A DNA stretch of 64,000 nucleotides from an uncultured Clostridia bacterium. Lineage in GTDB: Bacteria; Bacillota; Clostridia; Christensenellales; Borkfalkiaceae. The notes beneath the pieces were generated by a model. That model did not search any database. It had not been told where the DNA came from and worked only from the letters and a program-made list of their open reading frames with translations. Of the stretch, positions 1-64,000 are shown piece by piece. How positions within the stretch are numbered: the first letter of the stretch is position 1; each line of letters begins with the position of its first letter. Location of the stretch: the NCBI GenBank assembly GCA_964513195.1, contig CAZELQ010000001.1, positions 1,990 through 65,989 of the forward strand, read 5' to 3'. Position numbers and translations under genes: made by a program.

Positions 1-1
1 C

Positions 2-1285
2 GAGGACAAGATTAAGTCGCTCGTTAAGAAATACTGCTCGTTTATGCCGTACAATATTTACGTTAATTACAAGGGCGACGGCAAGGACGCGCCTTTGAAT
101 ACCGTTTCGCCCCTCTACTTAAAGGCGCCCAAGGAATGTACCGACGAAGAGTATAAAAGCTTTTATACGGAAACCTTTATGGACTACGACCCCCCGATTT
201 TCTGGGTGCACCTCGACATGGACTACCCGTTCAAGCTCAAGGGTATTCTCTATTTCCCCAAGGTAAAGAATAAGGTTGAGCTGGAACGCGGTAAGGTAAA
301 GCTGTACTGCAACCAAGTATTCATAGCCGACAATATAAAGGAAGTAATACCCGAATTTTTAATGCTTTTAAACGGCGTTATCGACTGTCCGGACATTCCG
401 CTCAACGTTTCAAGAAGCTTCTTGCAAAACGATAAGCAGGTACAGAGAATCACCAAATATATAGTAAAGAAAGTAGCCGACAAACTGACGCAGCTGTATA
501 AAAACGACAGAAAGAAGTATGAGGAGAGCTGGAGCGACCTTGCAAACTTTATTAAGTTCGGTTGCATTAAAGAGAACGATTTCTACGATAAAGTCAAGGA
601 CATTATTATCTGGAAAGATATAAACGGCGAGTATAAGACCATAACCGATTTTCTGGGCAACACCGAAGAGGCTGCGGAAGGCGAAGAAAACAAGGATGAG
701 AAAAAGGAGAGCAAGCCCCGTACGGTTTACTACGTTTCCGATGCGCAACAGCAGGCGCAGTACGTTAAAATGTTTAAGGACAGCGGACTGAACGCCATAT
801 GCTGCGATACGTTTATCGACCCTCATTTCATAAGCTTTATCGAGTACAAAATGCCCGATAAGGTAAAGTTTATGCGAATCGACGCCGACGTCGCCTCCGC
901 GCTCAAGGGTGAGGACGCCGCGGAGGACAGCGTGCTTATCGACATTTTCAAAAACGCAATAGGCGACGATAAAGTGACTATTAAGACGCAGCCGCTCAAA
1001 AACGCCGACGTGCCCGCCATTATCAACGTTGACGAGTATATGAGAAGATATTCCGAGATGGGGCAATTCTACGGAATGACCGACGGCGAACTGAGCAGAA
1101 CGCTCGTTGTGAATACGGCAAACGGTGTGGTCGCAAAGATCAAGGAGCTTGACGAAGAAAAGCAGAAATTTATAGCGAAATACGTATATTCGCTTGCACT
1201 TCTTTCCTTTAAAAAGCTTTCACCCGAAGAGCTTTCGGAATTCATCGGCGACAATATGGAGCTTCTCGATAACTTCATAAAATAA
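2..1285 (+). CDS. htpG: Molecular chaperone HtpG (Hsp90 family), C-terminal part; 5' end lies outside the window
   Basis: The frame is open from nt 2. The translation (FWVHLDMDYPFKLKGILYFPK, LYCNQVFIADNIKEVIPEFL, DIPLNVSRSFLQ) matches the HtpG middle and C-terminal domains. Confidence 0.9.
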   Translation, partial: EDKIKSLVKKYCSFMPYNIYVNYKGDGKDAPLNTVSPLYLKAPKECTDEEYKSFYTETFMDYDPPIFWVHLDMDYPFKLKGILYFPKVKNKVELERGKVKLYCNQVFIADNIKEVIPEFLMLLNGVIDCPDIPLNVSRSFLQNDKQVQRITKYIVKKVADKLTQLYKNDRKKYEESWSDLANFIKFGCIKENDFYDKVKDIIIWKDINGEYKTITDFLGNTEEAAEGEENKDEKKESKPRTVYYVSDAQQQAQYVKMFKDSGLNAICCDTFIDPHFISFIEYKMPDKVKFMRIDADVASALKGEDAAEDSVLIDIFKNAIGDDKVTIKTQPLKNADVPAIINVDEYMRRYSEMGQFYGMTDGELSRTLVVNTANGVVAKIKELDEEKQKFIAKYVYSLALLSFKKLSPEELSEFIGDNMELLDNFIK

Positions 1286-1298
1286 TTCAATTAAAGAG

Positions 1299-1325
1299 AT
1301 AACCGCTTCGGCGGTTATTTTTTTA
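1299..1325 (+). terminator. Rho-independent terminator after htpG
   Basis: Stem ATAACCGC, loop TTCG, stem GCGGTTAT, followed by a T-run. Confidence 0.8.
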
Positions 1326-1347
1326 TGCCCGAATAATATATTATCGT

Positions 1348-2289
1348 ATGACGCTTTCATTTCTGCCACCGGATTTAAACAGGGCAATAGACAGTGTAAA
1401 CGCGGATTATCTGAGCGAAATAAGACTCAGGACAGGACAACCCGTCATTATTCAGTATAAAGGCGAATATAAATATATCACGGCGCACGGAGCGTCCCCG
1501 TCGCCGGAAAGCGCAGTAAAGTGCGGCGACGTACAAAAAATTTTGTTTGCCGCAATCGGGGACAGCGTTTACTCATATACGGACCAACTGAAATACGGCT
1601 TCGTCACCGTGTGCGGCGGCGTAAGAATAGGCGTTGCCGGCGAATACGTGCTCCGCGACGGCGGAGTCCTGAGCATAAAAAACGCGACGTCGCTTAATAT
1701 CAGAATCCCGCACGACGTGACGGGGTGCGGTAAAAGAATATTCGGCGCGGTTAACGCGAAGGGATTAAAAAGCACTCTGTTTTATTCGCTTCCGGGGTTC
1801 GGAAAAACGACGGTGCTAAGGGATTTTGCAAGGCTGATTTCGGAAAATCTGCAAAAAAACGTGCTTGTGTTCGACGAGAGGAACGAGCTAAGCGCCATAG
1901 ACGACTTCGGGCACGGCTTCAACCTCGGCGAAACGTGCGACGTTGTGCGGGGCGCCGACAAGCTTACTTCGTTTACGAACGCAATCAGGGCAATGAATCC
2001 GCAAGTTATAATCACGGACGAGCTATACGGACGTAACGACTATGAGGCAATAAGAAAGACCATTGACTGCGGAATTTGCGTAATAGCGTCGTCGCACGTT
2101 ACCGACGTTGAAATTTTAAAGAAAATGCCCTTCGATTACTACGTGAACCTGACCGGTATAGGAAAGCAAGCGGTTGTCTATGATAAAGCTTTTAATACTA
2201 TTTGTTATTGTGATACTTTCTGCGACGCTGGGAATGGCTTTGTCGAACGAAAAAAAGCGGCAAATGAAAATAATGGCCCAATTCTATGA
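1348..2289 (+). CDS. spoIIIAA: Stage III sporulation protein AA (ATPase)
   Basis: Walker A motif PGFGKTT, about 310 aa, first gene of an eight-gene spoIIIA-like array. The 3' end overlaps the next gene by 110 nt. Confidence 0.85.
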   Translation: MTLSFLPPDLNRAIDSVNADYLSEIRLRTGQPVIIQYKGEYKYITAHGASPSPESAVKCGDVQKILFAAIGDSVYSYTDQLKYGFVTVCGGVRIGVAGEYVLRDGGVLSIKNATSLNIRIPHDVTGCGKRIFGAVNAKGLKSTLFYSLPGFGKTTVLRDFARLISENLQKNVLVFDERNELSAIDDFGHGFNLGETCDVVRGADKLTSFTNAIRAMNPQVIITDELYGRNDYEAIRKTIDCGICVIASSHVTDVEILKKMPFDYYVNLTGIGKQAVVYDKAFNTICYCDTFCDAGNGFVERKKAANENNGPIL

Positions 2290-2605
2290 ATTCAACGAAA
2301 AGTTGATTCTGAATATGAGGTACGGTAAGGAGAAAATAAGCGCGGTAGCGGAAGAATTCGACTACGTTAAGCGTTCCTTAAACGGGGCAAAACCTATAAA
2401 AGGCGAAGAGGGAAAGTTTATCGCCGACTACATTGACAATCTCGGCAAGACGGACCCGTATTCGCAAATAGAATATTTGAGCGAGAGGCGCGAGACGCTG
2501 AAAAAATATAAACAACAAAGCGAAGAAAATTATAAAAGATACGGCTCTTTATATTTTAAACTTTGCCTGATGGGCGGAATACTGATTGCCGTGTTGCTTG
2601 CATAA
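2180..2605 (+). CDS. spoIIIAB: Stage III sporulation protein AB
   Basis: Start chosen at the ATG giving MIKLLILFVIVILSATLG, an N-terminal TM helix like SpoIIIAB. It also has a C-terminal TM helix and sits second in the operon. Confidence 0.75.
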   Translation: MIKLLILFVIVILSATLGMALSNEKKRQMKIMAQFYEFNEKLILNMRYGKEKISAVAEEFDYVKRSLNGAKPIKGEEGKFIADYIDNLGKTDPYSQIEYLSERRETLKKYKQQSEENYKRYGSLYFKLCLMGGILIAVLLA

Positions 2606-2803
2606 ATGGATATAAGTATTATTTTCAAACTTGCCGCTATAGGCATAATAGTTACGATCGTGTGCCAGATTTTAAAAAAATCCGACCGCGAAGATATCGC
2701 TACGGTCGTCAGCTTGGTCGGACTTATCATTGCTCTTACGGTAGTAATTACTATGATTGCCGATCTGTTTACGCAAATAAAACAGCTTTTCGATATATTT
2801 TAA
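2606..2803 (+). CDS. spoIIIAC: Stage III sporulation protein AC
   Basis: 65-aa two-TM protein (MDISIIFKLAAIGIIVTIVCQILKKSDRED...), with the typical SpoIIIAC size and pattern. Confidence 0.85.
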   Translation: MDISIIFKLAAIGIIVTIVCQILKKSDREDIATVVSLVGLIIALTVVITMIADLFTQIKQLFDIF

Positions 2804-3195
2804 TGTATGTTTTACAGTTTTGCGCTATTGCCGTGGTAACGGCAATATGCGCCTTTATATTAAAATCACAGAAATCGGACATGGTTCCGCTATGCCTTAC
2901 GGCGGGCGGGCTTCTGCTTCTTTTATTCGGGTACGATTATCTTTCCGAAAGCCTGTCGTTTATAAAAACGTTTTCCGAACAGACGAATATCGATAAGTCG
3001 GTAATAAGAATAATTTTAAAAGTAGTGGGCGTGGGCTATCTGATCGAGCTCACTGCAAGCTCCATCAAAGACCTCGGGTTTGAAACGATATCGGACAAGT
3101 TAATCTTATGCGGAAAAATTATAATTTTCATTATGTCGGTGCCCATACTGCAATCGCTGTTCGGCGTAATCGTAAAGCTTATACAGCTTTCCTGA
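2803..3195 (+). CDS. spoIIIAD: Stage III sporulation protein AD
   Basis: The internal ATG overlaps the spoIIIAC stop (TAATG). About 130-aa multi-TM protein with LKVVGVGYLIELTASSIKD. Confidence 0.8.
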   Translation: MYVLQFCAIAVVTAICAFILKSQKSDMVPLCLTAGGLLLLLFGYDYLSESLSFIKTFSEQTNIDKSVIRIILKVVGVGYLIELTASSIKDLGFETISDKLILCGKIIIFIMSVPILQSLFGVIVKLIQLS

Positions 3196-4373
3196 AAAGC
3201 CTATTCGCATACGCAATTATTCTCGTTTCGCTTTTCGCCGCGCCTTTGATAATAGGCGGATTTCCGAAGGCTTATGCCGACGAGGGTAAGGAGCTGAGCG
3301 ACAGTATTCAATCAATATTGGACAGCCTCGACCTGAGCGAGATACAGGCCTATCTGGACAAGTACGGCAACGACTTTCTTTTCTCTTTCGGAGATACGGC
3401 CAAAGACATTGCCGAGTATTTATTGCGAGGCAATCTGTCGCTGGACTATCAAAGCTACATTTCCGAACTCCTTTCGGTGCTTTTTAAGGGCGTAATTTCG
3501 CTGCTTCCGGCATTTGCGCAGATTGTTGCAGTCTCTATAATCTGCTCGGTAGCGGCCGGAGCGGAGGGAAGTATACTGAGCAAGACCACCGCAAAGGTCG
3601 TGCGGCTTGCCTGTATGTCGCTCATCATGCTTATTCTTTCCTCCATGTTGGCGGGTATAGTTTCCGAATCGGTGGCGTGTATTACCAATATAAGAAAACA
3701 GGTGGAAATTATAACGCCGCTTTTAGTTACCCTGACCGTTTTGACGGGCGGCGCCGACGCGGGAGCTATATACAGACCGTCCGTTCTGTTTTTGAGCGGC
3801 GGGGCGATAGAAATGGTGAGCTCGTTCATTTTTCCCGCGACAATCACAGTAATTATACTCAATTTTATGTCTAAATTAAATCCCGATATCAGCTTTACGG
3901 GAGTTGCATCTCTCTTAAAGTCGGTTATGAAATGGGTTATAGGCATAACTGTGACCGTATTCGGACTATACATAACGGTGCAGAGTACGTCGTCGTCGCT
4001 TTTCAACGGCATATTCTTTAAGGTCACCAAATACCTTGTGGGAAACTCGGTGCCAATCGTAGGCAACTTTCTTTCCGCCGGCGTCGATATGGTTGTTATG
4101 TCGGGCACGATTGTAAAAAGCTCGCTGGGCATGATGGGCATAATAATGCTGCTGGGAGAAATAATACAGCCTGTTTCGGTGCTGGCTTCTTTTTCCCTTA
4201 TGCTTAAAATAACGGGCGCGATAGCCCAGCCATTGGGCGAGAAAAATTTATATCTTATGTTCAACGACCTGTCGCGCGACGTCGAGTACCTGATTGCGGG
4301 CATACTTATGGTTTCGTTTATGTATTTCCTCGTCGTTATGCTCGTAATAAATTCGGGGTATGCGTTTATATGA
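3108..4373 (+). CDS. spoIIIAE: Stage III sporulation protein AE (start uncertain)
   Basis: Large polytopic membrane protein with a signal-like N-terminus (...FAAPLIIGGFPKAYADEG), fifth in the operon. ATG 3108 overlaps spoIIIAD by 88 nt and lacks an SD. There is no in-frame ATG, GTG or TTG closer to 3195. Confidence 0.75.
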   Translation: MRKNYNFHYVGAHTAIAVRRNRKAYTAFLKSLFAYAIILVSLFAAPLIIGGFPKAYADEGKELSDSIQSILDSLDLSEIQAYLDKYGNDFLFSFGDTAKDIAEYLLRGNLSLDYQSYISELLSVLFKGVISLLPAFAQIVAVSIICSVAAGAEGSILSKTTAKVVRLACMSLIMLILSSMLAGIVSESVACITNIRKQVEIITPLLVTLTVLTGGADAGAIYRPSVLFLSGGAIEMVSSFIFPATITVIILNFMSKLNPDISFTGVASLLKSVMKWVIGITVTVFGLYITVQSTSSSLFNGIFFKVTKYLVGNSVPIVGNFLSAGVDMVVMSGTIVKSSLGMMGIIMLLGEIIQPVSVLASFSLMLKITGAIAQPLGEKNLYLMFNDLSRDVEYLIAGILMVSFMYFLVVMLVINSGYAFI

Positions 4374-4807
4374 AAACGTATATGCTGACGGCGGCGGGAG
4401 TCATATTCCTCGCCGTGCTTATAAGCTTCATAATCCCCGAAGGGAAGCTTAAAAAGAGCGTATCGTTCATACTGCGGCTCGCATGCATTTTCGTTTTAGT
4501 ACAGCCTGTCGGTAAAATTTTCAGCTTTAACAGCGGCGAAAGCGCTACGGCGGCGGAGTACGACTACGAATATTTTTGCTCGGTCTATTCGCAAAACCAA
4601 AGTAATCTGGTAACCGCTAAGGTCAACGAACAATTCGGAACCGACTTGATTTGCGTGGTCGATATAGATTACGACGGAACCCAAATTAAAGAAAACGGGG
4701 TAAGCGTACAAGGAAAATTGGAAAACGGCGTAACAATTCAAGATATTGCGGAATATTTAAGGGAGCTGGGTTATATAAATATAACAGTAAATGAACAGAG
4801 CGATTGA
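4370..4807 (+). CDS. spoIIIAF: Stage III sporulation protein AF (probable)
   Basis: ATGA overlap with the spoIIIAE stop, two N-terminal TM helices, and operon position. Sequence similarity was judged only by pattern. Confidence 0.6.
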   Translation: MKTYMLTAAGVIFLAVLISFIIPEGKLKKSVSFILRLACIFVLVQPVGKIFSFNSGESATAAEYDYEYFCSVYSQNQSNLVTAKVNEQFGTDLICVVDIDYDGTQIKENGVSVQGKLENGVTIQDIAEYLRELGYINITVNEQSD

Positions 4808-5147
4808 ATACGTAAAAGAACACAGAAAAATCTTCGTAATACTGATTCTTCTGATACTGTTCGTTTTACTCGGCGTAGTACTTTACGGAAGCAACAAGTC
4901 AATAACCGACGTTTCGACGACAAGCAGCTCCGAAACCGAATTGAAGCTTATGAATATTCTTTCGGAAATAGAGGGCGTGGGTAAGGCCGAGGTTATGATA
5001 ACCGAAACCGAAAACGGCGTGGACGGCGTTATCATAGTCTGCGAGGGGGCAAACAATATAATGACGCGCAACGACGTTCTCAATGCGGTAATTACCGCTT
5101 TTAAAATAGAAAAATCTAATATAGCAATCTATGCTATGAATAAATAA
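4791..5147 (+). CDS. spoIIIAG: Stage III sporulation protein AG
   Basis: N-terminal TM helix plus ILSEIEGVGKAEVMITE...GVIIVCEGA, the characteristic SpoIIIAG ring-building motif region. Confidence 0.8.
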   Translation: MNRAIEYVKEHRKIFVILILLILFVLLGVVLYGSNKSITDVSTTSSSETELKLMNILSEIEGVGKAEVMITETENGVDGVIIVCEGANNIMTRNDVLNAVITAFKIEKSNIAIYAMNK

Positions 5148-5159
5148 GGAGACAAAAAC

Positions 5160-5645
5160 ATGACAAAGAAGAAAAAGATTATCATTATGTCCTCATTGGT
5201 GCTCTTGCTTGCGGCTACGGCGATACTCAACGTATTGCTTGTAAACAAGGGAACGAGAGTAGAGGCCGACGCAGTAGAGACGGCGAATTATTTTACTTCG
5301 TACCGCTCCGAAAGAACGGCGAAAAGAAGTGAAGAGCTTGTCCAAATCGACAGCGTGATAGAGCTCTACGAGGCCGGCAGCGAAAAGTATGAAGAGGCCG
5401 TAGATATGAAGATGAAGATAGTCGGCATTATGGAAAACGAGCTCGTTATCGAAACGATGGTTAAGTCGCTCGGCTTCACCGACGCGGTCGTATCTATCGG
5501 CATGGATTCCGACAACGTAAACGTATTTATAAATACCGACGAACTCGATACCACGGCGGCGCTCTCCATATATAATCTTTTGAGAAACGAACTCGGCGTT
5601 CCCGCAACCAACATAATTATAATGCCCGTATACACACAAATTTAA
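5160..5645 (+). CDS. spoIIIAH: Stage III sporulation protein AH
   Basis: SD AAGGAG upstream. N-terminal anchor followed by a YscJ/FliF-like C-terminal domain pattern. Last gene of the operon. Confidence 0.75.
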   Translation: MTKKKKIIIMSSLVLLLAATAILNVLLVNKGTRVEADAVETANYFTSYRSERTAKRSEELVQIDSVIELYEAGSEKYEEAVDMKMKIVGIMENELVIETMVKSLGFTDAVVSIGMDSDNVNVFINTDELDTTAALSIYNLLRNELGVPATNIIIMPVYTQI

Positions 5646-5654
5646 GTTAAGCAG

Positions 5655-5683
5655 TTGCAAAACCGAGCGATATGTGGTATACT
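5655..5683 (+). promoter_or_regulatory. SigA-type promoter for the asp23-family gene
   Basis: TTGCAA (5655-5660), 17-nt spacer ending in TGG, TATACT (5678-5683), i.e. an extended -10. Confidence 0.55.
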
Positions 5684-5726
5684 AACTTAAAGGCGGTCAG
5701 TTCCGTCTTTAAGGAGTAAAGATTAA

Positions 5727-6062
5727 ATGGCTCATATCAGACACGACCCGACGTCAACCCAAAAAGGCAAGATTTCCTATAATTCGGGAATCGTAATAGG
5801 CATTGTTGCGCTCGCCATTTCCGAAGTAGAGGGCGTAAGTCTTCTGAACACGAAAAATAAGGGCATTAAGCTCAACTTCGATAAACAGGGCATTATCGCC
5901 GATATCGGGGTTAAGGTTGACTACGGTTACAACGTGCCCTCGCTGGCATTCAGGATTCAGCAGTCGATAAAGCACAACGTTGAATCTATGACAAATTACA
6001 AAATCGCCAAGGTTGACGTGCACGTACAGGACGTTGAGTTCCCCGAGGACTCTGTTATTTAA
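5727..6062 (+). CDS. Asp23/Gls24 family envelope stress protein
   Basis: ISYNSGIVIGIVALAISEVEGV and KIAKVDVHVQDV are typical of the Asp23 family. It occupies the same position upstream of nusB as in Bacillus. Confidence 0.85.
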   Translation: MAHIRHDPTSTQKGKISYNSGIVIGIVALAISEVEGVSLLNTKNKGIKLNFDKQGIIADIGVKVDYGYNVPSLAFRIQQSIKHNVESMTNYKIAKVDVHVQDVEFPEDSVI

Positions 6063-6077
6063 GAAAATATAATGATT

Positions 6078-6114
6078 ATTCCCTTAATGCACGGATTAAG
6101 GGAATATTTTATTT
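6078..6114 (+). terminator. Rho-independent terminator after the asp23-family gene
   Basis: Stem ATTCCCTTAAT, loop GCACGG, stem ATTAAGGGAAT, then ATTTTATTT. Confidence 0.75.
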
Positions 6115-6124
6115 GGGTTAAATT

Positions 6125-6526
6125 ATGAGAACGGTTGCAAGAGAAACACTTTTTAAAATCGTATATTCTTCCCAATTCGTCGATATCTTCGACGAACAGC
6201 TTAAAAAATCTCTCTATAAGTCCGCCGAACTTGACGAGAACGACAAGGCTTATTGCGAAAAGCTTTTAAACTTAATTTCAGAGCGCCGCGAAGAGCTTGC
6301 AAAGATTATCGACTCGCACTCTGTCGCATTTCCCGAAAAGCGCATCTTCCCTGCGGACAGGAGCATACTTTTAATCGCCCTTTCCGAAATTTTATACTGC
6401 GACGATATACCCGATAAGGTTTCGTTAAACGAGGCCGCGAATATCGCCTCCAAATATTCGTCGGAGAAGAGCGCAAATTACGTGACGGGAATACTGTCGG
6501 CGGTTGTCGGAGGGAAAAATGGTTAA
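6125..6526 (+). CDS. nusB: Transcription antitermination factor NusB
   Basis: 133 aa. RETLFKIVY...ADRSILLIALSEILY...VSLNEAANIASKYS is typical of NusB. Confidence 0.9.
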   Translation: MRTVARETLFKIVYSSQFVDIFDEQLKKSLYKSAELDENDKAYCEKLLNLISERREELAKIIDSHSVAFPEKRIFPADRSILLIALSEILYCDDIPDKVSLNEAANIASKYSSEKSANYVTGILSAVVGGKNG

Positions 6527-7373
6527 GATTATCGACGGTAAAAAACATTCAACGGAAATCCGCGGGGAGCTGAAAACGCGCGCGCAGCGTTTTAAGGAAA
6601 AATACGGCGAAGAGATAGGCCTCGCCGTTGTGCTGGTGGGCAGCGATCCGGCCTCTCAGGTATACGTCCGTAACAAAATAAAGGGATGCGAAGAGGTCGG
6701 AATCAAGTCATTTGCATATTATCTACCCGAAGAAGCCGCTCAAGAGCAGGTCATGGAAGTGGTTGAAGAGCTTGTCGGAAATCCCGCAATTCACGGTATT
6801 TTAGTGCAGTTGCCGTTGCCTGAGCATATCGACGCACAACGCGTCCTCAAACTGATTCCGAGAGAAAAGGACGTCGACGGCTTCTGTGAAGAAAATATAG
6901 GCAATCTCTGCCTAAAGCGCGACTGTCTGGTTGCCTGCACTCCCAACGGCGTAATGAAAATGCTGGAGCGCGAGGGCATAGACGTTTGCGGCAAAAACGC
7001 AGTGGTTATAGGCCGTTCCAATATTGTCGGAAAGCCTATGGCAATGCTTCTTCTTAACGCCGACGCTACCGTTACGGTCTGTCATAGCAAGACGGAGAAT
7101 TTAAAGGAGGCGTGTTCTCGGGCCGACATTTTGGTTGCCGCGATAGGCAAACCCAAATTCGTAACCGCAGACATGGTCAAAGAAGGCGCCGTAGTTATCG
7201 ACGTGGGTATGGACAGAGACGAAAACGGCAAGCTGTGCGGCGACGTCGACTTCGTGAACGTTAAAGATAAGTGCAGCTTCATAACGCCCGTCCCCGGCGG
7301 AGTAGGTCCGATGACGATTACAATGCTGTTATACAATACGGTTACCGCTGCCGAGAGGAGCAAGAAAAATTGA
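6519..7373 (+). CDS. folD: Bifunctional methylenetetrahydrofolate dehydrogenase/cyclohydrolase FolD
   Basis: Start at MVKIIDGKK, preceded by GGAGGG. Conserved VLVGSDPASQVYVRNK, LVQLPLP and PVPGGVGPMT. Confidence 0.93.
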   Translation: MVKIIDGKKHSTEIRGELKTRAQRFKEKYGEEIGLAVVLVGSDPASQVYVRNKIKGCEEVGIKSFAYYLPEEAAQEQVMEVVEELVGNPAIHGILVQLPLPEHIDAQRVLKLIPREKDVDGFCEENIGNLCLKRDCLVACTPNGVMKMLEREGIDVCGKNAVVIGRSNIVGKPMAMLLLNADATVTVCHSKTENLKEACSRADILVAAIGKPKFVTADMVKEGAVVIDVGMDRDENGKLCGDVDFVNVKDKCSFITPVPGGVGPMTITMLLYNTVTAAERSKKN

Positions 7374-8248
7374 TGGATTTCAGTGAAAAATACTCGGAGT
7401 ACCGCAATTTATTCGAAAGCGTACTTGAAAAAAAATGCGCGGAATTAAAGACGAAGCCCGAAATTTTGGGCGAAAGCATGAAATATAGCCTGCTTCTCGG
7501 CGGCAAGAGGTTTCGCCCCGTTCTGATTTATGCCGTCGGCGAGATTTTGGGCGTAGAGAATGAAATCTTAACGCCCTATTGCCTTGCGCTGGAGTATATT
7601 CATACCTATTCGCTGATACACGACGACCTTCCCGAAATCGACAACGACGATTTCAGGCGCGGAAAGCCGTCGAACCATAAGGTGTTCGGGCAGGCGAATG
7701 CCGTGCTTGCCGGCGACGGACTGTTGAATACGGCGTATTCCATTTTGTTTGCCGAGTGCTTTAAGGGCAACGAATACGTTTCCGCCGCGTCGATTATCTG
7801 CGATTGTGCGGGCATAAACGGAATGATAGCAGGCCAGTCGGCCGATATTCTTCACGAAAACGACGAAAACCCCACCGAAGAGACTTTGGAGTTCATTCAT
7901 CTCAATAAGACGGCAAAGCTTATAATCGCGGCTCTGACTCTGCCTACCGTGTTCAAGGGCGGATTGTATTATTCCGAACTTAAAGAATTGGGTAAAAAGC
8001 TCGGTTATCTTTTCCAACTGACGGACGATATTCTCGACGCTTGCGGCAGCTTTGAAAAAGTGGGCAAAACTACCGGCAAGGATTTAAAGGAAAACAAGTT
8101 AACGTGCGTGAAATTATACGGACTTGATAATTGCAGGCTCCGCGCCGACGTTATAGGCGACGATTGTCACAAAATTATAGACGGAATCAACGGCAATACC
8201 GAATTTTTGCACGGCGTAGTAGATTTTGTAAAGGCAAGGCTCAATTAA
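7373..8248 (+). CDS. ispA: Polyprenyl (farnesyl/geranylgeranyl) diphosphate synthase
   Basis: The ATG overlaps the folD stop (TGATG). It has both Asp-rich motifs: IHDDLPEIDNDDFRRGK and FQLTDDILD. Confidence 0.88.
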   Translation: MDFSEKYSEYRNLFESVLEKKCAELKTKPEILGESMKYSLLLGGKRFRPVLIYAVGEILGVENEILTPYCLALEYIHTYSLIHDDLPEIDNDDFRRGKPSNHKVFGQANAVLAGDGLLNTAYSILFAECFKGNEYVSAASIICDCAGINGMIAGQSADILHENDENPTEETLEFIHLNKTAKLIIAALTLPTVFKGGLYYSELKELGKKLGYLFQLTDDILDACGSFEKVGKTTGKDLKENKLTCVKLYGLDNCRLRADVIGDDCHKIIDGINGNTEFLHGVVDFVKARLN

Positions 8249-8251
8249 ATT

Positions 8252-9982
8252 ATGGCCGATATAACTAACATAAAAAATTTGAACGTTGCAGAGCTTGAGG
8301 AGCTTTGCGAGGAGCTTAGAAAAAAGATTATTTCCACCGTAATGAAGAACGGAGGTCATCTTTCTTCCAATCTCGGAGTAATAGAGCTGAGCGTGGCTCT
8401 GCATTACGTTTTCGATTTCCCTACCGATAAATTGATTTTCGACGTAGGTCACCAGTGCTATGCCCATAAATTACTTTCGGGCAGGGGCGACAGGTTCGAT
8501 ACCATAAGGTGCCGCGGCGGACTCTCCGGTTTTCCCAAAAAGGAAGAGAGCGAATACGACTCATATAACACCGGTCACGCAGGCACGTCCGTTTCCGCGG
8601 CGCTCGGTATGGCCAAGGCGAGAGATATAAAGGGCGAAGATTTTAACGTAATCTGTATGATAGGCGACGGGTCGTTTAACAACGGACTCGTCTACGAAGC
8701 CTTTAACAGTGTGCGTACGCTCAACAGCCGAATACTGATTATCTTAAACGACAACGGTATGTCTATATCGCCTACGGTCGGAAGCATGCACGAGTATTTG
8801 GAAAAGCTCAGCCGTGACTACGCGCACAAGGCAAAGACGGAACGCCACGCGGATATTTTTGAAAAATTCGGACTTTTATACGACGGAGTGTACGACGGCA
8901 ACGACCTCGGCGAAATGATTGAAAAGCTTACCGAGGTTAAAGAGAAGCTTAAAACCCGCTCGGTAATCCTGCATGTGCTTACCAAAAAGGGCAAGGGCTA
9001 CGCTTTTTGCGAGGAAAATCCCCAACAGACTCACGGCATAAGCGGCGAAGAAAAGCCGGTAGGGCGTTCCTATTCCGCGGCGTTCGGCAAAGCGTTGGAG
9101 AAAGTGGCACAAAGGGATGAAAAGGTGGTGGCGGTAACCGCCGCTATGACGCCAAGTTTAGGACTTTCTCCGTTCTTTGAGAAGTTTCCGCAGAGGTCCA
9201 TTGACGTCGGCATTTGTGAAGAGCACGCGGTAATTCTGGCCGCGGCCCTCGCCTCTCAGGGTATGAAACCCTATTACGCCGTCTATTCGACCTTTTTACA
9301 GCGCTCGATAGACGAAATAATGATAGACGTATGCAGCCAGAATCTGCCCGTTACCTTCTGCGTCGACAGGGCGGGAATTTCAGGCGAGGACGGCGAAACG
9401 CATCAGGGTGTATTCGATATTTCCTTTTTGTCAATGATTCCCAATATAACCATCGCCGTGCCGAAAGACGTAAACGAACTCACGGCAATGGTTGAGGAAA
9501 GCGCCGCTTTCAACGCTCCGCTTGCTATCAGATACCCGAAAGATTGTAGGACCGTCTTTAAAACGGAAAAAAATAAAAACGTTTTGACCGAATGGGAATA
9601 TTTGGAAAAAGGAGACGGCAAGGTCGCGATTTTTGCGTGCGGCGAGAGAACTTTAAGTATTGCGTACAAGGTAAACGAAGGGTTGCAGGCTCACGGCATA
9701 ACGGCCGCAATAATTAACGCAAGGGTTGTCAAACCTTTAGACGAAGCGGTTTTAAGCAATCTCGGAGAAAATATTATAATAACCTTGGAAGATAACCAAC
9801 TTATAGGCGGCTTCGGCAGTCTGGTTGCCAACCGTTTTGCCGCCGATAGGGAAAAGATCGTAAAGTGCTTCGGCTACGGCGATAAATTTATTCCTCACGG
9901 CACGGTTGACGAACTGATGGAAGAATTCGGATTGAATGCGGAGGAAATAGCCGGTTACATAGTAAAAATCGCCGGCAAATAA
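8252..9982 (+). CDS. dxs: 1-deoxy-D-xylulose-5-phosphate synthase
   Basis: GGHLSSNLGVIELSVALH, GDGSFNNG (TPP binding), and transketolase-like C-terminal domains. At 576 aa it is somewhat short for Dxs. Confidence 0.92.
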   Translation: MADITNIKNLNVAELEELCEELRKKIISTVMKNGGHLSSNLGVIELSVALHYVFDFPTDKLIFDVGHQCYAHKLLSGRGDRFDTIRCRGGLSGFPKKEESEYDSYNTGHAGTSVSAALGMAKARDIKGEDFNVICMIGDGSFNNGLVYEAFNSVRTLNSRILIILNDNGMSISPTVGSMHEYLEKLSRDYAHKAKTERHADIFEKFGLLYDGVYDGNDLGEMIEKLTEVKEKLKTRSVILHVLTKKGKGYAFCEENPQQTHGISGEEKPVGRSYSAAFGKALEKVAQRDEKVVAVTAAMTPSLGLSPFFEKFPQRSIDVGICEEHAVILAAALASQGMKPYYAVYSTFLQRSIDEIMIDVCSQNLPVTFCVDRAGISGEDGETHQGVFDISFLSMIPNITIAVPKDVNELTAMVEESAAFNAPLAIRYPKDCRTVFKTEKNKNVLTEWEYLEKGDGKVAIFACGERTLSIAYKVNEGLQAHGITAAIINARVVKPLDEAVLSNLGENIIITLEDNQLIGGFGSLVANRFAADREKIVKCFGYGDKFIPHGTVDELMEEFGLNAEEIAGYIVKIAGK

Positions 9983-10017
9983 AATAACTGTTTTTTTGTT
10001 TAAATATTTAAGAAAAT

Positions 10018-10058
10018 AAATAAGTACGTTAAATTATAAAAATTTAGCGTACTTATTT
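10018..10058 (+). terminator. Hairpin after dxs (11-bp stem, large AT loop)
   Basis: AAATAAGTACG (10018-10028) pairs with CGTACTTATTT (10048-10058). The T-tract is weak, and the hairpin overlaps the -35 of the next promoter. Confidence 0.45.
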
Positions 10059-10085
10059 GCATATTTGAATAAAAGGTAGTATAAT
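10057..10085 (+). promoter_or_regulatory. SigA-type promoter directly abutting the nadK start
   Basis: TTGCAT (10057-10062), 17 nt, TATAAT (10080-10085). ATG codons lie at 10087 and 10093. Confidence 0.45.
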
Positions 10086-10086
10086 T

Positions 10087-10902
10087 ATGCATATGAATGT
10101 GGGCGTGTACGTAAACGCGAAATATGTTACCGGACCTGAACCCCTTGAAACGATTGTCGGCGAGCTGAAAAATAAGGGTATTCCTTGCGTGTCGGTCGTC
10201 GACCCGTCCGTTATCGGAACGTTGGACGTTCTCTTGGTTCTCGGCGGCGACGGCACAATTTTGAACGTTGCCTCCGAATGTGCCCTGCACGGCGTCAGAA
10301 TTCTCGGCATAAACTGCGGGCATATGGGTTTTCTGGCCGATTTCGAAAGCGACCAACTGAAAGAAGCGCTAAACCTGGTTATAAGCGGAAATTACAAGAC
10401 CGTTTGCAGGAGTATGCTCGAAGTTAGCTACGGCGCGGCAACCTATTATGCGCTCAACGAAGCGGTGATTCAGCGTTGTACCTCGGGCAACTCTTTCACC
10501 AATACGGTAAATCTGCATGCGGAAATCGACGGTACTACAGTTGATAATTTTTCTTCCGACGGACTGATTATCAGTACGCCGACCGGTTCTACTGCATATT
10601 CTCTGTCGGCCGGCGGCTCTATTTTAACGCCCGATTTAAACGCTTTTATAATGACGCCCATTTGTCCGCATACTCTTCATTCGCGTCCCATCGTATTCAG
10701 CGACAGCGCGACGGTAAGCGTCAACCAAACGGAAAAAAGCTCCGTTCTAAATCTGATTATAGACGGACGGGTGGTAGAGACGGTGGACGGAAACGGGCCG
10801 ATAATCATTAAAAAGGCCGCGCATTCCCTTGAATTTATTGCACTTGACAAAAATAACTTTTTTGAAAAATTACTTATAAAATTAAACATTTGGAGTAAAT
10901 GA
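10087..10902 (+). CDS. nadK: NAD kinase
   Basis: GGDGTIL motif, NEAVI, STPTGSTAYSLSAGG. The start may be ATG 10093 instead. Confidence 0.9.
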   Translation: MHMNVGVYVNAKYVTGPEPLETIVGELKNKGIPCVSVVDPSVIGTLDVLLVLGGDGTILNVASECALHGVRILGINCGHMGFLADFESDQLKEALNLVISGNYKTVCRSMLEVSYGAATYYALNEAVIQRCTSGNSFTNTVNLHAEIDGTTVDNFSSDGLIISTPTGSTAYSLSAGGSILTPDLNAFIMTPICPHTLHSRPIVFSDSATVSVNQTEKSSVLNLIIDGRVVETVDGNGPIIIKKAAHSLEFIALDKNNFFEKLLIKLNIWSK

Positions 10903-11354
10903 TGCACAGAAACGCAAGACAGGCTATGATACTTGAAATTATAGCACAGCAGGACATTGAGACGCAGGAGGAGCTCTGCGCCGAACTAATCAAGCGTAAC
11001 TTTAACGTTACTCAGGCCACGGTTTCCCGCGACATTAAAGATTTAAAGCTGTATAAGGTTGCGGGAACTACCAAAAAGTATAAGTATGCATATATCGAGG
11101 GAGACGGGGACGCCGTAAACAATAAGATGCGCAACCTTTTCCGCGAGTGCGTGCAAAGCGTCAACGCCGCCAATAACCTCATTGTAATAAAGACTATGAG
11201 GGGCAACGGCTCTACCGCGGGCGCATTTATCGATATGCTTCAATATAAGGAAATTATAGGAACGGTCGCCGGTGACGACACCGTTTTAATAGTTGTTGAC
11301 AGCAACGAAAATACTCAGGAAGTAGTTTCCCGTCTGAGAGAATACATAAAATAA
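10899..11354 (+). CDS. argR: Arginine repressor
   Basis: N-terminal winged helix (QEELCAELIKRNFNVTQATVSRDIKDL) and a C-terminal oligomerisation domain (GTVAGDDTVLIV). Confidence 0.9.
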   Translation: MMHRNARQAMILEIIAQQDIETQEELCAELIKRNFNVTQATVSRDIKDLKLYKVAGTTKKYKYAYIEGDGDAVNNKMRNLFRECVQSVNAANNLIVIKTMRGNGSTAGAFIDMLQYKEIIGTVAGDDTVLIVVDSNENTQEVVSRLREYIK

Positions 11355-13036
11355 TGCTGGAAAAACTTGTCATAAAGAACATCGCGCTGATCGAAAAAGC
11401 CGAAATAAATTTTGACCGCGGTCTTAACGTTCTTTCGGGCGAAACGGGTTCGGGTAAATCCATCATACTCGATTCGCTCAATTTTGCGCTCGGTTCCAAG
11501 GCCGACAAAACGATGATAAGGTACGGAGCGGAAGAAGCGGTAGTTACCGCGGAATTTTCGGTCGATGAAAACAGCGGCGCGAATAAGATACTTGCAGAGT
11601 TTGATATCGAGCCCGAAGATACGATAATCATTTCCCGTAAATTTACGGTCGAAGGTAAGAGCAGCATCAAAATAAACGGAAATGCCGCAACCGCAACCAT
11701 GTTAAAAAAAGTTGCCTCACATTTGGTCGACGTTCACGGCCAAAGCGAGCACTTTTTTCTTTTAAGCGAGACCAACCAGCTCAACGTTGTGGATTCGCTT
11801 TGCGGCGATGAGCTTGTATCTTACAAAAATTCATTAAACAGGCTTTTACTCGAGAAAAAGGAATATAAAAGACGTATTGCAGAGCTCGGCGGCAGCGAGC
11901 AGGAACGGGCGCAGATACTTGACCTGTTGTCATACCAGATTAACGAAATAGAGGCTGCCGACATCAAAATCGGCGAATTGCAGGAGCTCAAAGCCAAGAA
12001 GAAGTTGTTCGATAACTACGAAAAAATATACGCGGCTATCGGCGCTATCGAAGAAATATTGAGCGGCGATAACGGCTGCAACGACCTTATTTCACTTGCC
12101 TTGCGGCAGGCCGCGCAGATTTCCGAGCTCGGCGACGAGTATTCGGAATTATATAACCGTCTTGAAAATCTTTCCGTTGAAGCCGACGATATTCGGGAAA
12201 CCGTATCCGATTTGCTGGAAAGCTTCGCTTATGACGAGGAAGAGGCAAAGGCGGTCGACGCCCGCTTGGATTTGATTAAAGGTCTTTCACGGAAATACGG
12301 CGGCGACGAGGAAGAGATTCTGAATTTTTTGCAGGGCGCAAAACGTAGGTATGACGCTCTAAGCGACGCCTCGGCCGAATCGGAGAAATTGCTCAAAAAA
12401 ATCGCCGAAGCCGACAAGAACGTTTTCGCTATTTGTAAAAAAATCTCGGACCTCAGGAAAACGGCCTGCGTGCAATTTTGCGACGGAGTAGAGGCGCAGC
12501 TGAAAACGTTGAATATTCCAAATGCGAAATTCTACGTGGAGTTTGCACCCTATGACGGGAATTGCGTTGACGTCGTCACGCCGAACGGCGCAGATAAAAT
12601 TTGCTTTATGTTTTCTGCCAACAAGGGCGAACCCGCCAAACCGTTGAGTAAGGTTATAAGCGGCGGCGAAATGAGCAGATTTATGCTGGCTGTAAAAACG
12701 CAGTTAAAGGAAATCAACGGTATTTCAACTTACGTTTTTGACGAAATCGACGCGGGAATCAGCGGCATAACCGCAAAATCCGTTGCGGAAAAGTTCGTCT
12801 TGATAAGTAAGGAAACGCAGATAATCGCCGTTTCGCATCTTCCTCAAGTATGCGCGGCGGCTTCGGCGCAATTTTTGATATCGAAACACGATACGACGGA
12901 CCTTAAGACGATAACCGAAATAAGGCACCTTAACCGCGACGAGAGAATAGCGGAGCTGATTCGCTTGACGGGCGGAGAGGCTACCGAGGCCGCAAAATCG
13001 CACGCCGACGAACTTTTGTCGATATACGGTAATTAA
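11354..13036 (+). CDS. recN: DNA repair protein RecN
   Basis: Walker A GETGSGKS, a long coiled coil, a C-terminal signature region (SGGEMSRFMLA) and Walker B (VFDEIDAG). Confidence 0.93.
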   Translation: MLEKLVIKNIALIEKAEINFDRGLNVLSGETGSGKSIILDSLNFALGSKADKTMIRYGAEEAVVTAEFSVDENSGANKILAEFDIEPEDTIIISRKFTVEGKSSIKINGNAATATMLKKVASHLVDVHGQSEHFFLLSETNQLNVVDSLCGDELVSYKNSLNRLLLEKKEYKRRIAELGGSEQERAQILDLLSYQINEIEAADIKIGELQELKAKKKLFDNYEKIYAAIGAIEEILSGDNGCNDLISLALRQAAQISELGDEYSELYNRLENLSVEADDIRETVSDLLESFAYDEEEAKAVDARLDLIKGLSRKYGGDEEEILNFLQGAKRRYDALSDASAESEKLLKKIAEADKNVFAICKKISDLRKTACVQFCDGVEAQLKTLNIPNAKFYVEFAPYDGNCVDVVTPNGADKICFMFSANKGEPAKPLSKVISGGEMSRFMLAVKTQLKEINGISTYVFDEIDAGISGITAKSVAEKFVLISKETQIIAVSHLPQVCAAASAQFLISKHDTTDLKTITEIRHLNRDERIAELIRLTGGEATEAAKSHADELLSIYGN

Positions 13037-13052
13037 AGCCGACCTATAAAAC

Positions 13053-13082
13053 TGAATAAATTAAATATAACTGCCCACAATA
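13053..13082 (+). promoter_or_regulatory. Candidate forespore (SigG/SigF-type) promoter for spoIVB
   Basis: TGAATA (13053-13058), 17 nt, CACAATA (13076-13082), compared from memory with GHATR / CATXHTA. It is only 5 nt from the ATG and no SD is visible. Confidence 0.3.
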
Positions 13083-13087
13083 TCTTT

Positions 13088-14107
13088 ATGCTTTTGTTTA
13101 AAAGGTTATTAAAAGGTTTGTCGGGCATTATTTTTGCCCTTGCGATAATATTGAATTTCAATGCCGTGCCCGTATTTGCCGCAAACGGCGGCGATTACCT
13201 GTATCTCGGCGGTTTTCCGGCAGGCTTTGTTCTCAATACAAAAAACGTAGAGGTAATTGGTACCTGCGATATTCTTACGGACGCAGGCGCCGTGTGTCCG
13301 GCAAGAGAGGTCGGAATTAAGAGCGGTGATATTATAGATAACGTTAACGGCGTAAAAATCGAGTCTGCGGCCGACCTGACAAAGTTATTGAACGAGGATT
13401 TTGCCGAATACAAGCTAGGCGTAAAGAGAAACAACGAGACGCTCGATATTAAAATCGAGCCTATCAAAGACAAGAGCAGCGGCAAAAAGCGCTTTGGACT
13501 TCTTGTAAAAGATTGCATAAACGGTATAGGCACCGTAACCTATATAGATAAGGAAAATAATAAATTCGGTTCGCTCGGACATCCGGTTACCGACGCCGAG
13601 GGTAATCTGATACCAATAAACGGCGGAACGCTTTACGGCTGCAATATTTACGATATCAAAAAGGGATTGAGGGGCAATCCGGGCGAGCTTAAAGGTATAT
13701 TCGACAACTCCAAAATGATGGGAGTAATTTATTCAAATACGCCTTGCGGCATTTTCGGCAATATTTCAAGCGAATACGATACGAGCGGGCTGAAAAAAAT
13801 AAAGGCAGGCAGCGCCGAAGAAGCGGTAATCGGCAAGGCAACCATATATTCGACCCTGCACGGCGACCGTTGCGATGAATACGAAGTGAGCATCGTCAAA
13901 GTCGATAAAACAAATAAGGACAACAGAAACTTCGTAATAAAAATCAACGATAATAGGATTATCGAGAATGCGGGCGGAATAGTGCAGGGAATGAGCGGAA
14001 GCCCGATAGTGCAAAACGGAAAGCTGATAGGAGCGGTAACCCATGTATTCGTAAACGACCCGACGAGGGGATACGGAATTTCTTTGGACTGCATGACAAA
14101 TTCATAA
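13088..14107 (+). CDS. spoIVB: SpoIVB signalling serine peptidase (S55)
   Basis: Signal anchor, PDZ-like region (GIKSGDIIDNVNGVKI), GTVTYIDKENNKFGSLGH and GMSGSPIVQNGKLIGAVTHVFVNDPTRGYGI. Confidence 0.88.
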   Translation: MLLFKRLLKGLSGIIFALAIILNFNAVPVFAANGGDYLYLGGFPAGFVLNTKNVEVIGTCDILTDAGAVCPAREVGIKSGDIIDNVNGVKIESAADLTKLLNEDFAEYKLGVKRNNETLDIKIEPIKDKSSGKKRFGLLVKDCINGIGTVTYIDKENNKFGSLGHPVTDAEGNLIPINGGTLYGCNIYDIKKGLRGNPGELKGIFDNSKMMGVIYSNTPCGIFGNISSEYDTSGLKKIKAGSAEEAVIGKATIYSTLHGDRCDEYEVSIVKVDKTNKDNRNFVIKINDNRIIENAGGIVQGMSGSPIVQNGKLIGAVTHVFVNDPTRGYGISLDCMTNS

Positions 14108-14117
14108 ATATGTTTCC

Positions 14118-14145
14118 AATCCTCATATAATTGTATATGAGGATT
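14118..14145 (+). terminator. Perfect 12-bp hairpin after spoIVB
   Basis: Stem AATCCTCATATA, loop ATTG, stem TATATGAGGATT, then TCAAAATTT. The right arm contains the ATG (14137) of the next ORF. Confidence 0.55.
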
Positions 14146-14679
14146 TCAAAATTTAAAAAGCTGAAATGGGACAAAAGATTTTTAATCGCATATCTTTGTG
14201 TGTTAGTTTTAGCTATTATATCTGGCATAGTACTATTCAAAATCGGAAGTATAAGCACTTACGTCTACAATTTTGCCGATAATTATGTTTTTTACATATT
14301 CGATTTTCAGAACGGTAAACTGTTCGTTTCCCATATTCTCACCGAAATTTTCTATCTTTACGTCGCGTTTGTAATCGCTTATTTTACCAAGCTGCGCTTT
14401 CTCTGCGTTGCGGTAATGTTCGTAAGGACGGTATTCGTAGTTTTATACACGGCGATTTTACTTTCGTTTTTCGGAGCGGAGGGAATTATTATAGCCCTTT
14501 TGGTTTTATTGCCGACGTTTTGCGTTTCCTTTATATTTTTTATCTTTATTTCAGAGCAATGCAAAATATTTACGGCGCCGTTTGTCTTTATAATTCCCGC
14601 AATTTTGGCGCTTTTGAATACGGTAATCTTTCTCTTTTCGGTCAACGTATTATTCAGAGTTATCGTAGTGATAGTATAA
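14137..14679 (+). CDS. Hypothetical polytopic membrane protein
   Basis: About 180 aa with about five hydrophobic helices and no motif I can name. It lies where Bacillus has spo0A downstream of spoIVB. Confidence 0.5.
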   Translation: MRISKFKKLKWDKRFLIAYLCVLVLAIISGIVLFKIGSISTYVYNFADNYVFYIFDFQNGKLFVSHILTEIFYLYVAFVIAYFTKLRFLCVAVMFVRTVFVVLYTAILLSFFGAEGIIIALLVLLPTFCVSFIFFIFISEQCKIFTAPFVFIIPAILALLNTVIFLFSVNVLFRVIVVIV

Positions 14680-14707
14680 TTAGCCGAAATCGTTGCAAAA
14701 TAATCGT

Positions 14708-15877
14708 ATGAAGAAATTATTTACGGCAATTACTATGGCGGCAGTAGCCGCTTTAACCTCGATAGGCTGTGTTCCGACCTGCTTTGCCGCCCCGGAAGCG
14801 CCCAAGCTTACGACGGGCTGCAAGAGTGCATATATGTGCAACGCCGGCGGAGGAACTCCGGAATGTATTTACAGTGAAAACGAAACGGCGAGAATGCCGA
14901 TTGCAAGCGTTTGTAAGGTTATGACGCTGAATTTATGCTTCGAGGCTATAGACGGGGGAAAGCTTTCGCTTGACGACAAAGTTACCGCAAGCGAGAGGGC
15001 CGCGGGAATGGGCGGCTCTCAGGTATTTTTGCAGGCGGGCCTAACCTATACGGTTTCCGATTTAATCAAAAGCATAGTCGTTTGCTCCGCAAACGACAGC
15101 TGTGTGGCCATGTCCGAAAAGATAGGCGGAAGCGAAGAGGCGTTCGTTAAGAGAATGAACGACAGAGCCGTGGAGATGGGTTGTAACGACACGTTATTTG
15201 CAAACTGCACGGGTCTACCTAAGGAAACGCAATATTCCTGCGCCAAGGACGTAGCCGTAATGTTCTCCGAGCTTATCGGGCACGAGGACTACTTCAAGTA
15301 CAGTAAGATTTGGTTGGAGGACTTTGCCCATCCGGACGACAGGACAATTTCGATTACCAACACGAATAAGCTTATAAAACGTTATTCGGCATGTGACGGA
15401 GGTAAGACCGGCTTTACCAATCAGGCCGGTTTCTGTCTGGCTTCGACGGCTGTTAAAAACAATCTGAGATTGGTTTCGGTAGTTCTCGGCGCCGATACGA
15501 GCGATAACCGCTTTAAGTCGGCAACCGATTTGTTTGAATACGGTTTCGCTAATTATAAAAATAAGATTGTGCTCGATAAAGACGTAAACCTCAACGACAA
15601 GCTGGCTGTTAAAGGCGGCAAAAAGGAGGAAATATGCGTTAAGCCGTCAAGGAACAGCTACGTATTTTGCGCAAACAACGCAAACCCCGCGATAACGAGA
15701 AACGTAACTTTATTCGACGTATGCGCACCCGTGCAGAAGAACGACGTTGTAGGAAAAATTGAGATATTCAAGGACGGAATTATCTGCGATACGGCGGACG
15801 TTGTGGCGGCGGAGAATGCCGAAAAAGCCTCTTTCGGCGACAATTTCAAAAAAATTGCCCGTAATTGGACTTTGTAA
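14708..15877 (+). CDS. D-alanyl-D-alanine carboxypeptidase (S11, PBP5 type)
   Basis: Start at MKKLFTAI with a signal peptide. It has SVCK (SxxK), SANDS (SxN) and KTGFT (KTG), plus a C-terminal beta-sandwich domain. Confidence 0.88.
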   Translation: MKKLFTAITMAAVAALTSIGCVPTCFAAPEAPKLTTGCKSAYMCNAGGGTPECIYSENETARMPIASVCKVMTLNLCFEAIDGGKLSLDDKVTASERAAGMGGSQVFLQAGLTYTVSDLIKSIVVCSANDSCVAMSEKIGGSEEAFVKRMNDRAVEMGCNDTLFANCTGLPKETQYSCAKDVAVMFSELIGHEDYFKYSKIWLEDFAHPDDRTISITNTNKLIKRYSACDGGKTGFTNQAGFCLASTAVKNNLRLVSVVLGADTSDNRFKSATDLFEYGFANYKNKIVLDKDVNLNDKLAVKGGKKEEICVKPSRNSYVFCANNANPAITRNVTLFDVCAPVQKNDVVGKIEIFKDGIICDTADVVAAENAEKASFGDNFKKIARNWTL

Positions 15878-15900
15878 GGCCTAAACTTCCGACTATATAT

Positions 15901-15929
15901 TTGACTAATTCAAAGACCTTTGCTAAAAT
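15901..15929 (+). promoter_or_regulatory. SigA-type promoter for lysA
   Basis: TTGACT (15901-15906), 17 nt, TAAAAT (15924-15929). Confidence 0.5.
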
Positions 15930-15962
15930 AATTATATAATTATTTTTACGAGGTCTTTTTTT

Positions 15963-17288
15963 ATGAACGCGAGAGATAGCTTAGGCGTTAACCCGGACGG
16001 ACATCTGCAGATCGGCGGCTGCGACGCCGTCGAATTGGCGGAAAAGTTCGGCACTCCGTTATACGTATTCGACGAGAGCTATATTCGCTCCATGATGCGC
16101 GTTTATAAACGGACCATCGAAAAAGAATACGGCGGACACGGCAACGTTTTATACGCCTCGAAGGCTTTTTCCTGTCTTGCGATGTATAGAATTGCCCAAC
16201 AAGAAAACATTGGCTGCGACGCCGTTTCGGGCGGCGAGCTCTACACGGCGTTAAAGGCGGGCTTCGACGCGTCTGAAATTTACGTGCACGGCAACAACAA
16301 GAGCGCGGAAGAGCTGACTATGTCCGTTAAGGCCGGCGTGGGCGCGGTAGTAATCGACTCTTACCGCGAGGCTGAGCTTCTGAACGACGTCGCCGCGAGC
16401 TTCGGCGTAAAGCAGAAAGTTTTAATCAGGGTAAATCCCGGAGTAGAGGCGCATACGCACGCTTTCGTTCAGACGGCGAGAACCGACTCCAAGTTCGGCT
16501 TTTCGATTAACGACGGCGCCGCCCTCGAATATACCAAGCACGTTTTATCGATGGAAAACCTCGACCTTAAGGGCTATCATTGTCATATAGGTTCCCAGAT
16601 TTTCGGGAAGCAGTCTTTTGTACTTGCCGCGCAAAAGATGATGAAGTTCATTTGCGAAATCAAAGAAAAGACTTCGTTTGAAGCGGAAATTCTAAATATG
16701 GGCGGCGGTTTCGGCATACATTATACGGACGACGACCCCAAGCTACGGCTTTCAGATTATGCCGAATATTTAACGGCAATGATTGTTACGATAAAGGAAG
16801 AGGCCAAAGCGCTTAACCTGACGCTTCCCTATCTTTTAATCGAACCCGGAAGGTCGATAGTCGGCGAGGCCGGCATAACCCTATATACGGCGGGTTCCGT
16901 AAAGGACATACCCGGCATAAGAAAATATATCGCCGTTGACGGCGGAATGTTCGAAAATCCGAGATACGCGCTATATCAGTCCAAGTACGAAGCCGTTAAG
17001 GCTTCCGACGTAAACGCGCCCAAAACGCAAAAAGTAAGTCTTGCGGGCAAGTGCTGTGAGAGCGGGGATTTAATCGGCGTAGACATGCCGATGCCCGATA
17101 TTGAGAGCGGAGATATAATCGCGGTATTTTCCACGGGCGCTTACCATTATTCCATGGCGAGCAACTATAACAGAAATTTCATACCGCAAGCCGTGCTCGT
17201 CACCGGCGGCAAAGCCGAAACTATAATAAAAAAACAAACCTACGAGGACCTAGTCAGGAACGACGCGATCCCCGAAAGTTTAAAATAA
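15963..17288 (+). CDS. lysA: Diaminopimelate decarboxylase
   Basis: YASKAFS (PLP lysine), HCHIGSQI, GGGFGI and CESGD are typical of LysA. Confidence 0.93.
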   Translation: MNARDSLGVNPDGHLQIGGCDAVELAEKFGTPLYVFDESYIRSMMRVYKRTIEKEYGGHGNVLYASKAFSCLAMYRIAQQENIGCDAVSGGELYTALKAGFDASEIYVHGNNKSAEELTMSVKAGVGAVVIDSYREAELLNDVAASFGVKQKVLIRVNPGVEAHTHAFVQTARTDSKFGFSINDGAALEYTKHVLSMENLDLKGYHCHIGSQIFGKQSFVLAAQKMMKFICEIKEKTSFEAEILNMGGGFGIHYTDDDPKLRLSDYAEYLTAMIVTIKEEAKALNLTLPYLLIEPGRSIVGEAGITLYTAGSVKDIPGIRKYIAVDGGMFENPRYALYQSKYEAVKASDVNAPKTQKVSLAGKCCESGDLIGVDMPMPDIESGDIIAVFSTGAYHYSMASNYNRNFIPQAVLVTGGKAETIIKKQTYEDLVRNDAIPESLK

Positions 17289-17291
17289 AGA

Positions 17292-17996
17292 ATGGATTAT
17301 GTAATTGAAATAATTGCCAGACTGATTGCCGTTGTCTGCGTCTTTGCGCCACATGAATTCGCGCATGCCTACGTCGCATATAAAAACGGCGACCCGACGG
17401 CAAAAATTAACGGCAGAATGACGCTGAACCCGTTGAAGCACATTGATCCGACGGGATTTATTCTGTGCGCGCTGGTCGGCTTCGGTTGGGCAAAACCCGT
17501 ACCCATTGACCCTTACAACTTCAGAAAGTACAAAAAAGGCATGTTTACTACTGCCGTCGCGGGCGTTATAGTAAACTACATTATTGCCTTTATCGCATAT
17601 TTATTGCTGATGTTGGTCGGCAGATTTCTGTTCGCATTCTCATTGCAGAGTACGGTTACCGGCTACATCGTATATTTTCTGGAGACAACATTTTATCTCG
17701 TTTTTGCGTACAGTCTCTATTCTTTCGTGTTCAACCTCTTGCCTCTTAATCCTTTGGACGGATTCAGGGTGGTACAGGCCTTGACGAGAGAGGTAAACCC
17801 CGTACACAAATTTTTGAAAGAATACGGCCAGATGATTCTGATTATTCTTATTGCAGAAAGTTTCATCTGCAATATTGCCTCCGCATACTTGCCTATATTC
17901 GATTACTTCAATATTCTCGGCTACGTCGGCTGGTTTGCGCAAAATATTATCGGGTACCCCATTAAAGCTGCTTGGGGCTGGATTTTAACGGTATGA
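17292..17996 (+). CDS. Site-2 protease family (M50) membrane metalloprotease
   Basis: HEFAHAY (HExxH) in the first TM region and NLLPLNPLDG downstream; multi-TM. Confidence 0.8.
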   Translation: MDYVIEIIARLIAVVCVFAPHEFAHAYVAYKNGDPTAKINGRMTLNPLKHIDPTGFILCALVGFGWAKPVPIDPYNFRKYKKGMFTTAVAGVIVNYIIAFIAYLLLMLVGRFLFAFSLQSTVTGYIVYFLETTFYLVFAYSLYSFVFNLLPLNPLDGFRVVQALTREVNPVHKFLKEYGQMILIILIAESFICNIASAYLPIFDYFNILGYVGWFAQNIIGYPIKAAWGWILTV

Positions 17997-18811
17997 TTGA
18001 CGAAGAAAAATACGGAAAATTCGAATCTGAAGTTGATTACGATACGGTCTTGGACGATTTCGAGGGGCCGCTCGATCTTCTTTTGCACCTGATAAATATC
18101 AACAAGATAAACATAGAGGACATCTTTGTTTCACAGGTTACCGAACAGTTTTTAAACTATATCGAATATATGAAAACCCAGCCGTCGCGCGACGTCGATA
18201 AAGAGAGCGACTACCTTGCCATGGCGGCGCAGATAATCTATATAAAATCCAAATCGTTGGTCCCCGTCGTGGAAATCGACGGAGAGGAAATAGGCGGTGC
18301 GGACGAAGAACAGCAGGCGCTTATCGAACAGCTTAAGCAGCGTGAATTCGAGCTTATCAAGGAGCAGACGCCCAAGCTTAAAGACCTCGAAACTATCGGC
18401 TATTATTACAAAGAACCCGACAAAGAAATAAGTAAAGTAAAAGTCGTTTATAAAGACTTTAACGTGGACGCTCTTTTGCAGGCTTTTGCAAACCTGCTCT
18501 TAAGAAACGAGAGCCTTCAACGCGAAAAGGAAAACGTAAAGGAAATTCCCAAGGACGAATATACCGTTCACGACAAGGTTACTTATATTCGCGACAAGCT
18601 GTGCGAACGGGAAGAACTCGACTTCGAAGAACTGTTTACTACATATTCGAAGAGCGAAGTGATAACAACCTTTCAGGCTCTGTTGGAGATGCTCAAATTT
18701 CAATTTCTCCTAATCGAACAGGCCGAAACGTTCGGAAATATAAAAATAAAGCGCAATCCCGAAACAGACTTAAAGGATGTACATAATGAACAATTTGACG
18801 AATATAATTGA
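17993..18811 (+). CDS. scpA: Segregation and condensation protein A
   Basis: ATGA overlap with the upstream stop. FEGPLDLLLHLI is the hallmark ScpA N-terminus. Confidence 0.88.
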   Translation: MIDEEKYGKFESEVDYDTVLDDFEGPLDLLLHLININKINIEDIFVSQVTEQFLNYIEYMKTQPSRDVDKESDYLAMAAQIIYIKSKSLVPVVEIDGEEIGGADEEQQALIEQLKQREFELIKEQTPKLKDLETIGYYYKEPDKEISKVKVVYKDFNVDALLQAFANLLLRNESLQREKENVKEIPKDEYTVHDKVTYIRDKLCEREELDFEELFTTYSKSEVITTFQALLEMLKFQFLLIEQAETFGNIKIKRNPETDLKDVHNEQFDEYN

Positions 18812-19496
18812 GGGCATCGTATTTGCTTCCGGCGAGGCAGTGCCCGTAAAATACATAATAGAAAAATTCGGCTGTACGCTGAAAGAAGTAAACGCTTGCA
18901 TAGACCAACTGAAAAAGAAGTTCGGCGCCGAGAGCGGTATACATCTTCTGACGTTCAACGGAAAATTGCAGTTCGCCACCAACCCCGACTACCGGCAACA
19001 AATTTCCGACGTGCTTACGCCGATAAAAGAAAAAGAATTTACAAAGACGATATTGGAGTGCGCCGCACTTGTCGCATACAAACAACCCGTAACAAAGGGC
19101 GACCTCGAAGAGATAAGACAGGTTAACTGCGATTACGCCATACATACTCTTTTGGAAATAGGTATGATAGAGCCCTGCGGCAGAAAGGACGCAGTAGGTA
19201 AACCCATTTTATACGCAACGACGGACAACTTCCTCAAGAGATTCAAATTGAACTCTATCGACGATTTGCCGGATTACGACCAACTTATGGCGCAGATTGC
19301 CGAACTCAACGATACGATTCTGCGCGAGGAAGAGGGCGGAAATTATCTATATAAAAAGGACGAATATAACGCCGAAGAGGACGCGCCGCAGAATAAGGAA
19401 CAACCCAAAGAAGAGGTTAAACCCGTTTCTACAGAAGACGGTTACGAGCTGCCCGACTTTTTGAGCGGCGAGGAAAACGTAATTAAAATTAAGTAA
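18786..19496 (+). CDS. scpB: Segregation and condensation protein B
   Basis: AAAGGA SD 8 nt upstream of ATG 18786. IIEGIVFASGEAV and ECAALVAYKQPVTKGDLEEIR are typical; the tail is acidic. Confidence 0.9.
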   Translation: MNNLTNIIEGIVFASGEAVPVKYIIEKFGCTLKEVNACIDQLKKKFGAESGIHLLTFNGKLQFATNPDYRQQISDVLTPIKEKEFTKTILECAALVAYKQPVTKGDLEEIRQVNCDYAIHTLLEIGMIEPCGRKDAVGKPILYATTDNFLKRFKLNSIDDLPDYDQLMAQIAELNDTILREEEGGNYLYKKDEYNAEEDAPQNKEQPKEEVKPVSTEDGYELPDFLSGEENVIKIK

Positions 19497-19517
19497 ATTA
19501 ACCTTATAAATACAGTT

Positions 19518-19547
19518 CCGCACGTAAAAGCGTGCGGGCTTTTTTAT
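19518..19547 (+). terminator. Rho-independent terminator after scpB
   Basis: Stem CCGCACG, loop TAAAAG, stem CGTGCGG, then GCTTTTTTATT. Confidence 0.8.
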
Positions 19548-19585
19548 TACCGAATAATTATCCGGTTTTTACAGATAATAATCTT

Positions 19586-20113
19586 GTGAACGCACTCGTC
19601 TATGTTTCGGCAATAATTTTTGCCTTATCGATATTTCCCGTTCACCTGACAAATTACGTCTATCTTTCAACGACGGAAAACTACGCGAGCGTAAACGTAA
19701 CCCTTTACAGATACATCAGGATTTACAATGCGAATTCAAGCAGAAAGAAGATTGGGGACGATAAAGCGGGCGACGGACAGAAAAGCATAAACGTTTCCGA
19801 CTATACCGGTATCGATTTTCTTGCTATATACAATAAACTTTGTATTACGAAAATCGTCCAGCTCGGCGATTACGGGCTTATGAAAAACGCAAACGTTTAT
19901 GCGGCGCTTACCCAAAACGCGCTTACGCAGGCGTTATACGCGTTTGTCAGAATCAACGGCGGGAGAACAAAGCTGCGAAACTACTCTATACTGAACTACG
20001 AGCACGGAGATATAAACTACTACTTAAAACTGACGGGCGTTATTAACGCTATGTCGTTTTTAAAAATATTTTTAATTTATTTAATGGGGAAAAGAAATGA
20101 GCGTAAAACTTAA
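19586..20113 (+). CDS. YtfI-like sporulation-associated protein (DUF2953-like); start uncertain
   Basis: It lies directly upstream of, and overlaps, a YtfJ/GerW-like gene, as in the Bacillus ytfI-ytfJ pair. The N-terminal TM helix was judged by pattern only. The track start (19532) sits inside the scpB terminator, so GTG 19586 was chosen. Confidence 0.45.
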   Translation: MNALVYVSAIIFALSIFPVHLTNYVYLSTTENYASVNVTLYRYIRIYNANSSRKKIGDDKAGDGQKSINVSDYTGIDFLAIYNKLCITKIVQLGDYGLMKNANVYAALTQNALTQALYAFVRINGGRTKLRNYSILNYEHGDINYYLKLTGVINAMSFLKIFLIYLMGKRNERKT

Positions 20114-20477
20114 AAAAACACAGAAAGACACATCGAATTTTGAAAAACCTGCATTTTCTATCGATAAACTTGCCGACGCCAACACCGTAATAGGCGAATC
20201 GATAGTTACAGTGAGCGGCTCGCAGGTAATTCCGCTTTCTACGGTTACCGTTGTTAATTTAGGCGGCGGCGGAGAATACGGCGACGTAAAGACGTTCAGA
20301 GAGGCGGACGGCTTTAAACTCGCAGGCGGCAACGGCACGGTCGTCACGGTAAAGCCCAAGGGATTTCTGGTCGACGACGGCAAGGAATGCAAGCTTCTCA
20401 AAATGGAAGAGGGCGCGATAGATACGCTTATAGAAAAGACAGGGGAGTTAGTTCACAAAATTTCCGACAATGTTTAA
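20097..20477 (+). CDS. ytfJ: Sporulation protein YtfJ (GerW family)
   Basis: GESIVTVSGSQVIPLSTVTVVNLGGGGEYG...GNGTVVTVKPKGFLV is the GerW/YtfJ signature pattern. Confidence 0.8.
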   Translation: MSVKLKKTQKDTSNFEKPAFSIDKLADANTVIGESIVTVSGSQVIPLSTVTVVNLGGGGEYGDVKTFREADGFKLAGGNGTVVTVKPKGFLVDDGKECKLLKMEEGAIDTLIEKTGELVHKISDNV

Positions 20478-21480
20478 ACGATTAAGCGTTATAATTACTT
20501 TGTCGCTGTTTGCGTGCGCAATGATAATTTTGCCCGTTTTGCCGATAAAATCGTACGCAAACGCCGACGGTAAGGCAGAAATTGCAATGGAGCTGAACAG
20601 CGGTACGGTCTTTTACGAAAAGAATGCCGACCAAAAGCTACCCATGGCCAGCACTACGAAAATTATGACGGCGCTCATTATCGCCGAAGAGTGCGAACTT
20701 GACCAAACGATAACGGTACCCGACGAAGCGGTCGGCATAGAGGGCTCCAGCATATATTTAAAACACGGCGAACAGATTTCCGTAAAGGATTTGCTGTACG
20801 GCCTCATGCTGCGTTCGGGAAACGACGCGGCGTGCGCGCTTGCCATTCATTGCAGCGGCAGTATAGACGGTTTCGTCGAAAAGATGAACAAGAGAGCCGA
20901 AGAGCTCGGCGCAAACGACACACATTTCGTCAATCCGAACGGCCTGCCTGCCGAGGGGCACTATACGACGGCAAGAGATTTATGCAATATAGCGCGCTAC
21001 GCCATGCAAAACCAAACCTTCCGCACGGTTGTTTCCACTAAAAATTATAGCGGCGAATATAAAAATTTCACCAATAAGAATAAGCTTTTGAATACTCTCG
21101 ACGGCGCGAACGGCGTTAAGACGGGCTATACCGAAAAAGCCGGAAGATGCCTCGTTTCTTCGGCCGGAAGAGATAACATGGACGTCGTATGCGTCGTTTT
21201 GAATTGCTATGATATGTGGGAAAGAAGCGCTGCGATTATAGACGACTGCTTTAATAAATTCTCGGTCGAGGCTATAGAAAAAGACAGGGTATTCGAATAT
21301 AACGGAAAGAGCCTGACTCTCGGGGAAAATTGCTTCGTAACCGCCGAAAAAGACAAAGAGCTCGAATATAGAATAACGTCGGTCGGACGTCAAAGCGACG
21401 GCGCGGAGGCCGAACTTAAAATATTTTGCGAAAATAACTTGATTTTCAGTCATAATTTGTATACTATTTTAGATAGATAA
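20470..21480 (+). CDS. D-alanyl-D-alanine carboxypeptidase (S11, DacB/DacF-like)
   Basis: Signal peptide, MASTTKIMT (SxxK), RSGNDAA (SxN) and KTGYT (KTG). Confidence 0.88.
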   Translation: MFKRLSVIITLSLFACAMIILPVLPIKSYANADGKAEIAMELNSGTVFYEKNADQKLPMASTTKIMTALIIAEECELDQTITVPDEAVGIEGSSIYLKHGEQISVKDLLYGLMLRSGNDAACALAIHCSGSIDGFVEKMNKRAEELGANDTHFVNPNGLPAEGHYTTARDLCNIARYAMQNQTFRTVVSTKNYSGEYKNFTNKNKLLNTLDGANGVKTGYTEKAGRCLVSSAGRDNMDVVCVVLNCYDMWERSAAIIDDCFNKFSVEAIEKDRVFEYNGKSLTLGENCFVTAEKDKELEYRITSVGRQSDGAEAELKIFCENNLIFSHNLYTILDR

Positions 21481-21502
21481 TATTTAAAAGCAGAATACGG
21501 AA

Positions 21503-22201
21503 ATGAGAATTAACAGATACCTTGCCGCGTGCGGGGTGGCCTCGCGCAGGGAGTGCGACAAACTTATAGAAAACGGTGCCGTTACGGTAAACGGCAAGCT
21601 CGCGCAGTTGGGCGCCGACGTGGAAGAGGGAGATACCGTCTGCGTGAACGGCAAAACGGTTTCGGTTAAAAAGAACGATTATTATATTCTTAATAAACCC
21701 AAAGGGTATTTATGTACTGTGAAGGACGATAAGGGGCGCAAGACCGTTATGGACTTAATGCCCGAAAACGTCGGAAGAATTTACCCCGTCGGCAGGCTCG
21801 ACTACGACAGCGAGGGGCTTTTGATTCTGACTACCGACGGAAATTTAGCCCAACACTTGACCCACCCGTCCAATCAGGTACCCAAGACCTATCTGGTTAA
21901 AGTCGAGGGAACGCTGACCGAAACGGCGTTAAACCCCATAAGAAGCGGTATCGATATCGGCGGTTACGTCACTAAAAAATGTAAGGCGCACATCGTCGAA
22001 ACGAACAAGGCCTACACAAAGGTGCACGTGACTATTACCGAGGGCAAGAACAGGGAAGTAAGAAAGATGTTCGAGGCAATCGGAAAAGAGGTAACGTTGT
22101 TGAAGCGCATAAAGGTGGGCGACCTTACGCTTAAGGGGCTTGACCGCGGTGCATACCGAAAATTGACGGCGGAAGAGGTAGCGTACTTATTTTCGATATA
22201 A
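21503..22201 (+). CDS. rluB: rRNA pseudouridine synthase (RsuA/RluB family)
   Basis: N-terminal S4 domain (RINRYLAACGVASRRECDKLI) and the catalytic GRLDYDSEGLL motif. Confidence 0.88.
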   Translation: MRINRYLAACGVASRRECDKLIENGAVTVNGKLAQLGADVEEGDTVCVNGKTVSVKKNDYYILNKPKGYLCTVKDDKGRKTVMDLMPENVGRIYPVGRLDYDSEGLLILTTDGNLAQHLTHPSNQVPKTYLVKVEGTLTETALNPIRSGIDIGGYVTKKCKAHIVETNKAYTKVHVTITEGKNREVRKMFEAIGKEVTLLKRIKVGDLTLKGLDRGAYRKLTAEEVAYLFSI

Positions 22202-22240
22202 AAAAGAATCGGCAGGTTTTTAACTGCCGATTCTTTTTAT
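22201..22240. terminator. Bidirectional terminator at the convergence of the + and - gene blocks
   Basis: Stem AAGAATCGGCAG, 8-nt loop, stem CTGCCGATTCTT, flanked by an A-run on the left and a T-run on the right. It lies between rluB (+) and lexA (-). Confidence 0.85.
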
Positions 22241-22244
22241 TTAG

Positions 22245-22838
22245 TTACATACTTCTTATCAGTCCTACGACCTTGCCCAATATTGTAATATCGTCGAACA
22301 CAAAGTCTTCCATATCGTCGTTTTCGGGGTGAAGAATAAATTTGCCGTCCCGCTTATAATAGCGCTTCACCGTAGCGCTGTCGCCGACCAACGCGACGAC
22401 GATTTCGCCGTTTTCCGCAGTTTCCTGTTTTTTGACTACTATTTTATCGCCGTTGAACATACCGATTTTAATCATACTGTCGCCCTGAACGTTCAGCATA
22501 AACAAATCGTCGCTGCCGAAAAGGTTTGTAGGCACGGAGAAAAAATCCTCGTAATTTTCCTGTGCGAAAATGGGCTCGCCCGCGGCAACCGTACCAATGA
22601 GCGGAATTTTAACCGCCCTTTGGTTTATTGAACAGGTGCGCCGCTTGTTGGACCCGACTTTGGATTTAGTTATATAGCCCTTGTCGGCAAGCTCGTTCAT
22701 AATGGCGAAGCACGAGGCGGTAGAGGGAATATCGCAGCCGGCGCAGATTTCCCTGACTGAGGGGGAATAACCGTTTTCGGTCATATACTTTTCGATAAAG
22801 GCAAGAACCTGTGCCTCACGCATTTCGTTTTTCTTCAT
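22245..22838 (-). CDS. lexA: SOS repressor LexA
   Basis: Start at MKKNEM with a GGTGAG SD. It has a winged HTH, the VAAG cleavage site, GDSM (Ser) and KR (Lys) of the S24 peptidase. Confidence 0.93.
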   Translation of the reverse strand: MKKNEMREAQVLAFIEKYMTENGYSPSVREICAGCDIPSTASCFAIMNELADKGYITKSKVGSNKRRTCSINQRAVKIPLIGTVAAGEPIFAQENYEDFFSVPTNLFGSDDLFMLNVQGDSMIKIGMFNGDKIVVKKQETAENGEIVVALVGDSATVKRYYKRDGKFILHPENDDMEDFVFDDITILGKVVGLIRSM

Positions 22839-22891
22839 TTTACACACTCACCGAGTTTTCTTTCAGTATAACATATAAAAAAATAAAAATC

Positions 22892-22903
22892 AAACTTTTG
22901 TTT
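22892..22903. promoter_or_regulatory. Degenerate SOS-box-like palindrome overlapping the lexA -35
   Basis: AAACTTTTGTTT matches 6 of 8 positions of GAAC-N4-GTTC. On the minus strand it overlaps TTGATT, which with a 17-nt spacer and TATACT forms the lexA promoter. Confidence 0.35.
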
Positions 22904-22915
22904 AATAAATTTCTG

Positions 22916-22944
22916 TTGAAATTATATTTGTTTTCAATTATAAT
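22916..22944 (+). promoter_or_regulatory. SigA-type promoter of the Cys-rich ORF, divergent from lexA
   Basis: TTGAAA (22916-22921), 17 nt, TATAAT (22939-22944), followed by an AGGAGA SD 7 nt before the ATG. Confidence 0.6.
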
Positions 22945-22964
22945 AATCTGCAGGAGATAAAACT

Positions 22965-23150
22965 ATGAATTTAGGCGGCGAATGTATATTGGACGACGGC
23001 AAAATCTGCGACGGGTGCGGAGAGTGCGAGGTCTGCGACCTTGACAGAAACAAGAAGTGCGACAACTGCGGAAAATGCCTCGATATACGCGACGACGCAG
23101 TAATAAAAATCGATAAAATCATATTAGATAACGACGGCAATGTTGAATAG
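22965..23150 (+). CDS. Small cysteine-rich protein (61 aa, 8 Cys), function unknown
   Basis: It has a strong promoter and SD. The motif is C-x7-CxxCxxCxxC-x7-CxxCxxC. There is no TM segment and the C-terminus is acidic. Confidence 0.6.
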   Translation: MNLGGECILDDGKICDGCGECEVCDLDRNKKCDNCGKCLDIRDDAVIKIDKIILDNDGNVE

Positions 23151-23159
23151 CGTAGGCAC

Positions 23160-24218
23160 TTAATCGTCGTCGCGCTTCAGCTTAACCTTGCCGACTACGG
23201 AACGGCGCGTGTCTTCGCTTATCGCCGCGTAGTGTTTTCTTGTAGTATTCACGTCCTTGTGCCCCAAAACGTCGGCCACGATATAAATATCGCCCGTCGC
23301 CTTGTAAAGCTGCGTACCGTAGGTAGAACGCAGTTTGTGCGGCGAAATCTTTTTTAAGGGAGATACGATTTTCGCGTACTTTTCAACGAGGTTTTCAACC
23401 GCTCTGACGGTAATTCTGCGCTTTTGCGAGGAGAGGAAGAGCGCCCCGCCGTCGCAACCTGTCAAATCGGTTTCCTCTTTGTAGTCGAGGTAGCGTTGCA
23501 GCGCGGCCGCGACGTCGTCGTCGAAAAAGAGTATCGATTTACTGCCGCCCTTACGCGTTACTACAAAGGAATTATCTTTGAAATTTATATCGCCGTCGTT
23601 AAGGCCGACAAGCTCGCTTATACGAATACCCGTGCCGAGAAATAAGGTAATTATCGCGGTGTCGCGCACTTTGGCTTTTTCATGGTAGGCGCGTTGGCGG
23701 GGTGTAAGCCCGTTGCCGCTCTCGGCGGTATCTATAATATTGAAAACCTCGTTGCCGTCCAGCCTGATTATAGGCTTTTCGTGCAGCTTGGGAGTGGCAA
23801 CCTTGGCGGAATTGTCCACCGAAATTTTGCCCTTGTTGAAGAAGTATTTAAACATTGCGCGGATTGAGGAAAGCTTCCGTGCCTTAGCGCGTTCGTTGCA
23901 GGTATGCGATACCCCGCCGAATTCATAGTGTGAGAGGTATACCAAAAAATATTCGATATCGTTGTTGGAAACGCTTTCCAAGTCTTCGAGCGTAAGTTCT
24001 TTTACCGTTTTCTTTCCGTTAAAACGCTTTTCGCACAGGAAATTGAAAAAAATCTTTAAATCGTGCGCGTAATTAAGTCTTGTAAGGGTGGAGGTAAGGC
24101 TGTCAATCGCCAGAAAATAATCGAGGCAGAAGGCAGGCAAATCCTCTTCCAAAAGTCGGCTGATTGTTTCTATATTCTTATTGTTTCTTTGAGTGTAGTA
24201 GTCGGCATTTGTTTTCAT
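23160..24218 (-). CDS. Tyrosine site-specific recombinase (Xer-like, 352 aa)
   Basis: GTGIRISELVGL (Arg I), VTRKGGS (Lys), SPHKLRST (HxxR), LGHKD (His) and RKHYA (Tyr). It has a long N-terminal core-binding domain. Confidence 0.9.
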   Translation of the reverse strand: MKTNADYYTQRNNKNIETISRLLEEDLPAFCLDYFLAIDSLTSTLTRLNYAHDLKIFFNFLCEKRFNGKKTVKELTLEDLESVSNNDIEYFLVYLSHYEFGGVSHTCNERAKARKLSSIRAMFKYFFNKGKISVDNSAKVATPKLHEKPIIRLDGNEVFNIIDTAESGNGLTPRQRAYHEKAKVRDTAIITLFLGTGIRISELVGLNDGDINFKDNSFVVTRKGGSKSILFFDDDVAAALQRYLDYKEETDLTGCDGGALFLSSQKRRITVRAVENLVEKYAKIVSPLKKISPHKLRSTYGTQLYKATGDIYIVADVLGHKDVNTTRKHYAAISEDTRRSVVGKVKLKRDDD

Positions 24219-24259
24219 AATTAAATTTTACACCTATAGCATACAAAAAGTCAATCGCA

Positions 24260-24272
24260 TTTTACGAATAAT
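24260..24272 (+). repeat. Direct copy of the right arm of the 24413-24440 palindrome
   Basis: TTTTACGAATAAT is identical to 24430-24442. Confidence 0.8.
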
Positions 24273-24412
24273 TATAACGTTTAAAAACGTTTATTTATTA
24301 TAACGTAACCGATAACTTCAATAGCGGCGGCAGTGGTGTGAACGAAGTAAATAAATCGATTGTAAACGTGTATGGTAGCGGGTATAGTGGCGGGGTTAAA
24401 AGTATATTTAAC

Positions 24413-24440
24413 TATTCGTAAAACACAGCTTTTACGAATA
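24413..24440. other. Candidate dif-like / recombinase core site (perfect 11-6-11 inverted repeat)
   Basis: TATTCGTAAAA, CACAGC, TTTTACGAATA. The arms are exact reverse complements. The site lies 194 bp upstream of the recombinase gene in a 418-bp non-coding gap. Confidence 0.45.
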
Positions 24441-24574
24441 ATAAGGCTAAAAAACGAGTTTATAATAGGGAATTGCTCGGCTGATTATCGGATTTTTCTA
24501 TAATACGGCGAAAAATTACTTAAATTTAAGTATTTTACGTAAATTTCAATCTTAATTTCCGTTTTAAAATTTAA

Positions 24575-24600
24575 AGGCGTTTGCCATTGTACAAACGCCT
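24575..24600 (-). terminator. Terminator hairpin downstream of hisIE
   Basis: Stem AGGCGTTTG, 8-nt loop, stem CAAACGCCT, 37 nt past the hisIE stop. The flanks are T/A-rich on both sides. Confidence 0.65.
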
Positions 24601-24636
24601 GTTTTACGGTATTATGTCTGACATAATATCTCCGGA

Positions 24637-25284
24637 TCAGACCATTTTCTGTTGTTTTACCTTATGGTCGATAATGTGCCTTTTGGCAAGCTCGCTTTTA
24701 ATCTCCTGCGGCGTTATATTCATTTCGGCCATTAAAACCATAACGTGATACGCAAGGTCGGCAATCTCGTAAACCGTTTCGGCCTTGTCGCCGCCCTTGC
24801 CGGCAACGATAACCTCGGTGCTTTCTTCCCCGACCTTTTTTAAAATTTTGTCTATTCCGTTCTGAAAAAGATAGCTTGTGTAAGAGCCCTCGGGTAATTC
24901 GCTTTTTCTCTGCATAAGCAAGTCGTACAAGCCCTGGAAGGAAAAACTTCGATATTCGTCGTTTGCGTAAAGTTCATTGGTAAAACAGCTGTCCGTTCCG
25001 AGATGACATGCAGGACCGTCTTTGATAACGTTTACGGTCAACGCGTCAAAATCGCAGTCGGCGGTTATCGAAACAATGTGCTGAAAGTTCCCGCTGGTTT
25101 CGCCCTTGCGCCAAAGCTTCTGTCTGCTGCGCGAAAAGAAACACGTCTTTCCCTCGTTAAGGCTGATTTCCAGACTTTCGCGGTTCATATAGGCGAGCGT
25201 CAATACGCGGCCTGAATAAAAGTCGGTCACAACCGCGGGAATCAACCCATTTTCGTCAAACTTGAGCTTATTTATATCAATCAT
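24637..25284 (-). CDS. hisIE: Bifunctional phosphoribosyl-AMP cyclohydrolase / phosphoribosyl-ATP pyrophosphatase
   Basis: The HisI region (GLIPAVVTD, FFSRSRQKLWRKGETSG) is fused to the HisE region (EESTEV...EIADLAYHVMVLM). Confidence 0.92.
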   Translation of the reverse strand: MIDINKLKFDENGLIPAVVTDFYSGRVLTLAYMNRESLEISLNEGKTCFFSRSRQKLWRKGETSGNFQHIVSITADCDFDALTVNVIKDGPACHLGTDSCFTNELYANDEYRSFSFQGLYDLLMQRKSELPEGSYTSYLFQNGIDKILKKVGEESTEVIVAGKGGDKAETVYEIADLAYHVMVLMAEMNITPQEIKSELAKRHIIDHKVKQQKMV

Positions 25285-26036
25285 AATCTTACCTCGATTT
25301 TGTTGTTTTTAAGCTGTTTTTTAAGATTTTCTATGGAAATTTCCTTAAAATGAAACACTGAAGCGCCTAAACCGGCGTCACATTCGGTTCGGGTGAAAAG
25401 CGTAATAAAATCTTCTATGCACCCGGCGCCGCCGCTGGCAATTACGGGCACCTTGACCGCCTGACAGACTCGGTTAAGAAGCCCTAAATCAAAGCCTTTT
25501 TTAACGCCGTCCGTATCGATACTGTTTACTACAATCTCTCCGGCGCCGCTTTTTTCGGCAAAGGCCGCCCATTCTATTGCGTCGAGACCTGTAGGAATTC
25601 TGCCGCCTTTCGAATAAACTTTATAGCCGTTTCCGGTAAGCTTTACGTCCATTGACAGCACGACGCATTGGTTGCCGTATTTATTGGCCGCACGCTCGAT
25701 AAGCGACGGATCGGCGATGGCGCCACTGTTCACGCTTACTTTGTCTGCGCCGCACTTTAAAACGCGGTCGAAATCTTCCAATGTGTTGATGCCGCCGCCG
25801 ACCGTAAGCGGAATAAAAACTTTTTCGGCAACTTTTCTCAAGACGTCGCAAAAAAGTCCGCGTCCCTCCGCGCTGGCCGTAATATCGTAAAAAACAAGCT
25901 CGTCCGCGCCGCTGTCGGAATAAAACGCCGCAAGCTCTACGGGGTCGTTTACGTCCCTTAAGCTTGTAAAATTAGTACCTTTAACGACCCTGCCGTCCTT
26001 GACGTCAAGGCAGGGTATAATTCTTTTAGCTAACAT
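25281..26036 (-). CDS. hisF: Imidazole glycerol phosphate synthase cyclase subunit
   Basis: KRIIPCLDVKDGRVVKG and GAGEIVVNSIDTDG are typical of HisF. Confidence 0.93.
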   Translation of the reverse strand: MLAKRIIPCLDVKDGRVVKGTNFTSLRDVNDPVELAAFYSDSGADELVFYDITASAEGRGLFCDVLRKVAEKVFIPLTVGGGINTLEDFDRVLKCGADKVSVNSGAIADPSLIERAANKYGNQCVVLSMDVKLTGNGYKVYSKGGRIPTGLDAIEWAAFAEKSGAGEIVVNSIDTDGVKKGFDLGLLNRVCQAVKVPVIASGGAGCIEDFITLFTRTECDAGLGASVFHFKEISIENLKKQLKNNKIEVRL

Positions 26037-26752
26037 TTTTCACCGCCCGCAATCAAGGCAACTTTTAAATCGATTGCACCCTCGTACAGCGCTTTACCGA
26101 GTATCGCACCGTAAACGCCAAGCTCTTTCAGTTTAACTATTTCTTCTATTGAACTTATGCCTCCCGAAGCCGTTATTTTGGGGTATTCTGTCTGACATAA
26201 TACTTTGTAAATTTCCATATTTGTGCCGCTCATCATGCCGTCTCGGCTAATATCGGTATAAATAACGTTGTTGACGCCTGCGGCTTTCAGGCTCTTACAA
26301 AAATCAAGCGAATTTATCGCCGTTATCTCCCGCCAACCGTTTATCGCAACCTTGCCGTCCTTGGCGTCCACTCCTACGGCAATTTTGTCGGAAAACTTTT
26401 CTACCGCCATTTCGACTAAAGAAAAGTTCTCAACGGCTGCGGTTCCCAAAATTACGCGGCTCGCGCCGCAGTCGATATATTTTTCAATTTGGGCGCAATC
26501 TCTTATACCCCCTCCGACTTCCACGAACATTTCATTGTTTTTTACAATTTGCTCGATTATTTTCGCGTTATCGGCCTTACCGCTCTTCGCGCCGTCCAAA
26601 TCCACGACGTGCAGATAGTTTGCGCCGAGGCCGTAAAATTTTGACGCGGCCTCAATCGGAGTCAGGGTGTAATTCTTCTTTTTACCGTAGTCGCCTTTCA
26701 GAAGCCTGACCACTTTACCGTCCAAAATGTCTATCGCGGGAAATATTTTCAT
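26030..26752 (-). CDS. hisA: ProFAR isomerase
   Basis: MKIFPAIDILDGKVVRL, VEVGGGIR and IYTDISRDGM. Confidence 0.92.
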   Translation of the reverse strand: MKIFPAIDILDGKVVRLLKGDYGKKKNYTLTPIEAASKFYGLGANYLHVVDLDGAKSGKADNAKIIEQIVKNNEMFVEVGGGIRDCAQIEKYIDCGASRVILGTAAVENFSLVEMAVEKFSDKIAVGVDAKDGKVAINGWREITAINSLDFCKSLKAAGVNNVIYTDISRDGMMSGTNMEIYKVLCQTEYPKITASGGISSIEEIVKLKELGVYGAILGKALYEGAIDLKVALIAGGEKC

Positions 26753-26755
26753 TAT

Positions 26756-27364
26756 TTATTCCTTTAACCCGTTGAAGTTTTTTAAGATTTTCAAGCCGTT
26801 ATTGCCGCTCTTTTCAGGATGAAACTGCACGCCGAAAACGTTGTCCTTTCCGATTGCCGCGGTAACTTCCGTTCCGTATTCTGTCGTCGCCGTTACATAC
26901 TTGTCGCATTTGGCGAAATATGAGTGGACAAAGTAAACGTAATCTCCGCTTTCCAGCCCGTAAAATAGCGGGTCGCGGTCAATTACGGCGAGGCTGTTCC
27001 AGCCTATATGCGGTATTTTCAATCCCTTTACGTAATCTTTTAGCCCGACGACCTCGCCGCCTATCAGGCCCAAACCGTCGTGCACGCCGTACTCGTAGCT
27101 TTTATCGAGAAGTAATTGCATTCCGACGCAAATTCCCAAAATCGGCTTGCCCTTGGCGCACTGCTCTTTTACTACTTTGTCCAAGCCGCCCGAGCTCAAT
27201 TTTGCGGCCGCGTCGCCGAACGCACCAACCCCCGGTAAAATTACCTTATCGGCGTTGTCGATTATATTTTTGTCGGCGGTAATAACGCTTTCGGCACCTA
27301 TCTTATTAAGCGAACACTGCAATGAAAACAGGTTGCCGACGCCGTAATCGATTATTGCAATCAT
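26756..27364 (-). CDS. hisH: Imidazole glycerol phosphate synthase glutaminase subunit
   Basis: Start trimmed to MIAIIDYGVGN (ATGA overlap with the hisB stop). It has GICVGMQ (catalytic Cys) and QFHPEKS. Confidence 0.92.
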   Translation of the reverse strand: MIAIIDYGVGNLFSLQCSLNKIGAESVITADKNIIDNADKVILPGVGAFGDAAAKLSSGGLDKVVKEQCAKGKPILGICVGMQLLLDKSYEYGVHDGLGLIGGEVVGLKDYVKGLKIPHIGWNSLAVIDRDPLFYGLESGDYVYFVHSYFAKCDKYVTATTEYGTEVTAAIGKDNVFGVQFHPEKSGNNGLKILKNFNGLKE

Positions 27365-27972
27365 AGTGAACCCTTGCTTGACGGCACGGTTGTGCCCGTA
27401 ACGAGAACGGCGCTTTTTAGAGCTCGCGCAAATGCCTTGAACGCACATTCGATAATGTGGTGGGTGTTTTTTCCGTAGAGCTGAACGAGGTGCAAGGTTA
27501 TGCGCGCCTCGCGGACGAACGATAAAAAGAATTCTTCGATAAGTTCGGTATCGAAAGCCCCTACCGCCTTTTGCCTGACGGTCTCGTCCTCGTCGGAAAT
27601 TTTCGCAACCTGTATTTTCAAATCGTAATTTAAAGTAGCTCTGCCGCTTACGTCTACGGCGCAGAGCACGAGGCTTTCGTCCATCGGGATAGTAACGTCG
27701 GCGTATCTGTTTATTCCGCGTTTATCTCCCACGGACTGATTAAACGCCTGTCCGAGGGCAATTCCGACGTCCTCTACAGTATGGTGAAAATCTACCTCGG
27801 TATCACCCACGCATTTTACGGTCAACCCGAAGCCGCTGTGAACTGCAAACAATTCCAACATGTGGTTGAGAAAACCGCAGTTCGTATCGATTGAGTAATT
27901 GCCGCCGTCAAGATTTAAGGAAAGCGTAACGTCGGTTTCTCTCGTCTTTCTTATAACTTTACCCTCTCTCAT
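27361..27972 (-). CDS. hisB: Imidazoleglycerol-phosphate dehydratase
   Basis: RKTRETDV, HHTVEDVGIALG and HHIIE motifs. Confidence 0.92.
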   Translation of the reverse strand: MREGKVIRKTRETDVTLSLNLDGGNYSIDTNCGFLNHMLELFAVHSGFGLTVKCVGDTEVDFHHTVEDVGIALGQAFNQSVGDKRGINRYADVTIPMDESLVLCAVDVSGRATLNYDLKIQVAKISDEDETVRQKAVGAFDTELIEEFFLSFVREARITLHLVQLYGKNTHHIIECAFKAFARALKSAVLVTGTTVPSSKGSL

Positions 27973-29030
27973 TTCAGTTCCTCCAAAACAGCTTTAACGG
28001 CGCTTAAAAGCCCGTCGTTCTCGCGCTCCGTGCCCACGGTTATACGCACAAAGTTTTTAATTCTCGGATTGGAAATGTGCCTGACCAGCACACCTCTTCC
28101 CTTTAATTCGAGATAGAGCTTTTGGCCTCCGATTTTACTATTTCCGGCAAGTACGAAGTTTGCCGAAGAATCGATTACGTTAAACGACATAAATTTAAGA
28201 CTCTCGGTCAGCCTCGCCCTCTCCTTTTTAATCTTTACTACCGATTCTTTAAAATAGGCGTCGTCTCTGATTGCAGCCGCGGCAAGCGCGGCCGAAAGAG
28301 TGTTTACATTATACGGGTGAAAGGAATTTTTTACCTTTTTCAGGTCCTCGATAAGCGCTTCGTCCGCTATGACGTAGCCGACCCGTGCACCCGCAAGAGA
28401 ACGCGACTTGGAAAACGTGTTGACGGCTATAAGGTTTTTGTATTTGCCTATAAGCGGAATGACGTTTACGTTTCCGAAATCGGCGTAAGCCTGATCGACT
28501 ATTACAACGTTATCGGCGTTCGAGGCTATGATTTCTTCTACTTCGCTTAAGGTCAGTTCGGTTCCCGTCTGTGCGTTAGGGTTAGCAAGAACGACGGTCT
28601 TCCCTGTGTTCAGATAGTCGGTAAAGTCAACTTTCAATTCATCGGTGAGCGGAATTGTTTCGGACGGACAACCGAAAAGGTTGGCAATCACTTCATAGAA
28701 TCCGTAGGTAACGTCAGGGTAACAGACTCCTTGCTTGCAATAGGCCTTAAAGCAGAACGCAAGCGCCTCGTCTGAGCCGTTGGTCGCCAATACGTTTTCT
28801 TTCTTTACGTGATAATAATCGGCAATGGCGCCTGTCAGCGCGGTGCATTCGGGGTCGGAATATCTGTTCAGCCCGAAAAGAACTTCCGCATTCAACTTTT
28901 CGACCGCCCGAGCCGACGTATAATAAGGGTTTTCGTTCGTATTGAGTTTGATATAGCGCCTGTCGGTCGGTTGCTCGCCGGCAACGTATGGCTCTATCTT
29001 ATTTATTAAGCCGTCTGCAAATTTACTCAT
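27969..29030 (-). CDS. hisC: Histidinol-phosphate aminotransferase
   Basis: Class II aminotransferase pattern: LNTNENP, NPNAQTG and TFSKSRSLAG (PLP lysine). Confidence 0.9.
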   Translation of the reverse strand: MSKFADGLINKIEPYVAGEQPTDRRYIKLNTNENPYYTSARAVEKLNAEVLFGLNRYSDPECTALTGAIADYYHVKKENVLATNGSDEALAFCFKAYCKQGVCYPDVTYGFYEVIANLFGCPSETIPLTDELKVDFTDYLNTGKTVVLANPNAQTGTELTLSEVEEIIASNADNVVIVDQAYADFGNVNVIPLIGKYKNLIAVNTFSKSRSLAGARVGYVIADEALIEDLKKVKNSFHPYNVNTLSAALAAAAIRDDAYFKESVVKIKKERARLTESLKFMSFNVIDSSANFVLAGNSKIGGQKLYLELKGRGVLVRHISNPRIKNFVRITVGTERENDGLLSAVKAVLEELK

Positions 29031-30306
29031 TTTCGCCCGTTCTTATAGTAATACTTTTAGCGTGTCCGTCCAATCCTTCGGATTTTGCGAACGAAACGAC
29101 GTCCTGCGCCGCATCAATCAAAGCGCGGCGGCTGTACGAAATGTACTGCGTGGTCTTTACGAAATCATCGACGCTCAAGGGCGAGGCGAATCTGGCCGTA
29201 CCGCTCGTCGGCAACGTGTGGTTTGCGCCTGCGTAATAGTCGCCGATTGCCTCGGGCGTGTAATAGCCCAAGAATACCGAGCCGGCGTTCTTAACGCCAT
29301 CCATAAGCGCGAAGGGCTCCTCAACGGCAAGCTCCAAATGCTCGGGCGCAAATCGGTTAGCAAGCTCTACCGCCGTTTCAAGACTTTCGCAAATAATAAT
29401 TTTGCCGTAGTTATCCAGCGATTCCCGAGCTATTTCAACGCGGGGCAGCGCTACGAGCTGTTTGGCGAGCTCCGCCGAAACTGCGTAGGCCAGCTTTTCG
29501 CTGTCGGTGATTAGGACGGCCGAGGCGATTTTGTCGTGTTCGGCCTGCGAAAGCAGGTCTGCGGCAACGTGCGCGGCGTTTGCCTTACCGTCGGCTATTA
29601 CGAGAATTTCGCTCGGTCCCGCAACCATGTCTATGCCACAGGTTATTCCGGAAACAAGCTTTTTGGCCGTTGCCACATAGTCGCGTCCCGGTCCCGTTAT
29701 GACGTCTACTTTAGGAACCGTTTCCGTACCATAAGCCATCGCGGCTATGGCCTGCGCGCCGCCTATCTTGAATATTCTGTCTACTCCGCATAGGTCTGCC
29801 GCAACCAAAATTTCCGGCTTAACCCTACCGTCCTCTTTTACGGGCGTTGACATTATAACCGTATTTACGCCTGCGATTTTTGCCGGAATGGCGTTCATCA
29901 GCACGGTTGAGGGGTACGCCGCCGTTCCGCCCGGCACGTAAATGCCGGCGCAGCCGACGGGGGTTACCTTCTGTCCTACTATTCTGTCGCCGTAGTCGAT
30001 TTCAAACCCCTCTTTTACCTGTTCTCCGTGGAAAGCCCTGATATTGGCTATTGCCCTCTTGAGCATTTCGATATATTCGGGCGAAAGTTCTTTATATGCT
30101 TCGTCTATCTCCTGCCTTTCCACCTCTAATTTATCGCCCGTAAATCCGTCGAATTTGGCGGAATACTCTTTTACGGCCCCGTCGCCGCGTATGCGCACGT
30201 CTACAAGTATCGTCTTTACGGCCGCCTCGACGTTGGCCGTCATCTCGTCTCTTGCTCCGAACAGTTCTTTTGCGGTCTGACCGCTGTATTTGATTGGCTC
30301 TACCAT
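29023..30306 (-). CDS. hisD: Histidinol dehydrogenase
   Basis: GIYVPGGTAAYPSTVLM, AGPSEILVIAD and SQAEHD. Confidence 0.93.
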   Translation of the reverse strand: MVEPIKYSGQTAKELFGARDEMTANVEAAVKTILVDVRIRGDGAVKEYSAKFDGFTGDKLEVERQEIDEAYKELSPEYIEMLKRAIANIRAFHGEQVKEGFEIDYGDRIVGQKVTPVGCAGIYVPGGTAAYPSTVLMNAIPAKIAGVNTVIMSTPVKEDGRVKPEILVAADLCGVDRIFKIGGAQAIAAMAYGTETVPKVDVITGPGRDYVATAKKLVSGITCGIDMVAGPSEILVIADGKANAAHVAADLLSQAEHDKIASAVLITDSEKLAYAVSAELAKQLVALPRVEIARESLDNYGKIIICESLETAVELANRFAPEHLELAVEEPFALMDGVKNAGSVFLGYYTPEAIGDYYAGANHTLPTSGTARFASPLSVDDFVKTTQYISYSRRALIDAAQDVVSFAKSEGLDGHAKSITIRTGENE

Positions 30307-30926
30307 TTTTCAACCGCCTTTATAAGTTTTTCGGTTATTATTTTTATCTCTTCCGGTTTGAATTTATACGACGATTTATTGGCGATAAACCGCGCGCTTA
30401 TGTCGGAAATTTTTTTGAATACTTTTAAATTGTTCTCTTTCAGCGTTGTACCTGTTTCAACTATATCCACTATGACGTCTGAAATGCCTAAAACGGGAGC
30501 GAGTTCAATGGAACCGTTCAACTTTATTATCTCGACGTCCCTGCCTATCTCGGCAAAATATTTTTCGGCAGTCGTTTTGAATTTTGTCGCTACGCGAAGC
30601 GGTACGGAAGTATCGTCTCTCCAATCCGATTTTGCAGCCACGCACATGGCGCACTTCCCCATCTTCAGGTCGGCGAGCTCGTATACGTCGGGTCCGCACT
30701 CGTCTAAAACGTCCTTGCCTACTACGCCGACGTCCGCGGCTCCGAGCTCAACGTAAACGGCCACGTCAGACGGCTTTACCCAAAAATAACTGACTTCGCC
30801 GCGCTCGTCTCTGAAGACCAGCTTTCGGCTGTCTTTCGAATATTCCTCGCACTTGTAGCCCGCTTCGGCCAGAAGAGAATAAACTTTTTCGCCCAATCTG
30901 CCCTTGGGTAAAGCTATATTTATCAT
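30300..30926 (-). CDS. hisG: ATP phosphoribosyltransferase, short (HisZ-dependent) form
   Basis: Start at MINIALPKGRL (ATGA overlap with the hisZ stop). About 208 aa with no C-terminal regulatory domain. Confidence 0.9.
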   Translation of the reverse strand: MINIALPKGRLGEKVYSLLAEAGYKCEEYSKDSRKLVFRDERGEVSYFWVKPSDVAVYVELGAADVGVVGKDVLDECGPDVYELADLKMGKCAMCVAAKSDWRDDTSVPLRVATKFKTTAEKYFAEIGRDVEIIKLNGSIELAPVLGISDVIVDIVETGTTLKENNLKVFKKISDISARFIANKSSYKFKPEEIKIITEKLIKAVEKW

Positions 30927-32011
30927 TGCTTCACCTCCGCGCAAAGACTGATAAGCTGTTTGTATTTTAAGTCTGTCGGTTTATTTGTTGCAATTCTTAC
31001 GGATTTTCCCGCTCTAACCTGTTTGTCGGCGAGCTCCAGCGCTTCGTCCTGGGTATTGTTATCGTAGATAATCAGATAATCGACCACGGGATCGTCGCGT
31101 TTTAAAAACCTTTCTATTTCGCCGAGATAGAGAGCGAAGCCGACGGCGCCGCCTTCCTTGTTCAGCTTGCTCAAAAGTCTGTCGTAGCGACCGCCGGAAA
31201 GGACGAACCGAGGCACTCCGCTTACAAAACCGTTGTAGATAATGCCGTTATAATAATCGGCGTTGTTTACGGCCGAAAAATTTATATTTATCTTGTCGCC
31301 GTAACCGAATTTCTCCATTCGTCTCCGCAATCTTTCAAGTTCTGCTAACGCCGAGCTCATTTTTTCGTTTAAAACGGCTCGCCCCGCTTCTTTCAGCGCG
31401 CTCTCAGCTTTGCCGCAGGAATTGACGGTTACGGTAAAAGCGTCAACAAGCTCCTTAGAGAAATTGTTTTCCTCCGCAAACCGATAAAAATCGTGCAGGT
31501 TCTTCTTTTTCAATAACCCGGCAAGAGTTTGCCTACCGCAGCCGAACTCGTCGAAAAGCCCCTCGGTAAATCCCATATGCGAAACGTCGAGAACGTACGA
31601 AGACGAAATTTTTGAAAGCGTTTCGCAGATGAGCGCCGTTATTTCCGCGACGGCCGCTTCGTCGACGGCGCCTATTGCCTCCACGCCCGTTTGGTTGATT
31701 TCCCTGAATTCGTCCGAGCCAACCGTTTGCCTATATACCTTTTCGTTATAGAAAAACTTTTCCATTCCCTCTTTGGGTACGTCGTTATGGCGAATGACCG
31801 AAAGCGTAACGTCGGGGCGCATTGCCATAAGCCGTCCGCCGAGGCCGGAAAAGGTTATTACGTTTTTGCCTATCAGAAAGTCCTTATTCTCCTGATAGAG
31901 CGAATATTCCTCGAAACAGCCCAATTTATAGCGTCTGAAGCCGCGGCTCTTGTAAAGCTCCGCAAGCTCGCCGATTATTTGGTTTTCGTCTTTATTTATA
32001 GCGATGCCCAT
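30923..32011 (-). CDS. hisZ: ATP phosphoribosyltransferase regulatory subunit (HisRS paralogue)
   Basis: Class II aaRS-like core (RLMAMRPDVT, FYNEKVYR) immediately upstream of the short hisG. Confidence 0.88.
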   Translation of the reverse strand: MGIAINKDENQIIGELAELYKSRGFRRYKLGCFEEYSLYQENKDFLIGKNVITFSGLGGRLMAMRPDVTLSVIRHNDVPKEGMEKFFYNEKVYRQTVGSDEFREINQTGVEAIGAVDEAAVAEITALICETLSKISSSYVLDVSHMGFTEGLFDEFGCGRQTLAGLLKKKNLHDFYRFAEENNFSKELVDAFTVTVNSCGKAESALKEAGRAVLNEKMSSALAELERLRRRMEKFGYGDKININFSAVNNADYYNGIIYNGFVSGVPRFVLSGGRYDRLLSKLNKEGGAVGFALYLGEIERFLKRDDPVVDYLIIYDNNTQDEALELADKQVRAGKSVRIATNKPTDLKYKQLISLCAEVKQ

Positions 32012-32289
32012 TATTTGTCACCCTGAAGAAATTTTCTGTAACCGCCGCTACCGTGGGCTATCGCGCGGGAAATGCGCGATAGGGTCGCGCTGGAAATATC
32101 GGTCTCGGCGATTATCTCGTTGTACGTCTTACCCTCTAAAAATAACTTGGCCGCATAGGCTCGCTGGGCCATTTGCTCCAGCTCCTTATAGGTGCACAGA
32201 TCGTCGAAAAATGCAGCGCAATCTTCCTCGGTCTGTAATTTTAATATAACTTCGTAAAGCTCTTTAAGCCGGATGTGCGTTTCTTTCAT
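32011..32289 (-). CDS. YerC/YecD (TrpR-like) DNA-binding protein, probable his operon regulator
   Basis: 92 aa. DLCTYKELEQMAQRAYAAKLFLEGKTYNEIIAETDISSATLSRISRAI is the YerC/TrpR-like HTH pattern. Its stop overlaps the hisZ start by 1 nt. Confidence 0.8.
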   Translation of the reverse strand: MKETHIRLKELYEVILKLQTEEDCAAFFDDLCTYKELEQMAQRAYAAKLFLEGKTYNEIIAETDISSATLSRISRAIAHGSGGYRKFLQGDK

Positions 32290-32320
32290 AGTTTAATTTA
32301 CCCTTGATTTATTACAGTAT

Positions 32321-32346
32321 ACTTTATTGCTTTAAAGAAGTAAAGT
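32321..32346. promoter_or_regulatory. Candidate operator palindrome upstream of the yerC-like/his operon
   Basis: In ACTTTA-TTG-CTTTAAAG-AAG-TAAAGT the outer 6-mers and the inner 8-mer are self-complementary. An adjacent 8-bp palindrome AGTATACT lies at 32315-32322. Confidence 0.35.
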
Positions 32347-32400
32347 GTTTTTAATAAAAAAACGGAAAAATGCAAAACATTTCTCCGAATTTTACCGCAA

Positions 32401-33204
32401 TTAAATTTTATAGGGTACTGCCCGCCTGTTTTTGTAATAATACATCTCCTTGACGCCTAAATTTTTAAGCGCGGAAATCAGGGCCTCGCTTTTTCTCAAA
32501 TAATCGGTTACACGGTGCGCGTCGCTGCCATAGCTCAGCTTTTTGCCGCCGAGCGACAAATATCTTTCGATAACGTCGGTATCGGGCAAAAACTCACTTC
32601 CCGAGGTTCCCGACGAGGTATTTATTTCAAGACATTTGTCGCGCCTTATTATTTCCTTTAATATTCCGTCGAGGAGCTCTGCGTAATCACGATATTCGAT
32701 AGTCGCGCCTTCGCCGCTTCTGTATCTCGAAACATAACCTATATGACCCACAATCTGATAGTCAAAATCGGCTTTGACGCTCTCAGATACCGCCTTGAAA
32801 TAGTCGGCATAGCTTTCTTTAAGCGTCTTTCCTCTAAAGAACTGCGGGTGATAGCAGTCTCCCCTCCCGGGAAGGGTATGCACGCTGTTGATTATATAAT
32901 CAAAATCGTATTCTTCCGTCAGCTTGCGGTATTCGGGCAAGGCCGCGGCGCCGTAACCGAGCTCTATTCCACGCAATATTTCGATATCGGGATTATCGTT
33001 TTTCAGCTTTTCCGTCGCCGAAAAATATTTCCGTACGTCGGCAAGCGAAACGTCCGCGCCGTCTAACACGGCGTCGTAGTCGTAGTGCTCCGAAAAGCCG
33101 ATAACGCCAATGCCTCTTTTCTTAGCCTCGGCAATATAGTTTTCCGCCGCCTCTTCGCTGTCGAACGAAAACGAAGTGTGAACGTGTATATCAATCATTT
33201 GCAA
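32401..33204 (-). CDS. hisK: Histidinol-phosphatase, PHP family
   Basis: MIDIHVHTSFSFD, FSEHYDY and GHIGY are PHP/HisJ-type metal ligands. It is adjacent to the his operon. Confidence 0.85.
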   Translation of the reverse strand: MQMIDIHVHTSFSFDSEEAAENYIAEAKKRGIGVIGFSEHYDYDAVLDGADVSLADVRKYFSATEKLKNDNPDIEILRGIELGYGAAALPEYRKLTEEYDFDYIINSVHTLPGRGDCYHPQFFRGKTLKESYADYFKAVSESVKADFDYQIVGHIGYVSRYRSGEGATIEYRDYAELLDGILKEIIRRDKCLEINTSSGTSGSEFLPDTDVIERYLSLGGKKLSYGSDAHRVTDYLRKSEALISALKNLGVKEMYYYKNRRAVPYKI

Positions 33205-33644
33205 TATTTCTTTTCTATAGCGCTGATTTTGCCCACTCTTCTCTCGTGTCTGCCGCCCTCGAATTCCGTGGTAAGGAATTTTTCGACTATTTCGAGCGCG
33301 TACCCGACGCCGACGACCTTCTCGCCCATGGCAAGCATATTAGCGTCGTTGTGCCGTCTCGTGTACTCGGCGCAATAGGTATCGTGGCAATGCGCGCACC
33401 TAACGCCGGGGACTTTATTGGCAACGATGCTTACGCCGATACCCGTAGAGCAGACGACGATGCCCTTATCGCATTCGCCGTTTGCCACAGCCTCGGCGGC
33501 GGGTAAAGCGTAATCGGGGTAATCGCAGCTGTCGGTCGTATATGTTCCGAAATCAACGTATTCGTAACCGTTCCGTTTAAGATATTCGATTATCGCGGTC
33601 TTTAGATTCAATGCGCCGTGGTCGCATGCAACAGCAATTTTCAT
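33195..33644 (-). CDS. rpiB: Ribose-5-phosphate isomerase B
   Basis: MKIAVACDHGA and CSTGIGVSIVANK. Confidence 0.92.
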   Translation of the reverse strand: MKIAVACDHGALNLKTAIIEYLKRNGYEYVDFGTYTTDSCDYPDYALPAAEAVANGECDKGIVVCSTGIGVSIVANKVPGVRCAHCHDTYCAEYTRRHNDANMLAMGEKVVGVGYALEIVEKFLTTEFEGGRHERRVGKISAIEKKYCK

Positions 33645-33647
33645 ATG

Positions 33648-34094
33648 TCATTCCTCGTATTTTAAAATGAAATTTTCCACAATAATTTTACAAGCTTCGT
33701 TCAGAGCGTCGCGCGTCCGGCGATAGGCGTCCAAATCCCTGCCGTACGGGTCGGGCACGTCGTAACCGCATATGTCCTTGACGGACAATACCTTTCCGCA
33801 GCCCTCCAGAAGCTGTTTCTGCCCTTCCGTCATGGTAACGACGAGAACGCTGCTTTCGATTATTTTCTGCGTAAGCTGGCGCGACTTGAAGTCGGGAAGC
33901 GAGAGCCCCGCTTCCCGAAGCGCAAGGCCGCCGTTCAAGCTTATACCCGAACCGACCTCCGCGTTTATTCCCCGGGAAGTCACGTCCCACCACTTGATAT
34001 TTCTCTTTTTAATCTGCGCACGGAGCAATGCTTCCGCCATCGGGCTTCTACAGGTATTCCCCGTGCATACAAATAGTATTTTTTTTCGCTTCAT
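33648..34094 (-). CDS. Low-molecular-weight protein tyrosine/arginine phosphatase
   Basis: The P-loop CTGNTCRSPMAE and a downstream DPY motif. Confidence 0.9.
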   Translation of the reverse strand: MKRKKILFVCTGNTCRSPMAEALLRAQIKKRNIKWWDVTSRGINAEVGSGISLNGGLALREAGLSLPDFKSRQLTQKIIESSVLVVTMTEGQKQLLEGCGKVLSVKDICGYDVPDPYGRDLDAYRRTRDALNEACKIIVENFILKYEE

Positions 34095-35084
34095 TTATCT
34101 GCACGCCTTCGTCAATCTGTTCATAACTCCGACGATTATGCCGTCCTGCTTCTCCGGAGCGACGGCGATAATCATCTGTGCGACGCGCTCGCCCTCACGC
34201 AGCTTATCGTAGAGGTTTGCGGCTATCTCACGGTCTGTTTTTCCTAAATTCAGTACGTTTTCACAGTGCGACTCTGCCGCGACGGCGTCATCGCACATGA
34301 GATAAGCGTTTACTCCCTCTTCTTTACACTGCCTGTATCGGGCAAAGGCCTCTTCCCTTTCGTCATAAGAATAAAGGCAGGTTGCGCAGGATGGAGAATA
34401 ATGCTTGTACTTCATTCCGGGGGAACGCACCCGCTCGCCCTCTTTCATTACGTACTCCTCGCATTCTCCTGCGACCATAGCTATCATTTCTCTCGTTATC
34501 AGCCCGCTTCTCAACACGCATGGAACGTCGCCCGTACAGTCCAACACAGTGCTCTCTATTCCGCCGCTGCACTTGCCGCCGTCAAGAATAAGTTCAATCC
34601 TGCCGTTTAAATCATCGTAGACGTGACGGGCCGTTACAGGACTGACGTGCTTTGAAATATTTGCGCTCGGAGCGGCTACCGGCACCCCGACGTACTTTAA
34701 AAAACGCTGTGCGCCGCCATGCGACGGTATGCGTACGGCGAGCGTATCGAGACCGCAGGAAACGGCCGCACTGACCTTACCGGTGCTTTTGTAAACCATT
34801 GTCAACGGGCCGGGCAAAAAAGCTTCGGAAAGAAGTTTGGCATATTCCGGTATTTCGTCGACAAGCTCAGACAAATCGTACCCGTCATGCACGTGCACAA
34901 TCAGCGGGTTGTCGTTCGGACGGCCTTTTATTTCGAATATCTTTTTAACCGCTTCGCCGCACAACGCGTTGGCGCCGAGACCGTACACCGTTTCGGTTGG
35001 AAACGCAACGCAATCCCCGCGCAGAATAAGCTCTTTTGCGCGCGCAAGCGAAGAATCGTCAATTACTGAAATCTGCGTATTCAT
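34095..35084 (-). CDS. tsaC: L-threonylcarbamoyladenylate synthase (Sua5/YwlC type)
   Basis: YrdC domain (VAFPTETVYGLGANA, KGRPNDNPLIVH, APSAN) plus a Sua5 C-terminal domain. Confidence 0.9.
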   Translation of the reverse strand: MNTQISVIDDSSLARAKELILRGDCVAFPTETVYGLGANALCGEAVKKIFEIKGRPNDNPLIVHVHDGYDLSELVDEIPEYAKLLSEAFLPGPLTMVYKSTGKVSAAVSCGLDTLAVRIPSHGGAQRFLKYVGVPVAAPSANISKHVSPVTARHVYDDLNGRIELILDGGKCSGGIESTVLDCTGDVPCVLRSGLITREMIAMVAGECEEYVMKEGERVRSPGMKYKHYSPSCATCLYSYDEREEAFARYRQCKEEGVNAYLMCDDAVAAESHCENVLNLGKTDREIAANLYDKLREGERVAQMIIAVAPEKQDGIIVGVMNRLTKACR

Positions 35085-35086
35085 AA

Positions 35087-36550
35087 TCAGAACGGAGGCA
35101 ATTCGTCGTCGGGATAAACTTTGCCGCCGTCGGTTTCCTCCTCGGGCGGAACGTAATCGGGCACCGGCGCATTGTCATATACCGGCTCCTCTATGCCGTC
35201 CTGCGGTTCGGGGTTGACGAACTTGGTATATTCACCCTTAAAGCGCAGTTTTATTCTGTCCAAGCCGCCGTTTCTGTGCTTGGCGATAATCAGGTCGGCC
35301 ATACCCTTTACGATATTACCCTTTTTCAATTCCTCTTCGGTAGCGGTAACGTCGGGTCTGTTTATGAACATAACGATATCGGCGTCCTGCTCAATTGCGC
35401 CCGATTCTCTCAAGTCGGAAAGCTGGGGTTCCTTGGTCTGCATACGGCGGAGCTGCGAAAGCGCGATAACGGGGACGTCGAGCTCCTTTGCCATAATTTT
35501 AAGCTCTCTCGTTATATCGGCCACTTCCTGCGTCCTGTTTTGGTCGGCGTTATTTTTTCCGCTCGACATAAGCTGAATATAGTCTATCATAACAAGGTCG
35601 AGCTGGCCGTTGTTTTTCGCCTTGATTCTGCGGCATTTGGAAAGTATTTCCGCAGGCGTCACGCGGGAAGAATCGTCTATGTAAATTCTGCTCTTTCTCA
35701 GTTTTTCAGCCGCTTTCGTCAAATTTTTCCAATCGCCTGCCACAAGCTTGCCGCCGCCGGCGAGAGCATTGGACATAGAGACTTTTGCATAGCTGCATAA
35801 TAGCCTCTGAATTATCTGAATTTCGGGCATCTCAAGCGAAAATACGGCGCAAACTTTATTTTGATTGAGCGCCGCGTTTTCGACGATATTCATGGCTAGC
35901 GAAGTCTTGCCCATACCGGGGCGCGCGGCCAGAACGATAAGGTCGGATTTCTGCAGACCGTTCGTTAGGTCGTCCAGCCTGAAAAAGCCGGTCAGTACTC
36001 CGCGGAACGAATCCTTATTTTTGTCGAGCTTCTGAAACTTGTCGATAACGGCGTCGACCGCGTCGCTCTCCCTTATATCTTTGACCGATGAAGAATCGTT
36101 TGACTTGGAAAGGTCGTATACGAGCTCCTCGGCGTATTGGACGCTTTTAACGTTATCGTCACTCTTTTGCGCAAAGTTGATAATTTCCTTTGCCGCTCTT
36201 ATAAGTTTTCTGTTAACGCTGTCGCGCCTTACGATTTCGAAATAGTGATTATAATTGGCGGACGATGGCGTAAGCTGCGTAAGCGAGGTAAGGTATGAGA
36301 GACCTCCCGCCTTTTCGAGGTTTCCTTCGGTTTCCAGCCTGTCCGCAAGCGTAACCAAATCAAGCGGTCTATGGTCGTGGTAGACTTGTTTCATAGCCGA
36401 CAGAATGAATTGGTGCGATTCCTGATAAAAATCGTCCTCGGAAAGCTTTTCCAAAACGTCGGCAAGAATCATATTATCTATCAGCATGCAGGAAAGTAAG
36501 GCCTGCTCTGCGTCCAAATTGTTCGGCATCGTATTTATTTTGTCTGACAT
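35087..36550 (-). CDS. dnaB: Replicative DNA helicase (DnaB family; DnaC in Bacillus nomenclature) with an extra C-terminal tail
   Basis: P-loop ARPGMGKTS, IDYIQLM, SQLRR and GAIEQDADIV. At 487 aa it includes a 41-aa acidic, Pro-rich C-terminal extension. Confidence 0.93.
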   Translation of the reverse strand: MSDKINTMPNNLDAEQALLSCMLIDNMILADVLEKLSEDDFYQESHQFILSAMKQVYHDHRPLDLVTLADRLETEGNLEKAGGLSYLTSLTQLTPSSANYNHYFEIVRRDSVNRKLIRAAKEIINFAQKSDDNVKSVQYAEELVYDLSKSNDSSSVKDIRESDAVDAVIDKFQKLDKNKDSFRGVLTGFFRLDDLTNGLQKSDLIVLAARPGMGKTSLAMNIVENAALNQNKVCAVFSLEMPEIQIIQRLLCSYAKVSMSNALAGGGKLVAGDWKNLTKAAEKLRKSRIYIDDSSRVTPAEILSKCRRIKAKNNGQLDLVMIDYIQLMSSGKNNADQNRTQEVADITRELKIMAKELDVPVIALSQLRRMQTKEPQLSDLRESGAIEQDADIVMFINRPDVTATEEELKKGNIVKGMADLIIAKHRNGGLDRIKLRFKGEYTKFVNPEPQDGIEEPVYDNAPVPDYVPPEEETDGGKVYPDDELPPF

Positions 36551-36556
36551 AGTACT

Positions 36557-38335
36557 TTATATTCCCATCAATTTTTCAAATTCGAACAGGCAATTTTCAA
36601 ATTCTTTCATTGCAAACTCGAAAGGTTCTTCACTGCTTAGATCCACGCCCGCAAACTTCAAAAGCGAAACGGGGTCGGTCGACGAGCCTCCCGAAAGGAA
36701 CTTGAAATAGTCTTTTACCGCGCTCTCGCCTTTGGTTAAAATATTGTTGACTATATTTATAGCCGCCGTCAAGCCGGTAGCGTACTTGTAAACGTAGAAT
36801 GAAAAATAGAAATGCGGTATTCTGCACCACTCGCACGAAATTTCATAGTCGTGCTCTATTTCTTCGCCGTAATAGATCCGTCCGATATCGCCGTAGAGCT
36901 TACAGAGATTTTCGCGGGTTAACGGCTCGCCTCTTTCGACCATTGAGTGCGCCTCGTATTCGAACTCGGCAAACATAGTCTGTCTGTGCAGGGTTGCGCG
37001 TATTGAATCGAGATAATAATTCAGAAGATATTTTTTTAAATTTACGTCGTCTGCCTTGGAAAGAATATTTTTCAAAAGCAACACTTCGTTTACGGTGCTC
37101 GCAACCTCGGCGACGAAAATTTTATATTCGCTCTTGGCATACGGTTGATTTTTATGCGAAAAATAGCTGTGCAGAGCGTGTCCCATCTCGTGGGCGATAG
37201 TAAAGATATCGCCGGTCGTAGGCTGGTAATTGAGCATAACGTAAGGATGAAGCCCGTAAATCGCCCCGGCGTATGCGCCGTTGCGCTTTCCCTCCGTTTC
37301 TTCAACGTCAATCCAGCGCTCGGCTCTGCCCTTTCTCAAAAGGTTCTGATAATCTTCGCCGAGAGCAGCAAGGCCGTTAACGACAAATTCAAAGGCCTCG
37401 TCAAAAGGCATTTTCAGTTCGGCGTCTCCGACGAGCGGCGCGTACACGTCGTAAAAATATAATTTATCATAACCCAAAATCTTCTTCCTGTCACCGATAT
37501 AGCGGTGCATTGCGCCGAGGTTTTTATGCATGCTATGAAGAAGATTTTCATAAACTTTTTTATCGACGTCCTCATAAAACAACGCTTGGTCGAGGCAGGA
37601 ATCGAATTTATATACCTTACTAAGAAAAACGTTTTTCTTTATATTGCCGTAGTAGTTGGCTGTAAGAGTATTTATAAGACCGATATAAGCGGCATAATAT
37701 TTTTTGTAAGCCTCCTCCCTCAATTTTCTGTCGTCGGAATGGAGAAGTACACCGTAAAGACCGTGCGACAGCTTACGTTTTTCGCCGTCGATTTCGATTT
37801 CCGGCAAAGGCAGGTCGGCGTTGTCAATCATGGCGAAAACATCGTTAAACGTGCCGAGCGTTTCGCTTGCGAGAGCTACTATTTTTTCCTCTTTTTCGCC
37901 TATTATGTGACTCTTTTTCTTGAGTATTTGCTTAAATTGGTAGTCGTAAGCCGCGAATCTTTCGTCTTCTATAACGCTATTTAAATATTCGTCGGGCAAA
38001 GAGGCGATTTCCGGCTCGTAAAACGCAGTCTCCGCGCAGTATGCGGAATACAGCATATCGACCTTGCCGCAAAGGGCGTTGTATTTAGTCACCCTCGTAT
38101 CCTCGTCGCGCCTCATGCCGGCATATAAAGAAAGGCGCTCCAACCGACTGCCCAGCCAATCGTTATATTCGAGGAACCCGAGCAATATCTTTTTGTCGCC
38201 GAGCTTGCCTGCATACGCGGAAAAATCTATCTTCTTCTCGACTTCGTCAAAAGCGTTCTGCCACTTTTCATCGGTTTCGAATATATCTTCAAGCTTCCAC
38301 TTATTTTCGGTCTTAACTTCGTTTCTTAACATCAT
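36557..38335 (-). CDS. pepF: Oligoendopeptidase F (M3B)
   Basis: HEMGHALH zinc motif, about 590 aa, with a typical PepF N-terminus (WKLEDIF). Confidence 0.9.
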   Translation of the reverse strand: MMLRNEVKTENKWKLEDIFETDEKWQNAFDEVEKKIDFSAYAGKLGDKKILLGFLEYNDWLGSRLERLSLYAGMRRDEDTRVTKYNALCGKVDMLYSAYCAETAFYEPEIASLPDEYLNSVIEDERFAAYDYQFKQILKKKSHIIGEKEEKIVALASETLGTFNDVFAMIDNADLPLPEIEIDGEKRKLSHGLYGVLLHSDDRKLREEAYKKYYAAYIGLINTLTANYYGNIKKNVFLSKVYKFDSCLDQALFYEDVDKKVYENLLHSMHKNLGAMHRYIGDRKKILGYDKLYFYDVYAPLVGDAELKMPFDEAFEFVVNGLAALGEDYQNLLRKGRAERWIDVEETEGKRNGAYAGAIYGLHPYVMLNYQPTTGDIFTIAHEMGHALHSYFSHKNQPYAKSEYKIFVAEVASTVNEVLLLKNILSKADDVNLKKYLLNYYLDSIRATLHRQTMFAEFEYEAHSMVERGEPLTRENLCKLYGDIGRIYYGEEIEHDYEISCEWCRIPHFYFSFYVYKYATGLTAAINIVNNILTKGESAVKDYFKFLSGGSSTDPVSLLKFAGVDLSSEEPFEFAMKEFENCLFEFEKLMGI

Positions 38336-38343
38336 TTTCCTCT

Positions 38344-39699
38344 TTAATTCTTATTTGAATGAATGGGTGCGGGTATAAGTCCGCCCCTTAAAATAAATCT
38401 TTCGGAAGATTTGGAGTGCACCGGCATAATCGGCGCTCGGCCGAGCAGCCCGCCGAAATTTACCTCTTCCCCAACTCCTTTTCCGGGCACAGGAATAACC
38501 CTGACGGCAGTCGTTTTGTTATTTATCATGCCGATAGCCGCCTCGTCCGCGATTATCGCGCTTATCGTCGTCGCGGAAGTATCGCCCGGAATAGCTATCA
38601 TATCGAGGCCGACAGAACAAACTGCCGTCATGGCCTCCAACTTGTCAAGATTTATGTCGCCGCGCTCAGCCGCCTCTATCATTCCGATATCTTCGGACAC
38701 CGGAATAAACGCGCCCGAAAGTCCTCCAACGCGCGAGCTTGCCATAACGCCGCCCTTTTTCACCGCGTCGTTTAGCATTGCAAGACAGGCGGTCGTGCCG
38801 TGCGTACCGACGCTCTCGAGCCCCATGGCCTCGAGTATCTGCGCTACGGAATCGCCTCTGGCAGGCGTGGGCGCGAGCGATAAGTCGACTATACCGAAGC
38901 GCGCGTTTAGTCGCTTTGCCGCCTCGTTGGCGATGAGCTGGCCTGCCCGCGTGATTTTGAAAGCCGTACGCTTGATTGTCTCGGCAAGCCGGGCAAGGTC
39001 TGCGTCCGGCACCGCCTCTATCGCGTGCTGTACGACGCCCGGTCCCGAAACGCCCACGTTTATGACGGTGTCGCTTTCGCCTACACCGTGAAAGGCGCCC
39101 GCCATGAAAGGGTTGTCCTCCACGGCGTTACAAAATACTACGAGCTTGGCGCAACCGAAGCCGTCCTTGTCCTTCGTAGCCACGGCTGTTTCCTTTACAA
39201 CCTCGCCCATAAGCTTGACGGCGTCCATATTTATACCCGACTTCGAGGAACCGACGTTCACCGAAGAACAGAGCATATCGGTCGTTGACAGAGCTTCGGG
39301 AATGGTCCGTAAAAATACTTTTTCGTAATCTGCCGTTCCCTTGTGGACAAGCGCAGAATAGCCGCCCAAAAAGTCAATATTCAGCTGTTTAGCCGCCCTG
39401 TCGAGAGCCTTGGCAATCAACGGAGCCTTTTCGGGGAAGGCCGCACAAAGAATACTTACCGGCGTTACCGAAACGCGTTTATTTACGATAGGTATTCCGT
39501 ATTCTCTGAACAGATCGTCGGCCACGCCGACGACGTTTGCGGCCTTTTTACATACCAAATCGTAGACGGCGTTTGCGGTCTCTTCCCCCGTCGCCCTTAT
39601 ACAGGGCAAAAGGGAAATTCCCATAGTCACCGTTCTGATATCGAGGTGTTCCCTCTCGACCATATCTATTGTTTCGAGTACGTCTTTATAGTTGAACAT
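38344..39699 (-). CDS. UPF0210 (DUF711) family protein
   Basis: About 450 aa. The [12 protein letters not shown] start pattern is typical of UPF0210, and it pairs with the upstream ACT protein. Confidence 0.8.
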
Positions 39700-39707
39700 A
39701 ATTCACC

Positions 39708-39977
39708 TCAAATGCTGTGCATCGCGCTGAATACGTCCTCGTGCTGGAGGTGAACCGACATACCTATTTTTTCGCCCATCACCTTACACTCCTGAGCAAG
39801 GTCCGCAAGCTTCTGCGTGGCGCCCGTAAGGTCAACCAGCATAATCATTGCGAAGTATTCGTCCATAATAGTCTGGCTGATATCGACGATATTTACTTTC
39901 TTTTCCGCAAGAAACGTGCTGACCTTAGAAATAATGCCTGTCTTGTCTTTACCGACGACGGTAACAACTGCTCTCAT
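39708..39977 (-). CDS. ACT domain protein (UPF0237 family)
   Basis: 89 aa with MRAVVTVVGKDKTGIISKVSTFLAEKKVNIVDISQT. Confidence 0.85.
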   Translation of the reverse strand: MRAVVTVVGKDKTGIISKVSTFLAEKKVNIVDISQTIMDEYFAMIMLVDLTGATQKLADLAQECKVMGEKIGMSVHLQHEDVFSAMHSI

Positions 39978-39997
39978 AAATTTTCTCCGTATATTTC

Positions 39998-40609
39998 TTA
40001 ATTCCCGCCGTTAAAAGCCGACGGCAGCGTGAATTCGAAAAAAGTATTCAAAGAAGTAATAATATCTTTGTTTTTCATGGACCACGCGGTAACTACGCCC
40101 TCCGTCCAACCGATAGGCATACAGCCATATTCCTCAGAGCGGCTGTCGTTGCTGTCGTCGCGGTTATCGCCGAGACAGTACATATACCCGTCGGGTACGG
40201 TAATCAGAGGAGCGTTGGCCTTCTCCAAGTTATTTATTTCCAGCACGTAATCCTCGATTAGCGCCTCTCCGTTTAAAAACACGACGCCGCTCTTAATTTC
40301 CACAGTATCGCCGCCGAGCGCGATGAGCCGTTTAATAAGAGTCTTTTTACCCGTATTGATTATGATTATATCGCCGCGCTTGGGCGTTTCGTACTTGTTG
40401 GCATAGACGAACTGTCCGCCCTTTTCCGCCCCGCTCTCGGCGCCTATCAACGTGTTCTCCATCGACGGGCCGATAACGTATACCTTAAAATACGTGTTCA
40501 TCCATAAAAAACACGCCGTAAAGAAAGTAAGAATTACGAATACGACTATCAGAAGAATCCAAGAAAAGCCGTCATCGCGCTTTTTATAGTTTATAGGAAG
40601 TTGTTTCAT
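39998..40609 (-). CDS. lepB: Signal peptidase I
   Basis: N-terminal TM helix, GPSMENTL (Ser), IKRLIALGGD (Lys) and GDNRDDSNDSR. Confidence 0.9.
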   Translation of the reverse strand: MKQLPINYKKRDDGFSWILLIVVFVILTFFTACFLWMNTYFKVYVIGPSMENTLIGAESGAEKGGQFVYANKYETPKRGDIIIINTGKKTLIKRLIALGGDTVEIKSGVVFLNGEALIEDYVLEINNLEKANAPLITVPDGYMYCLGDNRDDSNDSRSEEYGCMPIGWTEGVVTAWSMKNKDIITSLNTFFEFTLPSAFNGGN

Positions 40610-40612
40610 TAA

Positions 40613-42283
40613 CTATAACCAAATCAGATTATTCAGCGCAAATTTTCCGCTCGCCGTTAAAATAAGCGTTTCGCAACCCGTAAAGTCGTTTAAGGAAATT
40701 CCGTTGTTGTTTTTGAACATTTTGGGCTTTAAAATACAGCTCTGCCATACGCCGCCGATTACGCTCTGCTTAATCCAGAAATTCTCTCCGTCGCCCTTTT
40801 TCAAACTTATATCTATGATAATATTTTCTTCGGAGCAAATGTCCAGCTTCAGAATGCTGTCCTTATCGGGGGCAAACCGCGGCGCCTTTATTCTGTTCGT
40901 CGCAAGACCGCCCATCGAGTATATGCCCGAAAGGTCGCACATTGTGACCATTTGCGGCAGTATTTCGTCGTCCGTCAGGAAAACGTCGCCGACCGCACTG
41001 TCCGAACATTCGGCGACGGCAAAGCTCTCCGCGCCGAATGTATTCGTATAAATAATTCTGGACTTGGATTGGCTGTTGCGGAACCTGCCGCTTATCTTTT
41101 TGACCGCAAGCTTAGACCAAACGGTAAAGCCGTTGGAATACACGACGTAGCACATAACGAAAATCAGCGACGTCTTTTCGTATATATTCAAAAGATATTC
41201 GCTCACATCGGCGCTTATCGACTTCTTATGAGGCGCAAGGACCCAGTCGCGCGTGGAAAAATCCATACAGTCTTCCGATATAAAGACGTTGCATTTTTCT
41301 ATAATGCCCATACTGTCGCAGACAACCTTGGCGACAAGGTTGCCGTCATCGTCGACGTTTACGCTTATATCGGCGGGCTTAGGCATAAATACGTGTCTGC
41401 CCTTTACGTAGCCGTCGAGGAACATTAACATATCTTTCGTGCCGCGCAAATCTATTCTCTTACCGGTATTTATCGAATATGCGATAGAGCTTAAGCCGGC
41501 ATACTGTGGATTTATGCGCGAAAAGGTGTCGAACGCCCTGTCATAATTGAAGTCGGGATTATTCGTCGAACACAGAATAAGCACCGGACACTTTACGTAG
41601 GGCGCGTAAGATTGCGAATCGATACCGGCTACGAACCTGTATCTCTCCTCGTCGAATTCGGGCTCCGTTCCGAAAAATTTTCCGTGTCCGCGATATGCTT
41701 TCCAGCCGCAGGCGTTTACCGTTACCGCACATGAAAAACGCGCGACGGCGGCCAATTTCCAGACGATTTCCCCTCCGTCGCCGATTCCTATGAGACCTAT
41801 ATTCTCCGTAAGGAATTTTTCCTGCAGATATTTTCTTGCGTAGACGCCCACAGCGACCCATTCATACCAAGTGGTCTGAACGGCCGTATCATCGACGAAA
41901 TCCTTATGTCTTCCGCAGAAAACCGAGTTTGCGTATTTGACGTTATCGGGGTATCTCGTAAACCTGCGCTTGCCCTCTGCCTCGCCGGAATAGTCAACGT
42001 AAAGAGCGCTGTAACCGTTCTTCACGAAATAAGCGAGCAGCTTTTCGTCAACGTCGTCGTTTTCGTCGCGGAGAATAAGCACGCATTCTCTCGACGGCGT
42101 TTCCTCATGATAAGCGACGACGCCGGATATGCTTACCCTACCCATTCCGGTATCGCGGCCTGAAAATTCTACGTATTCATATTTTATGCCGTCGTCGACT
42201 TTTTCGTCGAGAGTTACCGGCATCAAGGCGAGCTCGGCGTTAAAATTTTTCCAAAGCGATAGCGGCGTAAGAATGTTTGACAA
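40613..42283 (-). CDS. Hypothetical 556-aa protein; N-terminal alpha/beta-hydrolase (CE7/AXE1-like) fold with the nucleophile motif apparently substituted
   Basis: The pattern resembles acetyl-xylan-esterase-like proteins (GYSALYVDYSGE...WYEWVAVGVYARKYL...IGLIGIGDGGEIV). There is no signal peptide. The C-terminal roughly 300 aa are unassigned. Confidence 0.4.
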   Translation of the reverse strand: MSNILTPLSLWKNFNAELALMPVTLDEKVDDGIKYEYVEFSGRDTGMGRVSISGVVAYHEETPSRECVLILRDENDDVDEKLLAYFVKNGYSALYVDYSGEAEGKRRFTRYPDNVKYANSVFCGRHKDFVDDTAVQTTWYEWVAVGVYARKYLQEKFLTENIGLIGIGDGGEIVWKLAAVARFSCAVTVNACGWKAYRGHGKFFGTEPEFDEERYRFVAGIDSQSYAPYVKCPVLILCSTNNPDFNYDRAFDTFSRINPQYAGLSSIAYSINTGKRIDLRGTKDMLMFLDGYVKGRHVFMPKPADISVNVDDDGNLVAKVVCDSMGIIEKCNVFISEDCMDFSTRDWVLAPHKKSISADVSEYLLNIYEKTSLIFVMCYVVYSNGFTVWSKLAVKKISGRFRNSQSKSRIIYTNTFGAESFAVAECSDSAVGDVFLTDDEILPQMVTMCDLSGIYSMGGLATNRIKAPRFAPDKDSILKLDICSEENIIIDISLKKGDGENFWIKQSVIGGVWQSCILKPKMFKNNNGISLNDFTGCETLILTASGKFALNNLIWL

Positions 42284-42355
42284 AGGTGTTCTCCCATTTA
42301 AAATTATATGCTTGCGGCCCGACGCATATATAGCGTATTAAAAAATAAAAATGAA

Positions 42356-42384
42356 TTGATTTTTCCGCTTGTTTGAGTTATAAT
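42356..42384 (+). promoter_or_regulatory. SigA-type promoter for the DnaB/DnaD-type initiator operon
   Basis: TTGATT (42356-42361), 17 nt, TATAAT (42379-42384). Confidence 0.5.
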
Positions 42385-42482
42385 ATTATTCGCACCGTTA
42401 ATTCGGGCGACAATTATTCATTTTGAATATATTATATTCCTTTTCGTTTTATAAATCAAGCGTTAACGCGGGAGTTTTGAGC

Positions 42483-43901
42483 ATGGCTTTTATTTCGGTG
42501 GCCGAAGAGCTTACCAAACGGACGACGACAGCCGTCGAAAACAAATTCATAATTAAATACCTTGCCGAGCTTGAGCCTATGGCCGTAAAGGCTTATCTTT
42601 ACGCGCTGTATCTCGTCCAGAACGGACAAACCGCGTGCACGCTCGGCGACCTTGCGGTAAAATTGAACATTTCCGAGGACGACGCCAAAGGCTACTTCGA
42701 GTATCTTTCCGAATTTGAGTTGGTCGCCATTACTTCTTATTCCCCTTTCGAGATAAAAATTCTCGATTGCGACAACAGTTCCGGCCGTCCCAAAAGACTC
42801 AATCCCGAGAAATACGCCGGACTTTACGAGGAGCTTCAAGATATTCTTTCGGGCAGAATGATATCTCAGAGCGAATTCAGAGAATATCTGATTTTGCTTG
42901 AAGACTACGGCTTCGAGCGCAACGCTCTAATAATGATAATTACATATTGCGTTAATCTTAAGGGCAACGATATAGGCGCCGCCTATATAAAAAAGGTCGC
43001 TAAAAGCTTTTCCGAAGACGGAGCGACAAGCGCGCGGCAGGTCGAGGAAAAATTGGCTTTCTTCACTGCCTCTAAGGTTGCCTTGAAAAGGCTGTATGAA
43101 GAGTGCGGCAGCACGAAAACGGTCGCTTCCGGAGAGGATTCCGCTTATTATTCCAAATGGGTTAAATCGGGCTACGACCTCGATAGAATCATATGCGTTA
43201 TTAAGTGCTTTAAGGCAAAGAAATTCAGCGTTATCGACGGCATTATCGAAGAGCTGTCAAAGAACAATATTTTCGAAGAGCAAGATATCTTAGCCTATTC
43301 CGAGGAAAAACGCGAGCTACAGCAAATTACAAAAACGGTCGGAAAATCACTCGGCGTTTACGTTTCGGACGCCGCCCCCTACATCGGGCACTACGTATCG
43401 AAATGGAAAGAATACGGTTACAGCCAAAGCTCTTTAAAAGTAATTGCCGATTACTGCTTTACCTGCGGTAAAAACAATTTCGGCTCCATGGACAACTTCG
43501 TGACAAAATTGTTCGAGGAGGCGATTATAGATAACGACAGCGTTTTAAACGCAATTTCAAACCTGACCGACGACGACGCTTTCCTGAAAAAGGTTTTATC
43601 GGCCTGCGGTATAGAGAGCAACGTAAAAGCTTCCGACAGACAAGCGCTTATAAGATGGCGCTCATGGGGCTTCGGCGACGAAATGATTTTAAAGGCCGCA
43701 GAGCTTTCCTACGGCAAAGGCAATCCGTTAACCCATATGAACAATCTGTTCTCCTACTGGAAGGCGTCGGGCATATTCAGTATAGACAAAATTACCGACA
43801 AAAAAGATAAGAGCTATAATAAAACCTCCGCAAGAGAGCGCGATATGGAAGTGTACAGGAAATTATACGCAAAATTAGCCGAAGAGGACAATGATGAGTA
43901 A
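42483..43901 (+). CDS. DnaD-domain replication initiation / helicase-loading protein (Bacillus DnaB-type, 472 aa)
   Basis: Start at MAFISV with a GGGAG SD. There is an N-terminal winged-helix-like region and then repeated DnaD-like modules (YIKKVAKSF, YVSKWKEYGYS, LIRWRSWGF, NNLFSYWKASG). Confidence 0.75.
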   Translation: MAFISVAEELTKRTTTAVENKFIIKYLAELEPMAVKAYLYALYLVQNGQTACTLGDLAVKLNISEDDAKGYFEYLSEFELVAITSYSPFEIKILDCDNSSGRPKRLNPEKYAGLYEELQDILSGRMISQSEFREYLILLEDYGFERNALIMIITYCVNLKGNDIGAAYIKKVAKSFSEDGATSARQVEEKLAFFTASKVALKRLYEECGSTKTVASGEDSAYYSKWVKSGYDLDRIICVIKCFKAKKFSVIDGIIEELSKNNIFEEQDILAYSEEKRELQQITKTVGKSLGVYVSDAAPYIGHYVSKWKEYGYSQSSLKVIADYCFTCGKNNFGSMDNFVTKLFEEAIIDNDSVLNAISNLTDDDAFLKKVLSACGIESNVKASDRQALIRWRSWGFGDEMILKAAELSYGKGNPLTHMNNLFSYWKASGIFSIDKITDKKDKSYNKTSARERDMEVYRKLYAKLAEEDNDE

Positions 43902-44481
43902 ATTATTAAAAAGGCATATAATCGAGGTGCTGACCCTCATAAGGGTCAACTACGAAAACGCCTATAAAAACCAAGACGAAAACGAAGCCGAACTGCTGGT
44001 AAGAAATTGGTACAACTTTTTGAGCAAGTACGATTACGAAACGGTTATGGCGGCGACCCAGCTTGCGATAAGCAAATCCGAGTACGTGCCGAGGCTGTCA
44101 AATATAATTAACGAGGCGGAAAAGCTTATCAACCCCGACGCAAAATCAGACGAACAGCTTTGGGCGGAGCTATACTCCGGTCTCGGAAAGGTTTACGATA
44201 TCTCCCGGTATCTGGCCTACCCCCAATACGTAAAATGGGCAAACGGCAAGCTCAAAGAGATTTACGAAAACTTGGACGACGATATAAAACTATACGTCGT
44301 TAACGTTTCCGCTCTGGTGGAAATTTCCGAGATGAACGACGACTCGCTGCTCTATGAAAAGGCGCGTTTTTTAAAACAGATGCCCGTCCTGAAAAAGAAT
44401 AAGAGCGATAAGGCTACGGCGCAGAACCTTCTTGCGCAAATCGGCGGCGCACCGAAGCTTCCGGAAGCAAAGAAGAATTGA
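43891..44481 (+). CDS. G39P-like (replicative helicase loader/inhibitor family) protein without an ATPase motif
   Basis: The N-terminal 80 aa (ELLVRNWYNFLSKYDYETVMAATQLAISKSEYVPRLSNIINEA) fit my recollection of the phage SPP1 G39P loader family pattern. There is no Walker A anywhere. It overlaps the upstream gene by 11 nt. Confidence 0.5.
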   Translation: MMSKLLKRHIIEVLTLIRVNYENAYKNQDENEAELLVRNWYNFLSKYDYETVMAATQLAISKSEYVPRLSNIINEAEKLINPDAKSDEQLWAELYSGLGKVYDISRYLAYPQYVKWANGKLKEIYENLDDDIKLYVVNVSALVEISEMNDDSLLYEKARFLKQMPVLKKNKSDKATAQNLLAQIGGAPKLPEAKKN

Positions 44482-44488
44482 TAATTAT

Positions 44489-44517
44489 AAAGGCGGACAA
44501 ACGTCCGCCTTTATTTT
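44489..44517. terminator. Bidirectional terminator
   Basis: Stem AAAGGCGGAC, loop AAAC, stem GTCCGCCTTT, with A/T flanks. It lies between convergent genes. Confidence 0.85.
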
Positions 44518-44529
44518 AAGTCTAAAAAA

Positions 44530-45462
44530 TCACTTATCTTGCGGTTCTTCGCCTGCCGGCTGCTGCTCCTCTTCTTCCGTTTCGGAATACGGATTGACGT
44601 GCACGGTCACGTGTTTGACTAACGGGAAATTTTGTTCTACCCCGTCGTGCACCTTTTCCGCTATGGAATGAGCCTCGCTCAGCAAGAGATTTCTGTCGCA
44701 GGCAATTTCCGCAACGACATATATACGGTTGCCGAATAATCTGGTCATTAAAGTATCGAGCCGCTTTACACCTTCGCAGGAGCAAATAAATTCTTTGAGA
44801 CGGCTCTCCGTTTCGCTGTCGCAGGCCTTGTCGGTCATTTTGTTTATAGCGTCGACGAAGATGCTTATTGACGCCTTTAAAATCAATAGACAGATAACTA
44901 TTGCGGCTATTGAGTCCAGAATGGGCACTCCGCACATTGCGCCGACGATACCTATTAAGCTGCCAACCGAGGAAAGTGCGTCCGAACGGTGATGCCATGC
45001 GTCGGCTTTGAGCGCGCCCGAATTTATCTTTTTCGCCGCAACATAAGTGTACCAGAACATTGCCTCTTTGACGACGATAGAAACAACGGCCGCCGACATG
45101 GCGAGAAAATCGGGTGTTTGCGCCGTTTTATAGCTGCCGTCGACGATATTCTTTATACCGCTGTAGCCTATACCGATACCCGTCGCAAACAATAACGCCG
45201 ACAAAAGAATCGCCGCTACGCACTCGTACCTTTCGTGCCCGAATTCGTGGTCCTTATCTGCGGCCTTTGCGGAAATTTTTACGCCGATTATAACTATTAT
45301 CGTGGAAAATACGTCGGAAGCCGAATGAATGGCGTCGGAAACCATTGCAAGCGAATGGCCTAAGAAGCCTGCAACGAATTTGAAAGCCATCAGAATGAAA
45401 TTGAAAATTATAGTAATAACCGAAACTTTGACGGCTATTTTTTCCGCTTCAGAACCCTGCAT
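44530..45462 (-). CDS. Cation diffusion facilitator family transporter
   Basis: Six TM helices, HSLAMVSDAIHSASD and HHRSDALSS metal-site motifs, and a C-terminal cytoplasmic domain. Confidence 0.88.
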   Translation of the reverse strand: MQGSEAEKIAVKVSVITIIFNFILMAFKFVAGFLGHSLAMVSDAIHSASDVFSTIIVIIGVKISAKAADKDHEFGHERYECVAAILLSALLFATGIGIGYSGIKNIVDGSYKTAQTPDFLAMSAAVVSIVVKEAMFWYTYVAAKKINSGALKADAWHHRSDALSSVGSLIGIVGAMCGVPILDSIAAIVICLLILKASISIFVDAINKMTDKACDSETESRLKEFICSCEGVKRLDTLMTRLFGNRIYVVAEIACDRNLLLSEAHSIAEKVHDGVEQNFPLVKHVTVHVNPYSETEEEEQQPAGEEPQDK

Positions 45463-45501
45463 TTATTGCTCCGAATTTTTTGTATTTTTGCTTAAAATGA
45501 A

Positions 45502-45531
45502 TTGACAATACACGTCATTTAAATATATAAT
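45502..45531 (+). promoter_or_regulatory. SigA-type promoter of tRNA-Thr
   Basis: TTGACA (45502-45507), 18 nt, TATAAT (45526-45531). Confidence 0.6.
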
Positions 45532-45566
45532 ATTCGGGTAAGCCGTTAAGGTTTACAAATGAGTAT

Positions 45567-45642
<76 letters not shown>

Positions 45643-45644
45643 CG

Positions 45645-45680
45645 GAACCCCCAAAATTTTGGGGGTTCTTCATTTTATTC
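45645..45680 (+). terminator. Terminator after tRNA-Thr
   Basis: Stem GAACCCCC, loop AAAATTTT, stem GGGGGTTC, then TTCATTTTATT. Confidence 0.8.
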
Positions 45681-45802
45681 GTTTAGATAACCAAAAGCAG
45701 TACTCAAATGCGGCAATAACATTCGGGTACTGCTATATTCTACGCTGTTTATTATTGCGCGTTTTCGATAATCTTATTACAATGCGCGCACTCGATTATA
45801 GG

Positions 45803-46147
45803 CTATTGCGCTTTTTTTCTCGCTATTGCGATTCTTATCTTTTTGGAGGCGGGCTTCCCATCGTCCGTTTCCGCAGCCGCAGGCGCCTCGGCCGGTATAT
45901 TCTCCATCTCGACGGCGAGCCCCTCTTTTATTTTCATTCTTACGTATGCAACCGCGCAAGGTTGAGGCACTGTCTTGTCGCAGTTTTTGCAGAACGGCGC
46001 GTACGAGCCGCACAAGTCGGACTTGAATTTTTGGCTGTTCAGAAACTTATCGTTGTCAATAACCTGCTGAATCTGAGCGAGATTTTCCGCCGTCAATACG
46101 TGAGGCATTTCCTTTAAAAGCTCTAAAGGTCCGTTTTCATTCCACAT
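45803..46147 (-). CDS. Hypothetical 114-aa protein with a C-x6-CxxC-x8-C motif and a basic tail
   Basis: ATG 46147 is preceded by an AAGGCGG SD and by TTGATT, 17 nt, TATAAT. A hairpin (AGCAGTAC...GTACTGCT plus TTTTGG) lies downstream. I do not recognise a family. Confidence 0.5.
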   Translation of the reverse strand: MWNENGPLELLKEMPHVLTAENLAQIQQVIDNDKFLNSQKFKSDLCGSYAPFCKNCDKTVPQPCAVAYVRMKIKEGLAVEMENIPAEAPAAAETDDGKPASKKIRIAIARKKAQ

Positions 46148-46214
46148 AGCACATACCGCCTTTTGAATTATATTTCTATTATAGTATAAATACACGTCGA
46201 AATCAAGTCTATTT

Positions 46215-47144
46215 TCAAATTTCCTTGACTATGAGAGTGCCTAAAATCTCCTCGTATTTTTCACGGCGGAAAGAAATGGTGTCGGGCAGAGTCACGGCCG
46301 CGGTACCTGCCGCCACTCCGCTTCTTAAAACGTCCTCGAGGCCCGCCCCCTCCCCGAGAGCTTTAGTAGCGGCGGCAACCATAGCGTCGCCCGCACCCGC
46401 CGTGGAATTCATGGCAACGTTAAGCGACATGCAGTAGTAACGCTTTTCACCGTCGCAGATTACCGCGCCGTTTTTGCCTAAGGAGAGAAGCACGCGCTTG
46501 GCACCTTTGGCAATCAATTTATCGCAGGCGCGTATCATACTGTCCTTATCGGTTATTTTAACTTTAAGCGCCTTTTGAAGCTCGGCGAGATTGGGCTTTA
46601 CAAGGTCTACGCCGTATTTTAACAGATTTACAAGCTTGTCGCCGTCGGTATCGATTACCCTGATAACGTTTTCGGGCACAGCCGAAAGTATCTGCTCCAT
46701 ATAGTTCTGCGGCAAGCTGTCCGTGCATCCGCCCGATATTACGACGGCGTTGCATTTTGTCGACAGGTCTGCGACGGTATCGACCAGCTGTTGCAGATTT
46801 TCGCCCTCGATAGGCGTCGCCTCGTCCACAATTTCAGTGAGCATTGAACGATTATCGACAAAGTTGAATACTTCCCTTACCTTACCCTTGTTCCAGACGA
46901 ATTTATAAGTAACGCCCTCGCGGTGAAGCTCCTGTTCGAACAATCTGCCGCTTTCCTCGTGCATAAAGCCGCTGGCTATGGAATCCGCCCCCAGCCTTTT
47001 TATGCCCGCGGCGACGTTGAGCGCCTTGCCCATAAGATACGTGCGCTTGCTGATAACCTTGTGAGTCCTGCCCACCGAAAGCGAGTCGACTTCAATATTT
47101 ACTTCGAGACAAGGGTTCAAACTTACGCACAAAATCATTTTCAA
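46215..47144 (-). CDS. PfkB-family hexose-phosphate kinase (1-phosphofructokinase / tagatose-6-P kinase type)
   Basis: The N-terminus SLNPCLEV...GKALNVA and the C-terminus TAGAGDAMVAA are typical of the FruK/LacC/PfkB subfamily. Confidence 0.85.
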   Translation of the reverse strand: MKMILCVSLNPCLEVNIEVDSLSVGRTHKVISKRTYLMGKALNVAAGIKRLGADSIASGFMHEESGRLFEQELHREGVTYKFVWNKGKVREVFNFVDNRSMLTEIVDEATPIEGENLQQLVDTVADLSTKCNAVVISGGCTDSLPQNYMEQILSAVPENVIRVIDTDGDKLVNLLKYGVDLVKPNLAELQKALKVKITDKDSMIRACDKLIAKGAKRVLLSLGKNGAVICDGEKRYYCMSLNVAMNSTAGAGDAMVAAATKALGEGAGLEDVLRSGVAAGTAAVTLPDTISFRREKYEEILGTLIVKEI

Positions 47145-47170
47145 AAACCTTTTAAACTGATATTTTCAAT

Positions 47171-47200
47171 AAAAAAACCGCTTTTTCGTTTAAAGCGGTT
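47171..47200 (-). terminator. Terminator after pfkA
   Basis: On the minus strand: stem AACCGCTTT, 7-nt loop, stem AAAGCGGTT, followed by TTTTTTT. Confidence 0.8.
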
Positions 47201-47215
47201 CGTAATTTTTACAAG

Positions 47216-48178
47216 TTACATAGATATCATCTGAAGAGTTTCATACAGTTCGTAATTAAATTTCTTCTTCATGCTGACCGCTTCGATAATGTCCATATCT
47301 ATTATCTCGTTTTTATGGATACCAACCACTCGGTTGCCGATGCCGTCCTTTAAAAGTCTTACGGCTTTATTGCCGAACTGCGCCGCCAACATTCTGTCGG
47401 CCATTGACGGCGAGCCGCCGCGCTGTATATGGCCTATAGTCGTAGGTCGCACGGAATAGGTCGTTACCGACTGAAGCTGTTTTGCAAACTCGTCGGCCGT
47501 GCAAACGCCCTCGGCGACGACAACAATGTTGGAGTGCTTGCCGTTGGCGCGCGAACGGTTAATCCGCATAACGATATCGTCGAGGTCAAACACGACCTCG
47601 GGAACAACGATGATTTCGGCACCGCTTGCAATGCCCGCATAGAGCGCGATATCGCCGCAACGCCTGCCCATAACCTCGACGACCGAAATTCTCTCGTGTG
47701 AGGTCATAGTATCGCGAAGCTTGTTTATAACGTCGATACAGGTATTGACCGCCGTATCGAAGCCGAGCGTGTAATCGGTGTATTCGAGGTCGTTATCTAT
47801 CGTGCCGGGAATACCTATGGTGGGAATTCCGTACTCTTCCGAAAGGCACTTAGCGCCCCTGAAAGAGCCGTCGCCGCCGATAACGACAAGCCCCTCGATA
47901 TTTCTTGCTTCCAAAGTTCTGACCGCACGCTTCTGCCCCTCTTTGGTGAGCATTTCAAGGCATCGTGCCGTTCTGAGCTTGGTGCCGCCGCGCTGAACTA
48001 TATCGGAAACCGAGCGCATTTCCATAGAGATCATATCGTCGTCGATAAGACCCTGATAGCCGCGCTGGATGCCGTAAACTTCCATACCGTAATACATTGC
48101 AGTCCTGACGACCGCCCTTATGCAGGCGTTCATTCCGGGAGCATCGCCGCCGCTGGTAAGTAAACCGATTCTTTTCAT
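47216..48178 (-). CDS. pfkA: ATP-dependent 6-phosphofructokinase
   Basis: MKRIGLLTSGGDAPGMNA, VIGGDGS, GIPGTIDND and GHIQRGG. Confidence 0.94.
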   Translation of the reverse strand: MKRIGLLTSGGDAPGMNACIRAVVRTAMYYGMEVYGIQRGYQGLIDDDMISMEMRSVSDIVQRGGTKLRTARCLEMLTKEGQKRAVRTLEARNIEGLVVIGGDGSFRGAKCLSEEYGIPTIGIPGTIDNDLEYTDYTLGFDTAVNTCIDVINKLRDTMTSHERISVVEVMGRRCGDIALYAGIASGAEIIVVPEVVFDLDDIVMRINRSRANGKHSNIVVVAEGVCTADEFAKQLQSVTTYSVRPTTIGHIQRGGSPSMADRMLAAQFGNKAVRLLKDGIGNRVVGIHKNEIIDMDIIEAVSMKKKFNYELYETLQMISM

Positions 48179-48315
48179 TGAAAATCCTCCGACGTCTTCG
48201 GCATACGCCGCACGTTTGCGCTCGCCCCCTTAACCGTATGCCGATAGAAGTTTCATTCAAGTAATTATTATATCAGATTTAAAAATTAAAAACAACCCTT
48301 TTTGAGAGAATAATT

Positions 48316-51300
48316 TTAATTATTGTCAACGTATTTTATGTCTTCCTCGTGAATATATCCGCAGAGCTCCGCCAAAAGGGCTTTACAATAATTTACTCCG
48401 TGGGGAAGCCTGTATCTTTTATCTCCCCGCACAAGCGCGCACGTAACTGTACCTTCGTAGCTTGACAGCATTTGCACGAGCTCGTCAAAGCTATCGTCGG
48501 AAAGCGCACCTGTATTCAGCCAGAGTACCGGTCCCCTGCGCGCACCCGCCGCAGCCGTATTTGTTTTACGGTCGTAAGAAGATACGTCGAATTCCTTGAC
48601 GTCGTCGATTATAATGCTTGGTTCGTCCTCTTTAGACAGGTCGAGCTTGCCCTTTAACGTGACTATTTTGTCGTTAGCTATTACGGCCTTAATCCTTTCG
48701 AAAACCGACGGGAAAGCTACGCAATCTATGTTGCCGTATACGTCCTCTAACGTCAAAAACGCCATGGTAGCGCCCGAGTTTCTCGTTGTCGTGCGCCTTA
48801 TAGCGGAAATAATACCGCCCATCGTTACGGGCATACCGTCCGAAATCCTGTTATAAGTCCTCATCCCGTCTTCGTCCTCCATATAGTCCGAGAGATAAGA
48901 ACAATTAAAGGAGCAATCCCTGAAAGCCGACATATATCTTTCAAAGGGGTGACCGCTGACGTACACGCCGAGAACGAGTTTTTCCTTAGACAATTTGTCC
49001 ATAAGCTCGAATTCGGGTATGTCAGGGTATTCAACTTCGAGTTTTTCGTCGGTAATTATATCGCCGAACAGGCTCAACTGCGCACCGCTCTTCTGCTTGC
49101 ATATCGCCGAAGCGCGCGAGTAGAGCTCGTCGTAAACGGCATACAGTCTGGAACGGGCTATGCCCATTGCGTCGAACGCGCCCGCAAGAATAAGTCCCTC
49201 TATTATTCTCTTGTTCACCATACCGGCACAACGCAGTAAGAAGTCGGGAAAATCCTTGAAAAGTCCGTGGGTTTCCCTCTCCTTTATTACCTCGTCTATC
49301 GCCGCCTGACCCGAGCCTTTAAGAGCGGAGAGGCCGAATAAAATGCCGTCGCCTTCAACCGAAAACGCCGTCTTTGATTTATTTATATCGGGCGGAGAGA
49401 CGGTTATGCCCTTGTCCTTGAGGTAAATTACATACTTGGTTATTTCGTCTATCTTGTTTAACCGGTTATTTAAAAGCGCGCAGATAAATTCTTTGCAGTA
49501 ATATTTTTTAAGCCAAGCCGTTTGATATGCGAGAGTTGCGTATGCCGCGGCGTGCGATTTGTTGAACGCATATGAGGCAAAACCCTCCATATTGGCGAAA
49601 ATTTTGGCCGCGATTTCGGCGGGAATACCGTTATTTACGCACCCCTTTATCTCGCTTCCGTTGGTGTCGCTTATGCCGCCGTAAATAAATTTTTCTTTCT
49701 GCGCCATAAGGGTCTTTTTGTCTTTTTTACCCATTGCCCTACGTACGAGGTCGGCCTCGCCAAGTGAAAAACCCGCAAGATACTGGAAGATCTGCATGAC
49801 CTGTTCCTGATAGACGGGAATACCGTACGTAACCTTTAAAATCTTTTCTTCCTGCGGGCAATCGTACTCGATCGGCGCTTCGCCGTGCTTGCGTTTACAG
49901 AAATCGTCTATAAAGCGCATAGGCCCCGGGCGGTAAAGAGAGACGCCCGCTATCAGGTCCTCGAGACAGTCGGGCTTCAGCTGCCTCATAAAGCGCTTCA
50001 TGCCGCCCGCTTCAAGCTGGAACACGCCGTCGGTATCTCCCTCGGAGATAAGCTCGTAAGCGCCTACGTCCTCATACCCTATCTTCGTAAAGTCTACCTC
50101 TACACCCGCGTCCTCCCTGATGTAGTCGACGCACTTTTTGATATCGGTAAGCGTTACCAAGGCGAGGAAGTCCATTTTCAGCATTCCCAGCGCCTCGATT
50201 TCCTTGGCAACAAATTGGGTGGTTATATCGTCGCCGTTACGGGAAAGGGGCACGTTGTCGGCAATCTTTTTACGGCAAATGACCACGCCGGCCGCATGCA
50301 TGCCCGTCTGTCGGGGCATACCCTCCAGCTGTAGAGCCATATCGATTACCCTGTGCAGGGTTTCGTCCTCTTCATACATTGCGCAGAATTCGGCGTTACG
50401 CGCAACTTTCAGCTCGTTGAATTTGCTCTCGAGCTCGGCCTTTTTATCGGGGTCGGACTCCTCGCGCATTTTCTTCTCGGTAGAGGCGATTCTTCTTCCG
50501 AGTAAATCTCCTATAGAGGTCTTGCCGTCCATTATCTTGGTCAGCTTGTCCGTTTCGGAATAGGGAACGCGCATAACGCGGCCTACGTCTTTTATGGCGT
50601 TTTTGGCAGCCATAGTGCCGAAAGTGACAATTTGGCAGACGTTTTCGGGATGATATTTTTGCCGTACGTACTCTATCGTTTCCTCTCTTCTTTCCGTACA
50701 GAAGTCGATATCGAAGTCCGGCATAGATACGCGGTCGGGGTTTAAAAAGCGCTCGAACAGCAAATCGTACTGAAGCGGCTCCACGTCGGTAATTCCTATA
50801 GAATAGGCGACTATGGAGCTTACGCCCGACCCGCGGCCCGGGCCGACGGGTATGCCGTGTTCCTTGGACCAATTTATGAAGTCCCATACGATGAGATAGT
50901 ATTCGGCATAACCCATGCCGCAGATTACGCTGAGCTCGTAGTCCGCCCTGTCCCTCTGGACCTTGCCAACGGTACCGTAACGACGCACAAGACCCTCGTC
51001 GGTTATTTTCCTTAGGTATTCCTCGGGCGTGGAACCGTCGGGCGGATCATAACCGGGGATTAAGCTCATATCTCTTATGGGGTAACCCTTTTTATCGAGG
51101 TTGAAAGCCGGCTCGCAAACCTTATCGGCTATTACGCGGGTATTGGAAATTGCTTTCGGCAAGCCTTTAAAAAGCTCCGCCATCTCGTCGCCCGACTTGA
51201 AATAAAACTCGTTGGAGTCGAATTTCATTCTCTTGGGGTCGTCAAGAGTCTTTTTTGTCTGAATGCATAAAAGAACGTCCTGCATTTCCGCGTCTTCTTT

Positions 51301-51921
51301 CTTAAGATAGTGTACGTCGTTTGTCGCAACTATCTCGACGCCTATTTCCTCCGCAAGCTTTACAAGTTTGGGCAGCACCATTTTTTCTTCGGGTATGCCG
51401 TGGTCCTGAATCTCTATGTAAAAGTCGTCGCCGAAGGTCTCCTTTAAGTCCAGCGCCATATTTCTCGCGCCGTCGTAATCTCCGGACAGAAGCCTTCTGG
51501 GTATTCCGCCCGCAAGGCAAGCCGAAAGGCAAATTACGCCCTCGGAGTGCTCCTTTAAAACCTTATAATCGATTTTCGGCTTATAGTAAAATCCGTCGAC
51601 GAACGCCATGGAATCGAGCTGAATCAGATTTTTGTAGCCCGCTTTGTTCTTTGCAAGCAAAATAAGGTGTTCGGCTATATTTTCGGTCTTGTCGTGCATA
51701 TCTCTGGTCATATAAAATTCACAGCCGATGATGTACTTCAACCCCGCGACGGCGGCTTTTTCGGCAAAATGAAGAGTGCCGTACATATTGCCGTGGTCGG
51801 TCATACATACGGTGTCGATGCCGTTGTTTTTGCAGTAATCAATTAAATTGTCGATTTTACAGGCACCGTCAAGCAGAGAGTACTCCGTATGCAGGTGCAG
51901 ATGCACGAAATCTGTCATCAT
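48316..51921 (-). CDS. dnaE: DNA polymerase III alpha subunit (DnaE type)
   Basis: N-terminal PHP domain (FVHLHLHTEYSLLDG), the PDFDIDF catalytic motif, and an OB fold near the C-terminus; 1201 aa. Confidence 0.94.
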   Translation of the reverse strand: MMTDFVHLHLHTEYSLLDGACKIDNLIDYCKNNGIDTVCMTDHGNMYGTLHFAEKAAVAGLKYIIGCEFYMTRDMHDKTENIAEHLILLAKNKAGYKNLIQLDSMAFVDGFYYKPKIDYKVLKEHSEGVICLSACLAGGIPRRLLSGDYDGARNMALDLKETFGDDFYIEIQDHGIPEEKMVLPKLVKLAEEIGVEIVATNDVHYLKKEDAEMQDVLLCIQTKKTLDDPKRMKFDSNEFYFKSGDEMAELFKGLPKAISNTRVIADKVCEPAFNLDKKGYPIRDMSLIPGYDPPDGSTPEEYLRKITDEGLVRRYGTVGKVQRDRADYELSVICGMGYAEYYLIVWDFINWSKEHGIPVGPGRGSGVSSIVAYSIGITDVEPLQYDLLFERFLNPDRVSMPDFDIDFCTERREETIEYVRQKYHPENVCQIVTFGTMAAKNAIKDVGRVMRVPYSETDKLTKIMDGKTSIGDLLGRRIASTEKKMREESDPDKKAELESKFNELKVARNAEFCAMYEEDETLHRVIDMALQLEGMPRQTGMHAAGVVICRKKIADNVPLSRNGDDITTQFVAKEIEALGMLKMDFLALVTLTDIKKCVDYIREDAGVEVDFTKIGYEDVGAYELISEGDTDGVFQLEAGGMKRFMRQLKPDCLEDLIAGVSLYRPGPMRFIDDFCKRKHGEAPIEYDCPQEEKILKVTYGIPVYQEQVMQIFQYLAGFSLGEADLVRRAMGKKDKKTLMAQKEKFIYGGISDTNGSEIKGCVNNGIPAEIAAKIFANMEGFASYAFNKSHAAAYATLAYQTAWLKKYYCKEFICALLNNRLNKIDEITKYVIYLKDKGITVSPPDINKSKTAFSVEGDGILFGLSALKGSGQAAIDEVIKERETHGLFKDFPDFLLRCAGMVNKRIIEGLILAGAFDAMGIARSRLYAVYDELYSRASAICKQKSGAQLSLFGDIITDEKLEVEYPDIPEFELMDKLSKEKLVLGVYVSGHPFERYMSAFRDCSFNCSYLSDYMEDEDGMRTYNRISDGMPVTMGGIISAIRRTTTRNSGATMAFLTLEDVYGNIDCVAFPSVFERIKAVIANDKIVTLKGKLDLSKEDEPSIIIDDVKEFDVSSYDRKTNTAAAGARRGPVLWLNTGALSDDSFDELVQMLSSYEGTVTCALVRGDKRYRLPHGVNYCKALLAELCGYIHEEDIKYVDNN

Positions 51922-51937
51922 TCGTTCCTTTTTCGGG

Positions 51938-52888
51938 TTATAATAAGTGGGAAGAAATATCGAATATCTTTCTCATTCTGTGGTTTATACAGCTCTTCGT
52001 AATCGACAGCCTGTCCGCCAGCTCCTGCATGGAAGCGTTCGTATCGGCAAGCCGCGCCTCCGCTACCTCGAACAGATTTTGGTTAAGACTCTGCAAGCCT
52101 ATGGTCTGAGCAATAATTTCTATGGCTTTAATCTGCGCGACTGAGGCCGTAACCGCCTTGTCTATATTCGAAACAGAACAGTTGCTTACCCTGTTCCGAT
52201 TGTTGCTCTTGTCCTTGAATTCTACGATTTTATTGAGTTTATCGAGGCATTTATCGGTCTGCATCACGGAGAGTAGGTCGGAAATTACCTCCTTGCTCTT
52301 TATATAAACCACCGCGCTGTCCTTTCTGGAAACAAGCTTTGCGAGCACTTCGAAGTCGCATAGTAACTCACAATAATCGCCGGCCGTGATACGGTTTGAA
52401 AAAACAACCTCGAAGTGATAGCCCGTACGGCTGTAGGTCTGCTCCTCCGGTAACGTGCAGCTTCCGCCGCCGAGAAAAGCGCCCTTTATATAGGCGACCT
52501 TGCTCTCTTCTGTCCGAACAAGCTCGTCGGCGATATCGAACGATAGAGAAAGGCCGCTCCCGTCGTCGTATAAAATTCCCAACCTTTTGAGCATGGAACA
52601 GGACGAATCGTCGAGGAAATCAAGCGTAAGCTTGTCCTTTCCGTTCATTCTGTCAAGCTTGGCGTCGGAAACGTTCATTGAGGAATGAAAGACCGACTCA
52701 GCCAAATCGCTTATGAATTCGGCCGAGCGCTCGTTCTCGGTAACGATTTCGAAGCCGTACCTTCCGCCGCTCGAAAATATGCTGCCGCTGGTGCGAATAA
52801 ACGCGGAAAGAAAGGCTATACGGCTCTTTTCGTCTTTTACGTGAGTACGGATTATTTCGTTTTTTATCTCTTCGGTAAAAGTACTCAT
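51938..52888 (-). CDS. whiA: DNA-binding protein WhiA
   Basis: Start at MSTFTEEIKNEI. It has LAGLIDADG-like repeats (AFLSAFIRTSGS, YIKGAFLGGGS) and a C-terminal HTH. Confidence 0.88.
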   Translation of the reverse strand: MSTFTEEIKNEIIRTHVKDEKSRIAFLSAFIRTSGSIFSSGGRYGFEIVTENERSAEFISDLAESVFHSSMNVSDAKLDRMNGKDKLTLDFLDDSSCSMLKRLGILYDDGSGLSLSFDIADELVRTEESKVAYIKGAFLGGGSCTLPEEQTYSRTGYHFEVVFSNRITAGDYCELLCDFEVLAKLVSRKDSAVVYIKSKEVISDLLSVMQTDKCLDKLNKIVEFKDKSNNRNRVSNCSVSNIDKAVTASVAQIKAIEIIAQTIGLQSLNQNLFEVAEARLADTNASMQELADRLSITKSCINHRMRKIFDISSHLL

Positions 52889-52889
52889 A

Positions 52890-53666
52890 TTATAAATGCG
52901 TCTTTTTATATTCGGCAAATCTGAAATTGGGCAGTCTGCCGTCGATATTGTCTATTCTGTCAAGCGGAAGATTGCAGTCTTTTAAAAGTTCCTCGGCAAT
53001 CTTGGTGTCGCCCACCCTGTCGGCGGAATGGGCGTCGGAATCGATTACGAAGCGTACACCCGTCGTAGCCATTAAATCCACCTCTTCGGGGGAAACGTGA
53101 CGCTTTTTCGTATTGATTTCTATATACGTGCCGTAATCGGCGCAGGCCTTGGCGACTTCCTTGAGGTCGCAACAGCACTTGTAATTTATGTGAGTCAGAA
53201 TATCAATCGGGTTGTTTTTTACGGCGTTAATATAGGCTTTTGTCGTGTTGTCGATAACCCTTTGCGCAGGTCTGCGGCCGAGCTTGTACGCCGTGTAATT
53301 GCGCACCATAATCGAATAAAAGTCCGAAAAACGCTTATAACGCAGCACTTCGTGTATACCGAAAAGGTAGATATCGAAATACCGTAAATCGTCGGGGCGC
53401 ATATCGGTATCTCCGCTTAAAGAAATAAGATTGCTCTCCATCCCCATCAGAACCTTTACTCCCGTAAGGCGCTCGGCTTCTTCGACTTCGGCCCTGAGGC
53501 TGTCGAGACACTTACGCTTCAGCCCGAAAAGAAGGTGGTTAAATCCGTGGTCGGTGATAGCTATTTGCTTAAGTCCGAGCTTCTTCGCCGCCGTTGCGTT
53601 CTCCAATACGGTGTTTTTGCCATGGGAATAGGGCGTATGTGTATGGTAATCAGCTGTTAAAATCAT
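52890..53666 (-). CDS. PHP-family metal-dependent phosphoesterase
   Basis: DYHTHTPYSHG, ITDHG and SDAHS ligand motifs. Confidence 0.8.
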   Translation of the reverse strand: MILTADYHTHTPYSHGKNTVLENATAAKKLGLKQIAITDHGFNHLLFGLKRKCLDSLRAEVEEAERLTGVKVLMGMESNLISLSGDTDMRPDDLRYFDIYLFGIHEVLRYKRFSDFYSIMVRNYTAYKLGRRPAQRVIDNTTKAYINAVKNNPIDILTHINYKCCCDLKEVAKACADYGTYIEINTKKRHVSPEEVDLMATTGVRFVIDSDAHSADRVGDTKIAEELLKDCNLPLDRIDNIDGRLPNFRFAEYKKTHL

Positions 53667-54558
53667 TAAATTCTCCTATGTACACCACTTCTTCCCGAAG
53701 CAAAATTCCGAATTTTTCGTATACCCTCGAGCGTACGGCCTCTATAAGCACCCTTACATCTTTAGCCGTACCGCCGTCGTTTATAATAAAATTTGCGTGC
53801 TCTCGGCTTACGTGAGCACCGCCGGCCGACATACCCTTACAGCCCGCGCCGTCTATTAAAAGCCCTGCGGAAATTCCCGACGGATTTTTAAATACGCAAC
53901 CGCAGCTCTTTCCTTTCGGCAGATGGCTCCTGCGCGATTTAAAGTAATCGGTTCGGCGCTCTATTTCCTTAGATGTGGTTGCGTTTATTTTAACTGTTAT
54001 CGACAAAATTAACGCGTTTATGCCACGCATAGTACTTCGTCTATACCCAAAATCGCACATTTCGTGGCTTAAAACTCGGGTTTTACCGTCATAGACGGTT
54101 ACGGAAATTATATCGTTGCCTATGCAGTCGGAGCCTACCCCCGCATTCATATAAGCCGCGCCGCCTACGGTTGCGGGAATACCGTTCAGATATTCGAGCC
54201 CGCTTAAATTGTGGCGTTTGCAGTATGCGAGAAGCGCGCCCGTTTTTGTGCCGGCAAGACATAGAAGTCTGTCACCGATATTGATAATTCCGCTCAAATA
54301 TTTTGTGGAAACGACGGCACCACTGAAGCCGTAATCCGAGGCAAGAACGTTTGAACCGTTCCCGATTACGAAGTATTCTTGGTTTCGTGCGTTGAGGTCG
54401 TCAACCGCACGTCTTGCCTCAATAAGATTTTTCGGGTAATAGACAACCGGCGCATTGCCTCCTAAACCGTATGTCGTATTGCGCGAAAAGCTGAAATTTT
54501 TCCGAACTTCGCAGCGCCCATCGGGAAAGCCGCTTATTCCGCTTTTATATAATAGCAT
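53650..54558 (-). CDS. murB: UDP-N-acetylenolpyruvoylglucosamine reductase
   Basis: FAD-binding domain (TYGLGG, GNGSNVL), and SCGCVFKNP and GGAHVSREHANFIIN in the C-terminal domain. Confidence 0.92.
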   Translation of the reverse strand: MLLYKSGISGFPDGRCEVRKNFSFSRNTTYGLGGNAPVVYYPKNLIEARRAVDDLNARNQEYFVIGNGSNVLASDYGFSGAVVSTKYLSGIINIGDRLLCLAGTKTGALLAYCKRHNLSGLEYLNGIPATVGGAAYMNAGVGSDCIGNDIISVTVYDGKTRVLSHEMCDFGYRRSTMRGINALILSITVKINATTSKEIERRTDYFKSRRSHLPKGKSCGCVFKNPSGISAGLLIDGAGCKGMSAGGAHVSREHANFIINDGGTAKDVRVLIEAVRSRVYEKFGILLREEVVYIGEFNDFNS

Positions 54559-54577
54559 TTTTTGTCCGTTTAATCAA

Positions 54578-55507
54578 TCACTTTAATAGATTTTTTATTT
54601 TATTTAGGTCGCCGGCCGAAGCAACGGTTTTGACTTCGTTTATATAGCTCTCGCCGCACGGGCCGTCGATTTTGTAGTCAAACGACAGATTATTAAGCGT
54701 TGAAAGCGCCACGTCGTCTGAGCTATGAAAACCGTCGAATAATCCGAGGGTCGTCGCGTCGCATTTATCGGATATTAAATATTCGACAAATTCGAGGCAG
54801 GTCGCGTATTTTTTTTGGTCGCGCGTCAGAATCGAAACGTCTGCGTACAGGTCGTTGAATTGATTAACCGGCTTCACGCTGAACTGTACCCCGCGCGCCT
54901 TTAAGCGAAAAACGTCGCGTTGCGTGCCAAAAAGATATTTATATTTGCCGTTTATGAGCTGAACGTAAGCGTTTGTCGGCTCTTCCGTTGCCGCCGCCGA
55001 AAGGCCCGAAAATGCCGCCGCAACTGCGGTCAGATTGTCTTTTCCGGCGTTAATTACCGTATTTTCGTTATTTATATCTGAAAAATCGGCGCCGTCCAAA
55101 CCCAAAATGCAATAAGCTCCGCGCGCCCAGCATTTATAAGTAAAGTCGGTTGCGTTGATATATTCCTCAACGCCGAAAAAGCCTGCATTGTATGAGATTA
55201 AATCCGGTAATTCGCCCGCCTGCATATTTTTGCGCGCGGCATCGGCCGTCAGTGAAATTACAGTAAAATATATGCTTTTATTTTTGAACGCCCTGTCTGC
55301 GGCAGATTGCAGATACTGTTTCCGGCTACCCTTGCCGCCCTCGAAGCCGTCGATCTGCCATACAATAATATGTTGCATCCCCTCTTTCTGTTCGCCGCTC
55401 GCCTTTGCCGTACGTAAGGCGGCTATCGGTACGAACACGCACAGGAACACGATGATTGCCGTGAGGATGACTATACCAAATCTTTTAGTAAATATACGCT
55501 TCAGCAT
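54578..55507 (-). CDS. Hypothetical membrane-anchored protein with a solute-binding-protein-like ectodomain
   Basis: An N-terminal TM anchor followed by a pattern resembling type-2 periplasmic binding folds (IIVWQIDGFEGGKGS...ELPDLISYN). I do not recognise a family. Confidence 0.45.
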   Translation of the reverse strand: MLKRIFTKRFGIVILTAIIVFLCVFVPIAALRTAKASGEQKEGMQHIIVWQIDGFEGGKGSRKQYLQSAADRAFKNKSIYFTVISLTADAARKNMQAGELPDLISYNAGFFGVEEYINATDFTYKCWARGAYCILGLDGADFSDINNENTVINAGKDNLTAVAAAFSGLSAAATEEPTNAYVQLINGKYKYLFGTQRDVFRLKARGVQFSVKPVNQFNDLYADVSILTRDQKKYATCLEFVEYLISDKCDATTLGLFDGFHSSDDVALSTLNNLSFDYKIDGPCGESYINEVKTVASAGDLNKIKNLLK

Positions 55508-55529
55508 ACATTATTTTACTAAACGATTT

Positions 55530-55680
55530 GCCGAATAATTCATAAGAGGGTATTCTTACACGTAAGAATACCCCCTTGCCGCTCACATCTGACAACCGAA
55601 ACAAGTCGGTAATCAGATATGAATCGGCTATATCTAAAGCGCCGAAGCGCTTGTAACATTATATTGAGCATTTATTCGGC
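55530..55680 (-). other. Structured intergenic element (possible cis-regulatory leader or small RNA)
   Basis: A 9-nt closing helix (GCCGAATAA / TTATTCGGC) encloses several hairpins, including AAGCGC-UUCG-GCGCUU and a 12-bp stem GGGTATTCTTAC/GTAAGAATACCC. ATATCTGA has two mutually exclusive pairing partners. Confidence 0.3.
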
Positions 55681-55740
55681 TTTTATTCACCGATATCTGA
55701 TAATATCGGAATTTTCCCGCCCGTTTTAAAGTAAAAGAGA

Positions 55741-55763
55741 ACACCGCCGAAAAACGGCGGCGT
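55741..55763 (-). terminator. Terminator after the yebC-family gene
   Basis: On the minus strand: stem CCGCCG, loop TTTTT, stem CGGCGG, then TGTTCTCTTTT. Confidence 0.6.
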
Positions 55764-55783
55764 TAATTTGGTTAAATATAAAA

Positions 55784-56524
55784 TCAGTCTTCTTCGTCCT
55801 CTTCGGGCAGGTCTACGTTGTGGTAGACGTTCTGCACGTCGTCCAATTCCTCTAACTTGTCGAGCATCTTTTGGAAGGTTGCAAGCTTGTCGTCGGGCAG
55901 AGTTACGTAGGTCTGGGGAATCATCTTGATTTCGGCCTCTAAGAACGTTACGCCCTTGCCCTCGAAGTACTGACGCACGGAGGAAAACGACTCGGGCGAA
56001 GTGTATACTTCGTAAACGTCGTCCTCGCAAACGTAGTCGTCGGCTTCGGCCTCCAAGCAGTACTCCATCATGGTGTCCTCGTCAAGCTTAACCGTCTTTT
56101 CGATTATGAGAACGCCCTTATTGTCGAACTGATAGCTTACGCAACCGGGCTTGCCCATCTGCCCGCCGCACTTCGACATAGTAGAGCTTATATCGCCGCT
56201 TGTGCGGTTGACGTTGTCGGTAAGCGTCTTTATTATGACGGCCGAGCCGCAAACGCCGTAGCCCTCGTAGGTGAGCTCCTTATAATCTTTACCGCTGAGT
56301 TCGCCTGCAGCCTTGGCAATCGACCTCTTAATATTCTCGTTGGGCATATTCGCGGCTTTCGCCTTGGCGATAACGTCCGCAAGCTTGCTGTTGGTTTCGG
56401 GATTGGGGTTGGACTTTGCGGCAACCGCAAGCTCCCTGCCTATCTTTGTGAACATAGCGCCGCGCGCGGCGTCCGTCTTACCCTTTTTTGCCTGTATATT
56501 ATGCCATTTGGAATGTCCTGACAT
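55784..56524 (-). CDS. YebC/PmpR family DNA-binding regulator
   Basis: MSGHSKWHNIQAKKGKTDAARG is the invariant family N-terminus. Confidence 0.93.
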   Translation of the reverse strand: MSGHSKWHNIQAKKGKTDAARGAMFTKIGRELAVAAKSNPNPETNSKLADVIAKAKAANMPNENIKRSIAKAAGELSGKDYKELTYEGYGVCGSAVIIKTLTDNVNRTSGDISSTMSKCGGQMGKPGCVSYQFDNKGVLIIEKTVKLDEDTMMEYCLEAEADDYVCEDDVYEVYTSPESFSSVRQYFEGKGVTFLEAEIKMIPQTYVTLPDDKLATFQKMLDKLEELDDVQNVYHNVDLPEEDEED

Positions 56525-56536
56525 CTTTTACTTCTC

Positions 56537-57262
56537 CTATCTGTTATTTTTAAGCGCATACATTGCGATTGCCGCGGAAACGGCGGCGTTAAGACTTTCA
56601 CACGTTTTACGCATTGGAATTTTAATAGTACAATCGGCCAACGCCCTTATTTCGTCGGAAAGGCCGTTACCCTCGTTGCCTATGCATAGGCAAAATTTTT
56701 CAGGCGGCGTAAACGAAAAGACGTCGGCGCCGTTCATATCGGCGCAAATCAGGCGTACGTCCTTTAACGCCGACGTGACCGACTCGCCCGAGCCTTCGTA
56801 GATATTTATATGAAACAGCCCGCCCATCGCTCCTCTCACCGCCTTGGGTGAAAACGCGTCGGCGCAGTTCAATAAATAAACGTCGTCATAACCGGCCGCA
56901 TTGGCCGTACGGATTATCGTACCGACGTTGCCCGGGTCCTGCAATCTATCCAAAAGTATACAGGCCCCCACGGGCGGTCTTGGCGTAACGTCGGGCAACT
57001 TCACGCAGGCGATTACGCCCTGAGGCGATTTCTCGGTTGAAATTCGGGAAAACAGTTCTTCCGATAAAACCACGGCGTCAGAATATTTATTGCTTAAACC
57101 CTCGGTGCAGGCAATCAAATCAATTTGTTTACCGGCCGCGATACATTCGTCGACGCACTTCACGCCCTCGACCGAATATTCACCGAATCGGTTGCGGAAT
57201 TTCTTGTCCGCAAGAGAGGCGATTTTTTTAACTGTCGGATTGGCTTTAGAAGTTATTACCAT
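56537..57262 (-). CDS. TrmH/SpoU-family RNA 2'-O-methyltransferase
   Basis: LLDRLQDPGNVGTIIRTA, IGNEGNGLS and ESLNAAVSAAI (SPOUT motifs 1-3). Confidence 0.88.
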   Translation of the reverse strand: MVITSKANPTVKKIASLADKKFRNRFGEYSVEGVKCVDECIAAGKQIDLIACTEGLSNKYSDAVVLSEELFSRISTEKSPQGVIACVKLPDVTPRPPVGACILLDRLQDPGNVGTIIRTANAAGYDDVYLLNCADAFSPKAVRGAMGGLFHINIYEGSGESVTSALKDVRLICADMNGADVFSFTPPEKFCLCIGNEGNGLSDEIRALADCTIKIPMRKTCESLNAAVSAAIAMYALKNNR

Positions 57263-57287
57263 GAATTTTTTCCGCTGAAAATGGTTA

Positions 57288-57312
57288 GGGTAGCGAAAAT
57301 TGCTCGCTACCC
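57288..57312 (-). terminator. Hairpin after rplT
   Basis: Stem GGGTAGCGA, 7-nt loop, stem TCGCTACCC. The downstream T-tract is weak. Confidence 0.5.
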
Positions 57313-57326
57313 GAAAATTTCAAAAA

Positions 57327-57677
57327 TTAAACGGCGGCCTTTGCTTTCTCGGCAAGCGCCGCAAAAGCGTTGGCATCGTTTACCGCAAGGTCGGCGAGCA
57401 CCTTTCTGTTAAGGTTGATACCCGCAACTTTAAGACCGTGCATAAACTTGGAATAGGAAAGTCCGTTCAATCTTGCGGCCGCGTTTATACGGGCAATCCA
57501 CAGGGAGCGCATATCGCGCTTTCTGAGCTTTCTTCCCACGTAAGCATAGTTCAAAGACTTCATTACCGCTTCGCGGGCAATCCTGTAATTTTTCGACTTG
57601 TTGCCGAAGTAGCCTTTTGCAAGGCGAAGTATCTTTCTGCGCTTCTTTAAAGCGTTTACCGTTCTCTTAATACGCAT
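57327..57677 (-). CDS. rplT: 50S ribosomal protein L20
   Basis: [25 protein letters not shown]. Confidence 0.96.
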
Positions 57678-57694
57678 TTTAATTTACCCTCCCG

Positions 57695-57895
57695 TTATGC
57701 CTTATAGGGAATCATTGACTTGACAGTCGATTCCTGCGCGGTAGAAACGAGCGTGTTCTGACGCAAATTTCTCTTTCTCTTTCTGTTCTTGGTTTCAGCC
57801 TTATGGTTCTTTCCGCTGTGAGGCCTCTGTACTTTACCGCTTGCAGTAAGCCAGAAGCGCTTCTTCGAACCGCTGTGTGATTTCTGTTTAGGCAT
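57695..57895 (-). CDS. rpmI: 50S ribosomal protein L35
   Basis: MPKQKSHSGSKKRF...; 66 aa. Confidence 0.95.
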   Translation of the reverse strand: MPKQKSHSGSKKRFWLTASGKVQRPHSGKNHKAETKNRKRKRNLRQNTLVSTAQESTVKSMIPYKA

Positions 57896-57926
57896 TTATT
57901 TGTCCTCCAAAATTTATCTTATATTT

Positions 57927-58439
57927 TTATGATTTAACGGGCGAAAGCATCATAATGATGTTTCTGCCTTCGGTAGTGGGCTTCTTGTCCTGTACGGCCT
58001 TGCCGCCCAACCCCTCGAAAAAGTCTTCCATAACCTTGACGCCTTGATAGGCACGCGCGTTTTCCCTGCCCTTCATTCTTATAGAAACCTTGATTTTGTT
58101 TCCGGCTTCCAGAAATTTGAGGCACTGCTTGGTCTTAACGGCGATATCTCCGACGTCTATAGTCATCGAAAGACGGATTTCCTTAATTTCAACCAAGGTC
58201 TGGTTTCTGCGGTTTTCCTTGTCCTTTTTGGACTGCTCGTACTTGAACTTGGAATAGTCCATTATCTTACATACGGGCGGAACGGCCGTGGGGGAAATCT
58301 TAACCAAATCGAGGTCGGCTTCCTCGGCAAGACGTATCGCCTCCGACGATGTCATCACGCCTATCATAGCGCCGTCGGCGCCTATTACCCTTACCTCTCT
58401 GTCCCTGATTGCTTCGTTTACCTGATAAAATTCTTTAAT
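57927..58439 (-). CDS. infC: Translation initiation factor IF-3, with a non-canonical ATT start
   Basis: The frame stays open upstream of the track ATG and encodes IKEFYQVNEAIRDREVRVIGADG, the conserved IF-3 N-terminus. ATT at 58439-58437 is preceded by AAGAGG at a 9-nt spacing. Confidence 0.88.
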   Translation of the reverse strand: MKEFYQVNEAIRDREVRVIGADGAMIGVMTSSEAIRLAEEADLDLVKISPTAVPPVCKIMDYSKFKYEQSKKDKENRRNQTLVEIKEIRLSMTIDVGDIAVKTKQCLKFLEAGNKIKVSIRMKGRENARAYQGVKVMEDFFEGLGGKAVQDKKPTTEGRNIIMMLSPVKS

Positions 58440-58584
58440 GTTTTTATACCTCTTAATAAATTTTAAAACGGGTTACGCAAAGTAACCCGTTAAATGTCAA
58501 AACAGTAAATCAGACCGTCCGTCATTTATTTGCCGCTACGCTTACTGCGCATGGCGAAAGGGTTTTGCCTTTGCTTACTCTATA
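58440..58584 (-). promoter_or_regulatory. infC-rpmI-rplT leader with a terminator-like hairpin (L20-leader-type attenuator candidate)
   Basis: The leader is about 140 nt. A 10-bp hairpin AACGGGTTAC-UUUGC-GUAACCCGUU (58467-58491) is followed by UUAAAAUUU immediately before the infC SD. Confidence 0.5.
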
Positions 58585-58613
58585 ATAATACAACCGTTTA
58601 ATCGGTTTGTCAA
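58585..58613 (-). promoter_or_regulatory. SigA-type promoter of the infC operon
   Basis: On the minus strand: TTGACA (58613-58608), 17 nt, TATTAT (58590-58585). Confidence 0.6.
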
Positions 58614-58625
58614 CGGTTTTTACGG

Positions 58626-60533
58626 TTAAAACGCTATTTTTTCTTTGATATCGTTGCAGACCATTGCGGCGAACTCGTCTACCGGAAGCACCTGCTTTGC
58701 CTCGACGTCGCGCTTATTGACGTTTACCGTGCCGCTCGCCTCTTCCTGATCGCCCACGACGAGAATGTAGGGCACTTTTTCGAGCTTAGCCTCGCGGATT
58801 TTATAGCCGACCTTTTCGCTCCTGTCGTCAAGCGTGGCTCGGATTCCGAGAGCGCATAACTTTTCGCAGACGTTTTTCGCGTATTCGTGGTTCCTGTCGG
58901 TTATGGGCAGAATCTTGACCTGATTGGGCGCAAGCCATACGGGGAATTTGCCGGCAAAATGCTCGATAAGAATACCGATAAACCTTTCTATAGAACCGAA
59001 GATAGCGCGGTGTATCATAATGGGGCGGTGCTTTTTCCCGTCCTCGCCGACGTATTCGAGCTCGAAACGCTGGGGCATCTGGAAGTCGAGCTGAATGGTA
59101 CCGCACTGCCACGTTCTGCCGATGCTGTCCTGCAAATGGAAATCTATCTTGGGTCCGTAGAACGCGCCGTCACCCTCGTTTATCTCGTAATCTATCTGCA
59201 TTTCATCGAGGGCTTTTTTGAGCGCGGAGGTCGCAAGCTCCCAATCCTCTTCGCTGCCCATACTGTTTTCGGGGCGGGTAGAGAGTTCGACCTTGTACTT
59301 AAAGCCGAATTGCTTATAAATTTTGTCGGTGAGTCTGACGACGCCCTTTATTTCGTCGGTTATCTGCTCGGGAAGCATAAATATGTGCGCGTCGTCTTGC
59401 GTAAAGCAACGCACGCGGAACAGGCCGTGAAGCTGGCCGCTCTTCTCGTGACGGTGAACAAGCCCCATTTCCGCTACGCGCAGAGGCAAATCCTTATAGC
59501 TGTGCGGTTCGAGCTTGTAAACGAGCATACCGCCGGGGCAGTTCATAGGCTTAACCGCGCAATCCTCCCCGTCGATTTTGGTTGTGTACATATTGTCCTT
59601 ATAGTGGTCCCAATGCCCCGAATTTTCCCACAGGGTGCGGGTTAAAATTATGGGGGTTTGGATTTCAACGTAGCCCTCCTTGCGGTGCAAGTCGCGCCAA
59701 TAATCGACCAGCGTATTCTTGAGTATCATTCCGTTGGGCAAGAAGAACGGGAAGCCCTTACCCTCGTTGAGGAGAGCGAACAGCTTTAAATCCTTGCCAA
59801 GCTTTATATGGTCGCGCTTTTTAGCCTCCTCCAACATCTGGAAGTACGCTTTCATTTCGTCCTTGGTTGCAAACGCGGTGGCGTAAATTCTGGTAAGCAT
59901 CTTGTTCTTCTCGTCGCCGCGCCAATACGCACCGGCTATAGAAGTGAGCTTAAAGGCCTTGATTTTTCCCGTAGAAGGCAGGTGAGGGCCGCGGCAGAGG
60001 TCGATAAACGAGCCCTGCTTATAGAAAGAAATTACGGCGTCCTCGGGCAAATCCTTAATCAACTCTACCTTGTATTTTTCCTTATACTTGGTCATGAGTT
60101 TTATGGCCTCCTCTCTGGGAAGCTCCGAACGGGTAATGCGATAGTTAGACTTTATTATAGCGGCCATTTCGGTTTCGATTTTTTCGAAATCGTCCTGTGA
60201 AATGGGCGTCTTGAAGTCTATATCGTAATAAAATCCGTTTTCGATTACGGGGCCGATTGCGAGGTTGCAAGTCGGGAATATGTTTTTTACGGCCTGCGCC
60301 AAAACGTGGGCGCAGGTATGGCGGTAAACCTCCAACCCCTCCTTGTCTTTAAGCGTTACGATTTCCAGCTTGTCGCCGTCTTTTAACACGTGCGACAAAT
60401 CGACCAAAACGCCGTTTACCTTTGCGGCTACCGCGCTTCGCGCAAGCCCTTCGGAAATGGCCGAAGCCGCCGCGGCACAAGTAGCGCCGTCCTCCAATGC
60501 CATTTTGTCTCCGTTCTTTAAAATAATCTCCAT
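58626..60533 (-). CDS. thrS: Threonyl-tRNA synthetase
   Basis: TGS and editing domains (HTCAHVLAQA), a class II core (HRHEKSGQLHGLFRVRCFTQDDAHIF) and an anticodon-binding C-terminus. Confidence 0.95.
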   Translation of the reverse strand: MEIILKNGDKMALEDGATCAAAASAISEGLARSAVAAKVNGVLVDLSHVLKDGDKLEIVTLKDKEGLEVYRHTCAHVLAQAVKNIFPTCNLAIGPVIENGFYYDIDFKTPISQDDFEKIETEMAAIIKSNYRITRSELPREEAIKLMTKYKEKYKVELIKDLPEDAVISFYKQGSFIDLCRGPHLPSTGKIKAFKLTSIAGAYWRGDEKNKMLTRIYATAFATKDEMKAYFQMLEEAKKRDHIKLGKDLKLFALLNEGKGFPFFLPNGMILKNTLVDYWRDLHRKEGYVEIQTPIILTRTLWENSGHWDHYKDNMYTTKIDGEDCAVKPMNCPGGMLVYKLEPHSYKDLPLRVAEMGLVHRHEKSGQLHGLFRVRCFTQDDAHIFMLPEQITDEIKGVVRLTDKIYKQFGFKYKVELSTRPENSMGSEEDWELATSALKKALDEMQIDYEINEGDGAFYGPKIDFHLQDSIGRTWQCGTIQLDFQMPQRFELEYVGEDGKKHRPIMIHRAIFGSIERFIGILIEHFAGKFPVWLAPNQVKILPITDRNHEYAKNVCEKLCALGIRATLDDRSEKVGYKIREAKLEKVPYILVVGDQEEASGTVNVNKRDVEAKQVLPVDEFAAMVCNDIKEKIAF

Positions 60534-60577
60534 AACCTTCTCCTTATCTTACTTTAAATAAGAATAAATTTAAAAAT

Positions 60578-60780
60578 AAAAAAACCTTAAACTTCCGAAA
60601 GTTTAAGGACGCATAACAAATGATATCTGCGCGGTTCCACCCTAATTGCCTTTAAAAAAGGCCGCTCTTTGATCCGCAAAATAATAAAGCGGTTTCCCTT
60701 TATCCGTCGGGAATACGCGCCTTTCAGCGGGCGGCGCGCTCTCTGTGAATCCTTAAGGAGGTACTTGTCTTTGACTGCGG
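60578..60780 (-). promoter_or_regulatory. T-box riboswitch leader of thrS (specifier ACC)
   Basis: On the minus strand: AG-bay AGAGAG, distal-loop CTGAAAG, and GAA-ACC-G in the 3' side of the specifier loop (ACC = 60693-60691). The T-box sequence AGGGTGGAACCGCG lies at 60643-60630. The terminator is CCTTAAAC-TTTCGGAA-GTTTAAGG plus T7. Confidence 0.88.
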
Positions 60781-60799
60781 TAAATATTCGATTGGTTAA

Positions 60800-60828
60800 A
60801 TTTTAGTACATATTCCCAAGATTGTCAA
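60800..60828 (-). promoter_or_regulatory. SigA-type promoter of the thrS T-box leader
   Basis: On the minus strand: TTGACA (60828-60823), 17 nt, TAAAAT (60805-60800). Confidence 0.6.
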
Positions 60829-60859
60829 CGAGTTTGCGGCTAAAAGATTATATTTTTAT

Positions 60860-60888
60860 TTGCCAAAATTTATTTACTACTGTATAAT
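60860..60888 (+). promoter_or_regulatory. SigA-type extended -10 promoter of leuS
   Basis: TTGCCA (60860-60865), 17-nt spacer ending in TG, TATAAT (60883-60888), with a GAGGAA SD before ATG 60920. Confidence 0.6.
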
Positions 60889-60919
60889 TTATCTAAATTT
60901 TAACGAGGAAAAGTGAAAA

Positions 60920-63328
60920 ATGCCTTATACAGATTTTAACCGAGTAGAAAAAAAATGGGCTAAGTATTGGGAAGAAAACAAGACCTTTCATACAAACCTG
61001 CGTGATTTTTCCAAACCCAAGTATTACGTTTTGGACATGTTCCCTTACCCCTCCGGCGCGGGACTGCACGTCGGCCACCCCGAGGGCTACACCGCAACCG
61101 ACATAATAGCGAGAATGAAGCGCATGCAGGGCTATAACGTTCTTCATCCCATCGGCTTCGACAGCTTCGGTCTGCCCGCGGAACAATACGCGATAAAGAC
61201 CGGCAATCACCCCGGCGGCTTCACCGAAAAGAACATAGAGAATTTCACGAGGCAGCTGAAGATGCTCGGCCTTTCCTACGATTGGGACCAGACCGTTTCT
61301 ACTTGCGACCCCTCCTATTATAAGTGGACGCAGTGGATTTTCAAACAGCTTTGCGAATCGGGGCTTGCCAGATACGTCGAAACGCCCGTTAATTGGTGCG
61401 AGGAGCTCGGAACCGTGCTTGCCAACGACGAAATAGTCGACGGCAAGAGCGAGCGTGGCGGCTACCCCGTCGTCCGCAAAAATATGAAGCAGTGGGTCAT
61501 CGACATAAATAAGTATGCCGAAAGGCTGCTTGACGGGCTTGACGAACTTGATTGGCCCGAGGCCAGCAAGGTTGCCCAGCGCAACTGGATCGGAAAATCG
61601 GTCGGCGCAAAGGTGGATTTTAAAGTCGACGGTACCGACTATTCGTTTACCGTCTTTACCACCCGTTGCGACACGCTTTTCGGCGCGACCTACTGCGTTC
61701 TTGCTCCCGAGCATAGTCTTGTAGACAAGATTACGACCGCAGAAAGAAGAGCCGAAATCGAGGCCTATATAACGGCCTGTGCAAGCAAGTCGGAGCTTGA
61801 AAGGACGGAGCTCAACAAGGAAAAGACGGGCGCGTTCACGGGTGCGTATGCCGTAAATCCCGTCAACGGCAATAAAATTCCCGTTTACATTTCAGACTAC
61901 GTACTCACCTCTTACGGCACGGGCGCGATTATGGCCGTACCTGCCCACGACACCCGCGACTGGGAATTTGCAAAAAAGTTCAATCTGCCCATTATTCCCG
62001 TGCTTGACGGCGGCAACGTTGACGAAGCCGCCTATACCGAGGACGGCCCGCACATTAACAGCGGCTTCATAAACGGCATGAACAAGCAACAGGCGATAGA
62101 TACGATGGCCGAATGGCTGGAGAAAAACGGTTGCGGCAAAAAGGCGGTAACGTATAAACTGCGCGAATGGATTTTTGCGCGTCAACGCTACTGGGGCGAG
62201 CCGCTCCCCGTTATTCACCTTGAAAACGGCGAGGACGTCCTACTCTCCGACGACGAACTGCCGCTTATCTTGCCCGAAATGGACGATTATAAAGCGCACG
62301 GAGGCAACGCGCCCTTGGAAAACGCCGAAGATTGGGTGAACGTGACGATAGGCGGCGTAAAGGGCAAGCGCGAAACGACGACGATGCCCGGTTCTGCAGG
62401 CTCGAGCTGGTACTTCCTCCGCTACTGCGACCCGCACAACGACGAAGCGTTTGCCGATTACGAGCTTATGAAATACTGGATGCCGGTAGACTTCTACTGC
62501 GGCGGCAAGGAGCACCTTGTAGGGCATCTCCTCTACTCCCGTTTCTGGATGAATTTCCTGTTCGATAAGGGCTACGTTCCCTATAAGGAGCCTTTCAAAA
62601 AGCTTTTCCACCAAGGTATGATTTTAGGCGAGAACGGCGAAAAAATGTCTAAATCTTTGGGTAACGTCATAAATCCCGACGACGTCGTGCGCGACTACGG
62701 CGCGGACGTTTTGAGAATGTACGAAATGTTTATGGGGCCCGTTGCCGACACCAAGCCTTGGAACACCGCCAATATCGAGGGCGTAAAGAAATTCATAGAC
62801 AGAATTTACAGACTATACTGCGAAAGCGACTGCATAAAATCTGCTCCCAACAATAATCTTGAAAAGATTTACAACCAAACGGTTAAAAAGGTCGGCGAAG
62901 ATTATATGTCAATGAAAGTCAACACCGCCATTTCGCAGATGATGATTTTCGTAAACGCCGTATATAAAGAGATTGCCGACGGACGGCACTTCCCCCTCGA
63001 ATATGCAGAAGGACTTATAAAGCTTTTAAACCCCGTAATCCCGTTTTTAACCGAGGAAATCTGGAACACGAAGCTCGGGCATAGCGGCACGATCGCATAT
63101 GAAAAATGGCCCGAGTTCGACGAGGCTAAATGCGGCGAGGATGCGTTCGAATACGCCGTGCAGGTAAACAGTAAGATAAAGACGAAGATTTACGTTCCCG
63201 CCGATATGGACGCACAGGCTATCGAGAATATGGTTAAAGCCCACCCCGATATCGCTCCGCTTATAGCGGGCAAACAGATTAAAAAATTTATTCTCGTTCC
63301 CAAGAGATTGATAAACGTTATCGTATAA
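60920..63328 (+). CDS. leuS: Leucyl-tRNA synthetase
   Basis: HVGHPEGY (HIGH) and EKMSKSLGN (KMSKS), a CP1 editing insertion; 802 aa. Confidence 0.96.
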
Positions 63329-63334
63329 TAACGC

Positions 63335-63375
63335 GAAATGGGGCGCCGCGGCAGATTGCCGCGGCGCCCCATTTC
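63335..63375. terminator. Very strong GC-rich hairpin between convergent genes
   Basis: A 19-bp perfect stem GAAATGGGGCGCCGCGGCA, loop GAT, stem TGCCGCGGCGCCCCATTTC. Confidence 0.8.
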
Positions 63376-63389
63376 CGTTTGTCAAATAA

Positions 63390-63998
63390 TCAAGTCGTTC
63401 CGGCGCCGTACTTCCTTTTAAACGGTTTCGCCGCGTTAATCTCGGCAATTCTGCCCGTAAAGCTAACGCTCCCCGCCCGCTTTTTCAAATCCTCGTTAAA
63501 GTGCCGCGTGATTGCCACATATACGCAATAGATAGGCACCGCGCCGAGGTTGGTTTCGAGCAGCGAATTTACGACGAGCGTATTTAACTTCTGCTCCCAG
63601 TCGAAGCCGTCGCTTCGTATTCCGCCGACGAGCAGCGCACATTCCCAGCAGAACTGCACGCCTATACCTATAAGCATCAATCTGAGTAGCGGCAAACGCT
63701 TCCCCTTGTCTTTCTGCAACAGATTATAGATTATGCCGCCCGAATAGCCGGCGAGTAATATAAGCGCCATCGCGCCGTGATAGCTTCCCGTTTCGCGCCA
63801 TATGGTGACGTTGGGCAGGGTTGAACCGAACGACTGCGCCAAAATGGGCGCGGCAAACCACCAAACGAGAATAAAAAGCGTGAACTCGACGGCGTTTTCG
63901 TCCTTTGCAATCCACGTCCAGATAAGCACGAAATTCGTAATTCCGTAGCTCATCGACATCCATAGCAGCACCCAAAACAGGTTACCTCCCTCTATATG
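63390..63998 (-). CDS. Hypothetical polytopic membrane protein (probably continues beyond the window end)
   Basis: Several hydrophobic helices (WWFAAPILAQSF, ALILLAGYSGGIIY, MLIGIGVQFCWECALLVGG). The frame remains open upstream of the GTG at 63971 as far as nt 63998. Confidence 0.5.
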   Translation of the reverse strand, partial: HIEGGNLFWVLLWMSMSYGITNFVLIWTWIAKDENAVEFTLFILVWWFAAPILAQSFGSTLPNVTIWRETGSYHGAMALILLAGYSGGIIYNLLQKDKGKRLPLLRLMLIGIGVQFCWECALLVGGIRSDGFDWEQKLNTLVVNSLLETNLGAVPIYCVYVAITRHFNEDLKKRAGSVSFTGRIAEINAAKPFKRKYGAGTT

Positions 63999-64000
63999 CC

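Follow-up and report, generated by a model that had tools for sequence, protein, structure and literature searches.

A putative single-recombinase dif site beside an XerS-like gene at the predicted replication terminus of gut-associated Clostridia

The palindromic site and the adjacent recombinase gene

The window analysed here, a continuous stretch of 64 kb from an uncultured clostridial bacterium, carries the gene xer for a tyrosine recombinase of 352 amino acids and, in the gap between this gene and the end of hisIE at position 24637, a palindrome which resembles a dif site (Table 1). Direct reading together with a repeat search revealed that the arms TATTCGTAAAA (24413–24423) and TTTTACGAATA (24430–24440) are exact reverse complements around CACAGC (24424–24429), which bears out both the position and the perfect 28-bp 11-6-11 symmetry that an earlier note on this DNA had claimed. 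The direct copy of 13 nucleotides reported in the same note was also recovered by the repeat search, TTTTACGAATAAT being present at 24260–24272 and at 24430–24442. The exact 11-mer arm has three copies only in the window, all of them within the gap holding the palindrome; when up to one mismatch was allowed, ten matches were obtained compared to 3.94 ± 2.04 in shuffled sequences, and no shuffle reached ten. A zero-spacer palindrome, TTTACGTAAA, is indeed present at 24534–24543 as the earlier note had described, but a role in the system was rejected because it is unconserved even in the three closest relatives, and it is best treated as a chance occurrence in AT-rich DNA. Footprinting of the gap against the three closest relatives which share the his flank identified two conserved islands and no others, one being the palindrome and the other the half-site together with the promoter.

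Table 1. Coordinates of the xer gene, the dif-like site and neighbouring elements in the window
Feature	Position	Strand	Basis or remark
xer gene, 352-aa XerS-like tyrosine recombinase	23160–24218	−	ORF, Pfam, HMM scores, catalytic residues
Predicted sigma-A-type xer promoter	24225–24254	−	−35 TTGACT 24254–24249, 18-nt spacer, −10 TAAAAT 24230–24225
Lone half-site, candidate autoregulatory operator	24260–24272	−	exact third arm copy, 24260–24270
dif-like site, arm TATTCGTAAAA + 6-bp centre + arm TTTTACGAATA	24413–24440		direct reading, perfect inverted repeat
Central region, asymmetric, GCTGTG on the recombinase-coding strand	24424–24429	−	presumed strand-exchange zone, sole source of polarity of the site
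Predicted intrinsic terminator of the his operon	24575–24600	−	10-bp stem, 5 G-C pairs, then TTAAATTTTA; flanks the site on the side away from xer

The recombinase contains a Phage_integrase domain (Pfam, 2.8e-29) and a SAM-like N-terminal domain. The intact R/K/HxxR/H/Y set noticed earlier corresponds to R199, K223, H294, R297, H320 and Y330, and these six catalytic residues are invariant across 16 orthologs. Among family HMMs, XerS (NCBIfam NF003462) gave the best score with 193.1 bits, followed by XerA (154), XerC (152.8) and XerD (139.9); the equivalog thresholds of XerS (267 bits), XerC (335 bits) and XerD (330 bits) were not reached. Nor did any of the 50%-cluster representatives nearest to the protein, 116 in number, attain the NF003462 cut-off; the best of them matched with about 4e-69. 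Of these 116, 114 matched XerS at E ≤ 1e-45 with fewer matches to the other families, and a wider XerS-like clade of 717 cluster representatives was obtained at E ≤ 1e-30. Structure prediction was mediocre (pLDDT 73, with a poorly modelled catalytic C-terminus); a Foldseek search with this model returned Xer, integrase or Cre folds only, with XerA, XerD and XerH as top structural matches, and did not resolve the subfamily.

The predicted xer promoter shows 10 of 12 consensus matches in the promoter scan. As its −10 element ends 6 nt before the ATG (24218), the xer mRNA is probably leaderless, and the orthologous loci likewise carry a TTGAC(A/T)...TATAAT pattern 6–9 nt before the ATG. The core of the lone half-site, TTCGTAAAA at 24262–24270, lies 7 nt upstream of the −35 element in left-arm orientation on the gene-sense strand. 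A start codon was found within 130 nt of such an element in 60 of 75 loci, in 30 of them next to a lone half-site and in 30 next to the full palindrome, independently of palindrome distance. The conserved half-site beside the −35 element suggests that the recombinase regulates its own predicted promoter. The extra half-site mentioned in the earlier note is real as an exact copy of the arm but does not belong to the recombination core, being a promoter-proximal element of the recombinase gene.

Conservation of the site and its position at the GC-skew switch

The site was compared among 80 related loci from metagenome-assembled genomes (MAGs), which comprise 1.3 Mb in total at about 21 kb per relative; every related sequence used was a MAG or metagenome contig. 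In 73/80 loci, a single copy of the strict core TTCGTAAAA-N6-TTTT(A/G)CGAA was detected upstream of the xer ortholog. The site or a recognisable variant of it was found upstream of the recombinase gene in all relatives with upstream sequence, the variants belonging to five homologs of 47–53% identity (L126, L127 and L163–L165); the earlier note had proposed to look for such a palindrome upstream of orthologous genes. The 9+9 core is invariant across sites, the outer two positions vary (TA/TA, AC/GT, TC/GA, GC/GC, TG/CA) and are complementary in 54–64 of 74 sites, and palindromy is often longer in the relatives, up to 14-6-14. Read in the sense of the gene, the central region is GCTGTG in 47/74 and GCTGCA in 9/74 sites. 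In the window, 194 bp separate the end of the site from the ATG, and the distance between site and gene is mostly 50–900 bp in the related loci.

Dispersed copies as expected for a REP-like element were looked for and not found: the 64-kb window holds one full site, as do the 73 related loci of about 21 kb, and 32 metagenome contigs with an exact match carry one each, with the recombinase gene adjoining in 24 of the 32. In the window, the module is flanked by housekeeping genes on both sides (scpA, ytfJ, a D-Ala-D-Ala carboxypeptidase gene, rluB and lexA against hisIE/F/A), which agrees with the absence of phage or transposon neighbours stated before. Synteny breaks at the site. The xer-lexA-rluB-dac-scpBA side is conserved, with lexA present in 71/80 and orf61 in 67/80 loci, whereas the his operon on the opposite side is found in 3/80 loci only. 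As lexA lies two genes off, a LexA operator was considered and rejected; the site does not fit the GAAC-N4-GTTC consensus (Cheo box), of which the window contains just one copy, at 39248. A more distant homolog of the recombinase in a Lachnospiraceae isolate (about 40% identity tier) is accompanied by two LexA boxes and by neither a palindrome nor a skew switch, which indicates that the wider clade is not uniformly tied to a dif site.

The cumulative GC skew of the window reaches its maximum at 24491. Passing the site from left to right, the skew turns from positive to negative, and genes converge there, which together point to a replication terminus. The switch is not merely an effect of gene orientation, since the recombinase gene lies on the minus strand and yet keeps the skew of the left replichore. 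The same change of sign across the site was observed in nearly all related loci. In 21 of the 53 long loci, no more than 500 bp separate the skew maximum from the site (binomial P 1e-14 under a uniform null); its position more than 500 bp away in the other 32 can be ascribed to gene-level noise in stretches of 21 kb. In five loci, the site is 4.7–7.7 kb away from the gene (L036, L054, L058, L069 and L021). The intervening DNA already has right-hand skew, and in the four of them long enough for cumulative skew the maximum was found 48–741 bp from the site, so that the switch is located at the site and not at the gene. A canonical dif was not detected in the window, where the best match to dif of B. 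subtilis or E. coli has 9 mismatches in 28 positions and the XerD arm TTATGT(T/A)AA(A/C)T is absent; the possibility raised earlier that a canonical dif marks a skew switch elsewhere thus found no counterpart in the window, whose switch is at the palindrome.

Strongly skewed purine-rich 7- and 8-mers pointing toward the site were also noticed (AGTGGAC 104:2, GAAGTGGA 59:1). This KOPS-like polarity was set aside as evidence, as it cannot be separated from the coding-strand bias which co-oriented genes produce.

Inserted elements in relatives and alternative explanations

Where the distance between site and gene amounts to 4.7–7.7 kb, the extra DNA in the gaps examined was an inserted element. 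These inserts between site and gene are 4–7.6 kb in length and encode a rolling-circle Rep with a Rep_OBD domain, in one case together with a CI-like repressor (L036, 2289–9914); the insert of L069, also with a Rep_OBD Rep, extends over 3678–9898. No recombinase domain was identified with Pfam in the inserts of L036 and L069, and the insert proteins showed no match to PHROG except for the CI-like repressor. The distal junction of the inserts is a perfect site. The gene-proximal junction consists of a degenerate left arm, the central region and the right arm, beyond which the chromosome continues with its usual flank, and the hybrid junctions of L036 and L054 have kept the central region and one arm. 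Two different MAGs carry inserts which share 91% identity, and further members of this family were found in the metagenome contigs L129 and L145, the latter holding part of such an element only. Searches of IMG/VR with insert proteins of 501 and 449 aa detected neither relatives of the elements nor free or episomal forms. The pattern TTCGTAAAA-N6-TTTTACGAA was present on 45 IMG/VR contigs with other spacers and without any of the proteins of the inserted elements; on some of these contigs it lies beside recombinases of only 27–29% identity.

The elements known as IMEX, among them CTXphi, VGJphi, TLCphi and the gonococcal island at the XerCD dif site, likewise have no tyrosine recombinase of their own and are seated exactly at the site. 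Like these, the inserts of L036, L069, L058, L054, L021 and L129 restore a perfect site on one side and end in a degenerate hybrid on the other, and they differ from known IMEX in their clostridial hosts and in the XerS-like type of the recombinase that they would exploit. Location at dif, absence of an own recombinase and flanks formed by a dif and a hybrid site are properties of the inserts in the related loci and not of the window. Small Rep-encoding elements occupy the site in related genomes in the manner of IMEX at dif. A separate observation concerns L164, which contains an inovirus-like element and encodes an FtsK with a gamma domain near the module.

The palindrome and the half-site could instead be transcriptional operators only, to which the recombinase itself or a different regulator would bind in order to control xer or the his operon without any recombination. 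The short distance to the start codon in most loci and a lone half-site which abuts the −35 element would suit such a function. However, the full palindrome is kept at 4.7–7.7 kb from the gene and coincides there with the skew switch, the site lies downstream of the his terminator next to a his flank that is rarely conserved, the hybrid junctions of the inserts show crossovers within the site, and the LexA (Cheo) box is not matched, all of which makes a purely regulatory role very unlikely. Even less credit is due to the view that a terminator or REP-like hairpin lies near the recombinase by coincidence. Although the RNA fold is stable (−12 kcal/mol, z = −3.0), the stem is not followed by a T-tract, the promoter/terminator scan gave no terminator call, no Rfam family matches the gap, and the element is single-copy in the window and loci covered, with a stem whose sequence, beyond its pairing, is invariant among relatives 65–88% identical; a terminator or RNA element was consequently rejected, and a structural hairpin is exceedingly improbable.

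An integrase beside its site is usual in phages, integrons and ICEs, as was also noted for xerS (PMC1914069), and homologs of 47–49% identity occur on scaffolds deposited as 'Bacteriophage sp.', which would be compatible with an integrase and att site belonging to a mobile element, whether resident or decayed, in place of a housekeeping function. These two matches from the phage database come from unverified and unannotated faecal scaffolds which bear the same site and lexA, and the others among the matches listed are at most 31% identical. Genes of phages, transposons or conjugation are absent from the surroundings of the module in the window, dozens of MAGs preserve the linkage of the gene to scpA, scpB, dac, rluB and lexA, its orthologs (65–88% identical) occur once per locus, and the site coincides with the terminus. 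A grouping with integrases of phages or ICEs, which the earlier note had named as a point to check, was not observed, the top HMMs being XerS, XerA, XerC and XerD. A mobile-element origin of the module is therefore highly improbable. Most Firmicutes possess XerC and XerD, and xerD is usually near scpA/scpB (PMC8136486), the setting of the window gene itself; with a coverage of 64 kb for the window genome and about 21 kb per relative, a second Xer encoded elsewhere might process the dif site together with the window protein in the manner of XerC/XerD. Against this stand the exact inverted-repeat arms, whose outer positions change among relatives and yet mostly stay complementary as expected if one protein reads both arms, and the dissimilarity of the arms to the conserved XerD arm. 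Moreover, no second recombinase was found in the window nor, by tblastn, any further Xer-like gene or tyrosine recombinase in the 1.3 Mb of terminus-proximal DNA from the 80 relatives, and linkage of gene and site is a stated hallmark of single-recombinase systems (PMC5357621). Participation of two recombinases thus appears unlikely, and from the arm symmetry we infer that the recombinase acts alone.

Comparison with known systems and proposed function

The palindrome is very probably the dif-type site of the chromosome, located where replication forks converge and used by the adjacent XerS-like recombinase for dimer resolution. The self-contained dimer-resolution module envisaged in the earlier note remains putative and is supported by five lines of evidence independent of each other: the terminus, the conservation of the site, the synteny break, the skew switch and inserts in loci with a distant site, and the affinity of the protein to XerS.

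Among characterised systems, Cre/loxP of phage P1 offers an analogy to this putative function, with perfect inverted-repeat arms, one recombinase, polarity provided by an asymmetric spacer and a gene beside the site; loxP is, however, a 13-8-13 site borne by a phage or plasmid, and the recombinase described here has no more than a remote relationship to Cre (Foldseek E about 1e-4). The canonical XerC/XerD dif of 28 bp has two different arms, whereas the arms found here are identical inverted repeats. In contrast to integrases of phages or ICEs with their att sites, the gene-side synteny with housekeeping neighbours is conserved in up to 71/80 loci. XerH/difH of Helicobacter and Campylobacter resembles the module in having one recombinase of about 355 aa and a site near the gene. 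The geometry of difH is AAAA-N6-TTTT. Sequence similarity to XerH is very weak (PDB 5jjv, 31 bits), the arms of difH are imperfect, and the hosts belong to a different phylum.

The closest likeness is to XerS/difSL of streptococci and lactococci (PMC1914069, Le Bourgeois 2007; PMC2965235, Nolivos 2010). The recombinases are of similar size (356 aa for XerS, 352 aa here), XerS is the best HMM match, and the site upstream of the gene forms one module with it at the GC-skew switch. The left arm of difSL, TTTCCGAAAA, resembles the arm TTCGTAAAA described here and TATTCGAAAAA in L127 (PMC5357621). On the other hand, difSL extends over 31 bp, its arms are imperfect and differ in length, and its central region is long (PMC5357621), compared to a perfect 11-6-11 site here and up to 14-6-14 in relatives; with 193 bits the protein falls short of the 267 bits required by the XerS equivalog model, the hosts are Christensenellales-like MAGs of a clostridial lineage, and an additional half-site is present at the promoter. 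The arms of both difSL and difH are imperfect, an asymmetry which is considered to set the order of strand exchange (PMC2965235) and from which the perfectly symmetric site departs. XerL/dif of Legionellales (PMC9765430) is comparable as a single-recombinase system which was spotted via a mobile element at a conserved terminus-proximal site, with long uninterrupted inverted-repeat arms and variable flanking genes. However, Legionella xerL is located more than 400 kb from dif and XerL orthologs are undetectable by homology to XerC, XerD, XerS and XerH (PMC9765430), whereas gene and site are adjacent here and the protein is clearly XerS-like.

In the mechanism suggested by these features, the 352-aa recombinase would most likely occupy the two identical arms of a site as a homodimer. 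On a chromosome dimer, which carries two such sites, synapsis would give a tetramer, with strand exchange at either edge of the 6-bp centre GCTGTG and conversion of the dimer to monomers. As the arms are perfectly symmetric, polarity would be provided by the central region alone, as by the loxP spacer. Binding to the lone arm beside the −35 element of its probably leaderless promoter may allow the protein to repress its own synthesis.

We found no clostridial single-recombinase Xer module in the searchable literature; reviews and later papers give XerS (Streptococcaceae), XerH (epsilonproteobacteria), XerL (Legionellales) and XerA (archaea), in agreement with the novelty which the earlier note had assumed for a clostridial lineage. 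The module can be regarded as a variant of a known system which is apparently new to this lineage. A more comprehensive picture combines a native single-recombinase Xer system of a large clade of uncultured gut Clostridia (Christensenellales-like, including Borkfalkia and Coproplasma) with a loxP-like symmetric dif, half-site self-repression of a leaderless gene, hijacking Rep elements and the inovirus-like element of L164 as first clostridial IMEXs, and a possible origin of streptococcal XerS. This combination is put forward tentatively, since taken as a whole it is slightly more apt to fail in one of its parts than to hold throughout.

Since the asymmetry of arms is considered to decide which strands are preferred in the first exchange and to render recombination dependent on FtsK, a symmetric dif bears on the mechanism. 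If the site works as proposed, the order of strand exchange and any control by FtsK would be imposed without arm asymmetry, whose role the 6-bp centre or the flanks would have to take over. For MAGs of this clade, the site would serve as a precise terminus marker in assembly checks, in the definition of replichores and in growth-rate estimates. The inserts suggest an undescribed family of Xer-exploiting elements in Clostridia. With XerS, XerH, XerL and XerA as its closest solved or studied relatives, the putative system would bring a major clostridial lineage from the gut into the small group of single-recombinase systems for dimer resolution. The XerS-like clade would also be a candidate origin of the streptococcal module, and XerS of Streptococcaceae may have descended from this broader clostridial clade.

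Conservation of the palindrome

Direct reading of window positions 23000–25000 placed both arms, the centre, the 13-mer and the short palindrome where the earlier note had located them, and the arms are indeed exact reverse complements in an 11-6-11 arrangement. These elements lie in the 418-bp gap between the end of the his operon and the start of the 352-aa recombinase ORF, here termed xer. The 64-kb window contains three exact copies of the 11-mer arm, all within this gap, and with ≤1 mismatch 10 matches compared to 3.9 ± 2.0 in shuffles. Alignment of the gap with the three closest relatives revealed as conserved islands the palindrome and the half-site with the xer promoter, and no others. 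Of the extra copies claimed for the gap, the third exact arm copy is present and conserved, though outside the recombination core, whereas the short palindrome is unconserved and was rejected as a component of the system. A terminator function of the main palindrome was likewise rejected, as no T-tract follows it and it comes after the genuine his terminator. Comparison of the palindrome with Rfam families, the LexA box and canonical dif gave no match. A 7-2-7 palindrome, AACGTTTAAAAACGTT, lies between the half-site and the main palindrome; its conservation was looked for in the related loci L001–L003 and none was found.

Coordinates of the features (window positions unless a locus is named)
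Feature	Position	Strand	Sequence or remark
Left arm	24413–24423		TATTCGTAAAA
Central region	24424–24429		CACAGC
Right arm	24430–24440		TTTTACGAATA
13-mer, direct repeat	24260–24272; 24430–24442		TTTTACGAATAAT
Third arm copy, core	24262–24270	gene-sense	TTCGTAAAA
7-2-7 palindrome	24277–24292		AACGTTTAAAAACGTT
Short palindrome	24534–24543		TTTACGTAAA
his operon terminator	24600–24575
hisIE, last gene of his operon	24637–25284	minus
xer, tyrosine recombinase	23160–24218	minus	352 aa
xer promoter to start codon	24218–24254	minus	TTGACT, 18 nt, TAAAAT; 10/12 consensus matches
orf61	22965–23150	plus	61 aa
Conserved gene order, xer to scpA	17972–24218
Site in L126			TATTCGTAAAA GCTGTG TTTTGCGAATA
Site in L127			TATTCGAAAAA CCTGCG TTTCCCGAATA
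Sites in L163, L164, L165			TTCGCAAAA-N6-TTTT(G/A)CGAA
Site in L164	4250		TATTCGCAAAA GACAGG TTTTGCGAATA
Inserts	L036:2289–9914; L069:3678–9898; L058:3385–9377; L054:4794–9930; L021:689–4608
9-bp-spacer palindrome	L008 ~700–730; L046 ~6100–6135; L021:4608; L058:9377; L069:3845 and 9898

The closest 120 homologs of the recombinase (76–88% identity) all derive from MAGs that carry the label Clostridia bacterium or Candidatus Coproplasma. Further MAGs, with the labels Christensenella sp., Candidatus Borkfalkiaceae and Christensenellaceae, came from a genome scan, which yielded 80 loci with one genome per species; every relative is represented by a MAG or metagenome contig. Orthologs do carry a similar palindrome upstream, a check proposed in the earlier note: the strict core NN-TTCGTAAAA-N6-TTTT(A/G)CGAA-NN occurs exactly once in 73/80 loci, four of the remaining seven have a recognisable upstream variant, and three contigs end without upstream sequence. 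The 9+9 core is invariant. Variation at the outer two arm positions mostly preserves complementarity (TA/TA, AC/GT, TC/GA, GC/GC, TG/CA; complementary in 54–64 of 74 sites), and palindromy frequently extends to 14-6-14. On the gene-sense strand the central region reads GCTGTG in 47/74 sites and GCTGCA in 9/74. This arrangement is kept in homologs of 47–53% identity.

A metagenome contig scan for exact matches to the 24-bp core with the GCTGTG spacer returned 32 stretches with one match apiece. Twenty-four contain xer, on the expected side in all except L150; in L129 an insert puts 6 kb between site and gene. Of the eight others, at least L130 and L149 are too short on that side to tell. With one match per stretch and xer usually beside it, the site is not dispersed or REP-like, the distribution that the earlier note had named as speaking against its claim.

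Several related sites were observed. L126 (MT835478.1) and L127 (MT835555.1), deposited in GenBank as 'UNVERIFIED: Bacteriophage sp.' faecal scaffolds, carry xer, the dif-like site and lexA, and probably contain bacterial terminus DNA rather than being purely phage genomes. A variant palindrome with the same arms and a 9-bp spacer, GT(T/C)NNTGTG, recurs adjoining xer, sometimes with an imperfect 6-bp-spacer site 60–200 bp farther upstream. Forty-five IMG/VR contigs (L081–L125) carry TTCGTAAAA-N6-TTTTACGAA with other spacers; in several small ones (6–9 kb) the site adjoins a recombinase only 27–29% identical to that of the window, and the site AAAGTTCGTAAAATTGTAGTTTTACGAACC recurs in many 44–60 kb contigs of one sample.

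The recombinase, its promoter and its neighbourhood

The tyrosine recombinase has the intact catalytic set previously claimed, and R199, K223, H294, R297, H320 and Y330 are invariant across 16 orthologs. Among NCBIfam models XerS (NF003462) ranked top with 193 bits (E 6e-57; cut-off 267), followed by XerA (154), XerC (153) and XerD (140), all four scores lying under the curated cut-offs. The closest solved structures by sequence are XerD and XerA and, weakly, XerH; for the AlphaFold model (moderate, pLDDT 73), XerA, XerD and XerH were better matches than Tn1549 Int, lambda Int and Cre. A search of 1.8 billion cluster representatives gave 717 proteins with E≤1e-30, of which the nearest have 345–360 aa and 35–53% identity. 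The XerS model was matched at E≤1e-45 by 114 of 116 representatives (XerC 66, XerA 58, XerD 26) and its cut-off was reached by none of the 116. As XerS is the best-matching model but its cut-off is missed, the protein belongs to a wide XerS-like clade rather than to XerS proper.

The third arm copy lies 7 nt upstream of the -35 element of a good sigma-A promoter, whose -10 ends 6 nt ahead of the ATG. No Shine-Dalgarno sequence is present and there is no room for one, so the xer mRNA is probably leaderless. In relatives, TTCGTAAAA is followed after 0–8 nt by TTGAC(A/T) and then by TATAAT 6–9 nt before the ATG, at any distance from the palindrome; in 60/75 loci such an element lies ≤130 nt from the start codon, a half-site alone in 30 and the full palindrome in 30. 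A recombinase monomer bound to the half-site could exert negative autoregulation of xer.

The gene order xer, orf61, lexA, rluB, dac, ytfJ, orf193, scpB, scpA is widely kept, with lexA in 71/80 loci and orf61 in 67/80. In many Bacilli xerD adjoins scpA/scpB (PMC8136486); as xer sits in the same neighbourhood, the XerS-like gene may occupy the ancestral position of xerD. The Cys-rich product of orf61 has repeated CxxC motifs, and the gene lies between xer and lexA, divergent from lexA, a position reminiscent of that of small SOS-induced genes (e.g. yneA); the lexA–orf61 spacer showed no Cheo box. A homolog from the ~40%-identity tier, in the Lachnospiraceae-like Clostridium sp. Marseille-P299 (L160–L162:9560–10000), is preceded by two perfect LexA boxes (GAACATATGTTC), and its locus lacks both an arm-type palindrome and a GC-skew switch. 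Linkage to a dif site is not uniform across the wider XerS-like clade, part of which may be SOS-regulated without it.

Strand skew and inserts at the site

GC skew is positive across 1–24000 and negative across most of 24001–64000, its sign flips between 24000 and 24999 (1-kb resolution), and the whole-window cumulative maximum at 24491 is 51 bp off the palindrome. Left of the site most genes are encoded by the plus strand, right of it most by the minus strand. Transcription and G-rich strands thus converge here, which indicates a terminus and not an origin. The minus-strand genes xer and lexA yet show the positive skew of the left replichore, so gene orientation alone does not account for the switch, which tracks the palindrome. 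A local cumulative-skew maximum lies ≤500 bp from the site in 21/53 long loci, compared to ~2.5 expected for uniform placement (binomial P 1e-14). In five loci (L036, L054, L058, L069, L021) 4.7–7.7 kb separate site and gene; the right-hand skew is already present in the intervening DNA of all five, and the maximum is 48–741 bp from the site in the four long enough for cumulative analysis. The skew switch goes with the site, not with the gene. The synteny break at the site also fits a junction of two replichores. In the window and L001–L080, on both flanks, purine-rich 7-/8-mers are strongly polarised toward the site (AGTGGAC 104:2, GAAGTGGA 59:1, AGGGGAG 94:4); these are candidate FtsK-orienting motifs (KOPS or AIMS-like), a signal confounded with coding-strand bias.

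The intervening DNA in these five loci is an insert of 4–7.6 kb exactly at the palindrome. The inserts of L036 and L069 carry a gene for a rolling-circle Rep (PF01719), and that of L036 also one for a CI/LexA-like repressor; their other ORFs gave no family match. The L058 and L069 inserts, from different MAGs, are 91% identical, that of L036 is a diverged relative, and the same element proteins recur in the metagenome contigs L129 and L145. The distal junction of L036 is a perfect site (ACTTCGTAAAA GCTGTG TTTTACGAAGT). At its gene-proximal junction, ATCTATAAT-GCTGTG-TTTTACGAAGT followed by GTTTGATATGCT, a flank also present in the uninterrupted locus L010, a degenerate left arm and the chromosomal right arm are joined where they meet at the central region; L054 shows the same pattern. 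In L058, L069 and L021 the proximal end is instead a palindrome with a 9-bp spacer (e.g. GTTTCTGTG). The junctions, those of L036 and L054 in particular, look like attL/attR of IMEX, elements which integrate at dif through the host Xer, and provide sequence evidence for recombination at the site. In L164, of a 50%-identity clade, an inovirus-like Rep (REP_ORF2-G2P) and eight small ORFs abut the site (L164:1–4280). Its ygjP-padR-RNaseH segment appears inverted compared to L165, and genes for FtsK (with gamma domain), RecA and LexA lie close by.

Rival readings and known Xer systems

Terminus skew, the conserved site, gene linkage and insert junctions support the earlier reading as a dif-type site with a XerS-like recombinase, and on these sequence features the palindrome is very probably a dimer-resolution site with its cognate recombinase. 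That the palindrome is an operator only is unlikely, though its proximity to the xer start codon in some loci would suit this; a his-related regulatory role is ruled out by the presence of the his operon on the other side in only 3/80 loci, and the skew switch and insert junctions coincide with the site itself. A mobile-element module is likewise unlikely, xer lying in a conserved chromosomal gene order. No recombinase domain was found in the inserts of L036 and L069, and tblastn of the 80 loci, inserts included, revealed no second Xer-like gene. The latter result speaks against a reading with two recombinases, which also seems improbable. Identical arms with mostly complementary changes are expected if one protein reads both, and would not be imposed by a XerC/XerD-like heterodimer. 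Strictly single-recombinase operation appears likely, if less firmly so than the dimer-resolution role; we infer that XerC/XerD are absent and that the site is unique genome-wide.

Known single-recombinase Xer systems are XerS/difSL (Streptococcaceae), XerH/difH (epsilonproteobacteria), XerL (Legionellales) and XerA (archaea) (PMC5357621, PMC9765430, PMC1914069, PMC3025954). Like XerS/difSL, the module has a recombinase of similar size, with its highest HMM score for XerS, a site linked to the gene and placed at the terminus, and arms related in sequence (difSL left arm, TTTCCGAAAA). It differs in a protein under the XerS threshold, in its promoter half-site and in its perfect palindrome, whereas difSL arms are imperfect and unequal, an asymmetry held to order strand exchange (PMC2965235). 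In symmetry the site resembles loxP and Legionella dif. Reviews and later primary papers yielded no single-recombinase Xer system in Clostridia, in agreement with the earlier note. The evidence supports a dif-type site that, together with its XerS-like recombinase, lies at the chromosome terminus of an uncultured clostridial bacterium.

Follow-up and report, generated by a model that had tools for sequence, protein, structure and literature searches.

A 196-residue protein encoded directly behind the sole DnaD/DnaB-family gene of an uncultured Clostridia bacterium (family Borkfalkiaceae) is, on balance, probably a domesticated phage helicase-binding or helicase-loading protein that would act in trans with its upstream partner to deliver the DnaB helicase to the origin with no AAA+ ATPase involved. 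In bacteria, initiation of replication becomes committed at the helicase-loading step, for which the textbook path in Firmicutes is the DnaD-DnaB-DnaI route with its AAA+ loader. The two genes, here termed ORF A and ORF B, lie in a window of 64,000 nucleotides, the whole stretch of DNA analyzed, for which the initial annotation had suggested that chromosomal helicase loading may use a phage-type non-ATPase loader. Profile, fold, and loader searches support that suggestion, and from them we infer that ORF B would bind the replicative helicase and would load it instead of merely holding it.

ORF A belongs to the DnaD/DnaB family (PF07261) through its DnaB_2/DnaD domain and occupies the single locus in the genome at which a DnaB_2-domain gene is found. 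The reading frame extends over 42423..43901(+), and translation from the ATG at 42483 yields the 472 residues originally reported. An earlier description of repeated DnaD-like modules holds in part: a profile made from the first module detects a weak second one (residues 304-328, i-E 4e-4), whereas Pfam sees only one DnaB_2 stretch in ORF A and three in its longer orthologues. The gene for ORF B overlaps the end of ORF A, and the ORF A stop codon (43899-43901) and the first ATG of ORF B (43891) reproduce the 11-nt overlap on which translational coupling had been proposed; an alternative ATG at 43894 would shorten the overlap to 8 nt. Among the three closest ORF B pairs, dN/dS is 0.066-0.095, indicating purifying selection. 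The features of the locus are collected in Table 1.

Table 1. Features of the ORF A/ORF B locus and the presumed client helicase, in window coordinates.
Feature	Coordinates	Strand	Basis
Replicative DnaB-type helicase, presumed client	35087..36550	-	TIGR00665, 466.4 bits
Second promoter-like site upstream of ORF A	42277-42304	+	Consensus match only
Promoter-like site upstream of ORF A (TTGATT, 17 nt, TATAAT)	42356..42384	+	Consensus match only
ORF A (472 aa), short form of a DnaD/DnaB-family replication hub protein that occurs genus-wide	42483..43901	+	Pfam DnaB_2, 63.3 bits
DnaB_2 (DnaD-type) domain of ORF A, residues 123-190	42849..43052	+	Pfam, 63.3 bits, E 1.8e-17
ORF A C-terminal tail, about residues 449-472, short helix-like motif	43827..43898	+	Candidate ORF B docking site, inferred
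GAGGA ribosome-binding site for ORF B, within the end of ORF A	43884..43888	+	Sequence reading
ORF B, two-domain G39P-like protein, 196 aa, proposed helicase-binding/loading module	43891..44481	+	PF11417, 39.1 bits
ORF B N-domain, residues 5-74, G39P fold	43903..44112	+	VIA-align and Foldseek
ORF B C-domain, residues 85-184, conserved helical, ending in a 35-residue helix	44143..44442	+	Model pLDDT 91.1

The resemblance of the ORF B N-terminus to the helicase loader/inhibitor G39P of phage SPP1, first proposed from the sequence, was upheld by both profile and fold. Pfam PF11417 (Inhibitor_G39P) matches residues 7-73 with 39.1 bits (cut-off 22, E 1.1e-9) over profile positions 2-69 of 69, and a six-frame search of the genome with Inhibitor_G39P returns ORF B at 42 bits. 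The modelled N-domain superposes on SPP1 G39P (1NO1_A) with a VIA-align Z of 9.4 and an rmsd of 1.6 Å over 66/67 residues, the runner-up reaching Z 6.0; Foldseek likewise ranks 1no1_A first for ORF B (prob 1.00, TMt 0.81, E 0.14). Among PHROG families, phrog_9804 is matched across nearly the full length of the protein (E 3.9e-11), and phrog_2289, to which the N-domain belongs, is named "helicase loader" (E 3.5e-7). Neither ORF B nor its family profile recovered the G39P chain from PDB sequences, and the matches returned there, cytoglobin (E 0.1) and srGAP2 (E 0.001), were taken as chance. The reported lack of Walker A and B motifs agrees with the absence of any AAA/P-loop family match in Pfam or NCBIfam and with an AlphaFold2 model that is all-helical. 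ORF B contains no cysteine and has no DciA-type match (PF05258, DUF721/KH-type).

The G39P likeness is limited to the N-terminal 70 residues. The C-terminal 100 residues are predicted to form a conserved helical domain without a clear solved relative; the pLDDT of 91.1 comes from modelling this part of ORF B alone. Across 29 ORF B-family sequences, 24 columns are invariant, 16 of them at residue 90 or beyond. The best PDB superposition of the C-domain reaches Z 5.1 at an rmsd of 6.4 Å, with nothing standing out, and Foldseek gave no match at E≤0.001.

Orthologues of ORF A are present in 60 of the 61 genus genomes and come in two forms. A long form bearing a zinc extension is found at 47 of the 60 orthologous loci, and a short form followed by an adjacent G39P-like gene at 12, with the remaining locus cut by a contig end; zinc extension and G39P-like gene never occur together (0 of 60), so that the phage-type gene and the resident loader module are mutually exclusive. 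None of the 12 G39P-like copies is broken, and all of them are tightly coupled to the short-form DnaD-like gene. The long form measures about 570 aa, and its last 120 or so residues correspond to the zinc-ribbon N-domain of the clostridial DnaC-like loader, minus the ATPase. In all three extensions scanned, the match to NF005304 covers positions 5-121 of 330 (E 4e-10 to 6e-12), and the invariant motif CxxCxD.G...C.C is common to the extension and to the N-termini of the order's full DnaC-like proteins. A survey of 151 order genomes located the zinc domain in 113 and found it absent from G000; the frames carrying it are about 300-350 aa outside this bacterium's own family and 573-605 aa within it (5/5). 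In two genomes (G118, G030), the DnaC-like loader gene directly follows the DnaD/DnaB-family gene. The initial annotation had placed ORF B where dnaI would be expected. A G39P-like gene does stand at that place, but what it replaced is an ATPase-less zinc-ribbon domain, not dnaI.

Long- and short-form loci alike lie between homologues of the upstream gene and of the cation-efflux gene downstream. Since the bordering chromosomal genes are the same whether or not a G39P-like gene is present, the pair does not constitute a prophage island, and an origin of the pair as a prophage remnant was rejected on this synteny with unswapped species. At 24 of 26 loci collection-wide, the gene in front of the G39P-like one is a short DnaD-like gene; the other two loci are prophage-like. 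Two further relationships were considered and rejected: homology between ORF B and the long-form C-terminus, for which the best BLASTP match (E 0.041) lies elsewhere in the protein, and descent of ORF B from a diverged zinc domain, since ORF B has no cysteine and its fold differs.

The exchange of one module for the other is polyphyletic. Swaps fall at three places on the DnaD-like tree, a quick tree that was checked against the helicase tree, and at three places on the helicase tree as well. An AU test on the helicase rejects a single swapped clade (delta lnL 365.75, p 7.6e-62) for a group chosen after the tree had been seen. Nine genomes that form a clade on the DnaD-like tree, joined by G054 on the helicase tree, have kept the G39P-like gene. 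In one swapped pair (G073/G042), the helicases are 94.6% identical. At both isolated swaps, DNA homology to the unswapped sister stops at about residue 433 and restarts at a tRNA-Ser gene. Of the helicase alignment columns, 15 change in two of the swapped lineages and none in all three.

The ORF A tail begins just past the end of homology to the long form, and each of the 12 short forms has in its tail one of two conserved motifs. ORF B may dock on this tail, by analogy with B. subtilis, in which, according to PMC13326638, the C-terminal tail of DnaB binds DnaI. A 1:1 complex prediction of helicase and ORF B, run without controls, scored 0.00, 0.65, and 0.01 where the mark was 0.32, and weighs neither for nor against binding. 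No full DnaB_C match other than the helicase occurs in the genome; the helicase lies 5.9 kb upstream of the pair, in agreement with the 6 kb first given. The absence of flanking phage genes was also corroborated: of 15 other ORFs scanned between 32401 and 51921, 13 belong to housekeeping families, and the remaining two have no family match and no PHROG match.

A whole-genome search for a dnaI/dnaC-type loader, which the initial annotation had named as a check, found none in this 85.5% complete genome, where PF01695 matches are confined to DnaA and PhoH; neither DciA (PF05258) nor the zinc N-domain profile has a match in the same assembly. Since the assembly is 85.5% complete and divided into 108 contigs, a loader could sit in unassembled DNA. 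Across the 61 genus genomes, the four strongest loader-sized PF01695/IstB-type matches (G073, G048, G009, and G055) adjoin phage or transposon genes: RecU/DUF7768, a Mu transposase domain, Lin1244_N/RusA, and Phage_rep_org_N. This check of neighbors covered the four strongest matches; three weaker ones in loader-sized frames, of 313 aa in G062 (E 1.3e-8) and of 241 aa in both G072 and G047 (E about 1.5e-5), all belong to long-form genomes. The short-form genomes G055 and G073 do hold an IstB-type ATPase, in phage-like surroundings, and the G073 frame contains an internal stop in its search row.

SPP1 G39P (1NO1), the loader/inhibitor of G40P, has the same four-helix fold as the ORF B N-domain at 15% identity. 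Both proteins are without an ATPase, and the SPP1 gene lies directly behind the gene for the origin-binding replisome organizer, as ORF B lies behind a DnaD-like gene. They differ at the C-terminus: Bailey et al. reportedly described SPP1 G39P in 2003 as a short protein whose disordered C-terminal region contacts the helicase, whereas ORF B carries there 100 strongly conserved residues predicted to be folded and helical. ORF B is moreover chromosomal and paired with a host DnaD/DnaB-family protein, while SPP1 G39P is paired with the phage protein G38P. Phage lambda P and DopE represent another non-ATPase helical loader type of phage origin, domesticated in some bacteria. Lambda P (9oa1_Y) is the second Foldseek match for ORF B (prob 0.92, TM 0.42), but at an rmsd of 21.9 Å; a lambda P fragment ranks 28th against the C-domain model (Z 4.0), and no lambda P sequence match to ORF B was obtained. 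Homology to lambda P or DopE is not claimed.

In Vibrionaceae, the G39P-like proteins VdhL1 and VdhL2 replace DciA, as stated in PMC11087808. As described there, they resemble ORF B in being chromosomal and mutually exclusive with the resident loader and in having a G39P-like core and a phage origin, a likeness drawn from published descriptions; both cases build on presence/absence patterns and predicted structure. The Vibrionaceae proteins differ, on that account, in belonging to another phylum and in replacing DciA; what ORF B replaces is the zinc-ribbon domain of a DnaD-like fusion protein, and its gene is translationally coupled to that of the hub. The clostridial DnaC-like loader (NF005304/PRK06835) takes the same operon place as ORF B, behind a DnaD/DnaB-family gene. 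ORF B differs from it and from DnaI in having no AAA+ domain, zinc ribbon, or cysteine, and is unrelated in sequence and fold. The zinc N-domain of B. subtilis DnaI is the helicase-interaction domain, per PMC13326638. ORF B occupies the exact site of this built-in helicase-binding domain in sister species and therefore probably brings the helicase to the chromosome.

The same position bears on other roles that ORF B could play. It might regulate or inhibit the helicase, restraining it until initiation while DnaA and the DnaD-like hub carry out loading. The Pfam family is named for both loader and inhibitor of G40P, and the lineage evidently manages without an AAA+ loader, so its helicase may be loaded with less assistance than model organisms require. 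We nevertheless regard this role as unlikely, given that ORF B replaces, position for position, a known helicase-interaction domain of a loader. SPP1 G39P also inhibits its helicase, holding G40P inactive, and because it both inhibits and delivers, such regulation is more a shade of the loading reading than a true alternative to it. There is little reason to favor a DnaD-fold adaptor that links the hub to DnaA, primase, or DNA without touching the helicase. The N-domain does resemble DnaD domains (2zc2_B, Z 5.1; 2i5u_A, Z 4.3) and is encoded right behind a protein with several DnaD modules, yet the G39P match stands far above these (Z 9.4 vs 5.1), PHROG calls the N-domain family a helicase loader, and the displaced part is a helicase-interaction domain.

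Relatives of ORF B outside the locus raise the question of a prophage remnant, selfish or in decay and without a replication role, the loss of the zinc domain being tolerated in some other way. The closest of these relatives lie in prophage-like regions, where they follow Phage_rep_org_N or DUF6291 genes, and the distribution in the genus is patchy (12/60 loci). Full-length fold matches of ORF B are phage "replisome organizer"/G39P proteins (best E 1.1e-6), and its two-domain family counts 923 representatives at E≤0.001 and 198 at E≤1e-10. A tblastn search of 50,697 phage records returned one match, in an unannotated 5.5-kb record at 26.8% identity, and an IMG/VR scan with the ORF B alignment gave 71 pattern matches and 0 confirmed, so these phage collections lack close relatives, and the case for a phage link is built on profiles, folds, and prophage contexts. 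A functionless remnant is very improbable in view of the preserved synteny with unswapped species and the lack of phage neighbors, the 12/12 intact and tightly coupled copies, a dN/dS of 0.07-0.10, the strict avoidance of the zinc extension, and retention in the nine-member clade of the DnaD-like tree and in G054 on the helicase tree.

With ORF B read as a domesticated loader, the following history can be proposed. Its starting point would be the arrangement across the order, a dnaD-like gene followed by a DnaC-like loader with a zinc-ribbon N-domain and an AAA+ domain. In the family of this bacterium, the DnaD-like protein would then have acquired the zinc-ribbon helicase-interaction domain as a C-terminal fusion, with loss of the ATPase. 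Finally, recombination in three or more lineages of the genus would have exchanged the fused zinc domain for a short tail and a separate G39P-like gene of phage origin. Literature searches, with the supplementary species table of PMC5109545 outside their scope, found no account of a G39P-like chromosomal loader or of an ATPase-less DnaC N-domain fusion in Clostridia. Domesticated G39P-like chromosomal loaders as such have a precedent in VdhL1/2, as described in PMC11087808.

The analysis supplies a testable function for the two-domain family of ORF B; phrog_9804 carries no function label in PHROG. A broader proposition, which we advance tentatively and would not yet bet on, is that a whole family of gut Clostridia replicates without an ATP-driven loader and that the helicase-binding module of its hub protein is exchangeable, a zinc ribbon in cis or a G39P-like protein in trans. 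Species with helicases 95% identical would use different modules, and recombination would have swapped one for the other at least three times. On the history proposed above, the lineage is a double exception to the Firmicutes scheme, the ATPase having been lost first and the remaining helicase-binding domain then traded for a phage protein. Close species with nearly identical helicases amount to a natural experiment bearing on the minimal task of a loader and on the recruitment of phage replication genes by their hosts. If the broader proposition is true, the loader ATPase is dispensable, and unrelated helicase-binding modules are interchangeable in function on one and the same helicase.

The likeness of ORF B to phage SPP1 G39P, proposed in the initial annotation from its N-terminus, is borne out by the Pfam profile Inhibitor_G39P (39.1 bits, cut-off 22; E 1.1e-9; profile positions 2–69 of 69). 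The Pfam match of the preceding DnaD-like protein, ORF A, is DnaB_2 (63.3 bits, residues 123–190), and a search of the NCBIfam models returned no match for either protein. The two genes overlap by 11 nt as first described, the first ATG of ORF B preceding the stop codon of ORF A; an alternative ATG at 43894 would reduce the overlap to 8 nt. The pair was also said to lack flanking phage genes, and none of the 15 further ORFs scanned between 32401 and 51921 is phage-specific (two have no family); these neighbors include the replicative helicase, an M3 peptidase, DUF711, an ACT protein, a signal peptidase, a cation-efflux protein, two sugar kinases, and DnaE. The cumulative GC skew peaks near 22–24 kb of the window, which places the helicase, the ORF A/ORF B pair, and dnaE within ~30 kb of the presumed terminus.

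Coordinates of features in the window and in compared genomes (G) and loci (L; C, contig)
Feature	Position	Strand	Remarks
ORF A	42483-43901	+	472 aa; ORF from 42423, ATG 42483, stop codon 43899-43901
ORF B	43891-44481	+	196 aa; first ATG 43891
GAGGA, candidate ribosome-binding-site position	43884-43888	+	read from sequence
Replicative helicase	35087-36550	-	TIGR00665, 466.4 bits
ORF upstream of ORF A	40613-42283	-	556 aa; begins with TTG, the true start possibly lying further downstream; unmatched in Pfam, NCBIfam and PHROGs
ORF downstream of ORF B	45659-46117	+	152 aa; no match in Pfam, NCBIfam or PHROGs
GC-skew maximum	about 22000-26000
Second, weak DnaB_C match	G000:C57:4459-4650		27.4 bits, profile positions 3-67; 460-aa frame
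Long-form gene	L052:1501-3219
Shortened DnaD-like genes	L119:333-1274 (G054); L201:1576-2511		311-313 aa (L119, 313 aa)
Split long-form gene	L118:1505-3231 (G009)		frames of 291 and 280 aa
tRNA-Ser(CGA)	L100:3116-3203; L097:2136-2223; L117:2403-2490; L110:1271-1358
Extra zinc-ribbon proteins	L126:790-1863 (G163); G077:C3:147771-148103		G163: 357 aa, NF005304 positions 30-119, E 2.5e-14

An AlphaFold2 model of ORF B, based on an alignment of 29 close homologues, is all-helical (mean pLDDT 84.3). In this model, residues 5–74 fit the N-domain of SPP1 G39P (1NO1_A) at Z 9.4, with an rmsd of 1.6 Å over 66/67 residues; the runner-up chain scores Z 6.0, and Foldseek ranks 1no1_A first (prob 1.00, TMt 0.81, E 0.14). 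Modelled alone, the C-domain (residues 85–184, pLDDT 91.1) has no clear solved relative (top Z 5.1; a lambda P fragment reaches Z 4.0 at rank 28) and no Foldseek match at E ≤ 0.001. Sixteen of the 24 invariant alignment columns fall at residue 90 or later, so conservation in the second half equals or exceeds that in the first. The best matches among predicted viral structures are full-length phage proteins, 190–236 aa long and annotated as "replisome organizer" or G39P N-terminal (best E 1.1e-6, TM 0.58). In PHROGs, phrog_2289 ("helicase loader") covers the N-domain (E 3.5e-7) and phrog_9804, its function listed as unknown, covers residues 10–189 (E 3.9e-11). The dN/dS values in the three closest pairs (0.066, 0.095, and 0.079) are rough because dS exceeds 1.

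No dnaI/dnaC-type loader was found in the 85.5%-complete assembly (1.14 Mb, 108 contigs), in which the IstB/DnaC/DnaI ATPase profile (PF01695) matches only DnaA (TIGR00362, 432 bits) and PhoH (PF02562, 325.9 bits); DciA was likewise sought in this assembly and not found. The genome has a single locus each for DnaB_2 and G39P and a single full helicase; the frame carrying the second, weak DnaB_C match is probably RadA/Sms. All 61 genus genomes give PF01695 matches, mostly in DnaA- or PhoH-sized frames. The four strongest loader-sized matches adjoin RecU and DUF7768 (genome G073), a Mu transposase domain (G048), Lin1244_N and RusA (G009), and Phage_rep_org_N (G055); weaker loader-sized ones occur in G062, G072, and G047. 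Among the 151 genomes of the order Christensenellales, 66 have a PF01695 match at E ≤ 1e-12, versus none of the five from the family Borkfalkiaceae.

The DnaD-like gene is present in 60 of the 61 genus genomes, and profile scoring of ORFs at all 60 loci revealed two mutually exclusive states. Twelve loci (G000, the window's genome, and G011, G015, G021, G046, G053, G054, G055, G056, G064, G073, and G076) carry the short form (~470 aa; 313 aa in G054) with an ORF B homologue directly downstream, the two genes overlapping by up to 35 nt or lying up to 13 nt apart. Forty-seven encode a long form of ~570 aa that is extended at the C-terminus (one frameshifted, two truncated at contig ends), one breaks off too soon for assignment, and none combines both states. 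In two short-form species the DnaD-like protein lacks residues ~227–301 of the 472-aa form, a natural deletion of a middle module, and the G39P-like gene is kept. Either a frameshift or a misassembly accounts for the split long-form gene of G009; a prophage in G009 additionally encodes an IstB-type ATPase beside RusA.

The extension has no similarity to ORF B. In all three proteins scanned it corresponds to positions 5–121 of 330 of NF005304 (PRK06835, a clostridial DnaC-like "ATP-binding protein"; E 4.3e-10, 2.2e-11, and 5.8e-12), and it lacks the ATPase. The extension aligns with the N-terminal regions of full-length DnaC-like proteins from the order, and an invariant CxxCxD.G...C.C is common to both. 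In other parts of the order, a complete DnaC-like gene of 300–318 aa comes after the DnaD-like gene (G118, 184.8 bits to NF005304; G030, 219.2 bits). The zinc-domain profile matched 113 of 151 order genomes, in frames of ~300–350 aa outside the family (a few 231–449 aa) and of 573–605 aa within it (four genomes from this genus plus the sister genus). Fusion of the zinc domain to the DnaD-like C-terminus without AAA+ characterizes 47/60 genus loci (e.g. L052, L053, L056, L063) and also occurs in sister-genus locus L121. In the window's genome, profile and tblastn searches found neither zinc domain nor remnant. Extra proteins with this domain at the C-terminus of 221–390-aa frames that are otherwise unassigned, in G163, G077, and G188 (contigs C38, C35, and C16), may be mobile-element replication proteins.

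Over the extent of the flanks compared, short and long loci alike have homologous neighbors on both sides: the upstream ORF (50–69% identity), which is conserved next to the DnaD-like gene throughout the genus, and the cation-efflux gene on the downstream side (68–83%). Both forms occupy one chromosomal position, and the ORF A/ORF B pair is no prophage island. When the two isolated swapped species were compared with their nearest unswapped sisters (G073 with G042, G053 with G018), DNA homology ran through the DnaD-like gene to ~residue 433, broke off, and resumed at a tRNA-Ser(CGA) gene; the replaced piece is therefore the gene's 3′ end plus the new ORF. In part of the genus this tRNA gene comes immediately after the locus, marking the right-hand boundary of what was swapped; the window has no such gene at that position.

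A quick IQ-TREE analysis of the shared part of the DnaD-like protein (55 rows from the genus, with the sister genus added) requires three changes for the short form: a clade of nine (SH-aLRT 100), G053 as sister of long-form G018 (96), and G073 as sister of long-form G042 (100). The helicase tree (FastTree, 53 rows) gives the same picture, and an AU test on the helicase (52 rows) rejects a single group of ten short-form genomes, named after the tree was seen (ΔlnL 365.75, p 7.6e-62). The helicases of G073 and G042 are 94.6% identical, and no column of the helicase alignment changes in all three swapped lineages.

At E ≤ 0.001 the wider ORF B family comprises 923 representatives, of which 198 reach E ≤ 1e-10; most are ~200 aa long and match over their entire length. 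Within the order, its profile matches eight of 151 genomes, near full length in G000, G118, and G163 and by the N-domain only in five more. A single-protein search added a 40%-identical copy in G017, a member of the same genus whose chromosomal locus is of the long form. Relatives outside the locus all have phage-type genes next to them: in G118 a Cro/CI-type repressor, in G163 HNHc nuclease and DUF6291, and in G017 Phage_rep_org_N. In a one-genome-per-species collection, 24 of 26 loci place the relative after a short DnaD-like gene; the other two place it after DUF6291 or Phage_rep_org_N, adjoining RecT, a repressor, and a methylase. The organisms are labelled uncultured Clostridia, Christensenella or Christensenellaceae, Candidatus Coproplasma or Candidatus Borkfalkiaceae, and several loci come from the same G genomes, so this census is not independent of the genus count. 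Neither the phage record collection, with one weak match, nor IMG/VR yielded a close relative. Because the 12 chromosomal homologues are 35–87% identical to one another and 35–41% identical to the nearest prophage-context copy, a single entry of the G39P-like cassette, followed by recombinational spread through the genus, is probable.

In SPP1, the organiser gene precedes G39P, an order mirrored by the prophage relatives and by the chromosomal ORF A/ORF B pair. For B. subtilis, PMC13326638 describes the zinc N-domain of DnaI as its helicase-interaction domain and the C-terminal tail of DnaB as binding DnaI. DciA, lambda P, and G39P are named together as loaders without an ATPase in PMC12214026, and a G39P-like chromosomal loader in place of DciA is proposed for Vibrionaceae in PMC11087808 from presence/absence and predicted structure. 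Given the mirrored gene order, the displacement of a loader's helicase-interaction domain, and these precedents, we infer that ORF B serves this lineage as the module that binds or loads the helicase. It would bind the replicative helicase and the tail of ORF A, and would load the helicase; the short conserved tail, with either of two motifs in its 12 versions, probably holds ORF B on the hub.

Our literature search found no report of a phage-type loader swap in this lineage and no description of an ATPase-less zinc domain/DnaD-like fusion, which itself is apparently undescribed. Replacement of a resident loader by a phage non-ATPase loader is a known kind of event. The present case differs in the phylum, in what is replaced (an ATPase-less fused zinc domain), and in the recurrence of the swap among species whose helicases are almost identical, and the lineage departs from the picture in Brezellec et al.
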